This document shows positions 1 to 41,940 of a stretch of 41,940 nucleotides of DNA, in pieces; positions within the stretch are counted from its first letter, which is position 1, and each line of letters begins with the position of its first letter. Made by a program: the position numbers and the translations under genes. A model generated the notes under the pieces. That model was not told the DNA's origin. It made no database searches and saw only the letters and a program-made list of their open reading frames with translations. The stretch is taken from sequence record LR756500.1, one strand, 5' to 3'.

Positions 1-81
1 ATCTTTAATTAAAAAATCTGCATCTTTTTTAAAATTTTCACTTTCTATTATATAATCTTCTAATGATAATATATTTTTCAT
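1..81 (-). CDS. Partial ORF (runs off left edge), hypothetical protein with CTS-like N-terminus MKNILSLEDYIIES
   Basis: Manual translation from ATG at 81: MKNILSLEDYIIESENFKKDADFLIKD, open to window edge; late-promoter-like GATATATAA at 101-109 upstream. Not in the ORF track. Confidence 0.7.
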   Translation of the reverse strand, partial: MKNILSLEDYIIESENFKKDADFLIKD

Positions 82-92
82 TTTAGTTATTT

Positions 93-1997
93 TTATTTAA
101 TTATATATCCCATTTTATCCCATTCAAATTTATAGTTACCTGTTCCAAAACATCTATAATATCCTTTATCATGCATTATCTCCACTTCAGTCATCGATGG
201 ATCCGCTCCTTCTTTAACCAATATATCTTTTCTAAATTTAAATCTATTCTCTCTTATGCCATCTACTACCCACCAATAATTCAAACCAGTATGCCCTAAA
301 TAGTTAAAACCTAATTTTGTATATAAATTATCTTGCTCATTTGGACNNNNNNNNNNNNNNNNNNNNNNNNNTAGCCGTTCAGGTTTATACTCTTTTATAA
401 AGTGTTTGAATAATCTAGAAGCTCCACCTACAACTGTTGTATTTAATTTATTAGCAAATCTAGTTAATTCATAATCTCCTTCAATAGCCTTCTGTCCTAA
501 ATTCTTTCTCAATGATCCAAAGGTCATTAATAATACTAACTCATCATTGTAATATAAACCTAATTTAACAGCTGCATTTGCATTACCTTGCAAATGATTC
601 ATATTTAAAAACTCTCTACTATCACTAGAGGACGCCTTTTTAACTATACACTTTCTAGCATATATTTTATTCGGAGATAAATTTAATAAATTTAAAATTC
701 TAGATTTTACTATCTCTTGCTTATTCAACCATAAATCTTCCCATATATGCACTAACTTAACTCCCCTTTCTTTAGCTAATACTGTCTTATCTAAATGATA
801 ATCTTTAGGTTTATTAAATTCATTATGCCAATATACTCCATTATGTTCAAACCCTATTTTATAATCTTCAATATAAACATCTATCTCATTACCATTTAAA
901 ATTGTTCTATCTTTTTTTGTTTCTATATTTAAACTCTCTATAAACTCTTTAATCTCTTCTTCACTCTTACTTGTATAATTAACACTTGAATAAAGAGGAT
1001 TACATATTGTACATAATTCATTATTAAATTTATATCTTTGATGCAACAGATGTATATTTATATTTTTATAATCTTTGCATTCACTACAATAAAAATCTAA
1101 TGTTCCATTTTCATATACCTCTTTAATATTTAAACNNNNNNNNNNNNNNNNNNNNNNNNNNNNNNNNNNNNNNNNNNNNNNNNNNNNNNNNNNNNNNNNN
1201 NNNNNNNNNNNNNNNNNNNNNNNNNNNNNNNNNNNNNNNNNNNNNNNNNNNNNNNNNNNNNNNNNNNNNNNNNNNNNNNNNNNNNNNNNNNNNNNNNNNN
1301 NNNNNNNNNNNNNNNNNNNNNNNNNNNNNNNNNNNNNNNNNNNNNNNNNNNNNNNNNNNNNNNNNNNNNNNNNNNNNNNNNNNNNNNNNNNNNNNNNNNN
1401 NNNNNNNNNNNNNNNNNNNNNNNNNNNNNNNNNNNNNNNNNNNNNNNNNNNNNNNNNNNNNNNNNNNNNNNNNNNNNNNNNNNNNNNNNNNNNNNNNNNN
1501 NNNNNNNNNNNNNNNNNNNNNNNNNNNNNNNNNNNNNNNNNNNNNNNNNNNNNNNNNNNNNNNNNNNNNNNNNNNNNNNNNNNNNNNNNNNNNNNNNNNN
1601 NNNNNNNNNNNNNNNNNNNNNNNNNNNNGACTCCATATTTTTTAATACATGTTTCTTTCTTTTTTATTTCTATTTGTTTTCTTAATTCTGAATCATTAGT
1701 AGCACATTTAGTAGAACAATAATTACTATAGCCTTTATCTATTCCGGAAAAATTACATTTATTTATTTTACATACTCTACATATAGGTATATCTAAAGTA
1801 TTATTTAAAAAATGCCATATTTTTTGCATAAATACTAAATTATAATCTTTAGTATAATCTACTATTTTTAAATACAGATCTAAATATCTTTTTTTTACAC
1901 TTACTTCTTTTATGTAAGGACCTTTTAAATTCAATAATATATCTTTATAATCTTTCATATAAATAAAATGGTTCATATAATTAATTATATGAACCAT
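93..1997 (-). CDS. Hef-like putative homing endonuclease, copy 1 (Zn/KYG-repeat N-terminus + Vsr/DUF559-like nuclease + Mom-like GNAT domain)
   Basis: CxxC..YCSxxC, KKYGV, nuclease motif EIDVYIEDYKIGFEHNGVYWH, then IYARKC/NHLQG/YELTRF/LYTKLGF. True start may be ATG 1976 or 1958. N-runs 347-371 and 1136-1628. Confidence 0.8.
   Translation of the reverse strand: MVHIINYMNHFIYMKDYKDILLNLKGPYIKEVSVKKRYLDLYLKIVDYTKDYNLVFMQKIWHFLNNTLDIPICRVCKINKCNFSGIDKGYSNYCSTKCATNDSELRKQIEIKKKETCIKKYGVXXXXXXXXXXXXXXXXXXXXXXXXXXXXXXXXXXXXXXXXXXXXXXXXXXXXXXXXXXXXXXXXXXXXXXXXXXXXXXXXXXXXXXXXXXXXXXXXXXXXXXXXXXXXXXXXXXXXXXXXXXXXXXXXXXXXXXXXXXXXXXXXXXXXXXXXXXXXXXXXXXXXXLNIKEVYENGTLDFYCSECKDYKNINIHLLHQRYKFNNELCTICNPLYSSVNYTSKSEEEIKEFIESLNIETKKDRTILNGNEIDVYIEDYKIGFEHNGVYWHNEFNKPKDYHLDKTVLAKERGVKLVHIWEDLWLNKQEIVKSRILNLLNLSPNKIYARKCIVKKASSSDSREFLNMNHLQGNANAAVKLGLYYNDELVLLMTFGSLRKNLGQKAIEGDYELTRFANKLNTTVVGGASRLFKHFIKEYKPERLXXXXXXXXXPNEQDNLYTKLGFNYLGHTGLNYWWVVDGIRENRFKFRKDILVKEGADPSMTEVEIMHDKGYYRCFGTGNYKFEWDKMGYIIK
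101..109 (-). promoter_or_regulatory. Late-promoter-like motif GATATATAA
   Basis: Same motif recurs 5-35 nt upstream of many starts. Confidence 0.55.
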
Positions 1998-1999
1998 TT
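1966..1999. repeat. Perfect 34-bp palindrome AAATGGTTCATATAATTAATTATATGAACCATTT
   Basis: Base-by-base self-complementary about 1982/1983; contains two candidate start codons of Hef-like copy 1. Confidence 0.95.
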
Positions 2000-2026
2000 A
2001 TTAAATGTTTATGTTATTTTAAACCA

Positions 2027-2578
2027 TTAAGTTAACTCTTCTGTCCAGTGATCACATCTAAAATTCATTGTAAGTTCCTGTGGGTCACTTGATTCATAAT
2101 CTAAAGAATCCATAGCTTCTGGATTTCCAGTAGGAAAAACGTCTTCAAATGTTATTTTTCTGAAAATATCACCTTTTCTATTATACATAACTACAATCAT
2201 AGTACCTACATATTCAACTTTTAGTCCCATTTCACCAGTTAATGGGTTATAGATAAGAGCATACCAATCTCTTAATTGTTTATAAAGGTATAATTCATTA
2301 GAAGTGTTAACGTTTAATGTAAATACAATACTAAGACTTACTGCTGTTTCACTTGGCATTCCTGCAAAACTTCTATCAGCAAACTTATATTTTTGTCCTA
2401 CTGAATCTACAGCTGGATTAACGCCTTGCAAACCTCCAATACTTTTAACATGCTCTAAAATTAAAGCAGAATCATGATTTAAAGGAGTCATTAAAGTTAC
2501 CTCAAATAAATTAGGATATACTGGTTCATACATATCCCTTGATGCTTTTGATTGATTATAATGTGGAAATGGACACAT
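2027..2578 (-). CDS. Tail tube protein (T4 gp19-like)
   Basis: 183 aa, FRKITFEDVFPT..LDYES..ELTMNFRCDHW typical of myophage tube C-terminus; downstream of the sheath gene. Confidence 0.85.
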   Translation of the reverse strand: MCPFPHYNQSKASRDMYEPVYPNLFEVTLMTPLNHDSALILEHVKSIGGLQGVNPAVDSVGQKYKFADRSFAGMPSETAVSLSIVFTLNVNTSNELYLYKQLRDWYALIYNPLTGEMGLKVEYVGTMIVVMYNRKGDIFRKITFEDVFPTGNPEAMDSLDYESSDPQELTMNFRCDHWTEELT

Positions 2579-2602
2579 AGTTTATTTCTTTTTTTTATTT
2601 AA

Positions 2603-2611
2603 TTATATATC
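2603..2611 (-). promoter_or_regulatory. Late-promoter-like motif GATATATAA (tail tube)
   Basis: Upstream of tube ATG, A-rich leader. Confidence 0.65.
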
Positions 2612-2673
2612 ACTTATTCAAAACAATTTTTTAGTTATTGAATACTTTTATTTATAATATATATTGAAAGTTT

Positions 2674-4314
2674 TTAGCTTTTTTTCCATTCAAATTTATA
2701 ATTTCCTGTTCCAAAACATCTATAACATCCTCTATCATGCATTATTTCCACTTCAGTCATCGAGGGATCTGCTCCTTCTTTAACCAATTTATCCTTTCTG
2801 AACTTAAACCTATTTTCTCGAATTCCATCTACCACCCACCAATAATTAAGTCCTGTATGCCCTATATATTTAAACCTTAATTTAGTATATAAATTATCTT
2901 GCTCATCAACCNNNNNNNNNNNNNNNNNNNNNNNNNNNNNNNNNNNNNNNNNNNNNNNNNNNNNNNNNNNNNNNNNNNNNNNNNNNNNNNNNNNNNNNNN
3001 NNNNNNNNNNNNNNNNNNNNNNNNNNNNNNNNNNNNNNNNNNNNNNNNNNNNNNNNNNNNNNNNNNNNNNNNNNNNNNNNNNNNNNNNNNNNNNNNNNNN
3101 NNNNNNNNNNNNNNNNNNNNNNNNNNNNNNNNNNNNNNNNNNNNNNNNNNNNNNNNNNNNNNNNNNNNNNNNNNNNNNNNNNNNNNNNNNNNNNNNNNNN
3201 NNNNNNNNNNNNNNNNNNNNNNNNNNNNNNNNNNNNNNNNNNNNNNNNNNNNNNNNNNNNNNNNNNNNNNNNNNNNNNNNNNNNNNNNNNNNNNNNNNNN
3301 NNNNNNNNNNNNNNNCACCAACTTAACTCCCTTTTCTTTAGCTAATGCTGTCTTATCTAAATGATAATCTTTAGGTTTATTGAATTCATTGTGCCAATAT
3401 ACTCCATTATGCTCAAAACCTAAATTATATAAAGGTATAAATATATCTATTTCATCTCCATTTAAAATAGTTCTATCTATTTTTGTTTCTATATTTAAAC
3501 TTTCTATAAATTCTCTAATTTCATTTTCTTTACCACTAGATCTATAACTATTTAATGGATTACAATTAAGACAAGGATTAATTGAATATACATTAATTCT
3601 TTGATGAAGTAAAAAAGAATTGATATTATAATTTTTATTACATTTATTACAAATAATATCTATAGTTCTATTTTTATTTATTTTAATTATATTTAAATGA
3701 TTATATTTGTTTTTAATATATGTTTCATATTTCTCAAATAATGTTTCTTTTCTTTTATCAGTTATTATTTTGTTTTGTTGTGGATGATTAACTCCATATA
3801 TTTTATTCCAAGTTTCTTTTCTATTTTTTAAAAAATCTTCAGTTTTAAATATACTATCTTTACCATATCGTTTAATATATGTTTCTTTTATTTTATTTTG
3901 AATTTTTTCATTTGATATAAAATTTTCACCATATTTTTCTTTTAATGTTTCTTTTCTTTTATTAATAAAATATTCACTTTGAAATAAATTTTCTGTTCCA
4001 TATTTTTCTTTTATTTTTTTATATCTATTATCTTTTACTAATTGATCATTTGCTGCACATTTTTTTGAACAATATCCAGTATAATTAAATTTATTTGGAT
4101 TAAATTTAGATTCTACTGAATTACATATTTTACAATTTGGAATTTTTAAAGTATTATTTAAAAAATGCCAAAGTTTACGAGAAAAATTAATATTTAATAA
4201 TTTCGTATATAAAATAATTTCTTGATATATTTCAGAAAAATTAATTTTTATTTTATATTCTGTTCTTTCTTTTCTAGAAAGTTTTAATATTTCTTTATTC
4301 ATTTTTCCATTCAA
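2674..4314 (-). CDS. Hef-like putative homing endonuclease, copy 2
   Basis: Same architecture: LWHFLNN..CKIC..YCSKKC, KYG repeats, FEHNGVYWH, C-terminus near-identical to copies 1, 4, 5. Likely start MNKE overlapping the stop of copy 3. N-run 2912-3315. Confidence 0.8.
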   Translation of the reverse strand: MNGKMNKEILKLSRKERTEYKIKINFSEIYQEIILYTKLLNINFSRKLWHFLNNTLKIPNCKICNSVESKFNPNKFNYTGYCSKKCAANDQLVKDNRYKKIKEKYGTENLFQSEYFINKRKETLKEKYGENFISNEKIQNKIKETYIKRYGKDSIFKTEDFLKNRKETWNKIYGVNHPQQNKIITDKRKETLFEKYETYIKNKYNHLNIIKINKNRTIDIICNKCNKNYNINSFLLHQRINVYSINPCLNCNPLNSYRSSGKENEIREFIESLNIETKIDRTILNGDEIDIFIPLYNLGFEHNGVYWHNEFNKPKDYHLDKTALAKEKGVKLVXXXXXXXXXXXXXXXXXXXXXXXXXXXXXXXXXXXXXXXXXXXXXXXXXXXXXXXXXXXXXXXXXXXXXXXXXXXXXXXXXXXXXXXXXXXXXXXXXXXXXXXXXXXXXXXXXXXXXXXXXXXXXXXXXXXXXXXVDEQDNLYTKLRFKYIGHTGLNYWWVVDGIRENRFKFRKDKLVKEGADPSMTEVEIMHDRGCYRCFGTGNYKFEWKKS

Positions 4315-6001
4315 ATTTTAATGAACCACTATCATATATTCTATAAATTTTTCTAGACATCATTATTTCATGTTCTGTCATATTAGAATCATAACCTTCT
4401 TTAACTAATACATCTTTCCTATAATTAAATCTATGTTTTTTAATTCCATCTACTACATACCAATAATTTGGAGGTGTATTATTTATAAAATTGAATCCTA
4501 ATTTATAATAAAGATTTCCTTTACTCCAACTCCTATCAGCATAACTAATTATTCTTATTGGATTATATTCTTTAATAAAATGTTTAAATAAGCGATCAGC
4601 ACCACCAATAACATTAGTATTTAAAATTGTACAGAATCTAAGTAATTCATACTCATTTTCAATTGAAATTTGTCCTAGTGCTTTTCTTAATACACTAAAT
4701 GTCATTAAACTAACTAATTCATTATTATAATATAGCCCATATTTTATTTTAGATGGAGTATATCCTTGTATGTGATTTTTTTCTAAGAAATCTTTTTCTT
4801 CTTTTGTATTAATTTCTTTTATATCACATTTTCTAGCATATATTTTATTATCAGATAAATTTAATATATTTTTTATTCTAGATTTAATTATATCTTTTTT
4901 ATAATACCAATCATCTTCATATATATGTATTAATTTTATATTATTATTTTCAGCTAATTCTGTTTTTTCTAAATGATAATCTTTATCCTTTTGGAGTTCA
5001 TTATGCCAATAAATTCCATTAAATTCAAATCCTATTTTTAAATCAGGTAAATATATATCTATTTCTTTACCATTTAAAAATATTCTTCTATTTAATTCTA
5101 ATGTATTATCATATATTTCACTTATAAATAATTTTAAACTATTTTCAGGTTTTGATAAATTTAATTGATTACAATTTGTGCATGTTTCCTCTTTATTATA
5201 TCTATATCTAAATAAATCTCTACTTATTTTATATGATTTTTTACAATTGTTGCACATAATAGTGAAAAAATCTCTTTCAATAAGAAGTATTTGTTTATCT
5301 GGATATGTTTTTATTATATTTTCTTTTCTTGTTTGTAGTATTTTATATTTAATATTTTCAACTTTATTTGGATTATCTTCTCCATATAGTTCTATCATTG
5401 TATTTTTAAATACATCTTTAACTATTTCCGATTGCCATGGATGATTAGTTCCATAACGTTCTTGGGATGTTTTTTTATATGACTCTTTCCAACTATCTAT
5501 ATTTTCTTTGAATGATTCTATTCTTTTTTCTTGTATCTCCTTTAATTGGGCTACATTTTCTACACCATAACGTTCTAAATTAGTATTCTTTAACTTATTT
5601 TGAATATCTTGTTTTTCTTCTTCGGATTTATTTAATTTAGTATTACTTAATTTATCTTTTATATTCTGTAATTTATTTGGATTATCAACTCCATAACGGT
5701 TTAGACTAGTTTTACGTCTAGATTCTTTCATTTTTTCCTTTAACTCTGGATCATTAACCATACATTCTTTTGAACAGTATCCTGTATATCCAATATCTAA
5801 ATTTTTAAAATTAGAATCTTTATTATTACATACTTTACACTTGGGAACTTCTTTTATTTTATATATGTAGTGCCATATTTTTTGTAAAAAACTGATATCT
5901 AAATCTAAATAACCATTTATCAATTCATACTTAATTGGATAATTTTTCTTTACACTGCGTTCTTGTAATAAATTTCCTTTTAATTCTATAATATTTTCCA
6001 T
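4295..6001 (-). CDS. Hef-like putative homing endonuclease, copy 3 (most divergent, fully visible)
   Basis: RYG repeats, EIDIYLPDLKIGFEFNGIYWH, NHIQG, YELLRFC, ISYADRSWSKGNLYYKLGF. Confidence 0.85.
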   Translation of the reverse strand: MENIIELKGNLLQERSVKKNYPIKYELINGYLDLDISFLQKIWHYIYKIKEVPKCKVCNNKDSNFKNLDIGYTGYCSKECMVNDPELKEKMKESRRKTSLNRYGVDNPNKLQNIKDKLSNTKLNKSEEEKQDIQNKLKNTNLERYGVENVAQLKEIQEKRIESFKENIDSWKESYKKTSQERYGTNHPWQSEIVKDVFKNTMIELYGEDNPNKVENIKYKILQTRKENIIKTYPDKQILLIERDFFTIMCNNCKKSYKISRDLFRYRYNKEETCTNCNQLNLSKPENSLKLFISEIYDNTLELNRRIFLNGKEIDIYLPDLKIGFEFNGIYWHNELQKDKDYHLEKTELAENNNIKLIHIYEDDWYYKKDIIKSRIKNILNLSDNKIYARKCDIKEINTKEEKDFLEKNHIQGYTPSKIKYGLYYNNELVSLMTFSVLRKALGQISIENEYELLRFCTILNTNVIGGADRLFKHFIKEYNPIRIISYADRSWSKGNLYYKLGFNFINNTPPNYWYVVDGIKKHRFNYRKDVLVKEGYDSNMTEHEIMMSRKIYRIYDSGSLKFEWKNE

Positions 6002-6091
6002 AAACTATTTTATTATTATATGAAATAAACTAAATATGTTTCGATAATTAATTATGTTTCAACAAATGTATCTAAAAATTTAATATAAAAC

Positions 6092-6128
6092 AAAGAAGCC
6101 TAATAAAATTAATTTATTAGGCTTCTTT
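6092..6128. terminator. Intrinsic terminator-like hairpin downstream of tail sheath
   Basis: AAAGAAGCCTAATAAA-attaa-TTTATTAGGCTTCTTT, 16-bp perfect stem, 18 nt after the sheath stop. Confidence 0.8.
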
Positions 6129-6145
6129 AAGTTATTAGTTATCTA

Positions 6146-9100
6146 TTAGATAAACTCTCCAGTTGAAATAGCACCAGTCTTAAGAACAGTTGTTCTGTGA
6201 ACAAGAATTTCCAATCCCTTTACTGGTTCAACATATGTATCTAGTATACCTATATTTTTGTCTATTACATCAGGAGTATTATTTGTTTCATCCATAATGT
6301 TTCTAAAATCGTATACACCGTTATCTGCTTGAATTTGTCTCATAAAGTTATCAGCAAGTGTTTTAATTTCTAATCTAGTTTGTGCAGTATTAAATTCAAA
6401 AATAAAGTTTTTAAGAATTGCTGCAATACCATCTTGAATATAAATTAATACTTCTCTTACATGAATACTAGAAAGAGCAGACTTGATATTTTGTTGAGCT
6501 GTTTTATTACCAAAGATTACAATACCTGTACCGCTTTGGAAAATAATTGGGTTAAGTCCGAAAGGTTCAATCCAATCTCTATCTTCTTTAGATAAATTAT
6601 ATTCTAATCCAACTAAACCTCTTCCACCTACTACACCTCTTCTAGGACCTGCAACAATTGCCCAAGGTACTGAAGATGTATATTTTTCTACGAAGTTATT
6701 TGACACATAACCAGCAGGAGGAATAGCTAAATTTTTACCTCTATCTCTTACTAATACATAAGGAATATAAAAACCTGCATAATTTGATCCTTGTTCAACA
6801 CCTGGAAGAGTATATACTACTTTAGGATTTTTAGTTAAATCTCCACCTTCAGAAATCATTTTGGTATCAAGTAAACCTTGAGCATCTAAGAATGAAGGAT
6901 CTGTAGATTCTTTAAAATCTTTTATTGCTGGTGCATTAAGAATTGCAAATGCATTTTGTCTAGTTTTAGCTAAGTTACAAAGAACTGCTTTAGAACCTGA
7001 TTCAATACCTAATCCAAATGAATCAACAATATATCTAAAAGTTATATTATCTTTATCTATAAGAGCTTTATATAATTTTGTTCCAGATATAGTATCGTAT
7101 AAGATATTATTTTGTTGTTCCATAGAACCATCTGGTAAATGATAGCTAGTATAAGTAAATCCATTTAATGAAAATAAAGTATAATAATCAACCCAATCTC
7201 CAATTTTGCTATATACTTCAACTGAAGGAACAGCATTTACAGTTTTAAATAAAACTTTACCTACTGTTGTAACTGTTAATGTAGTAGCATTTTGTGAAAT
7301 TCTAACTATTCTAGTTAATCTAGAAGGACCTGTTGTACCACCATCATCGGCTACTATATATTTACCTACTGCTAATTTATTTGCATAATCAGAATGTACT
7401 TCAATAACATTACTTAATGATGTAGCAGTTGCAGGTATAGTTGAATTTAATGCTCCTTTTAAAGTTTGAATTACTAATGTATCTGTTGCAGCAGGAGTAT
7501 CAGTATTATCAAAAAATACTTCAGAGAAATTAAATGTTCCTTGAGTTACAAAACTTGAATCTTCGTATCCTTCAATTTTAGCAACTGGAATTAAATAATT
7601 TGTATCAGTAATAGCTCCACTTAAATATAAACCTCCATATACTATAGAATCAAATGTAGTTATAGTACTATCAATATATAATACTTCTGCAGCTTGTGGA
7701 TCTCCACTACCGTCTGCATCCCATATCATTTTATCTCCATCTGTAATTGTTCCTTGTTCAACGCTAGTATACATATCATTTGAATATGCTGCTATAATTG
7801 AATCAGCAGGTGCTGCAACTAAATCATCAACTAAAAAGTCAATATCTGTATAATTAACATATTTAAGATCATTTCCTGATAGAGCAGTATCAAATGATGT
7901 TTCAGTAATTCCTCCTACTACACTTACTTCAATTAATGCAGTTGTTGCAGTTACCTGTTTAGTAATAACTGGTACAAATTCTCCACTATCTGCTTGTAAA
8001 TAAGAACCTAATATTCTAGGAGATAATTCATTTTCTCTAAATTCTTCTTGTGCAACAATATTATAAAATGTTGCATTAGTTGAACTATCAACACTTATTA
8101 AAAGATTTCCAGATGATGCTAATACTGGATTTAATCCTGTACAATCATTTATAGCTTTTAATGTTACTGATTTCTTAGCATAATCTAAATTAGCTTTAAT
8201 TGTTTCTTTATAAGAAAGAAAATCTATTGTTGTAGGTTGTTCCCATTCTAAATTATGTCCAATTAAATCTAATCCACCATCTACTCCTGAAAGTAATTCA
8301 CCACTATCATATGCTTCTTTATTAATAGAACAAAATAATCCTGTTTTAGAAGTTTCTGTATTAATAATTGTTTCAATGAATAGATTATTACTATTTAAAT
8401 CAATAAAATCTGGAATTAAACATCCTGTATAAGTTGCAATATGATTTACTTCTGGTAAATTTAAGAATGCTTCAAGAGATGTATCAGTCGAATCTGCTAC
8501 TGATACTTTTCTTTTTATACCTCTAGATTTATCAAAATAACTAGCAAATAAAGGATCTGATGCTAATCTTTCATATGGAGTTGTATCAGTTGATTTAGGA
8601 CCAAAATCTCCTTCAATAACTATTACATCAATCATAAAATCTGATATATAATCATCTTTGTGTAAAAACTCAGGTATATTAGATATACCATACCATTCTT
8701 TAACAGTAATATCAAAACCACTTATAAAATCTGCTCTTTTAACAATTACAGTTAAAGGCTTTTTATCGATATTTGTTAAATTAAATAATTTATTTCCAGA
8801 TGAAGTAACATTTTTAATAAATGCTTCTGTATCAGGAAACCAAAATTTATCTCTATTGAAAAATCCTGCAAATAAATCTGATGATTTTGTATCATTAATT
8901 TGTGTTGCACTAGTTGAAAATACAACATCTTCAATTTTATCAGCATTTCCTTCTGAATCGTCATTATTTAATCTTAATAAATTAAGAGCTAAAATTGGAC
9001 CTCTTTCTAAAGCAGCTAAACATGTTCTGTGAAAATAAGAACCTTTTCTTTCTAAAGTTCTATCTATACTTCCATATACATCGCTAAAAAAGCCAGTATC

Positions 9101-9256
9101 TGATACATAAATAGGCGTATTGAAAGGGCCTTTCTTACTAAATCCAACGATCATTCTAATTTGCTCAGCAGGTATAGAAACTGTTTGAGATTTATCAAAC
9201 TCAAATCTATAGGTGCCGGAACTACGAAGCGATGCAATTTGTGGTGATATTGCCAT
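6146..9256 (-). CDS. Tail sheath protein (T4 gp18-like), 1036 aa
   Basis: N-terminal GTYRFEFDKS..IVGFSKKGPFNTP; C-terminal AGPRRG, GNKTAQ..SALSSIHVREVL, FIFEFN..TR, DETNNTPDVID. Confidence 0.95.
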   Translation of the reverse strand: MAISPQIASLRSSGTYRFEFDKSQTVSIPAEQIRMIVGFSKKGPFNTPIYVSDTGFFSDVYGSIDRTLERKGSYFHRTCLAALERGPILALNLLRLNNDDSEGNADKIEDVVFSTSATQINDTKSSDLFAGFFNRDKFWFPDTEAFIKNVTSSGNKLFNLTNIDKKPLTVIVKRADFISGFDITVKEWYGISNIPEFLHKDDYISDFMIDVIVIEGDFGPKSTDTTPYERLASDPLFASYFDKSRGIKRKVSVADSTDTSLEAFLNLPEVNHIATYTGCLIPDFIDLNSNNLFIETIINTETSKTGLFCSINKEAYDSGELLSGVDGGLDLIGHNLEWEQPTTIDFLSYKETIKANLDYAKKSVTLKAINDCTGLNPVLASSGNLLISVDSSTNATFYNIVAQEEFRENELSPRILGSYLQADSGEFVPVITKQVTATTALIEVSVVGGITETSFDTALSGNDLKYVNYTDIDFLVDDLVAAPADSIIAAYSNDMYTSVEQGTITDGDKMIWDADGSGDPQAAEVLYIDSTITTFDSIVYGGLYLSGAITDTNYLIPVAKIEGYEDSSFVTQGTFNFSEVFFDNTDTPAATDTLVIQTLKGALNSTIPATATSLSNVIEVHSDYANKLAVGKYIVADDGGTTGPSRLTRIVRISQNATTLTVTTVGKVLFKTVNAVPSVEVYSKIGDWVDYYTLFSLNGFTYTSYHLPDGSMEQQNNILYDTISGTKLYKALIDKDNITFRYIVDSFGLGIESGSKAVLCNLAKTRQNAFAILNAPAIKDFKESTDPSFLDAQGLLDTKMISEGGDLTKNPKVVYTLPGVEQGSNYAGFYIPYVLVRDRGKNLAIPPAGYVSNNFVEKYTSSVPWAIVAGPRRGVVGGRGLVGLEYNLSKEDRDWIEPFGLNPIIFQSGTGIVIFGNKTAQQNIKSALSSIHVREVLIYIQDGIAAILKNFIFEFNTAQTRLEIKTLADNFMRQIQADNGVYDFRNIMDETNNTPDVIDKNIGILDTYVEPVKGLEILVHRTTVLKTGAISTGEFI

Positions 9257-9280
9257 AATTTTTAATTTTTTTTATTTTTA

Positions 9281-9289
9281 TTATATATC
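9281..9289 (-). promoter_or_regulatory. Late-promoter-like motif GATATATAA (tail sheath)
   Basis: Upstream of sheath ATG. Confidence 0.65.
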
Positions 9290-9330
9290 ATCAACAAACT
9301 TTAAAAATTAAAAATTATAGAAATAATTTA

Positions 9331-11178
9331 TTAATTTGTATTAATGTAATTAAATTTTAAATTACCTGTTCCAAAACATCTATAATATCCTTTATCATGC
9401 ATTATCTCCACTTCAGTCATTGATGGATCCGCTCCTTCTTTAACCAATTTATCCTTTCTGAACTTAAACCTATTTTCTCTTATGCCATCTACTACCCACC
9501 AATAACTAAGCTCTGAATGCCCTATATATTTAAAACCTAATTTTATATACAAATTATCTTGCTCATTTGATGTCCAATCACAATCAGTATAACTAATTAC
9601 TTGTTCTGGTTTGTATTCCTTTGTAAAATAATTAAACAAACGACTTGCACCTCCTGTAACAGATATATTCAATTTATTAGCAAACCTTAAAAGTTCATAT
9701 TCTCCTTCAACTGCCTTTTGTCCTAAATTCTTTCTTAATGATCCTAACGTCATTAATGATACTAATTCATTNNNNNNNNNNNNNNNNNNNNNAACAGCAG
9801 CATTAACATTACCTTGCAAATGGTTCCTATTTAAAAACTCTCGACTATCACTAGAGGACACCTCTTTAATTATACACTTTCTAGCATATATAGTTTCATT
9901 TAAATTTAATAGCCCTTTTATTCTTGACTTAATAATATCTTTTTTATAATTCCAATCATCTTCCCAAATATGCACCAACTTAACTCCTTTAGATTTAGCT
10001 AATAATGTTTTATTTAAATGATATTTATCATCTTTATATAATTCGGAATGCCAATAGACACCATCTACTTCAAATCCTACTTTATAATCTTCTATATAAA
10101 TATCTATTTCATTATCATTTAAAATGGTTCGATCTTTTTTTGTTTCTATATTTAAACTTTCTATAAATTCTCTAATTTCATTTTCTATTTTACTTTCAAA
10201 AGAATTTGAATAATATAAAGGTTCACAATTTAAACATGTATTTTTATTTATTAATGATCTTTTATGAAGTAAATAGCTTGTTATAGTATATTCTTTATTA
10301 CATTTATCGCATGTTATAGTAACATTTAAATTATTATCAATATTAATAATATTTAGAGTATTAAATTTATTTAAAATATCATTTTTATATTTATTTTTTA
10401 ATTTTGATTTATAAAAATTAGATTGAGTTATAAATTCAGTTNNNNNNNNNNNNNNNNNNNNNNCTTTTGATTTTTCTTTTATTTGTTCTGATTGTAATAC
10501 ATGATTAGTACCATATTTTTCTAAGCATGTTAATTCTCTTTTTTCTAAACTTTCTTTTGTTACATTATGAAACTGATTATATCTTTTAAAATTAGTTTCT
10601 TTTATTTTTTGTTTAATTTCATTATTTCTAAATACATTATCACTTCCATATTTTTCAGTTAAAGTTTTTATAGATTTTTGTTTAATTTTTATATTATCAA
10701 AAACATATTCAACTCCATAANNNNNNNNNNNNNNNNNNNNNNNNNNNNNNCTTATCTTTTTAACAGATAATATTTCTTCATTACCATATTTTTCTAAACA
10801 TGTTGATTTTCTTTTTTCTATTGCTAATTTACTTTGACTTGGATTTATTGTTCCATATCTTTCTAATGAAGTTTTTCTAATTTTATTTATAGATAATTGT
10901 TTTGAACATTCATTTGAACATGATGTATAACCAATAGAAATAGATCTAAATTTTTTTAAATTATTTTTACATATTTCACATATAGGTATTTCACATATAT
11001 CATTTAAATATAAATAAAGAATTTCTTTAAATTGTATTTTAGTAAAATTATATTTTGTAATAAAAATATTTAAATCATTTAAAATTTCTGGTTCAAATTT
11101 TTCGAACCATTTTTTATTCATTCTAGTTGATAAAAAACGATTATTTATTTTTATTATATGCAGTAATTTATTTTTCAT
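9331..11178 (-). CDS. Hef-like putative homing endonuclease, copy 4
   Basis: CEICK..CSNEC, multiple KYG repeats, FEVDGVYWH, NHLQG, YELLRFA, ISYTD..LYIKLGF. Confidence 0.85.
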   Translation of the reverse strand: MKNKLLHIIKINNRFLSTRMNKKWFEKFEPEILNDLNIFITKYNFTKIQFKEILYLYLNDICEIPICEICKNNLKKFRSISIGYTSCSNECSKQLSINKIRKTSLERYGTINPSQSKLAIEKRKSTCLEKYGNEEILSVKKIXXXXXXXXXXXYGVEYVFDNIKIKQKSIKTLTEKYGSDNVFRNNEIKQKIKETNFKRYNQFHNVTKESLEKRELTCLEKYGTNHVLQSEQIKEKSKXXXXXXXXTEFITQSNFYKSKLKNKYKNDILNKFNTLNIINIDNNLNVTITCDKCNKEYTITSYLLHKRSLINKNTCLNCEPLYYSNSFESKIENEIREFIESLNIETKKDRTILNDNEIDIYIEDYKVGFEVDGVYWHSELYKDDKYHLNKTLLAKSKGVKLVHIWEDDWNYKKDIIKSRIKGLLNLNETIYARKCIIKEVSSSDSREFLNRNHLQGNVNAAVXXXXXXXNELVSLMTLGSLRKNLGQKAVEGEYELLRFANKLNISVTGGASRLFNYFTKEYKPEQVISYTDCDWTSNEQDNLYIKLGFKYIGHSELSYWWVVDGIRENRFKFRKDKLVKEGADPSMTEVEIMHDKGYYRCFGTGNLKFNYINTN

Positions 11179-11271
11179 TTAAAAATTTTATATTATATGC
11201 ATATTTATCAGTTTGTTTTTAAAATAAAAAAGTCTATATTTCTATAAACTTTTAAATTACTATAACTTTAT

Positions 11272-12084
11272 TTAAATTTTAAAATATTTATCTTTTATTT
11301 TAAATGATAAATTATATTCATGCATAAAGTTTTCTTCACCTATATTTTTTATAGTATCTTCTTTCCATTTTTCATTTCTTTGTGGATGATCATACCAATA
11401 AACTTTTTTAACTTTAAATATTTCAGAATCTTGTACAAATTTATAAAATAAATCAAAATGAATATCTGAAGACATAATAATTATTCTAGAATTATTAATT
11501 GAAGCATATAATGGTACTATTTCTTTTATTAAAATTTTTTTATTATTATCAGACATGTTAGAAATATTATCAATTATAAAAATATCATAAAGTTTACCTT
11601 TATAATTATTACTATTTACTAATTGTATACTTGAATTATTATCGAATTCTATTACTTCTGATGTGCTTTTTATAATACCTGGTTTCAAATACATAGGTAA
11701 TTTAGAATAAAAAATTTTAAATTTATTAAATAATTCTCTACCAATTTCATGTTTAATTGAAAATAAAGCTATTTTTTTTTGTTCAAATACTGCAAAATAT
11801 AAAGATAATAATGTATTTAACATTGAAATTCCCATTTGTCTAGAACTTAATAATATTGAAAATCTATTTTCATTCCAAAATTTTAAAATATCTTTTTGAT
11901 ATTCATATAAATTAATATCCAATTTTGATATAAAATATTCAATATCTTTTCTACATTTATAATATTCATCTAATTCATCATAATCTAAAACATATTTAAA
12001 TTTACTATTTTTACTATTAGGTATATTTCTATAACAATATTCATTGCTATTTATACTATTTTTATTTATATAATTCATAACCAT
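11272..12084 (-). CDS. Terminase large-subunit ATPase-domain paralogue with degenerate motifs
   Basis: YKCRKDIEYF, LYEYQ (Q motif), SRQMGIS (Walker A without Lys), FIIDNIS (Walker B DE>DN), YSKLPMYLKPG, VYWYDHPQR; no nuclease domain. Confidence 0.8.
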   Translation of the reverse strand: MVMNYINKNSINSNEYCYRNIPNSKNSKFKYVLDYDELDEYYKCRKDIEYFISKLDINLYEYQKDILKFWNENRFSILLSSRQMGISMLNTLLSLYFAVFEQKKIALFSIKHEIGRELFNKFKIFYSKLPMYLKPGIIKSTSEVIEFDNNSSIQLVNSNNYKGKLYDIFIIDNISNMSDNNKKILIKEIVPLYASINNSRIIIMSSDIHFDLFYKFVQDSEIFKVKKVYWYDHPQRNEKWKEDTIKNIGEENFMHEYNLSFKIKDKYFKI

Positions 12085-12087
12085 TTT

Positions 12088-12099
12088 TATTTATATATT
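12088..12099 (-). promoter_or_regulatory. AATATATAAATA (contains T4 late consensus TATAAATA), terminase paralogue
   Basis: Directly upstream of ATG 12084. Confidence 0.65.
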
Positions 12100-12154
12100 A
12101 ACAATAGAGTCAGAAAAAATTTAAAAATTAATTTTTTCTGACTCTATTGTTAAT
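12097..12154. terminator. 25-bp perfect inverted repeat, 8-nt loop, after TerL-C
   Basis: ATTAACAATAGAGTCAGAAAAAATT (12097-12121) and its exact complement (12130-12154). Confidence 0.8.
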
Positions 12155-12175
12155 TTTTTTAATAGTTAGTTACTT

Positions 12176-14062
12176 TTAAATAATATCATAAATATCGAAA
12201 AATAAACTACCATCTTCTCCTTTAGATCCCTTATTTAATTCTTTATCAACTAAATCTTGAATATCTTTTTCTATTATTTCATATAATTCTTCTGCAAAAT
12301 CTGAGAAATCCATAGTAGAAAAGAATTCATTACTGGTTATGCAAGACATTATTAAATCATCGTGTCCCTTCATTCCAGCATAGGATCCAGCTGGAGTTTT
12401 TCCAAATTGTTTAGCTTCTTCTATTGTATTAAATTCAAATAATTGTATTCTATTTTCTCTAATTGATTTTTTAAATTTTTGACATATTATAGGTTTATTA
12501 TCAGTTTTAATTCTTAATCCAAAACTAGGAGTCTTTGCGTCATTTCTATGTTTAAATTTTACTATCATTTCTTCATCAAATTCATTTCTAGATGGAAAAA
12601 TAGTTTGTAAATTTTTAATTAATTCACCACCAAAAGTATTCCATTCTATTATTATTTTTATATTTTCTGCATAAAAAATATCAAAAATTAAAGTATATAA
12701 TATTTTAGCATATTGTTCAGGAGAATGTTCATTACTTCTAAATACTCCTATTTGTTTTAAAGCAAAAAAGTCCATAAAAGAGCCAGGCTGTTTTAGATGT
12801 TTAAACATATCTTTATCTAATAATTCTAGTTTAAAGATATTTATTACAGCATGATCTCCAAAATTACCAGCAGATAAATCACAACTAAATAACCAATAAT
12901 TTTCTTCATTACCTATTTCATCAATATCAAATTTTGGATGCCATTTCAAAAATATTTCATAAGGTATTTCTAAATCTTCTAATTCATCAAATTGATGTGA
13001 TATAAATTCTACTTTTGCATTTTCTAATTTTTTAAGTTCTCCTGGACCTAAAAGTAAATTATCTCCTGATATAAATTGATTACCATATTGTCTATTAAAT
13101 GCATCTTCACCACCTAAATTAGAAATTTCTTTTCTCATCCATTCATTATCTCTTCCTGGAACCTCCCACCAATCAACTCTAAAATCTTTAAATTCATTTT
13201 GTTTTCTAACAGCTCCATCATAAATATCATGAAACTTATTAAATCCATTTGGTGTACTAGTAATAATAATTCTAGATATTTGTGAAGACGATAATGTAGG
13301 AAATACATTTTCATAAAAACTATGTACAAAATTAGGATGTATGTGAGCAAACTCATCTAAAAATAAAAGGTGAATAGTAAAACCTATACCTGCTTTTTTA
13401 GTAGTAGATTGAGCAACAATCCTACAGCCATTATCAAATTTTAAATTAAATACATCATTTTTTAATAATCCTGGTTTCATAAAAAATGGTAAATTATCTA
13501 ATATAACTTTTGCTTTATCTACAATTTCTCTCGTCGTGGCACCTTTATTCGATAAAATTAAACAATTCTTATCAAAATTAAATAATACGTACCATGCTAT
13601 ATAAATTGACGAACATATTGTTTGACTTGAAAGTATACCATTAGTATATAATCTATGATTTGGATGATTTACTGTAACATCAAACATACCTATTTTATTG
13701 TTACTTTTTGATATACTAATAATTTTTTCTAAACCATCGACTGTTATTATTTCCGTATTTAATTCAAGTTTATCGAAAGATATTTTATTATAATTTTTAT
13801 CATAAACTTTATGTAAATCAGCGCCTTCTAAAATTTTACCTGACTCTGTTATTATTGTCCATACTTTATAAGGTTGAGTATTATGAAGATATTGTAATTC
13901 TTCATATCCAGTATCAGTTAAAACTTGTATATATGATAACTTAATAGATTTAATTATTTTTTTAGATATATTATTTTCATCTAAATCTAAATTTCTATAC
14001 TGTATTTTTTCTATTAATTCTATTAAGTATAAAATTATTTTTTTTAATATTTTTTTTATCAT
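12176..14062 (-). CDS. terL: Terminase large subunit, C-terminal part, preceded by split-intein IntC (aa 1-147)
   Basis: Intein blocks EGADLH, MFDVTV..HRLYTNGILSSQ|T, then TICSSIYIAW, Walker B LFLDEFAH, STPNG, nuclease motifs CDLSAG..GD and HDDLIM. Confidence 0.92.
   Translation of the reverse strand: MIKKILKKIILYLIELIEKIQYRNLDLDENNISKKIIKSIKLSYIQVLTDTGYEELQYLHNTQPYKVWTIITESGKILEGADLHKVYDKNYNKISFDKLELNTEIITVDGLEKIISISKSNNKIGMFDVTVNHPNHRLYTNGILSSQTICSSIYIAWYVLFNFDKNCLILSNKGATTREIVDKAKVILDNLPFFMKPGLLKNDVFNLKFDNGCRIVAQSTTKKAGIGFTIHLLFLDEFAHIHPNFVHSFYENVFPTLSSSQISRIIITSTPNGFNKFHDIYDGAVRKQNEFKDFRVDWWEVPGRDNEWMRKEISNLGGEDAFNRQYGNQFISGDNLLLGPGELKKLENAKVEFISHQFDELEDLEIPYEIFLKWHPKFDIDEIGNEENYWLFSCDLSAGNFGDHAVINIFKLELLDKDMFKHLKQPGSFMDFFALKQIGVFRSNEHSPEQYAKILYTLIFDIFYAENIKIIIEWNTFGGELIKNLQTIFPSRNEFDEEMIVKFKHRNDAKTPSFGLRIKTDNKPIICQKFKKSIRENRIQLFEFNTIEEAKQFGKTPAGSYAGMKGHDDLIMSCITSNEFFSTMDFSDFAEELYEIIEKDIQDLVDKELNKGSKGEDGSLFFDIYDII
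13622..14062 (-). mobile_element. Split intein C-fragment (147 aa, atypically long, ends Ser-Gln; +1 Thr)
   Basis: Block B-, F- and G-like motifs; junction codons TCA AGT CAA|ACA. Confidence 0.8.
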
Positions 14063-15162
14063 TATTTATTTTTATTTTCTATAAATTCTAAGCAATTATT
14101 TATTACTAAATCAGGATCTTTATAATATTCTAATTCATTTACATGATATACTTCATATCCTGATCTTAATATTGCATCATCTCTATCTTTTTCTCTTTTA
14201 TTATTTTCGGGATTATTTTTATGATAATATACACCATCAAATTCTATAATTTTATTTATATCTTTTATAAAAAAATCTGGTAAAATTATTCTATTACATA
14301 ATCTTAATCTATATTCTGAATTAGTACCATCATCTAAAATAATTTTATTTTTATTTAAAGTTGCAAAATATATCTCATTATATTTATCTTTTATAATTTC
14401 ATATAAAGAAATAAAAAGTTTCTGTGATACTTTAGAATAACTACTTACTTTAAAATTATTACTCCATCTATTTATTTTTAAATTCCATTTTTCTATACCT
14501 ATTTCTTCTCCATATTTATTTATAAAAAAATTTAAATCTCTACACTGAATTTTAGAAATAATATTTTTTGCTTCTTCTAAAGAAAAACCTCTTCGTATCC
14601 AATATTCTTTATGTATAGGCATAACTCTATTTTTCATAAAATACTTATAATTATCTTTTTTCATAATAAAATATTCTTCATCTGTTAAATTAGGATATCT
14701 CTTTTTATAAAACTCAATAGAAAATGGACTAGTCTCTTTACGTTTTTGCTCAGTAGTTTTACTTTTAGACATAATGTTTCCTTCACCTTTCATTCTATCA
14801 GAAATCCATTTTCTCCATTTATCTTCTTTCATATGTTTACCTCCATTTATAGTTGTTGCCGCTTTATCACTAGGTATACATAATAATGCATCTACACCAA
14901 AATCTTTTCTATAATCACTATTATTTTTATCGGGATGAAATCTTTTGAAATGACCACTATATATTCTTTTAACAGCCATTCCACAATATTTACATATAAC
15001 ATAATCTGTATTTTCTATACTGTTTAATTTTAATTTTTCCGATTCTTTATAAGCACCATAAATACCTTTACATTTATTTGAACAAAATTTAGCACTTATA
15101 GTAGAAGAGTTAAATTCATTTTTACAATGAATGCATTTTATTTTTCTAATTATATTTGACAT
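14062..15162 (-). CDS. Free-standing Vsr/DUF559-like endonuclease between the terL halves
   Basis: Zn motifs CIHC..FCSNKC and CKYC..HFKRFH, KYGEE repeat, LPDFF..IIEFDGVYYH; own TATAAATA promoter; TAATG overlap with TerL-C. Confidence 0.85.
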   Translation of the reverse strand: MSNIIRKIKCIHCKNEFNSSTISAKFCSNKCKGIYGAYKESEKLKLNSIENTDYVICKYCGMAVKRIYSGHFKRFHPDKNNSDYRKDFGVDALLCIPSDKAATTINGGKHMKEDKWRKWISDRMKGEGNIMSKSKTTEQKRKETSPFSIEFYKKRYPNLTDEEYFIMKKDNYKYFMKNRVMPIHKEYWIRRGFSLEEAKNIISKIQCRDLNFFINKYGEEIGIEKWNLKINRWSNNFKVSSYSKVSQKLFISLYEIIKDKYNEIYFATLNKNKIILDDGTNSEYRLRLCNRIILPDFFIKDINKIIEFDGVYYHKNNPENNKREKDRDDAILRSGYEVYHVNELEYYKDPDLVINNCLEFIENKNK

Positions 15163-15166
15163 TTTT

Positions 15167-15178
15167 TATTTATATATT
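15167..15178 (-). promoter_or_regulatory. AATATATAAATA, endonuclease/TerL-C
   Basis: Directly upstream of ATG 15162. Confidence 0.7.
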
Positions 15179-15188
15179 AGATATAGTA

Positions 15189-15764
15189 CTAGCTTCTTGA
15201 TAGATAAGAATATGTTTTATATAAATAATATTTAATTTTATCTAAAAAAGATAATGTTTTATTTGTTTTAGATATAACATAATATAATTCAAATATAGGA
15301 AGTGTATAAGTATTATCTTTATTTTTAAATTTACTTAAACTATTAATTAAAGTAATATCATTTAACTTTATAGTAATTAATATATTATGGAAAAAACATT
15401 TCCCCGTTTGTCTCGCCGCGAGGCAGATACTGAAGCGATTATCAACAAAATGTCTAAGCATTTTTTCTTGATAATCTCTTAATACAATTGTTCTAAGACC
15501 TTCATCGGTCATTACTGTACAATACTTATTAGCAAAATATACTATATCTTTAGCACATTTTCTTATTTCACTTATTTCAAAATCTGTATAATCAAATATT
15601 ATGTTACCTTTTCTTATTGTTGGATTGCCTTCATAAAAGGGAGTTGATTTGGGTTTATAACCTTCATCAATCATATTCATTAATTCATTGATTTTTTCGG
15701 TACTCCATGCTGTTCTTTCTTGCACATTATCTTCTTTATGTGCTAGCGCGTATTCTTCTTCCAT
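15189..15764 (-). CDS. terL: Terminase large subunit, N-terminal part (aa 1-122) + split-intein IntN (aa 123-191)
   Basis: KCAKDIVYFANKYC, LRDYQ, Walker A AARQTGK directly followed by Cys1 (CFFHNILI..LPIFELY). Confidence 0.92.
   Translation of the reverse strand: MEEEYALAHKEDNVQERTAWSTEKINELMNMIDEGYKPKSTPFYEGNPTIRKGNIIFDYTDFEISEIRKCAKDIVYFANKYCTVMTDEGLRTIVLRDYQEKMLRHFVDNRFSICLAARQTGKCFFHNILITIKLNDITLINSLSKFKNKDNTYTLPIFELYYVISKTNKTLSFLDKIKYYLYKTYSYLSRS
15192..15398 (-). mobile_element. Split intein N-fragment of terL (69 aa)
   Basis: Cys after GK; block A-like; no block B, which is in the other half. Confidence 0.75.
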
Positions 15765-15774
15765 ATTTTAATTA

Positions 15775-16686
15775 TTAATCGAAAAAACCGAATTCAGTGG
15801 CATTTTCTATGTGTTCATATTTAACTCGTAAATCTTTAGGTAATAATTTAACTAAATGATTTAAATCATTTAAATTATTATCAAATATTTTTACAAAATT
15901 TGTTTTTATTTTTTTAAACATTATATCTAATATTTTAATTAAATATTGTTTATCCATTTTAATTTCTTTAACAACTATATTAAAAGTTTTTAATATTTCT
16001 AATAAATATTCTAAATTAGTTTCACTATAATCTAAATATTTATTGTTAAATATATTATATAATCTTACATCATTTTCATTATTATCACCTGTTTCTATAC
16101 TATTATATTTTGATATCATTTTCAATACTAAATTAATATCATTTATAGTAACATATTTATGTAAAAAATCACTATGTATAAAATTGTTTATCTTTTTTTC
16201 TATGTTATCATATTCCTTTTTTGCATTAGCTTTTAGATCGCTACTTGTTTCTAAATGATTTTGTAAAAAGAAAGTACTTTCATAATATTGAGTAGTTACT
16301 AAAAAAAATTTATCATTTCTATTTAAAACTTCTATTTCTGGTCCAGGCACAAATTCACTATTCATAGAAGGATGTTCTTCTTGATAATAATGTTTTCTAC
16401 TTATTCCTATTTCTGGAAAATCTTTAGCCATCAATAAAAAACAAGGTTGGTTTAAAACAGGTAGTTTGATATCACCTATTTCTAAATTATGTGGAGTATT
16501 TGATCTATTAGAAATTAATAATCTAGTAACTTCTTTTATAACATTTCCACTTTTTTCTCTAAGTAACCATGCAACAAGTCCGTCTTTATCATAAATTTCT
16601 TTAAAATATTTTTTACTAATATTATGATTAATTGAATCATGAACAGATTCAATTAAAAAATCTTTATATGTTTGAATATATTTCAT
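15775..16686 (-). CDS. Hypothetical protein with CTS-like leader [14 protein letters not shown]
   Basis: 303-aa ORF, no recognisable domain; ends KYEHIENATEFGFFD. Confidence 0.75.
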   Translation of the reverse strand: MKYIQTYKDFLIESVHDSINHNISKKYFKEIYDKDGLVAWLLREKSGNVIKEVTRLLISNRSNTPHNLEIGDIKLPVLNQPCFLLMAKDFPEIGISRKHYYQEEHPSMNSEFVPGPEIEVLNRNDKFFLVTTQYYESTFFLQNHLETSSDLKANAKKEYDNIEKKINNFIHSDFLHKYVTINDINLVLKMISKYNSIETGDNNENDVRLYNIFNNKYLDYSETNLEYLLEILKTFNIVVKEIKMDKQYLIKILDIMFKKIKTNFVKIFDNNLNDLNHLVKLLPKDLRVKYEHIENATEFGFFD

Positions 16687-16695
16687 TTAGTTATT
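16654..16695. repeat. 42-bp direct repeat, copy A (identical to 17439-17480)
   Basis: Minus strand AATAACTAAATGAAATATATTCAAACATATAAAGATTTTTTA. Confidence 0.95.
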
Positions 16696-16697
16696 TT

Positions 16698-17471
16698 TTA
16701 ATTATCGAAANNNNNNNNNNNNNNNNNNNNNNNNNNNNNNNNNNNNNNNNNNNNNNNNNNNNNNNNNNNNNNNNNNNNNNNNNNNNNNNNNNNNNNNNNN
16801 NNNNNNNNNNNNNNNNNNNNNNNNNNNNNNNNNNNNNNNNNNNNNNNNNNNNNNNNNNNNNNNNNNNNNNNNNNNNNNNNNNNNNNNNNNNNNNNNNNNN
16901 NNNNNNNNNNNNNNNNNNNNNNNNNNNNNNNNNNATTCTTTAAATTGCCAATCTCCTTTGGCAACTCAGTTAATTTATTATTATCTAAATTTAAATATGT
17001 TAATTTAGTTAAATTACCAATCTCCTTTGGCAACTCAGTTAACTGATTATTATATAAATTTAAAATTTTTAAATTCATTAAATTACCAATCTCCTTTGGT
17101 AACTCAACCAACTGATTTCTATTTAAATTTAATTCTTCTAAATTCTTTAAATTTCCTATTTCCTTTGGAAATTCCTTCAACTTATTATCACGTAAATTTA
17201 ATTCTGTTAATNNNNNNNNNNNNNNNNNNNNNNNNNNNNNNNNNNNNNNNNNNNNNNNNNNNNNNNNNNNNNNNNNNNNNNNNNNNNNNNNNNNNNNNNN
17301 NNNNNNNNNNNNNNNNNNNNTATTTAACTTATTATTATTTAAAGTTAAAGCTGTTAAGTTAACTAATTTTTCAATTGAAACTTTAGCTAAATTAGCTATT
17401 AACTCTAATGTATCTAATTTAACTTCTTTAGCTTCTAATAAAAAATCTTTATATGTTTGAATATATTTCAT
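16698..17471 (-). CDS. Leucine-rich-repeat protein with CTS-like leader [14 protein letters not shown]
   Basis: 23-aa repeats [23 protein letters not shown], visible as ~69-nt DNA repeats; N-runs 16711-16934 and 17212-17320. Confidence 0.9.
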
Positions 17472-17480
17472 TTAGTTATT
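17439..17480. repeat. 42-bp direct repeat, copy B
   Basis: Spans the last two codons and stop of terS and first 11 codons of the LRR gene. Confidence 0.95.
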
Positions 17481-18239
17481 ATCATTTTCAAAATCTTCAG
17501 GATCTGGTCCAAAATCCTCTTCATCATCTACATCTAAATCTTCATCTAAATCAATCACAGGTTCAATAGTTTCAGCATTTTGATAATTTTTAGTAATTAA
17601 ATCTTCTTGAGTTATTGATTCTTCTTGATCAATTATTTCTTCTTTTTTAAGACTTTGCTGTATAGCTTTCATTAAATCTTTTTGTCCTCTTGAACTGACG
17701 CCTGATTTGTTAGTAGCTTCTTTACTATTAGATGTTGTAGATTTTCCTTTGTATACTTCATAATCTCTTCCTATTCTTTTAATATCTTCTTCAGCAGCCA
17801 TCATATACATAGTTTGACTTTTAATAATATCAAGCATTGTCTTTTGAAGTTGACCTAATACCTCAAACATTCTTGGATGCATATCTCCATCTTCTATTGC
17901 TTCTAATAATCTTGTCATAGATCGTTCAGAAGTTTCTAATAAATAAATTAATTTTGAAAGACCTGAATTTTTAGCTTCTATTTTAGCTTTAATATATTCT
18001 TCATGTTCAATTATATCTTCATCTAAATAGAATTTTAGTAATGAAATAATTGTATTACGAGCTCTATCTTCTGCCTTATCTTTTATTGTTTTAAATATTG
18101 TACCAGACATTTTAACTGAAGGAAGAGCATCATCGGCCTTTTCATTAGTATTAATTTCATCAGGAAGACCGTCTATTATTAAATCACTTATAGACATTCT
18201 TACGAATTCCTTATCATCTTCACTTATTTTATCGTTCAT
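17472..18239 (-). CDS. terS: Probable terminase small subunit (T4 gp16-like)
   Basis: HPRMFEVLGQLQKTMLD resembles the gp16-family HPRxxEVxxQL motif; acidic tail; upstream of terL. Confidence 0.7.
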   Translation of the reverse strand: MNDKISEDDKEFVRMSISDLIIDGLPDEINTNEKADDALPSVKMSGTIFKTIKDKAEDRARNTIISLLKFYLDEDIIEHEEYIKAKIEAKNSGLSKLIYLLETSERSMTRLLEAIEDGDMHPRMFEVLGQLQKTMLDIIKSQTMYMMAAEEDIKRIGRDYEVYKGKSTTSNSKEATNKSGVSSRGQKDLMKAIQQSLKKEEIIDQEESITQEDLITKNYQNAETIEPVIDLDEDLDVDDEEDFGPDPEDFENDNN

Positions 18240-18257
18240 TATTTATAATATTAAAAA

Positions 18258-19733
18258 TTATACTCTTTTTTTAGCACCCTTATTTTCTTCAACAGAAGAA
18301 ATATTTATTTTTTTACCGAATGATACATTAGTATTATTCATTATATCATCTGATATTATCCAAAGTACTTTTTTAGCATACTTTGGAGTTGGTGGCATAG
18401 GAGCCAATCCATCAGTAAAGTACATCATTGCACCTAATTTTTGACCTTTATTTAAATTAGCATTAACCCATTCAAATGGTGGTTCAAATGAAGTTCCACC
18501 TCCACCTTTAAAAGATAATAAATCTTTTGCTATATTATCTCCTTTTAATTTGTGTATTACTGGATCTTGTATATTATAATCACAATGTATTATATAAATA
18601 TCTCTAATATCATAGTTATTGCAAAGATTAAGTATCTCAGCTCCAAATACTTCTAGCATACTAGTACTAACACTTCCAGAAGTATCAACAGCAATAACAA
18701 GATTTCTCATTGAATCTTCTTTATATTTAAGACCTGGTATATAAATTCCTTTACTAATATATCTCCTGTTAGGCATTTTATATTCCATGTTTCTAACAGC
18801 GAGTTTTAAAAATTTTCGTACTTCAGCTCTCCAATTAATTTGTGGAACACTTAATCTTGCAATAATTCTATCTATAGATGAACTACCTAATCCTCTTCCT
18901 TTAGATGCATTTCTTCGCATATAATCTTCCCACCATGTTCCACTTTTTCCTTCTGATTTATTTTCTCCTTCAATTTTACCAAATGTTCCTTTTTTCCATA
19001 CAGCACCAGCATTACCTAATTCAGATCCATGACCTTGTCCGGTTCCATTACATGCAGGACAAGTCGAACTACCTTGACCCTGACCTTGACCCTGTCCTTG
19101 ACCCTGACCTTGACCCTGTCCTTGACCTTGACCCTGACCTTGACCCTGTCCTTGACCTTGACCCTGTCCTTGACCCTGACCCTGTCCTTGACCTCCTGGA
19201 ATAGTTCCTGATCCATTACATCTAGGACATCCTTGTTTTGGAAATTTAGATTTTATTTCATCATAAATATCTTCTGCACTTTCACCATGATATTTTATAT
19301 CATACATTACATCATTAGGCATTTTTATTCCTGATGATTGTTCCATTTCTTTAAGAATACTATTAATAGCATAATCTGCTGCTACATTCCAAGGTTTATG
19401 TTCTCTATTTTTTATTCTTTCATGATGCATTAATGTACAATGTAATACTTCGTGCATAATAACAAATTTAAGTTCGTCCATCGTAAGTTTTAATGTAAAA
19501 TCTGGATCATATACAACAACAATTCCATCTGTTCCCATTGTACCTTGTGCTTCACCATTAATATCTTGTTTCCATTCTAATGCCGCAATAGCTTCTGCAA
19601 AAAATGGAAATTTACCTGAAACTTGACTAATAGCAGTTCTTATTTTTTTATCAGCATCAGGATTATATTTTAATGGATAATTTATAATAAGATTTTCAAA
19701 TATAAAATTTTCATAACTTTTAATATATTTCAT
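18258..19733 (-). CDS. DUF2201-type metallopeptidase + vWA protein with CTS-like leader
   Basis: MGTDG, HEVLH (HExxH), NVAADYAIN, MIDAS motif VDTSGSV, GGGTSF, YFTDG; leader MKYIKSYENFIFEN. Confidence 0.9.
   Translation of the reverse strand: MKYIKSYENFIFENLIINYPLKYNPDADKKIRTAISQVSGKFPFFAEAIAALEWKQDINGEAQGTMGTDGIVVVYDPDFTLKLTMDELKFVIMHEVLHCTLMHHERIKNREHKPWNVAADYAINSILKEMEQSSGIKMPNDVMYDIKYHGESAEDIYDEIKSKFPKQGCPRCNGSGTIPGGQGQGQGQGQGQGQGQGQGQGQGQGQGQGQGQGQGQGQGQGSSTCPACNGTGQGHGSELGNAGAVWKKGTFGKIEGENKSEGKSGTWWEDYMRRNASKGRGLGSSSIDRIIARLSVPQINWRAEVRKFLKLAVRNMEYKMPNRRYISKGIYIPGLKYKEDSMRNLVIAVDTSGSVSTSMLEVFGAEILNLCNNYDIRDIYIIHCDYNIQDPVIHKLKGDNIAKDLLSFKGGGGTSFEPPFEWVNANLNKGQKLGAMMYFTDGLAPMPPTPKYAKKVLWIISDDIMNNTNVSFGKKINISSVEENKGAKKRV
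19071..19196 (-). repeat. (Gly-Gln)20 hexanucleotide microsatellite between two CxxCxGxG motifs
   Basis: 20 in-frame GGN-CAR units; much higher GC than surroundings. Confidence 0.95.
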
Positions 19734-19739
19734 AATATA

Positions 19740-21434
19740 TTACTTTTTATTATATTTTTCTTGATCTTCAGGTCTCCAAAATTCTTGTTTATATGTATCA
19801 CTCCATAATTTAATTGCTTTTTGTACTCCATCAGGATCTTCTGTTTTTAAATATGGATGAACATCTAATATCATTTTAACTAAAAGATTAGCCCATTCCA
19901 TTTGTTTTAATCTAATTGAATATTTTACAACATTTATTAATTCTTTAGAAGTAATTTTTTTTCTACTTCTTTTATAAGCAATTGCAGACATCATAGCTTG
20001 AGCAACATTTGCATTAAGTGATTGTTTATCTTTTCCTCCACCTACATTAAATGTTAAAGGAGCACTAGGTGGAATTTTTGCTTTATCTGGATCAGAGTAT
20101 ACATAATCTATATCTTTATCATCCATATGACCAGCTATAGTATTTTTAAATGCTATAAACATCATAGCAGGAGTTTTGCCTATTGTAGTTTCTAATGCAT
20201 CTAATATATCTTGATCGGTTAATTCTTTTCCTTCTGTTTTAGCTATTTTTTCATACCATGCATATTTTTTTGCTGCTTCAACCCAAGATCTTGGAGAAGC
20301 CCATACTGGAGATTCTTCTCCAATAATATATCTATGAAAATATTTTTCATTAAATTTAATAAAAGCTAGCATATGGCTACTTAATAAAATTTCTTTAGCT
20401 ATTTGTATATCAGAATCTGGATCTTTTTCTTTTGTTTTAAGCCATTTTTCCCATGAAGCAGGATCTGCTACTAAATTAACATGATGAAATCTATTTCCTA
20501 ATGCAGAACCTAAATCTTCAACATCTGCATTTTCTTCTCCACTAGATCTATTTCCAGCAGATATTATAACCCATTCGCTAGGAAGTTCATAATCACCTGT
20601 TTTTAATCCACCTCCTAATTTTCTATCTAAAACAAATTGTAATGAAGCTTTTATTACAGGAATAGCAGCTCTATTCATTTCATCGAAAAATATAATTCCA
20701 CCTTTTCCGTTTTCTCCATTTGTTGTTGGAAATACTAATGGAGTAGCATATCTGGTTCTACCTACTTTAACTATTTTACCAGTAGCATCTGGCATATCAA
20801 CATATACAATTTCAGGTACTCCGACAAAATCTGTTGGATCTTTTAATGATAAATTAAATATAATTAAATCTTTTCCATATTCATCTGCAATTTGTTTAAC
20901 TATATCAGTTTTACCAACACCTGGAGCTCCCCATATAAATAATGGTGATTTTTTTTCTACTGCATATCTTAAATTCATTTTAAGACCTTTAACATCTACA
21001 TTTTTAACTTCTTTACTTGGATGACTTAAATCTAATGGATTTTCTTCACCAACTATTCCTTCTTCCAAATTTTTAATATTAATATCTGGAACATTTTTAT
21101 TTTTTAATGTATTACAATAATATTCTATTCCCCATTTTTTAAGTTGTCCTTTTTTTTGTAAAAATAATAAATTATATGACCAAGCATGTTTTCCAAATTT
21201 TTCAATAAACCAATTTGTTATTTTAGTCCATATTGCATTAAATAATCCTTCATTTAATTCATCATTTAATTCATCATTATTATTAAAATTAGAATATATT
21301 TCATCTAATTCATCATAAGCTGAATTAAATTCAGGTTCAGGTTCAGCTTTATTTACAATTTTATTAAATTTATATTCTGCCAATAAATTAATAGAAATAT
21401 GTTCAGAATACTGCGTAAAATTTTTGAAACTCAT
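19740..21434 (-). CDS. MoxR/dynein-related AAA+ ATPase
   Basis: Walker A WGAPGVGKT, Walker B IFFDEMNRA, sensor SAGN, ALGNRF, SPRSW; adjacent to vWA partner. Confidence 0.92.
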   Translation of the reverse strand: MSFKNFTQYSEHISINLLAEYKFNKIVNKAEPEPEFNSAYDELDEIYSNFNNNDELNDELNEGLFNAIWTKITNWFIEKFGKHAWSYNLLFLQKKGQLKKWGIEYYCNTLKNKNVPDINIKNLEEGIVGEENPLDLSHPSKEVKNVDVKGLKMNLRYAVEKKSPLFIWGAPGVGKTDIVKQIADEYGKDLIIFNLSLKDPTDFVGVPEIVYVDMPDATGKIVKVGRTRYATPLVFPTTNGENGKGGIIFFDEMNRAAIPVIKASLQFVLDRKLGGGLKTGDYELPSEWVIISAGNRSSGEENADVEDLGSALGNRFHHVNLVADPASWEKWLKTKEKDPDSDIQIAKEILLSSHMLAFIKFNEKYFHRYIIGEESPVWASPRSWVEAAKKYAWYEKIAKTEGKELTDQDILDALETTIGKTPAMMFIAFKNTIAGHMDDKDIDYVYSDPDKAKIPPSAPLTFNVGGGKDKQSLNANVAQAMMSAIAYKRSRKKITSKELINVVKYSIRLKQMEWANLLVKMILDVHPYLKTEDPDGVQKAIKLWSDTYKQEFWRPEDQEKYNKK

Positions 21435-21448
21435 AACTTTTATTTTTT

Positions 21449-21457
21449 TTATATATT
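21449..21457 (-). promoter_or_regulatory. AATATATAA, AAA+/vWA/terS operon
   Basis: Overlaps gp14-like stop, upstream of ATG 21434. Confidence 0.55.
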
Positions 21458-23405
21458 AACGATTGTTTGCTTTTCTTGCTAGACGTATACCAGGCATTGC
21501 ATTATCTACTATTTCACTTAAATGAGTATCAGCAACAACATATTGATTTAATATTAAAGATTGTTCTTCTTCTTCAATAGGTGATTTAAATATTCTTATA
21601 TTGGTTAACTCTATTGGGCATGAAATTAATTTCCAATCTAACCCATCTGTTATAATATATTTTTCATTTAATTGTTTAGTTTCAGTAAATGAATTTTTTA
21701 GTGTACTACCAATATTAAATGCTCCAGTACCTGTTATTTTTTCTATTTCATATACGAATAAACTTAATTGTTTAAATGTATTAGAAAAATTGATAACTAT
21801 TCCATACCAATTATCAGTTAAAATTTGAAAATCTTTTGCTTTTAAATCAAAGTAATAATCATAATTATTAATATTTATAATAAATGCATCCTTTATAAAA
21901 CCAATTTCAAATTTATCGCTATATTGTAAATATTTGCAATATTCATATTTTCTGGACCTTGCATTAATACGCACATTTGTTATATATATGGTACTAATTG
22001 TAAATTTATTGCTATTAACAGCTATAATGCGATGTATACCATTATAATCTTGTGTACCTGTTATTCTAACGATATCACCAACTACATAGTCATTTGTAGC
22101 TAATTGAAATACAGTGTTATTATTGATATCAGATTCTATATTTTCTATAACCAATGAATTATATGATATTCTGCTAGAAGATTTTATCCACATTGTAAAT
22201 GCTCTATTTTCATCAACTGTTATTCCTTTATTATATCTATAAATAGCTGCAATGCTATCTTTAGTTATAGAAGATAGATCATATTGATATTTTGATATTA
22301 CAGTATAATTATTTCTAATTTGATTATCATTAATTTTTAATCTTATATCTATTTCTTTTCTTATATAATCTTTATCATTAGTTCCTAATGTATTATATTG
22401 ATTAGCTTTTCTAACTTTAATTATCTCTTCTTCTTTTTCTTCTTTAAATCTTTCTTCTGTACTATCAATTATACTATCAATTTCTTCTCTAATTTCAGGA
22501 CCAGCTTCTTCTTGTTCATAATCTCTATTCTGTCTATCTTGCCAATCAGTTAAATTAACTTTATAAAAAGGAGTTTCATATAAAGAAGCATTTGGTAAAG
22601 CTATAGAATTTATTTCAAACATTCTATCAATCATTGGAAACCATATTGCATCTCCTTGTCCTGGTCTTTCTCCTTTTCCAAATGCTGCTTCAAAATGAGT
22701 TTTAATTATATGTACTTCAAACATATCTGGAACTTCCATATCTAATTGACTAAAATGAATTTCACGGCTTGGAAATTCATTATTAGGAACAACAACTTTT
22801 AAATCATCAACTTCCTTAACATTGTATAAAGAATATTCTTTAAATATAACATCTCTAGAATCTGATTTTGGATTTTGTTTATAATATCTAACAGGTAGTC
22901 CAAATATTGTTCCTACTAAACAACTTAATTGATTATAATTAGATCTAGCATTTTGTAAATTTGCATATGGATCAAATACAGCTTCTGGACAACAATCGTC
23001 AATTATTAATGTTTCATTTGGAGCACAATCATCACCATTACAATATTCAACACATGGAATATCTACAATAGATCCATTAGTTGTTATTGTTTCTAACGAT
23101 ATTGATTCAAAAGTTAATGTATTTCCAGTACTTATAGATTCAACTTCATATTTATATTGTATCCAAAAAGGCTTAGTTGAATCTAATTCTAATTCTTGTA
23201 AATTATCATTAGTTAAAATAATCCAATCTGAATAAAATTTATTATCAATTGACCATCTAAAATATTTATAAAAAAAATTATATGTATCTTCACCAGAAAT
23301 TTCATCTTGATAAGATTCAATACTTGAAATATTCTCGTAAGGTTTAATTAAACTTATAAATAAAATATCTCCCTTTTGTGTAGCTGATCTTCCTTCTACT
23401 GCCAT
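21456..23405 (-). CDS. Neck/head-closure protein (T4 gp14-like) with N- and C-terminal extensions
   Basis: RPGQGDAIWFPMIDRMFEINSI matches the gp14 motif PxxGDxIxFPxxxxLFEI; GLPVRYY..DVIFKEY. Confidence 0.7.
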   Translation of the reverse strand: MAVEGRSATQKGDILFISLIKPYENISSIESYQDEISGEDTYNFFYKYFRWSIDNKFYSDWIILTNDNLQELELDSTKPFWIQYKYEVESISTGNTLTFESISLETITTNGSIVDIPCVEYCNGDDCAPNETLIIDDCCPEAVFDPYANLQNARSNYNQLSCLVGTIFGLPVRYYKQNPKSDSRDVIFKEYSLYNVKEVDDLKVVVPNNEFPSREIHFSQLDMEVPDMFEVHIIKTHFEAAFGKGERPGQGDAIWFPMIDRMFEINSIALPNASLYETPFYKVNLTDWQDRQNRDYEQEEAGPEIREEIDSIIDSTEERFKEEKEEEIIKVRKANQYNTLGTNDKDYIRKEIDIRLKINDNQIRNNYTVISKYQYDLSSITKDSIAAIYRYNKGITVDENRAFTMWIKSSSRISYNSLVIENIESDINNNTVFQLATNDYVVGDIVRITGTQDYNGIHRIIAVNSNKFTISTIYITNVRINARSRKYEYCKYLQYSDKFEIGFIKDAFIININNYDYYFDLKAKDFQILTDNWYGIVINFSNTFKQLSLFVYEIEKITGTGAFNIGSTLKNSFTETKQLNEKYIITDGLDWKLISCPIELTNIRIFKSPIEEEEQSLILNQYVVADTHLSEIVDNAMPGIRLARKANNR

Positions 23406-23431
23406 TTTTTATTTTGTTATACATTTATTTA

Positions 23432-23440
23432 TTATATATC
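23432..23440 (-). promoter_or_regulatory. GATATATAA, neck gene
   Basis: Between terminator hairpin and ATG 23405. Confidence 0.65.
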
Positions 23441-23450
23441 CCAAAATAAA

Positions 23451-23478
23451 AAAGGGATAACTTAATTGTTATCCCTTT
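23451..23478. terminator. Terminator-like hairpin between replication block and neck gene
   Basis: AAAGGGATAAC-ttaatt-GTTATCCCTTT, immediately upstream (minus sense) of a GATATATAA motif. Confidence 0.75.
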
Positions 23479-23503
23479 AAAGTAATATAAGTTTATAGTA
23501 AAA

Positions 23504-24175
23504 TTAAAAATCGGTTTTAATTATTAAAAAGCAATCATCTTCTTCTATTTTAGTTTCAAGCATTTCATATATAATTGAAATTACATCTTGAATATCTTGA
23601 ATAAATAGTGGATCAATTTTTTCAACAGCCATTAATCTAGATATAAAATCTTTTGATTTAATAATATAATAAGGATCTATTCCAATTGATAAATCTTTAT
23701 CATATACATTCATAAAACTTAAAAGTTCATTTAAATTATGTAATTGTTCTAAATTTAAATATTTAGGAAAATCTAATATACCTTGATGCACTTTATAATC
23801 AAATCCAACTAAACGCTGATGATTAGAATAAAATACTCTACTAAAATTTCTTTTATCAGAAATTTCAACATTTAACATTTTTAAATTTTCGAAATTACTT
23901 AATATATTATTTAAAAAATATGCGCTATTAACATTATTAAATAACGTTTCAGATGGCACTGCATTTATTCGTTCTATTTCTTTATTAAATTTATTTTTAA
24001 TAATTTTTTCTAAATCTTCTTTATTTACAGAATAAATATTCTTCTGATTAGTTATATAATATGTACTTTTTCTAATTTCATTAATAATTAAATTATCAAA
24101 ATAATTATTTTTATAAAGAATAATATTTATAATTAATGGTACACTGTAAAATTTAGATTCTTTTTTAACAAACAT
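23504..24175 (-). CDS. Hypothetical protein
   Basis: 223-aa ORF in operon, no motif recognised. Confidence 0.7.
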   Translation of the reverse strand: MFVKKESKFYSVPLIINIILYKNNYFDNLIINEIRKSTYYITNQKNIYSVNKEDLEKIIKNKFNKEIERINAVPSETLFNNVNSAYFLNNILSNFENLKMLNVEISDKRNFSRVFYSNHQRLVGFDYKVHQGILDFPKYLNLEQLHNLNELLSFMNVYDKDLSIGIDPYYIIKSKDFISRLMAVEKIDPLFIQDIQDVISIIYEMLETKIEEDDCFLIIKTDF

Positions 24176-24179
24176 AATG

Positions 24180-24620
24180 TTATTCTTTTAAATTTCTTTT
24201 TTGAATCTTTGTCATTTGTTTTTCAAGTGTTTTTAAATCATTTACAACAATAGTTTCATTATATTTTAATGCATCTTTATATTCTTTCATTCCTATTTCA
24301 TTAATCTGAAGATACATATCTAATATTTCATCTTCAGGAGAATATTCTTTAGTATCTTTTTGATTTTTATTAGTTTTAGTAAAAATCCAACTAGGAGTTT
24401 TTTTATATTGTTGAGCAACCATTTGCCAACAATCAACTAGTCCAGCAGGATCCATTCCTACCTTATTAAATAAAGCAGCTTGTACTGGATATTTTATACT
24501 GCAAAATCTATTCATCATAAATGCATGTTTAGCTTTTTGATGTCTAGTTAACTTTTTATAATTTTGAGGTTCATTAAAAAATACTCTAATAAAATCAAAT
24601 AATTTATCTACATCTATCAT
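24180..24620 (-). CDS. Hypothetical protein, possibly clamp-loader small subunit (gp62-like)
   Basis: Size, FMMNRFCS..PSW pattern loosely like gp62 family, near gp44-like gene; weak. Confidence 0.4.
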   Translation of the reverse strand: MIDVDKLFDFIRVFFNEPQNYKKLTRHQKAKHAFMMNRFCSIKYPVQAALFNKVGMDPAGLVDCWQMVAQQYKKTPSWIFTKTNKNQKDTKEYSPEDEILDMYLQINEIGMKEYKDALKYNETIVVNDLKTLEKQMTKIQKRNLKE

Positions 24621-24623
24621 ATT

Positions 24624-25826
24624 TTAAAATAATGAATTATCACTAATAATATCTTTAATATCAAAATTATCTTCTTCATCATCCTTAAAGAAATTAAATT
24701 GAGACGGAACAAATACATTATTAACATGTTCAGTATCTTTTAATATAGATTCTTTTGTTACAAAATTATTAATATCTTGTTGTAATTTTGAAAATACTTC
24801 TATATCTTTAAACATTTGTTGTTGAATTTGTTGTGGTATAGCTCTACTATGTAGCATAATTAACATAGTATTATTTTCAATATTATTTAAAATATCTTGA
24901 TAAGTCATTTTAGTTGCATTAAGTTCATGTATTATTATTTTAGCAACTTCTTCTCTATATGATTTATCAAATAAATAAATACTTTTAAAATCTTTATGTT
25001 TTTCAGTTAATACATCCCATACTCTATCAGCTTTTTTATCACTAACTCCGTATCTTCTTCCATTTTTTTCATACCAATATACAGATTTTATATTATCACC
25101 AGCATCACCACTTAATATTTTTTTAAATATAAATTCATTAGAATTAACTGTAATTGTTTGTAATTGATGTTTTTTAACTAAATCTTTAAGTAAAGTTTTT
25201 GTTATATTATCTCCATGAATAGTTTGATTCATTTCAAATATATTTGTAATTTCGTTACTTATATCAGATTTAAGCCAATCTATAAATCCAGGATATCCAA
25301 CTATTTTTTTACTCATTCTATTTTTGGTATAAAATATAGTATGAGCTTTAGTTGATTCATTATAATCAACTAATTGCATTAAATCTCCGTCACCTGAAAC
25401 TATTATAACATTATCTCCCTCTAAATTCAAAGCTTTAGACCAAGCAAAAACTAAATCATCACCTTCAGCACCAGGAACTCTGTGTATAATCATTCCCTTA
25501 TTTTTTAATATAGTTGAAAATTCATCTATACAATTATAGAAACTAGACCAATCGATATTATCTGATGGAACTCTATTTCCTTTATATGCTTGTTCAGGAT
25601 AAAAATCCTTTCTCCATGACGATGAATCAATTACAAAAACTATCCTTTTAAGAATAGGTTTAAACCTTCTAATTTCAGCTGCGAAATCTAATGCTAACTT
25701 ACCAATAAAAGTACTTTGATCATTTTTAGATTCTAATAATTTTCCTTTACTTTCATTAGGCAGAACATAAAGCGTCTTATGAAAAAAATAGTTGCCATCG
25801 AAAATAATTGTATGTTTTTTACTCAT
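24624..25826 (-). CDS. rnh: RNase H / 5'-3' exonuclease (T4 rnh-like)
   Basis: IIFDGN, SWRKDFYP..YKGNR, EGDD, SGDGDLMQL, GDAGDNI. Confidence 0.92.
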   Translation of the reverse strand: MSKKHTIIFDGNYFFHKTLYVLPNESKGKLLESKNDQSTFIGKLALDFAAEIRRFKPILKRIVFVIDSSSWRKDFYPEQAYKGNRVPSDNIDWSSFYNCIDEFSTILKNKGMIIHRVPGAEGDDLVFAWSKALNLEGDNVIIVSGDGDLMQLVDYNESTKAHTIFYTKNRMSKKIVGYPGFIDWLKSDISNEITNIFEMNQTIHGDNITKTLLKDLVKKHQLQTITVNSNEFIFKKILSGDAGDNIKSVYWYEKNGRRYGVSDKKADRVWDVLTEKHKDFKSIYLFDKSYREEVAKIIIHELNATKMTYQDILNNIENNTMLIMLHSRAIPQQIQQQMFKDIEVFSKLQQDINNFVTKESILKDTEHVNNVFVPSQFNFFKDDEEDNFDIKDIISDNSLF

Positions 25827-26043
25827 TAGTATATTTTATTAATAGTACTTTATTTTCTTTTAAGATATTAGTACCATTTTGTATATAGATTTTTTCTTTA
25901 TTTTCATCTATTACAGCTAGTTTTATAGAAGTAATATCTATTTCAGTATAACCTATAATTCCATGTTCATCATTAATTATTTCATATGCTAATCCTTGAG
26001 TAGCTATATTTTTTAATTTTTCTTTTGATAATTTTATTTCCAT
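25819..26043 (-). CDS. Small hypothetical protein
   Basis: 74 aa, overlaps rnh start, promoter-like motif at 26068-26076. Confidence 0.6.
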   Translation of the reverse strand: MEIKLSKEKLKNIATQGLAYEIINDEHGIIGYTEIDITSIKLAVIDENKEKIYIQNGTNILKENKVLLIKYTNE

Positions 26044-26075
26044 TTTATTTAAATTTAATAATTTAGTTTATATAT

Positions 26076-26837
26076 TTATACATTATTAACTACGTTTTGA
26101 ATCTCATAAATCGCGGCCAATAGTGAAATCTGTGGATCAATTACCTGTTGACGAGTAGATTGATATTTATTTACAGTTATAATAATTTGTGGAAGATATT
26201 TTAATTTATCAGGTTTTTCTTGTTGTAAATATTCAATAAATTCTGTACCTAAAGATGCTAATACATCATCAACTCTATTAGAATAATTAGAAACTAAATA
26301 TTGATAATTTTTAACAGGATCTATATTATCGAAAATTAATTGAAATATATCTTTATAAACGCTATTAAATTTTTTAATATCATCTATTGATATTTTTTCT
26401 TTACCTTCATTTTTATATCCTTGTAAAGTATTTAGCATACTTCTAAAGTCAGGAAATTTTCTTTTAACTAATTCTAATAATGCTTCTTTATCTATAATTA
26501 AATTTTCAGCTTTACATATATTCCACAATCTAATTAAATAACCTTTCATTAATTCAGATTCTTCTTCTTTAGAAAAATCAAAATTAATTAATTCAAATCT
26601 AGATTTAACTGCTTCATCTATTTTATTAATATAATTACTAGTAGCAATAAATCTAGAATTAGCATGAAATTCTTCCATAGATGCTTTAAATGCTTTAAAA
26701 AATTGCTGTGAAGCACCATCACAATTATGAGTACATATTCCATTTTCTGTTAAAAATGTATGATTTTTATATACTGTTAAATTTAAAACTCTTCCTTTAT
26801 CTATTTTTTTAATTTGTTTTATTTTAAATGTTTTCAT
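26076..26837 (-). CDS. Clamp loader (gp44/RFC-like) C-terminal part, preceded by split-intein IntC (aa 1-38)
   Basis: MKTFKIKQIKK..NLTV..NHTFLTENGICTHN|CDGAS, then RFIATSN..KIDEAVKSRF, FPDFRS. Confidence 0.92.
   Translation of the reverse strand: MKTFKIKQIKKIDKGRVLNLTVYKNHTFLTENGICTHNCDGASQQFFKAFKASMEEFHANSRFIATSNYINKIDEAVKSRFELINFDFSKEEESELMKGYLIRLWNICKAENLIIDKEALLELVKRKFPDFRSMLNTLQGYKNEGKEKISIDDIKKFNSVYKDIFQLIFDNIDPVKNYQYLVSNYSNRVDDVLASLGTEFIEYLQQEKPDKLKYLPQIIITVNKYQSTRQQVIDPQISLLAAIYEIQNVVNNV
26724..26837 (-). mobile_element. Split intein C-fragment (38 aa, His-Asn end, +1 Cys)
   Basis: Canonical block F/G, Lys-rich. Confidence 0.9.
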
Positions 26838-28155
26838 TTATTAAAAAATTTTTGATTTTATTATTTACTTTTTCTGGAATTTTAAAATTATTTTTTTTAA
26901 CAATATTATCGAAATGTATATATGTATAATTTTTAAAAAAAAATTCATCAATTCTTTTATATGTAAAAAAATTTAAGTTACACCAATAAATTAAACTTTC
27001 TTCTTTTAAAATATTAATATCTTTATTCATATAAATTGATGGTTTTATTTCATATACAACTTTATTTTTATAATCTATAAAATCTATTATATAAATTTTT
27101 TCAATATTATTATAAGTATAAGGTATTCTTAAATCTTCATATTTTAAATCTAAATTTTCATTTAAAATAAAAAAACATAATTCCCAAGAACTTCTAAATT
27201 TATACTCAATATTATTGTGTCTTAAATAAATATCTAATTTTGTCCAATAATTATTAATATTAGGTTTAAATCTATTTTCTGATATAGCCTTCTTAAGAGC
27301 AATACTTTGTTTTTTCCTTCTTTCATCGGTAACATAAAATTTAAAATTTTTATGATAACATTTTAATGAACAGGTATATTGTGATTTTGTTTTTCCTTTT
27401 CCAAATAATTGTTTATATTCATATTCTTTATCACATATTTTACATATTTTAATATTTTCATGATAATATGTTTTTACAAAATCTAAAAATTTATCTTTAT
27501 ATAGTTTTTTATAAAAAAATCTTTTATTTCTTAAATTCTTTTTAATATAAAAACAAGTATCCTCACTTAAATAATAATCTTTTAAATCAATTTTCTTTTT
27601 ATTATAAAAATAATTTAATCTAAAATCATTAAACATATTAATGGGATTTTCAACTTTGTTTAATATGAAATTTTTATATAAAATATGTTTTACCTTTTTA
27701 ATATCTTTATATTCATTTAATAATTTATAACTTATTAAATTTAAATATGAATAATCATAAGGTTGAAAATTATCAATTATATGTTCATTTTTAAAAAAAT
27801 ATCTTTTATATTTTTGACAATAATCATCATTACATTTATAAATTCTTCTATTTTTTAAATCTTTAATCTTTATATTATTATTACATATTTTACATTTTAC
27901 AATCTTTTCATCATTTTTTTCCTTTTTTAATTTATTACGTTTTTTTGCACATTCTATTAAAAATGTTTTTTGACATTTTTCATTACAACATATTTCTTTA
28001 TATCCTGTAAAAAAACCTCTAAATTTTGCATTAGATCCACAATATTTACACTTAGGTATATTTATATTATTTTCTTTTAAATATGCTTCTTCAATAGAAG
28101 CATATTTAAATCTAAATTTATTAATTAAACTTCTATTATAACTACTATAACCCAT
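26824..28155 (-). CDS. Free-standing TnsA-like PD-(D/E)xK endonuclease between the clamp-loader halves
   Basis: Several CxxC Zn motifs, FRSSWE..IPY..YIIDFID..YEIKP; own TATAAATA promoter. Confidence 0.8.
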   Translation of the reverse strand: MGYSSYNRSLINKFRFKYASIEEAYLKENNINIPKCKYCGSNAKFRGFFTGYKEICCNEKCQKTFLIECAKKRNKLKKEKNDEKIVKCKICNNNIKIKDLKNRRIYKCNDDYCQKYKRYFFKNEHIIDNFQPYDYSYLNLISYKLLNEYKDIKKVKHILYKNFILNKVENPINMFNDFRLNYFYNKKKIDLKDYYLSEDTCFYIKKNLRNKRFFYKKLYKDKFLDFVKTYYHENIKICKICDKEYEYKQLFGKGKTKSQYTCSLKCYHKNFKFYVTDERRKKQSIALKKAISENRFKPNINNYWTKLDIYLRHNNIEYKFRSSWELCFFILNENLDLKYEDLRIPYTYNNIEKIYIIDFIDYKNKVVYEIKPSIYMNKDINILKEESLIYWCNLNFFTYKRIDEFFFKNYTYIHFDNIVKKNNFKIPEKVNNKIKNFLINENI

Positions 28156-28164
28156 TAATATTTT

Positions 28165-28176
28165 TATTTATATATC
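28165..28176 (-). promoter_or_regulatory. GATATATAAATA, TnsA-like endonuclease
   Basis: Upstream of ATG 28155. Confidence 0.7.
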
Positions 28177-28194
28177 CCATTATATTTTTAAATG

Positions 28195-28821
28195 TTATAA
28201 AAAACATATTATATTATCCGTCAAACTTAGTCCATTTTTTATAGATTTTTCCATAATTTTACTATCCTTTGTGAGAATCATAAAGGGATGATTCTCAGTA
28301 ACATTGATAGTTTTTCCATCTTCTAATTCTATTTCATATAAATCATCAATTTTATCAGAAATTATTTCACATGTATCATTTTCTAATTTTCCAGTTTCAG
28401 TATTCATAGAAATACAATCATATATAGTATTTTTTTCTAAATTTTTTAATTTTATAGATTTCCAATTATTAAGTTTACCTATTCTTACCTTTTCATCTTC
28501 TTGTAAACATTCGTCTAGAATAACAACTTTAAGTTTTCCAGGTTCATCCATTATTGATCTAGTAGAACAAAAATCTGTTATTTTTTCTCTAACAACATCT
28601 ACTGATGTTTCTTTAGATGAATTAATATAAATATATGGATATCCAAATTCTTTAACAATAGCTTTAGCAACAGAAGTTTTACCTAAACCCGGACTTCCAT
28701 AAAATAAATAATTTTGAAGTTGACCAGATTTGAATTTTTCCTTTAAAAAATTTGGAACTACTATGTCATCTATTTTTGTTGGACGATATTTTTCTGTCCA
28801 TAATATTTCAGATATCTTCAT
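28195..28821 (-). CDS. Clamp loader (gp44/RFC-like) N-terminal part (aa 1-104) + split-intein IntN (aa 105-208)
   Basis: LWTEKYRP, Walker A GSPGLGKT, Walker B VILDE|C, intein block B VTENHPF. Confidence 0.92.
   Translation of the reverse strand: MKISEILWTEKYRPTKIDDIVVPNFLKEKFKSGQLQNYLFYGSPGLGKTSVAKAIVKEFGYPYIYINSSKETSVDVVREKITDFCSTRSIMDEPGKLKVVILDECLQEDEKVRIGKLNNWKSIKLKNLEKNTIYDCISMNTETGKLENDTCEIISDKIDDLYEIELEDGKTINVTENHPFMILTKDSKIMEKSIKNGLSLTDNIICFL
28198..28509 (-). mobile_element. Split intein N-fragment of clamp loader (104 aa)
   Basis: CLQEDEKV block A, LYEIELEDGKTINVTENHPF block B. Confidence 0.9.
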
Positions 28822-29199
28822 TTATTCAGGTATAAAGCTTCTTAATAAAAAAATGTTATTTGACATTGAATATGTATAAACATAGACTTCTTTTTGATTT
28901 TTTAAATATTCAATCATTTCATCTAAATCTTTAAATTGATTAGATTGACAAATATAATTTCTAATTGTATTATCTTTTTGTTTAAATTGTGCTACAGGCT
29001 GTTCAACTATTTTAACATTATATAATCTTGAAATTGTATCTGCAATATAATCTAATAAATCAAAATTTACATTATTAGAATTAATTAAAGACATACTATA
29101 TAATAGAAATCTTTTTCTTTCAACAGTATATAGTTGTTCATTTGTATATTTTACTTTTTGATGATATAAAACATCATCTATTATTTCATTTTGTAACAT
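28822..29199 (-). CDS. Hypothetical protein
   Basis: 125 aa, stop abuts clamp-loader ATG. Confidence 0.65.
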   Translation of the reverse strand: MLQNEIIDDVLYHQKVKYTNEQLYTVERKRFLLYSMSLINSNNVNFDLLDYIADTISRLYNVKIVEQPVAQFKQKDNTIRNYICQSNQFKDLDEMIEYLKNQKEVYVYTYSMSNNIFLLRSFIPE

Positions 29200-29261
29200 T
29201 TATTTGAATTTTAAATTATTAATATTAATATAATTATATGCAAAAATAATTTTTTGTTTCA

Positions 29262-29960
29262 CTATTTATCTAGTATTTCTAAAGCCTCTTTAGTTCTATC
29301 CATCCCGTCTTTTAGTTTTTCAAGTGATTCTGTTATATCTTGACCTTTAGTTATTTTGTATTTATAATTAACTGCTCTAACATAATCAGAAGCTTTAACA
29401 TCGCATTCTTCTTCAACTTTTCCACCTTTATCTAATTTAATTTGATCGGCTAAAGCACAAATAGTTGCTTGTTTATCACATGCTCTATCTAGTAAAGCTT
29501 TTAATATATCTTTAGGTTCAGTAGGCAAATCATAATCAAAAAGAGCTTTCCAATTATCTTCTACCATTTTTTTTCTTTTTTTATCTAATTGCCAATCTAT
29601 GTCTTCTAGAAGAAATTCTCCATGATAATCACGATCATCATTCACGGGTACAATTCGTAAACCTCTGTCCCTTAAATAAATATTTAAATCTAAATCATAA
29701 CCTACGAAACTTAATAACAAGTATGCATCTGCAATATGATCTGCTAATATTTTTGCTCTAGGCGGGGTATTTTCATTAGGCCATCCTCCTAAATAATATT
29801 TGATATCTTTTGCATATCTAAATTCTTTAGGATCTCTATTAAAAAATCCTTTATAAATTCTACTAAGAGTAGATAACTCTTTATTATGATCTTCATTAAT
29901 TTCATATCTAATTAAACTACCATCTTCAATTTCTTTTTCGTAAACTTTTTCGTTTTTCAT
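29262..29960 (-). CDS. Hypothetical protein; C-terminal half faintly like T4 DsbA/GapR-type dsDNA-binding helices
   Basis: ORF is solid; resemblance (LLDRACDKQATI..ADQIK..EEECDV..YVRAVNYKYK) is weak and by eye only. Confidence 0.5.
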   Translation of the reverse strand: MKNEKVYEKEIEDGSLIRYEINEDHNKELSTLSRIYKGFFNRDPKEFRYAKDIKYYLGGWPNENTPPRAKILADHIADAYLLLSFVGYDLDLNIYLRDRGLRIVPVNDDRDYHGEFLLEDIDWQLDKKRKKMVEDNWKALFDYDLPTEPKDILKALLDRACDKQATICALADQIKLDKGGKVEEECDVKASDYVRAVNYKYKITKGQDITESLEKLKDGMDRTKEALEILDK

Positions 29961-30045
29961 AATATAANNNNNNNNNNNNNNNNNNNNNTTTAATTTATAT
30001 GCAAAATATTTAATTTGTTACATGGAATATATATTAAAATAGCTG

Positions 30046-30840
30046 ATGAAATACAAATTTGAAAAAAATAGATTTTATAGAAAAGTTTTAGTTGAACCTT
30101 TAACAACTATAACTGTTAAAGAAATTAATATGGATAATTTAGATAGAAAACGAAAAGTAATTGATATTCCTAAAAGAGAACCAATAAGACAAGAAGTAGA
30201 TAGAGCTAATAGAGCAAAATTTTCAAATACTTATAAAAAAATTGATACATTAAATCCAATATTTAAAGATAAAACAATATTTATAATAGGTGGAGGTCCT
30301 TCTTTATTAAATTTCGATTTTTCTGTGTTAAAAGATAAATTTGTTATTGCAATTAATAAAGCATTTTTAACATATCCGAATGCTGATGTATTATATTGGA
30401 CTGATTCAAGATTTTATAAGTGGTTTGAAACTGATATAAATAAATTTAAAGGTTTAAAAATTACTAATAAGCCAAGACCCGCTGTTAATGATATTATTAA
30501 TTTAAGAGATACTGGAAGGGATGGATTAGAATTAAAACCTGATGGAATAAGACATGGAAATAATTCTGGTTATGCTGCAATTAATGTTGCAATACACTTG
30601 GGCGCAAAGAATATAATTTTATTAGGTTATGATATGGAATCAAAGGGAAATAAAACTCATTTTCATGATGGATATCAAATTAAACATAATCCTAGAATAT
30701 ATGAAAATAATATGATGCCTCATTTTAATACATTAATTAAACCTTTAGAAGAAAAAGGTGTTAAAGTATGGAATATAAATAAAGATTCTAAATTAAGATG
30801 TTTTCCTTTTTGCACACTATTGGAAGCACTAAATTTTTAA
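30046..30840 (+). CDS. DUF115/MptE-like (sialyltransferase-related Rossmann fold) protein
   Basis: IFIIGGGPSL, IAINKA, NSGYAAINVAIHLGAKNIILLGYDM, HFHDGY. Confidence 0.8.
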   Translation: MKYKFEKNRFYRKVLVEPLTTITVKEINMDNLDRKRKVIDIPKREPIRQEVDRANRAKFSNTYKKIDTLNPIFKDKTIFIIGGGPSLLNFDFSVLKDKFVIAINKAFLTYPNADVLYWTDSRFYKWFETDINKFKGLKITNKPRPAVNDIINLRDTGRDGLELKPDGIRHGNNSGYAAINVAIHLGAKNIILLGYDMESKGNKTHFHDGYQIKHNPRIYENNMMPHFNTLIKPLEEKGVKVWNINKDSKLRCFPFCTLLEALNF

Positions 30841-31334
30841 CGATTTCTTTTGGTATATTTAATGTAATTTTGATGTTCTTCTTTTAATAGATTTTTGCAA
30901 TATAACGTAAAATTTACTGATGATTCTATTACTTTTTTATCAATTTTAAATCTCACCTTATAGTATGCGTGTCNNNNNNNNNNNNNNNNNNNNNATTTAG
31001 GTTTTCTTTCATACATATTTATAATAATATCTTTATTGCATATAGCACAATACCATTCTATATTATCATAATCTACTTCTATATCACTATACGTAGTTAT
31101 TTTATTTTGATAAGGATTAAACCAATATTTTCTATTTCCTTTATGTAAAGATTCCATATCGGCTATACGAAAAAGTATATGAAGAGTATGATCATCTTCA
31201 GATACTTTTTTTATGAATTTATTATTTTTTAAAAGATCTTTTTGAACTTTAGGTAATGGATCTGTTAATATACCATATTTTCTATGAAACCATCCAAAAT
31301 TTAATCTTTTAATTTTATATAATCTGTTATACAT
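30837..31334 (-). CDS. Hypothetical protein with possible Zn ribbon
   Basis: WYCAIC; second pair may be in N-run 30974-30994. Confidence 0.65.
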   Translation of the reverse strand: MYNRLYKIKRLNFGWFHRKYGILTDPLPKVQKDLLKNNKFIKKVSEDDHTLHILFRIADMESLHKGNRKYWFNPYQNKITTYSDIEVDYDNIEWYCAICNKDIIINMYERKPKXXXXXXXXHAYYKVRFKIDKKVIESSVNFTLYCKNLLKEEHQNYIKYTKRNR

Positions 31335-32123
31335 TTACCAACGACTAAAAAATTTTCTTCTTCTTGTATTTTTACCTGTTAAATCTCTACCTCCTGGACC
31401 TATTACAGCATTTTGTTTTCTTGTATCTTCAGCTTTTTTTGCAACTTGATATGTAGCTACATGTTTTTCTTTACTAAATCCTTGTTGTATATTTTCAAGT
31501 CTTTTCTTTTCTAATTCTCTATATTTTTTTTCTTCTTCAGCTTCAAATCCTTTTTCTATATCCTCAAGTCTTTTTTTTTCAAGTTCTTTAATTGCTTTTT
31601 CGTCTTCTTTCATTTTAATATTAACTTCTTTTGTATCAGATGCAATAATTCCCATCTTTTCAGTATTTTGTCTCATAAGTTCTTTTCTTTCTTCTCCTTC
31701 TGCAATTTTAACTCTTTCGTTATTTACTCTTAATTGACCTTTTAATCTAGAAATTCTTTGAACTTTTCTTAAATATTCATTACTGCCTGCAATTTCTAAA
31801 GCTTCTGCTTCATATTCTTTAGCATTATCTTCTAATGCATCTAATTTAGTTTGAAGTAATGCCCACATTCTTTCAATATTAGGTTTTTTTCCTTCACTGA
31901 AAGCTCTTTCAATTTGTCTTCTTTGATCAATTTCTTGTCTTGCTGCTTTTAATCTTAATAAATTAGCTTTTTCTTGAAGATTTTTAACTTTAGGAGCATA
32001 AATAAACCAGTCACTTATTCTACCTTCATTTAATTGATTATTAAATAAATCAATTAAAGTATTTATTAACTCTTCATTAAAAGATTCTTCTATATGATTT
32101 TCATATGTTTCTAAAAACTTCAT
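31335..32123 (-). CDS. Coiled-coil protein with CTS-like leader MKFLETYENHIEES
   Basis: E/K/R-rich heptads, LNEG motif, late-promoter-like motif at 32139-32147. Confidence 0.7.
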   Translation of the reverse strand: MKFLETYENHIEESFNEELINTLIDLFNNQLNEGRISDWFIYAPKVKNLQEKANLLRLKAARQEIDQRRQIERAFSEGKKPNIERMWALLQTKLDALEDNAKEYEAEALEIAGSNEYLRKVQRISRLKGQLRVNNERVKIAEGEERKELMRQNTEKMGIIASDTKEVNIKMKEDEKAIKELEKKRLEDIEKGFEAEEEKKYRELEKKRLENIQQGFSKEKHVATYQVAKKAEDTRKQNAVIGPGGRDLTGKNTRRRKFFSRW

Positions 32124-32138
32124 GTAAATGTATTTTTA

Positions 32139-33032
32139 TTATATATTGGGATTTTTCATATAATTGTGTGTAGCAGTCTTACCAATATCATACCATTTAG
32201 CAATAGTTTCTTTACTAAATTCATACATACCTTTACCATCAGATAAAACATATGGCATAAATATTTTATGATTTTTAATTCCTCTTTCTTTAGATAATAA
32301 ATCCATTTTTTCTTCATCATTTTTAGATATTTCTATCATCATAATATCGAATCCTCTAAATATAGGTTTAAGAACATTAGTAGCTTTCCAATTATCTTCT
32401 ACTATCATTGCATTTTCAGGTCGTGAAAAGATAGAATAATTTTCAGTTATATTAAATTTTTCAACTAACCAATGTGATCCAATATGATCTCTTACTCCAC
32501 CATCATAATAATATTCATCATTCATTAAAACTGGTTCAACAAAAGCTGGAATGCTCGATGTAGATTTAACATTATCTAAAAATTCTTCATATGTAAGTTG
32601 TTTACAATTAGCGTATTTTCTAGATCCGGTTTTAAAACCAACTGAACATAAAAATACAGTAGGATATATTTTATTCTTTTTATAATCATTAAAACGCTTT
32701 TCAGTCATAACTTTCTTAAAAGTATTTATTAATTGATCTTGTTTTCCTAATGAAGGTTTTCCAGTTAATAATCTAACTAATGCTCTTAAAGTTATTTTTC
32801 CTTTAGAATTAACAGGTTTGTATTTTCCAAATATATCAGTTAATGTAAAATTAGTTATTAATTCTTTAACTTCATCATATAAACCCATAGCTAATGGAAC
32901 TGATAATATTCCACCAGCAGATGTACCAACTATATAATTAGGTTCATAATTATAATCACATAATAATGTAATAGCTGCACCACCTAAAGCTGCAATCTTT
33001 GTACTTCCACCTGATATTGATAAACTTTTCAT
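32139..33032 (-). CDS. Patatin-like phospholipase
   Basis: SGGSTK (oxyanion loop variant), GTSAG (GxSxG), SSIP..F, DGG. Confidence 0.9.
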   Translation of the reverse strand: MKSLSISGGSTKIAALGGAAITLLCDYNYEPNYIVGTSAGGILSVPLAMGLYDEVKELITNFTLTDIFGKYKPVNSKGKITLRALVRLLTGKPSLGKQDQLINTFKKVMTEKRFNDYKKNKIYPTVFLCSVGFKTGSRKYANCKQLTYEEFLDNVKSTSSIPAFVEPVLMNDEYYYDGGVRDHIGSHWLVEKFNITENYSIFSRPENAMIVEDNWKATNVLKPIFRGFDIMMIEISKNDEEKMDLLSKERGIKNHKIFMPYVLSDGKGMYEFSKETIAKWYDIGKTATHNYMKNPNI

Positions 33033-33046
33033 TTTATAGTTTTATT

Positions 33047-33748
33047 TTAATAATTTCCATTTTTTAATATATCTAATAGTTTAACAGAAAATTCTTGTAT
33101 TGTTGAATAACCTTCTATAATATAAGTATGATCTAAAAATCCATTATTTTCAAATGATGATCCTACTTGAGATCTAAAATAATCAAATAAACCTTCTGGA
33201 TCACCTTCTAATAAACCTTCTCTACCATAATAAATATACGATTCTCTAAGATTATGTGTTAATAATGAAACACTTTTTTCTATTTCATTTAATACTTCAT
33301 TAGCATCATTAAAATTTAATCTATTATATAATTCATACTTAGCTTTTTTATGTCTTATATCTCGTGATATTACTGAATTCATATCAAATATTTCTGCAAA
33401 AGCTATTTGTTCTTCAATATTATACACAGTATCTCTTAATTCTTTTGGGACAACAAACCATTCAGCTGCTATTAATTTTTCAATATCTGTCAATAATATC
33501 CAATTATTAGGATCTCCCATCATTTTAGTCCATACTAAAGTCATAATTTCATTACGTATAAATTTATAATCTTTATTTATACATGTTCCAAATTTATGCC
33601 AATTTTCTATTGAAGATATATCTTCATATCCTACTGTTACTGTATCTTCACATAATATAGGTTGATTTTCTCCTATTTCAGTTTTATTCCAAGTAAAAAC
33701 TTGTGATATAACAGGTTGTCCTTCTATTAAATATGCTGTTAATTTCAT
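33047..33748 (-). CDS. Hypothetical protein in fibre operon
   Basis: 233-aa ORF tightly linked to neighbours. Confidence 0.7.
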   Translation of the reverse strand: MKLTAYLIEGQPVISQVFTWNKTEIGENQPILCEDTVTVGYEDISSIENWHKFGTCINKDYKFIRNEIMTLVWTKMMGDPNNWILLTDIEKLIAAEWFVVPKELRDTVYNIEEQIAFAEIFDMNSVISRDIRHKKAKYELYNRLNFNDANEVLNEIEKSVSLLTHNLRESYIYYGREGLLEGDPEGLFDYFRSQVGSSFENNGFLDHTYIIEGYSTIQEFSVKLLDILKNGNY

Positions 33749-33765
33749 TTTAAATTTTATTTTTA

Positions 33766-35073
33766 TTAACTAACTCTCCAAAATTCATATGATGAAGAAT
33801 TAAATGTTTGAGTTACTGCCGTACTTTCGGATGCACTTCTTAATTGAAGTGTATGTGATCCAGATGTTAATGTAGTATAGAAAAAATTAGTCCATGTTAT
33901 ATCATCACTTGTATCTTTTGATTCAATTTCAACTACATCTCCTAATGCAGTTCCATCTAAATACCATCTAAATTTTGCAGAGCTACTTGTTGAATTAGTA
34001 GTAAAATTAAATTTAGTTCCTATTCTATATGTTCCTGTATTAGTAGCAGATATTGTATAGGTATAAATTACTACAGTTAAGTTATTAGTTGTATATCCGC
34101 TGTTTGAATTATTATTAATATTTGAATTATTAGTACTTTGAGAAAATGATTCTCCAAATTTTATTGAAACATTACCAGATCCTAATAAAGTTGTTCCATC
34201 AACAGTTTTTATATTTGTTCCACTAACTAAAATAACTTGATATAAAGTATCAAAATATGTTTTAAGTGTTGCTTTAATATTAGCCCATGTTAATTTTTTC
34301 TTATCATTAGTAGCAGCAGAATCTTCTATTACAGTTATATCTGCATCTACTGGAGTTGTTTTACTTGTTAAACCATTAATTTCAGAAGATGCATTTAAAT
34401 GTATTGCATTTGTATCTGTTCCTATTGAATCCAATCTACTATCGTTTCCTTGACAAACAGTTCCTGCAGTTATACCAAAATCTTTATTAAATGCAGTATT
34501 TTTAGAAAAAGCTGCTTCATAAACTCCCGTATGATTGTGATTTCCAGTAGCAACAGTACCAGCAATAGTTCCAACATTTAATGTAGCACTATCTCCTAAA
34601 CCTAAACTAGTACGAGCTGTTACATTGTTATTTAAATCACTTAAATTACTGGCTATCTTTAATTGTGCATCATTAGATACATTACTTAATCCAATATCAC
34701 TACTGTTTAATGTAATATTACTAGATAATGCTTTACTGTTTATTGTTGTTGTTTTAGGTACTTTAGTATCAGAATATGTTTTTATAGCTTTTTCAGATAC
34801 TGCCACAAGATCAGAATTAGATGATAATGTTCCATCAGCACTTAAATTTATAGCTATTGATTGAGAACTTAATTCTGTTAATGTGTTACCATTATTATCT
34901 TTAATTGTAATATATGAATTATCTATAGCATTTTGTAAATCTGCACTATCTCTAATCTCCTCTGCTGTAAATTCAGTAATAAGATTATAATCAGTAACTG
35001 GATGTGTAAATGCTATAGATCCTAAATCTTCTATTGTAACTGTTTGATTTGTTGTTAAATATATTGCTGTCAT
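33766..35073 (-). CDS. Tail-fibre-like structural protein
   Basis: T/S/N/G-rich; fibre-type motifs ARTSLGLG, GTVATGNHNH, GTVCQGNDSRL, IKTVDGTTLLGSGN; beta-rich C-terminal domain. Confidence 0.7.
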   Translation of the reverse strand: MTAIYLTTNQTVTIEDLGSIAFTHPVTDYNLITEFTAEEIRDSADLQNAIDNSYITIKDNNGNTLTELSSQSIAINLSADGTLSSNSDLVAVSEKAIKTYSDTKVPKTTTINSKALSSNITLNSSDIGLSNVSNDAQLKIASNLSDLNNNVTARTSLGLGDSATLNVGTIAGTVATGNHNHTGVYEAAFSKNTAFNKDFGITAGTVCQGNDSRLDSIGTDTNAIHLNASSEINGLTSKTTPVDADITVIEDSAATNDKKKLTWANIKATLKTYFDTLYQVILVSGTNIKTVDGTTLLGSGNVSIKFGESFSQSTNNSNINNNSNSGYTTNNLTVVIYTYTISATNTGTYRIGTKFNFTTNSTSSSAKFRWYLDGTALGDVVEIESKDTSDDITWTNFFYTTLTSGSHTLQLRSASESTAVTQTFNSSSYEFWRVS

Positions 35074-35085
35074 AATTTATTTATT

Positions 35086-38000
35086 TTATACTTCTATCAT
35101 AAATATTGAAATCGCTGGACTCTGAACTGATCCTGAAGATCCAACCAAAAATCTTAATCTTATTCTGTCTCCTGTAGATATTGAGACTGATAAATCACTT
35201 CTATAAGCATAAAAAGTATTATTTATAGATAATGTTGCAACTTCTACATTATTTACAAGTACAGAAGCAGTCCAAGTTTCATTTGTACTTGTTAAATTTG
35301 ATGCTGAAATAGATTTTAATTTACAATTAACTGGAACAACAAATGGTGATATATTTGTAGGTACTCCATCTCCATATCTCAAATCTATATCTGAATTTAC
35401 ATTAGAATTCCTTGACGCGGAAAATGTAATAGATTGTTTCTTTAAATTTTCTAGCTGTACATACTTTTTAACTCCCAATGCACCTGAATCTTCTATAAGA
35501 ATCACATCTGTTGTAGATATAGATGTTTTTTCTGTAAATGTATTAAAATCATTAGCTGAACGTTTTAATTGTGCATCATTTGTTACATTACCTAATGATA
35601 AATCAGATTTAGATAAAGTAACATTACTAGATAATGCATAACCATTTACTGTTATAGAAGTACTAACTTTACTTGATAATTTCGTATCTGTATCATCTCT
35701 AACTTCAACTATAGCAGATTGTACATTTATTGCAGTAATGTCACCATTAGGTGTAAATGGAACTTCTGATGCTATCTGATCTATAGTAGCTCCTGATTCA
35801 ATTCCATCTAATTTTGAACCATCAATGCTTAAATCTCGTCCATCAACTGTTCCAACATTTGTAATATCATTACCTCCTACATTTAAGTCTCCTGATAAGC
35901 TTCTTGTTCCATTTGCTAATAAATATTGTGGATGATCATCATTATTTAATCCTATTAACGAACTGTGATCTGTAATATTACTACTTCCTTGATATATTGT
36001 ATCAAATGCACTTTCAATAATATATCCAGTAGTAGCACCTTTTTGAACAATTATTCTACCCATAAGCATGCCATGTGATGTTATTAATGATGGCAACATG
36101 CTTATAGTTTTTGATGCTTTTGCCAAATCACTAGTAGCAAATTCTTCATTACCTAAAATAGTATAGCAGTGATCTTGTAACTCTATTCCTTTCCATAAAT
36201 AATTAATTGTCCAGTATGTATCTGTTAATGTTACTAAATTTGTACCATCATCATATTGAGTATTATTAATTACTGGAGATGTATGACTTGTTACAGTCCA
36301 AACTCCACCAACATGATAATTAAAAAATTGTCTTGTAGCTACTGATATTGGACTAATAGTATTTTCGTAAACTATACTATATACTATTCCACCGTTTGAT
36401 GTTATATTTAAAGAACTATCTACTGCTATAATATCTAATCCAGATTCTCTTCCATATCTGTTTGTATGTGCTATCCTTGCATAATTTTTGGCATCTTGTT
36501 CATAGCCATATATCGGTAACATTTGTATATGTAAATTGTTTCCAGATCTGTAGCATTCTGCATATAATAAATATCTTAAATTATGTATAATAGAATGATC
36601 GTTAGTAGTAATCCAAGTTCCTGTATCTCTATCTGCTAAAATATAATTAATATCAAGATCAATTAGAGACAAGGATGAATTTAATGCAATATTAATTCTA
36701 GATATCGATGTTTTAGCATCATTTAAAAAACTTGCAGAATTTGCAGGTACTGTACAAGTACCATCACCATTTGATGTAACTATATAATCAAAATCAAATC
36801 CAGTATTTACAGGTAAAGTTTGTATAATTGGATTAACTTGGGCGCCTTCTTCTATACCTGCAACCTTTGAAACAACTGATGATAAATCATTAGTCACTAA
36901 ATCATATGAAGCTTGACTCAAATGCATGAATGGTGATTCACCATTCATGTTGGTTAAATCATTATGACTTGTAATTGATGAAGACTGATTTGCAAATTGT
37001 CCCAATTTTGGTCTCTCATCAACTATTGAAACTATTGTAGATCCTAATGAACATATAATTCCTGCTATACGTAAAGAATAACTTAATAAAACTTCTGGAG
37101 TTATTGGATAAGATCCAATTTCAGCAGTAAGTTGAGTATCATATAATGTATTTCCATATAATACATGATACTCTGTATATTCTTCATTTTGTGTAACAAA
37201 TAAAATATCTTTTTTAAATTTTCCTAATGGAATTGCAGTTATTCCAGTATCAATATCATTATAGTTATTATCATCTATTTGTGTTTGATTTTGTATTTGA
37301 TACCAATTGCTTCCAATATTATACCAATATGTAAATGTTACATTAGTTGCAGATGACGTCAAATATCTATTATCTGATATATAATAATCACCAGCAGTTA
37401 CATCAAATGATAAAGGATCTAGATTATTGATGCTTGTTATGTTTCCTGAATTTGATAATGGTCCAAGAATTAATGATTTATATCTATGATCTCTTTCAGT
37501 TGTTTGTAATAAATCAATATAATGTTTATTTAAAAATACTATATCAGTATCATTAGTTTGAACTACTGCAAGTTCTATTTCTGTTTCATGATTAGGATGT
37601 CCTAACATAGTTCCAGCAATTCCAAGACTATTAATAAATACATATAGTCTAGCATTTAAATCAGTTATTTCAATTTCTTGTGCATCCCAATTTATTTGTG
37701 AAATTTCTCCATTATTATTTATGTATCCTTTTCCTGCATTTACATGTAAAAATAATCCACCAGTTACTGTAAAAACTTCTCCACCATTAACTCTACCAGT
37801 GCCAATAGTATCATGCATATAGCTTGATAATGGGAAAAAATTAATGTTTTCAGATTCTATATTAACAGGCCCTAAAAAAATTTCACCCATATTAACGTTG
37901 CCCTCATTTCCATTTGAAGTATCTATTGAATTTATAGTAGATTTTGTTCCAATAACTAAATCTAATTTACTTTTGGTCAAAGATCCTGAATAATATATTT

Positions 38001-39591
38001 CACCAGTAGCAGACTCACATAGTATATCAGTCGTAAAAAAATTATCATTATCATTTTGTATAGCAACAGAATTTGCAAATATTTTTGAACTACCATCAGG
38101 CCCAATATGCAATGCTATATTCCCAGTAGATAAAATAGAATTACTTATTCGTAATATTGCATCATTATTTATATAAATAGCGTCTGAACCTGCATTTTTA
38201 AAAGTTGCTCCTATTAATACCATTTCTGCATTTGGTCCATCTGCATAAAAAGCTTTTACTACTTTTGCCGGTGCTCCACACATATATGAACAATTAGTAC
38301 CAACAATTGTACTATATCCCGTGCATCTAATTAAATTTTCATATTGAGTACCGATATAATAATTTGCTACATTAAATAGATGAATAACTCCTCTAGATGT
38401 TGCTTGATTTCCCCATATTCCATAATATCCTGCTCTGATAAATACATAGTCTAAAATAAATGGTATATAACTTTCTCTTATATAATATATAGTAGAATAA
38501 CCGGTACCTGTAGGTCCCTCTAAACTTAAATTTTTTAATATAGATGCTTCATAACCTATAATAAAATTATTATTATTATCCGATGTTTTAATTATAGTAT
38601 TTAAAAATCCTGCACCTTCTATTATAACATAACTTTTAAGTGTAAATGGATCTTCAATAAAAGTACCTGGACCTACTTCAATTTTATAATAATTACTTGA
38701 ACTATTATCTAATATAGAATCATTTGCATCTTTAACTGAAGTAAAATCTACATCTCCTGATTTTCCAACTTTTATAATATGTTCTATTTTACCAATTTCT
38801 ATTCCATTATATAATAAATCTCCAGCAGTATTAACATTTAAATTATCTAACACATCTTTATTTATATGATTATGTCTATCTATAGTGTTAGCCGCAACAT
38901 CTATATTATTAGAAACTTCAATATCAAAATCTGATATAGATAAAGCAGTTTGTGTTCCAGTATGATTATTTCTATCTAAATAATATGATGGTAATTCTGC
39001 ACCTAATTTTTCAGAATCATCTACTATGCCATTATTATTAATATCATAAGTAGATTTTTCCATGTCTCCTACTGCAAAACCAGGAACATTTGTAATATTA
39101 TTCCAATGTACTAAAGCACTTCCGCTTGTTTGTAAATTAGTTTTTGTATAATAATTATCGAAATTTAAAGCTAATTCATCTATTGCATATTGAACCTGAA
39201 CTGCCATTAATCCACTAGTACCATTATCATATATAATTTCACTAGCATCCCATTGAGGATCTCCGGCATATTCCCAAGTAGCTCCATTAGATCTATATAA
39301 TCCTCTTAATTTTCTATTTAATAAAAATACACTACCTGTTTCTGTAATTACATAATAAACTTGTCCAATATTAGAAGCTGCAGCTGGTAATAAAGCAAAT
39401 GTATTTACTGTTGGATATGCAGATCCACCACTTGGAAGATTACTCACATTAACCTTTATACGATTTTGTGCAGAATCATATACAAAGTTAAGAATATCTC
39501 CTATTGTATAAATTGCATTTAATTCACCTGAACCACTTTCATAAACATCATTCCATATATGCGATGCTGTATATACTTCTCCATTAGCCAT
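35086..39591 (-). CDS. Large fibre/spike-like structural protein with possible pectin-lyase-like beta-helix
   Basis: 1501 aa; VGKSGDVDFTSVKDA..IEVGPGTF, DHxxLxGLxxDDHPQY, KLDGIESGA, RxNHTGTQ motifs. Confidence 0.7.
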   Translation of the reverse strand: MANGEVYTASHIWNDVYESGSGELNAIYTIGDILNFVYDSAQNRIKVNVSNLPSGGSAYPTVNTFALLPAAASNIGQVYYVITETGSVFLLNRKLRGLYRSNGATWEYAGDPQWDASEIIYDNGTSGLMAVQVQYAIDELALNFDNYYTKTNLQTSGSALVHWNNITNVPGFAVGDMEKSTYDINNNGIVDDSEKLGAELPSYYLDRNNHTGTQTALSISDFDIEVSNNIDVAANTIDRHNHINKDVLDNLNVNTAGDLLYNGIEIGKIEHIIKVGKSGDVDFTSVKDANDSILDNSSSNYYKIEVGPGTFIEDPFTLKSYVIIEGAGFLNTIIKTSDNNNNFIIGYEASILKNLSLEGPTGTGYSTIYYIRESYIPFILDYVFIRAGYYGIWGNQATSRGVIHLFNVANYYIGTQYENLIRCTGYSTIVGTNCSYMCGAPAKVVKAFYADGPNAEMVLIGATFKNAGSDAIYINNDAILRISNSILSTGNIALHIGPDGSSKIFANSVAIQNDNDNFFTTDILCESATGEIYYSGSLTKSKLDLVIGTKSTINSIDTSNGNEGNVNMGEIFLGPVNIESENINFFPLSSYMHDTIGTGRVNGGEVFTVTGGLFLHVNAGKGYINNNGEISQINWDAQEIEITDLNARLYVFINSLGIAGTMLGHPNHETEIELAVVQTNDTDIVFLNKHYIDLLQTTERDHRYKSLILGPLSNSGNITSINNLDPLSFDVTAGDYYISDNRYLTSSATNVTFTYWYNIGSNWYQIQNQTQIDDNNYNDIDTGITAIPLGKFKKDILFVTQNEEYTEYHVLYGNTLYDTQLTAEIGSYPITPEVLLSYSLRIAGIICSLGSTIVSIVDERPKLGQFANQSSSITSHNDLTNMNGESPFMHLSQASYDLVTNDLSSVVSKVAGIEEGAQVNPIIQTLPVNTGFDFDYIVTSNGDGTCTVPANSASFLNDAKTSISRINIALNSSLSLIDLDINYILADRDTGTWITTNDHSIIHNLRYLLYAECYRSGNNLHIQMLPIYGYEQDAKNYARIAHTNRYGRESGLDIIAVDSSLNITSNGGIVYSIVYENTISPISVATRQFFNYHVGGVWTVTSHTSPVINNTQYDDGTNLVTLTDTYWTINYLWKGIELQDHCYTILGNEEFATSDLAKASKTISMLPSLITSHGMLMGRIIVQKGATTGYIIESAFDTIYQGSSNITDHSSLIGLNNDDHPQYLLANGTRSLSGDLNVGGNDITNVGTVDGRDLSIDGSKLDGIESGATIDQIASEVPFTPNGDITAINVQSAIVEVRDDTDTKLSSKVSTSITVNGYALSSNVTLSKSDLSLGNVTNDAQLKRSANDFNTFTEKTSISTTDVILIEDSGALGVKKYVQLENLKKQSITFSASRNSNVNSDIDLRYGDGVPTNISPFVVPVNCKLKSISASNLTSTNETWTASVLVNNVEVATLSINNTFYAYRSDLSVSISTGDRIRLRFLVGSSGSVQSPAISIFMIEV

Positions 39592-39642
39592 TTCAAACTA
39601 TATTTTATTATATATATTAGAATAATTTTAGAAAGTTTGAAT

Positions 39643-39652
39643 GATATATAAT
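39643..39652 (+). promoter_or_regulatory. GATATATAAT upstream of tnpB frame
   Basis: Same motif as phage late genes, on plus strand, ~17 nt before the open frame. Confidence 0.5.
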
Positions 39653-39668
39653 TTATATAAAAAAATAA

Positions 39669-40886
39669 TATAAAATTAAAACTCTCAAACTTAAAATAAA
39701 AAACCTTTCTAAACCTAACTATTCTAAACTTCTAGAACAATGCAACCACTCAAGAGCCCTTTACAACTCGGCTCTCTATATAGCAAATGAACATTATAAA
39801 CAAACTCTTTCCTACATCGGCTACAACGACCTCTATAAAGAACTTAAAGACAACATCCATTATAACTCACTTAACAAACCGACTGCTCAACAAATCATTA
39901 AACTTGTAGACAAAAACTTTAAATCGTTTTTTGCTCTACTTAAAAAGAAAAAATCAAACTCATCTATAGGACAAATTAATTCACCTCAATATAAAAAGTC
40001 TGATTCATTATTTAATTTGATTAAGCCGATTCAGAAAGAGAGTAATTCGATAAGAAAGGGATTTTTAAATATTTATAATTGGCTTAAGATACCATATACA
40101 CATGAAATAGACGGAAACATTAAGCAATTTACAATCAAACCTATAAACAATGGTCAGTTTTTTTATTTGTATATTGTTTATGAAGAAAATAAAAAAGAAG
40201 AAGTAAAAATAAATAAAAATAGATACTTAAGTATAGATTTAGGCATTAATAATTTGATGGCTACATTTGATTCAACTGGACGTTCAATAATAATAAACGG
40301 TAAACCTCTTAAAGCATATAACAGTTGGTTCAACATAAAGAAATCAAGTATTCAGTCAGAGCTAGAAATAAAAAATAAAAAGAAATGGAGTAAAAGATTA
40401 CAGAATTTAAATGAAGATAGAAAGAATTTTATAAATAATTATTTTAATCAATCAGTAAATAGAATAGTTAAGCATTGTATAGTTAATGATATTGGAACAG
40501 TAATTGTTGGATATAATAAGAAATGGAAGCAGGATACTAAAGAGTTAGGTAAAAAATTTAATCGTAAATTCCAACAAATTCCGCATTTTATATTGAAGGA
40601 AAAGTTGAGTAATAAATGTAGTGATTATGGAATAGATTTGGTATTTCATGAAGAGAGTTATACTAGTAAGTGTGATGCATTAGCGATAGAGAAGTTAAAG
40701 AAGCAAGATGTTTATTTAGGTAAAAGGATAAAAAGAGGATTGTTCCAGTCAAGTGTAGGAAAGTTGATAAATGCTGATGTGAATGGAGCGATGAATATAA
40801 TGAGAAAAGTAGTCAGTGATTCCCAGTTTAAAGGGATAGTTGATAATAGGTTAATAGTACAACCTTTAATGATTAACATCTTATAA
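39669..40886 (+). mobile_element. tnpB: IS200/IS605-family TnpB RNA-guided nuclease (solo, no tnpA); frame open from 39669, ORF track shows only 40017-40886
   Basis: RuvC-I SIDLGINNL, RuvC-II EESYTSK, RuvC-III NADVNGAMNI; upstream same-frame residues ..CNHSRALYNSALY..AQQIIKLVDKNFKSFF are typical TnpB N-terminus. Confidence 0.92.
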
Positions 40887-41053
40887 ATGTACTATATATT
40901 AGAATTGAAATCTCTCTATAATAATATTTGCTGTATTAATTATTTTAAATTTAGTATGCTTAGTTATATCTAGACACTTCTATTACAACTATAAATTATT
41001 TAAATATATTCCTATTTAAAATAATTGCGTATACTATGATTCACGATTTAAAC

Positions 41054-41085
41054 AAAAAAGACTCTTAGAAATAAGAGTCTTTTTT
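41054..41085. terminator. Bidirectional terminator-like hairpin between tnpB and Hef-like copy 5
   Basis: AAAAAAGACTCTTA-gaaa-TAAGAGTCTTTTTT, 14-bp stem incl. A/T tails. Confidence 0.85.
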
Positions 41086-41940
41086 CCATTCAAATTTATA
41101 ATTTCCTGTTCCAAAACATCTGTAATATCCCCTATCATGCATTATCTCCACTTCAGTCATTGATGGATCCGCTCCTTCCTTAACTAATTTATCTTTTCTA
41201 AATTTAAACCTATTCTCCCTAATTCCATCTACTACCCACCAATAATTTATATCAGTATGTCCTAAGTATTTAAAACCTAATTTAGTATATAAATTATCTT
41301 GCTCATTTGGTGTCCAATCACAATCAGCATAACTAATTACTCTATTAGGTTTATATTCATCTAAAAAGTATTTAAACAAACGACTTGCACCTCCTATTAC
41401 ACTAATATTCAATTTATTAGCAAACCTTAAAAGTTCAAATTCTCCTTCAATTGCCTTTTGACCTAAATTCTTTCTAAGAGATCCAAATGTCATCAAAGAT
41501 ACCAACTCATCATTATAATACAAACCTAATTTAACAGCTGCATTTGCATTACCTTGCAAATGATTCATATTTAAAAACTCTCTACTATTACTAGAATTAA
41601 CGGTTTTAATTACACACTTACGTGCATACATAGTTTCATTTAAATTTAATAATCCCTTTATTCTAGATTTTACTATCTCTTGCTTATTTAACCATAAATC
41701 TTCCCATATATGCACTAACTTAACTCCCTTTTCTTTAGCTAATTTAGTTTTATTTAAATGATAATCTTTAGGTTTATTAAATTCATTGTGCCAATAAACT
41801 CCATTATGCTCAAAACCTAAATTATATAAAGGTATATAAATATCTATCTCATCACCATTTAAAACATTTCTATCTTTCTTTGTTTCTATATTTAAACTTT
41901 CTATAAACTCTTTAATCTCATTTTCAGATTTACTTGTATA
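41065..41940 (-). CDS. Hef-like putative homing endonuclease, copy 5 (partial, runs off right edge)
   Basis: Frame is open to 41940: YTSKSENEIKEF..EIDIYIPLYNLGFEHNGVYWH.., then Mom-like domain as in the ORF track. Confidence 0.88.
   Translation of the reverse strand, partial: YTSKSENEIKEFIESLNIETKKDRNVLNGDEIDIYIPLYNLGFEHNGVYWHNEFNKPKDYHLNKTKLAKEKGVKLVHIWEDLWLNKQEIVKSRIKGLLNLNETMYARKCVIKTVNSSNSREFLNMNHLQGNANAAVKLGLYYNDELVSLMTFGSLRKNLGQKAIEGEFELLRFANKLNISVIGGASRLFKYFLDEYKPNRVISYADCDWTPNEQDNLYTKLGFKYLGHTDINYWWVVDGIRENRFKFRKDKLVKEGADPSMTEVEIMHDRGYYRCFGTGNYKFEWKKDSYF

What the first reader, a model, noticed from the sequence alone, without database searches (positions are those of the whole stretch)
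26076..28821. Second fractured gene: clamp loader split at Walker B with a conventional split intein and a TnsA-like nuclease in between
Seen: ..VILDE|CLQ..TENHPF (104-aa IntN) and 38-aa basic IntC ..CTHN|CDGAS; spliced product is 319 aa, matching a gp44/RFC-size subunit. The intervening gene is PD-(D/E)xK TnsA-like, a different family from the Vsr-like one in terL. Inference: two independent fracture events, and the two intein pairs must be mutually orthogonal in one cell, which is useful for protein engineering.
Basis: partly seen in the sequence, partly recalled or inferred. Interest (0 to 1): 0.72.

Follow-up and report, generated by a model that had tools for sequence, protein, structure and literature searches.

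The report
Phage clamp-loader gene fractured by split intein
A huge groundwater phage encodes its DNA-polymerase clamp loader as two half-genes that carry the halves of a self-splicing protein element, with a TnsA-like nuclease gene between them: a new example of the known "fractured gene" layout, and relatives show every stage from unbroken to broken.

Summary
Three co-directional minus-strand ORFs encode:
- clamp-loader residues 1-104 plus a 104-aa IntN (28195-28821)
- a 443-aa nuclease (26824-28155)
- a 38-aa basic IntC plus clamp-loader residues 105-319 (26076-26837)

The break falls exactly after the Walker B Asp-Glu. The joined 319-aa product aligns end to end with intact phage clamp loaders.

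- Curated intein N- and C-terminal models pass their cut-offs.
- A complex model pairs IntN with IntC (0.82 against 0.02 for the best control).
- The nuclease's best structural match is Tn7 TnsA (Z 9.1), and 42 of 61 aligned homologues hit the Pfam TnsA-like model.
- It shows no significant BLASTP similarity to the Vsr-like gene in the terL fracture.

- The same intein at the same site also occurs as a contiguous mini-intein, and as a two-piece form with IntN fused in frame to the nuclease. Dozens of close relatives have no intein.
- The phage genome holds at least four candidate fractured genes: terL, clamp loader, PolB and NrdJ-like RNR.

This is a new member of a kind described in 2009. Splicing, nuclease activity and orthogonality remain untested.

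The parts
28510..28821 (-). N-extein: clamp-loader residues 1-104, with the P-loop GSPGLGKTS and Walker B ...VVILDE at its C-terminal end.
   Evidence: PHROG 168 profile positions 7-117, E 5.9e-32. Pfam AAA positions 1-65. RFC small subunit PRK00440 positions 2-112. Alignment to intact homologues.
28198..28509 (-). IntN: 104 aa, starting at Cys1 (CLQEDE...). Block B TENH lies at ORF residues 175-178. Net charge -6. The TAA stop is at 28195-28197.
   Evidence: TIGR01445 intein_Nterm matches residues 105-182, 30.9 bits against a cut-off of 24.5. Pfam Intein_splicing 34.4 bits, just under its 35.8 cut-off. It is 53-67% identical to 19 other clusters of mostly ~205-aa N halves. Charge.
28156..28194 (-). 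39-nt spacer. The N half and the nuclease ORF are in the same reading frame, separated by three TAA codons (the N-half stop and two in the spacer): ...NIICFL*HLKI*WDI*IKILMGYSS...
   Evidence: In relatives such as L052 (P0102) and P0185 the corresponding stretch is an open in-frame linker that fuses IntN to the nuclease.
27376..28155 (-). Nuclease gene, N-terminal ~260 aa. It has three Cys4 zinc-ribbon-like modules (Cys 36/39/56-57/61, 88/91/108/113, 238/241/262/266) and helical segments, and is presumed to bind DNA.
   Evidence: AF2 model with mean pLDDT 92.8. Cys positions. C36 and C39 are nearly invariant in the 61-sequence alignment. Weak zf-BED hit, E 0.0099.
26824..27375 (-). Nuclease gene, C-terminal part. 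The restriction-endonuclease-fold (TnsA-like) domain spans residues ~283-426 (26878-27309), with E325, D358, E369 and K371. The last 14 nt overlap the start of the C half.
   Evidence: Foldseek top hits TnsA 1t0f and 1f1z, probability 1.00. VIA-align Z 9.1 and 8.9, against Vsr 7.6 and I-Bth0305I 7.2. PF08722 hits 42 of 61 homologues. PHROG 15427 'endonuclease', E 4.2e-26. Conserved residues. dN/dS 0.34 against L053.
26724..26837 (-). IntC: 38 aa, MKTFKIKQ...NGICTHN, net charge +6. Block F reads VLNLTV (Asn where Npu DnaE has Asp). Block G is HN.
   Evidence: TIGR01443 intein_Cterm matches residues 19-39, 24.7 bits against a cut-off of 15.6. Alignment to the Npu DnaE and Pab PolII inteins. Complex model with IntN 0.82 against a best control of 0.02.
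26076..26723 (-). C-extein: Cys+1 (CDGAS...) and clamp-loader residues 105-319, covering sensor 1, the SRF arginine-finger region, the gp44 lid and the collar. The stop codon is included.
   Evidence: PHROG 168 profile positions 110-309, E 2.7e-34. Pfam Gp44_lid 46.4 bits against a cut-off of 27. Alignment.

Best explanation
This is a functional 'fractured gene'. The phage's gp44/RFC-type clamp-loader ATPase is made as two polypeptides. One is N-extein-IntN (208 aa) and the other is IntC-C-extein (253 aa).

Inferred mechanism:
- The acidic IntN and basic IntC associate into a class-1 HINT fold.
- They carry out protein trans-splicing using Cys1, block B Thr-x-x-His, the terminal His-Asn and Cys+1.
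- This forms a peptide bond between Glu104 and Cys+1. It restores the Walker B region (...VVILDE-CDGAS...) of a 319-aa clamp loader.

The gene between the halves encodes a zinc-ribbon protein with a TnsA-like PD-(D/E)xK nuclease domain. Its most likely role is that of a homing-type endonuclease. It would cut nuclease-free alleles in co-infecting relatives, either intein-free or carrying the contiguous mini-intein, and be copied in by recombinational repair.

Its position in the intein loop is what split a formerly cis-splicing mini-intein.

Shown here: the anatomy, the homologies, conservation of the splicing residues, purifying selection, the existence of all intermediate allele types, and a complex model that pairs the halves.

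Inferred only: actual splicing, nuclease activity and target, and the direction of the evolutionary steps.
For: 1. Colinear, abutting halves and a gap-free junction against intact homologues.
2. Intein models pass their curated cut-offs exactly at the predicted boundaries.
3. The same three-gene layout occurs in L004, L006, L007, L009 and L010, and with more distant nucleases in L051 and L055-L057. Cys1, TxxH, terminal Asn and Cys+1 are kept in every allele. The intein is 56-67% identical where exteins are only 23-62%.
4. dN/dS against the close variant L053 is 0.11 for the N half, 0.17 for the C half and 0.34 for the nuclease, at dS of 0.09-0.16.
5. The IMG/VR copy of the genome has no other strong gp44-type gene.
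6. IntN plus IntC complex model scores 0.82, best of 3 controls 0.02. That mark was reached by 51 of 78 solved complexes and 2 of 108 mismatched pairs. Runs agree in at least 93% of contacts and partner pLDDT is 80.
7. Contiguous mini-intein alleles sit at the same site (P0192, P0195, P0200 and P0207 verified; about 23 clusters of 435-478 aa).
8. Two-piece alleles have IntN fused in frame to the nuclease (P0102 and P0183-P0187, 669-679 aa; L052).
9. P0192 (no nuclease) and P0185 (with nuclease) are 95% identical over N-extein plus IntN.
10. The nuclease fold and family place it with TnsA.
11. Fractured alleles are not one clade on the extein tree; at least 2 changes are forced.
Against: - There is no experimental or proteomic evidence for splicing.
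- No RNA run holds the locus, so RNA-level joining could not be tested with reads.
- Pfam Intein_splicing on the N half is 1.4 bits under its gathering score.
- Block F carries Asn, not Asp, in all alleles examined. L010 has Gln for the penultimate His.
- The window's nuclease does not itself hit PF08722. No sequence-level match to any PDB chain was found.
- The nuclease is kept at this locus at 31-43% identity, which is not typical of a purely selfish homing gene that decays after fixation.
- Incongruence between the nuclease and extein trees is not significant (AU p 0.10 and 0.07).
- The complex score may reflect the model's memory of solved split inteins.
Confidence: 0.78

Rival explanations
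1. The intein halves no longer splice. They act only as high-affinity dimerisation domains that hold the two clamp-loader pieces together without a covalent bond. This would resemble phage Aeh1 NrdA, which is split by the mobE homing endonuclease gene and reassembles non-covalently.
For: A precedent exists for a phage gene split by a homing endonuclease gene that reassembles non-covalently (PMC3045599, listed). Block F has Asn instead of Asp in all alleles. L010 lacks the penultimate His.
Against: Cys1, block B Thr and His, the terminal Asn and Cys+1 are kept in all seven diverged alleles compared, and in the contiguous mini-intein alleles, which must splice in cis to give a working Walker B. 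A 142-residue insert left inside the Walker B region of an AAA+ ATPase would probably be incompatible with the ATP site.
Confidence: 0.06
2. The locus is a dead clamp-loader gene disrupted by a mobile nuclease insertion. Clamp loading is supplied by another phage gene or by the host.
For: Other AAA+ ORFs exist in the genome, including one of 338 aa that matches PHROG 168 weakly at E 9.8e-11.
Against: dN/dS is 0.11 and 0.17 on the halves. Both ORFs are intact, and the arrangement is conserved across alleles whose exteins are only 23-62% identical. No second strong gp44-type homologue is present.
Confidence: 0.03
3. The halves are joined at the RNA level, for example by a group I intron that carries the nuclease ORF, and not at the protein level.
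For: Homing-endonuclease ORFs are often intron-borne in phage replication genes. No RNA data were available to exclude this directly.
Against: No Rfam family, including intron models, matches 25800-29300 at E up to 1. The 104 and 38 extra codons are protein-coding, match intein models at the exact boundaries, and are under purifying selection. Contiguous in-frame mini-intein alleles exist.
Confidence: 0.02
4. Trans-splicing occurs, but the nuclease is not, or is no longer, a homing endonuclease. It has been domesticated for a phage function such as degrading host or competitor DNA, or excluding co-infecting relatives.
For: The nuclease persists at this locus at 31-43% identity with dN/dS of 0.34. 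The nuclease domain family has 772 representative clusters. The nuclease tree is not significantly incongruent with the extein tree.
Against: It sits exactly where homing endonuclease domains sit in inteins. Near-identical alleles differ by its presence or absence, and a truncated, apparently decaying copy exists (P0190). Some relatives carry NUMOD3, a DNA-binding motif of homing endonucleases. The fracture is patchy on the extein tree.
Confidence: 0.2

Closest known systems
Fractured genes with split inteins (Dassa et al. 2009, PMC2677866; source of the gp41-1, NrdJ-1 and IMPDH-1 split inteins)
   Same: A conserved DNA-metabolism gene of a phage is broken into two co-directional ORFs. Split-intein halves sit at the break and a free-standing endonuclease gene lies between them. 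The break is at the usual homing-endonuclease insertion loop. IntN of 104 aa and IntC of 38 aa fall inside their reported ranges of 88-105 and 33-54 aa.
   Different: The host protein, a gp44/RFC-type clamp loader, is not among their eight host types. Their endonucleases were GIY-YIG or Vsr-like, whereas this one is TnsA-like PD-(D/E)xK with zinc ribbons. The intein is only distantly related to gp41-1 (phmmer E 0.3). The charge polarity here is IntN acidic and IntC basic.
Cyanobacterial DnaX (Pol III gamma/tau) intein and archaeal RFC-S inteins (Novikova et al. 2016, PMC4760082)
   Same: These are inteins in orthologous clamp-loader AAA+ ATPases. The cyanobacterial one lies immediately after Walker B, the same functional motif as here.
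   Different: They are in cellular genes, and that paper does not describe them as split or as carrying a gene between two halves. The paper reports four RFC-S insertion points, the commonest in the P-loop, none overlapping the cyanobacterial one. Relatedness of those inteins to this one was not tested.
Tn7 TnsA (PDB 1f1z, 1t0f)
   Same: It is the best structural match of the nuclease domain: Z 9.1 and 8.9, with 126-142 aligned residues. Most homologues hit Pfam Tn7_TnsA-like_N. The catalytic-type acidic and Lys residues are conserved.
   Different: Sequence identity is only 11-14%. There is no Tn7 context and no transposition partner genes nearby. The N-terminal half is a zinc-ribbon region not covered by the TnsA match. 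The window protein does not hit PF08722 itself.
Phage Aeh1 nrdA split by the mobE homing endonuclease gene (Crona et al., PMC3045599)
   Same: A phage replication-related gene is split in two by a free-standing homing endonuclease gene and still yields a working enzyme (title and abstract).
   Different: By that paper's title and abstract, the pieces are assembled by protein interaction domains derived from a mobile genetic element. Here complete intein splicing motifs are present.
Vsr-like / EDxHD homing endonucleases (I-Bth0305I, PMC3239194)
   Same: They share the broad restriction-endonuclease-like fold (Z 7.2-7.6). They play the same genomic role in the other fractured genes of this phage.
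   Different: The structural score is lower than for TnsA. The conserved residues differ (E...D...ExK here). BLASTP against the Vsr-like gene in the window's terL fracture is not significant (E 0.21).

Membership tests
Fractured gene (Dassa et al. 2009) | A conserved enzyme gene is broken into two co-directional ORFs that together are colinear with intact homologues. | tested here: met
   PHROG 168 positions 7-117 and 110-309. The 319-aa joined product aligns with the intact clamp loaders of Lak-A1 (324 aa), PAU gp76 and Campylobacter phage gp44.
Fractured gene (Dassa et al. 2009) | Split-intein halves lie at the break. | tested here: met
   TIGR01445 and TIGR01443 pass their cut-offs at the exact boundaries. 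The halves are homologous to contiguous mini-inteins at the same site.
Fractured gene (Dassa et al. 2009) | A free-standing endonuclease gene lies between the halves. | tested here: met
   The 443-aa ORF has its own ATG and stop. It matches PHROG 15427 'endonuclease' and has a TnsA-like fold. Nuclease activity was not tested.
Fractured gene (Dassa et al. 2009) | The halves are joined by protein trans-splicing. | not testable with these tools
   The only support is a complex model, 0.82 against a best control of 0.02, and conservation of the catalytic residues.
Class 1 intein (HINT domain) | Cys or Ser at position 1, block B Thr-x-x-His, terminal His-Asn, and a nucleophile at +1. | tested here: met
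   C105, TENH at 175-178...THN at C-half residues 36-38, and Cys+1. These are kept in the other alleles, except that L010 has TQN.
Class 1 intein (HINT domain) | Asp in block F (the Asp of VYDIGV in Npu DnaE). | tested here: not met
   The window and all alleles examined have Asn (V-x-N-L-T-V). The Pab PolII intein also lacks Asp there in the alignment, so this residue is not universal.
Class 1 intein (HINT domain) | Pfam Intein_splicing (PF14890) above the gathering score. | tested here: inconclusive
   34.4 bits against 35.8 on the N half alone, which holds only part of the domain. On the IMG/VR copy, a six-frame search gave 36.6 bits, over the cut-off.
gp44 / RFC-type clamp-loader AAA+ ATPase | P-loop, Walker B hhhhDE, an Arg-finger SRx region and the gp44 lid domain. 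| tested here: met
   GSPGLGKTS, VVILDE and KSRF are visible in the sequence. Pfam AAA and Gp44_lid match, the lid at 46.4 bits against a cut-off of 27. RFC small subunit PRK00440 matches both halves colinearly but below its equivalog cut-off.
TnsA-like endonuclease (Pfam PF08722, PD-(D/E)xK) | Match to the family profile. | tested here: inconclusive
   The window protein has no hit, either whole or as the C-terminal domain alone. 42 of 61 aligned homologues hit PF08722, best E 2.3e-11.
TnsA-like endonuclease (Pfam PF08722, PD-(D/E)xK) | Restriction-endonuclease-like fold closest to the TnsA catalytic domain. | tested here: met
   AF2 model with pLDDT 92.8. Foldseek top hits 1t0f and 1f1z, probability 1.00. 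VIA-align Z 9.1 and 8.9 over model residues 283-426.
TnsA-like endonuclease (Pfam PF08722, PD-(D/E)xK) | Conserved acidic and Lys catalytic residues (E...D...ExK). | tested here: met
   D358 and E369 are invariant, and E325 and K371 are at least 90% conserved, across 61 homologues. Their spatial clustering in the model was not examined.
Tn7-type transposition system | TnsA acts with TnsB and TnsC, within transposon ends. | tested here: not met
   The neighbours are clamp-loader halves, a 5'-3' exonuclease and small ORFs. No transposase-type Pfam or PHROG hit appears in the flanking genes that were scanned.
Vsr-like / EDxHD homing endonuclease | Similarity to Vsr / DUF559 / I-Bth0305I. | tested here: not met
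   The window protein has no Pfam Vsr or DUF559 hit. The structural Z of 7.2-7.6 is below that for TnsA. BLASTP against the window's Vsr-like gene gives E 0.21.

The most novel reading that the evidence does not exclude
The zinc-ribbon TnsA-like proteins are a large, uncharacterised family of active homing endonucleases, with 772 representative clusters for the nuclease domain. They invade the loop of a resident mini-intein.

On this reading, the allele series found here records intein breaking as it happens: intein-free, contiguous mini-intein, IntN-nuclease fusion with a separate IntC, and three separate genes.

One huge phage would then maintain at least four mutually orthogonal natural split inteins in its terminase, clamp loader, DNA polymerase and ribonucleotide reductase. 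That would make assembly of its replication and packaging enzymes depend on protein trans-splicing.
Probability: 0.4. Interest if true: 0.68.

Novelty: new member of a known kind. Interest (0 to 1): 0.55.

Why it matters
- It adds a new host protein and insertion site (phage gp44-type clamp loader, directly after the Walker B Asp-Glu) to the small set of natural fractured genes. It also adds a new endonuclease type to that set.
- It provides a new naturally split Cys1/Cys+1 intein. This intein is only distantly related to any solved intein (best phmmer E 0.004).
- The same intein exists in nature as contiguous, two-piece and three-piece alleles, some on nearly identical exteins. The 2009 gene-breaking model can therefore be tested with matched natural sequences.
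- A single genome with at least four candidate split-intein pairs is a ready-made candidate set for orthogonal protein ligation. The pairs differ in sequence, split site and charge polarity.

Tried and rejected
- Promoter and terminator scan of 25500-29500: 34 promoter-like sites against 44.7 expected, and no terminators. Uninformative in 22% GC DNA.
- Rfam search of 25800-29300 at E up to 1: nothing, so no support for an intron.
- Sequencing runs: only four groundwater DNA runs from one study and no RNA. Read laying was not used, and RNA-level joining could not be tested directly.
- PDB sequence searches. The nuclease profile gave only non-significant hits. IntN and IntC gave only weak hits to known inteins.
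- Pfam and NCBIfam on the window's nuclease, whole or split into two parts: no family assignment.
- Horizontal transfer test. The extein tree supports window+L009 and L007+L010, and the nuclease tree does not recover these pairs. AU tests do not reject them (p 0.07 and 0.10), so transfer of the cassette is neither shown nor excluded.
- Search for a fully in-frame bifunctional intein of about 910 aa (N-extein, IntN, nuclease, IntC and C-extein in one ORF): none among the hits. Only the 8000 best candidates were scored.
- DNA of the contig encoding P0185 (the nuclease-bearing twin of P0192) was withheld by the tool. I did not seek it by other means, so the insertion borders were not mapped at nucleotide level.
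- The window's own assembly is not held for whole-genome search. The IMG/VR copy (G002, 429 kb, 100% identical at this locus) was used instead.
- Literature searches found no paper on a split intein in a phage clamp loader, or on TnsA-like nucleases as intein-associated homing endonucleases. The library is incomplete, so this is not proof of absence.
Full report
**Source and setting**

The window is very AT-rich, about 15-30% GC. Almost every gene is on the minus strand. Over both clamp-loader halves it is 100% identical to GenBank LR756500.1, an unannotated 462-kb 'uncultured phage'. An IMG/VR copy exists as a 429-kb contig, IMGVR_UViG_3300025030_000039, estimated 96% complete. The only sequencing runs that hold the locus are groundwater metagenomes.

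Neighbouring genes are those of a myovirus: tail tube, tail sheath, terminase pieces and a 5'-3' exonuclease. Among minus-strand ORFs of at least 150 aa, stops are TAA (28) or TAG (2). Nothing calls for a non-standard genetic code.

**The observation**

- 28195-28821 encodes 208 aa. Residues 1-104 end in the Walker B strand ...KLKVVILDE. Residues 105-208 begin CLQEDE and include TENH at 175-178.
- 26824-28155 encodes 443 aa.
- 26076-26837 encodes 253 aa. Residues 1-38 (MKTFKIKQ...NGICTHN) precede CDGASQQFFK.

PHROG 168 (clamp loader of DNA polymerase) matches the first ORF at profile positions 7-117 (E 5.9e-32). It matches the third at positions 110-309 (E 2.7e-34). NCBIfam's RFC small-subunit model does the same, at positions 2-112 and 116-225. 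Pfam finds the gp44 lid domain in the C half.

NCBIfam intein_Nterm covers N-half residues 105-182, its full model length, at 30.9 bits against a cut-off of 24.5. Intein_Cterm covers C-half residues 19-39 at 24.7 bits against a cut-off of 15.6.

The 319-aa joined exteins align without a gap across the junction to three intact clamp loaders: Lak-A1 (324 aa...KVIVLEECDGLS...), Sphingomonas phage PAU gp76 and Campylobacter phage NCTC12673 gp44.

**Is it functional?**

The same three-gene layout recurs in diverged metagenomic phages: L004/L005, L006, L007, L009 and L010. It also occurs with more distant nucleases in L051 and in L055-L057, the last family being seen on at least 24 contigs.

Across seven alleles the exteins are 23-62% identical and the intein 56-67%. 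Cys1, block B Thr and His, the terminal Asn and Cys+1 are kept in all. The one exception is a penultimate His-to-Gln change in L010.

A close variant from another metagenome assembly (L053, groundwater) gave dN/dS of 0.11 for the N half, 0.17 for the C half and 0.34 for the nuclease, at dS of 0.09-0.16. The IMG/VR genome copy has no second strong gp44-type gene.

A complex model of IntN with IntC plus six extein residues scored 0.82. The best of 3 controls scored 0.02. That mark was reached by 51 of 78 solved complexes and 2 of 108 mismatched pairs. Runs agreed in at least 93% of contacts and the partner pLDDT was 80. Solved split inteins may inflate this score through model memory.

No Rfam family, including intron models, matches the region. 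Together these results favour protein trans-splicing, which restores the Walker B region. Splicing itself was not shown.

One deviation is that block F carries Asn where Npu DnaE has Asp, in every allele examined.

**The middle gene**

The window protein has no direct Pfam or NCBIfam assignment. Other evidence places it:
- It matches PHROG 15427 'endonuclease' (E 4.2e-26).
- An exhaustive search found 772 representative homologues, mostly to residues ~260-415.
- Of 61 aligned homologues, 42 hit Pfam Tn7_TnsA-like_N and 6 carry NUMOD3.
- D358 and E369 are invariant. E325 and K371 are at least 90% conserved.
- An AlphaFold model built on that alignment has mean pLDDT 92.8.
- Its best PDB matches are TnsA: Foldseek probability 1.00, and VIA-align Z 9.1 and 8.9 over residues 283-426. 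Vsr scores Z 7.6 and I-Bth0305I Z 7.2.

The N-terminal ~260 residues contain three Cys4 zinc-ribbon-like modules and probably bind DNA.

Nothing nearby suggests a Tn7 context.

The gene between the terL pieces (14062-15162) gives weak DUF559 and MTES_1575 (Vsr-like) hits. It has no significant BLASTP similarity to the clamp-loader nuclease (E 0.21). They are therefore different families within the same broad fold class.

**The allele series**

The clamp-loader locus occurs in four states.
- Intein-free. Thirty-three IMG/VR loci have exteins 58-66% identical to the window's. The 17 junctions read show ...ILDE|IDGVS..., where fractured alleles read ...DE|CDGAS.... Lak-A1 and the Campylobacter phage have a native Cys at that position.
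- Contiguous mini-intein at the same site. There are about 23 clusters of 435-478 aa. P0192, P0195, P0200 and P0207 were checked by alignment. The window's IntN ends, and its IntC begins, where these proteins have a linker of roughly 5-12 residues.
- Two-piece form. N-extein, IntN and nuclease form one ORF of 669-679 aa (P0102 and P0183-P0187; locus L052), and IntC-C-extein is a separate overlapping ORF.
- Three-gene form, as in the window.

P0192 has a mini-intein and no nuclease. P0185 has IntN fused to the nuclease. They are 95% identical over the first 205 residues. P0190 is a version with a truncated nuclease.

In the window, the N half and the nuclease are in the same frame and are separated only by three TAA codons. 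This would fit descent from a fused form, but one in three arrangements would be in frame by chance.

No fully in-frame bifunctional intein was found.

On the extein tree the fractured alleles are not one clade. Intein-free Lak-A1 nests among them (99/97 support), and a 32-row intein-free clade sits beside the window. At least two changes are forced.

Congruence tests between nuclease and extein trees were inconclusive.

The series fits the gene-breaking model of Dassa et al., in which an endonuclease gene lands in the intein loop. The data cannot fix the direction of each step.

**More fractures in the same genome**

A Pfam intein search of the IMG/VR copy gave ten hits. Two regions outside the window were fetched.
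- A family-B DNA polymerase is split at ...YIDTD|S... with ...VHN|SCY... in its C half. A 567-aa gene lies between.
- An NrdJ-like ribonucleotide reductase is split at ...AAPTG|CLEKD... with ...VSHN|TVS.... A 376-aa gene lies between.
- Both intervening genes contain an '(I/V)E(F/I)xGxYWH' motif. I read this as Vsr/DUF559-like from my own knowledge; it was not tested.

With terL and the clamp loader, that makes at least four candidate fractured genes.

Net charges of the intein halves:

| Pair | IntN | IntC |
|---|---|---|
| Clamp loader | -6 | +6 |
| PolB | +6 | -10 |
| NrdJ | +1 | -11 |

The terL intein appears to be split near its N terminus, at 69 and 147 aa. Those boundaries were read by eye only. 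Identities between the clamp-loader halves and the others are 20-32%. These features make orthogonality plausible, but it is untested.

**Comparison with what is known**

Dassa et al. (PMC2677866) defined fractured genes in eight host types. The seven they name are gp41 helicase, IMPDH, DnaE, NrdA, NrdJ, DNA ligase and terminase. A further locus was in a protein of unknown function. Their endonucleases were GIY-YIG or Vsr-like. No clamp loader and no TnsA-like nuclease appear in that paper.

Novikova et al. (PMC4760082) describe inteins in cyanobacterial Pol III gamma immediately after Walker B, and in archaeal RFC-S at four other points.

Full-text searches found nothing on a split intein in a phage clamp loader, or on TnsA-like intein-associated endonucleases.

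**Verdict**

This is a real and correctly read feature. It is a new member of a known kind, made more useful by the natural allele series and by the presence of several fractured genes in one genome.

Noticed in passing
window 12176-15764 (-): terL appears fractured at its Walker A. The N piece (15189-15764) ends ...AARQTGK followed by CFFHN.... A 366-aa gene with weak DUF559 / MTES_1575 hits lies at 14062-15162. The C piece (12176-14062) has ...VTVNHPNHRLYTNGILSSQ followed by TICSS.... If read correctly, the split is atypical (IntN ~69 aa, IntC ~147 aa) and the intein ends in Gln, not Asn. The boundaries were read by eye; no intein profile hit was obtained on these ORFs.
   Followed up: partly
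L047 and L048 (IMG/VR copy G002, 50.5-55.5 kb and 58.5-63.0 kb; outside the window): Two more fractured genes in the same phage. One is a family-B DNA polymerase (Ser1/Ser+1 split intein, 567-aa intervening gene). The other is an NrdJ-like RNR (Cys1/Thr+1, 376-aa intervening gene). There is also a contiguous intein hit at G002 79402-80367 in a 577-aa frame, which was not inspected.
   Followed up: partly
window 93-1997, 2674-4314, 4295-6001, 9331-11178 (-): Four large paralogous ORFs (546-634 aa) match PHROG 3339 'homing endonuclease'. The one checked has DUF7487 plus weak Vsr-like hits. They are interleaved with tail tube, tail sheath and terminase genes, an unusual density of endonuclease-like genes.
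   Followed up: no
window 11272-12084 (-): A 270-aa ORF resembles the terL ATPase domain (PHROG 5989, E 2.9e-29) but has ...SSRQMGIS... where the Walker A Lys is expected. It lies next to the fractured terL and may be a paralogue or a remnant.
   Followed up: no
L052 (2798-4828 and 4803/4809-5522) and proteins P0183-P0187, P0190: Two-piece clamp-loader alleles in which IntN is fused in frame to the TnsA-like nuclease. After splicing, the excised IntN would carry the nuclease as a C-terminal domain. P0190 is a copy with most of the zinc-ribbon region deleted.
   Followed up: partly
L058 (1884-6241): A relative in which the intein-bearing clamp-loader N half is followed by three ORFs (119 aa, a 345-aa TnsA-like nuclease, and a 445-aa SSO2105_N protein). 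A 246-aa ORF that may be the C half comes after them. This would be a larger insertion between the halves.
   Followed up: no
L044 (4001-4920): An intein-free clamp-loader allele whose N-extein match is interrupted by roughly 600 nt between residues 36 and 37, just before the P-loop. This could be a different insertion, such as an intron or another element.
   Followed up: no
L010 (3232-3984 and 1897-3168): This fractured allele has Gln in place of the penultimate His of the intein (...GIGTQN|CDG). Its nuclease ORF is shorter (423 aa) and ends before the C half starts. This may be a decaying nuclease.
   Followed up: partly
window 28156-28197 (-): The N half and the nuclease ORF share a reading frame, interrupted only by three TAA codons. 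L009 is also in frame, while L006 and L007 are not and L004 overlaps by 1 nt, so this may be chance.
   Followed up: partly
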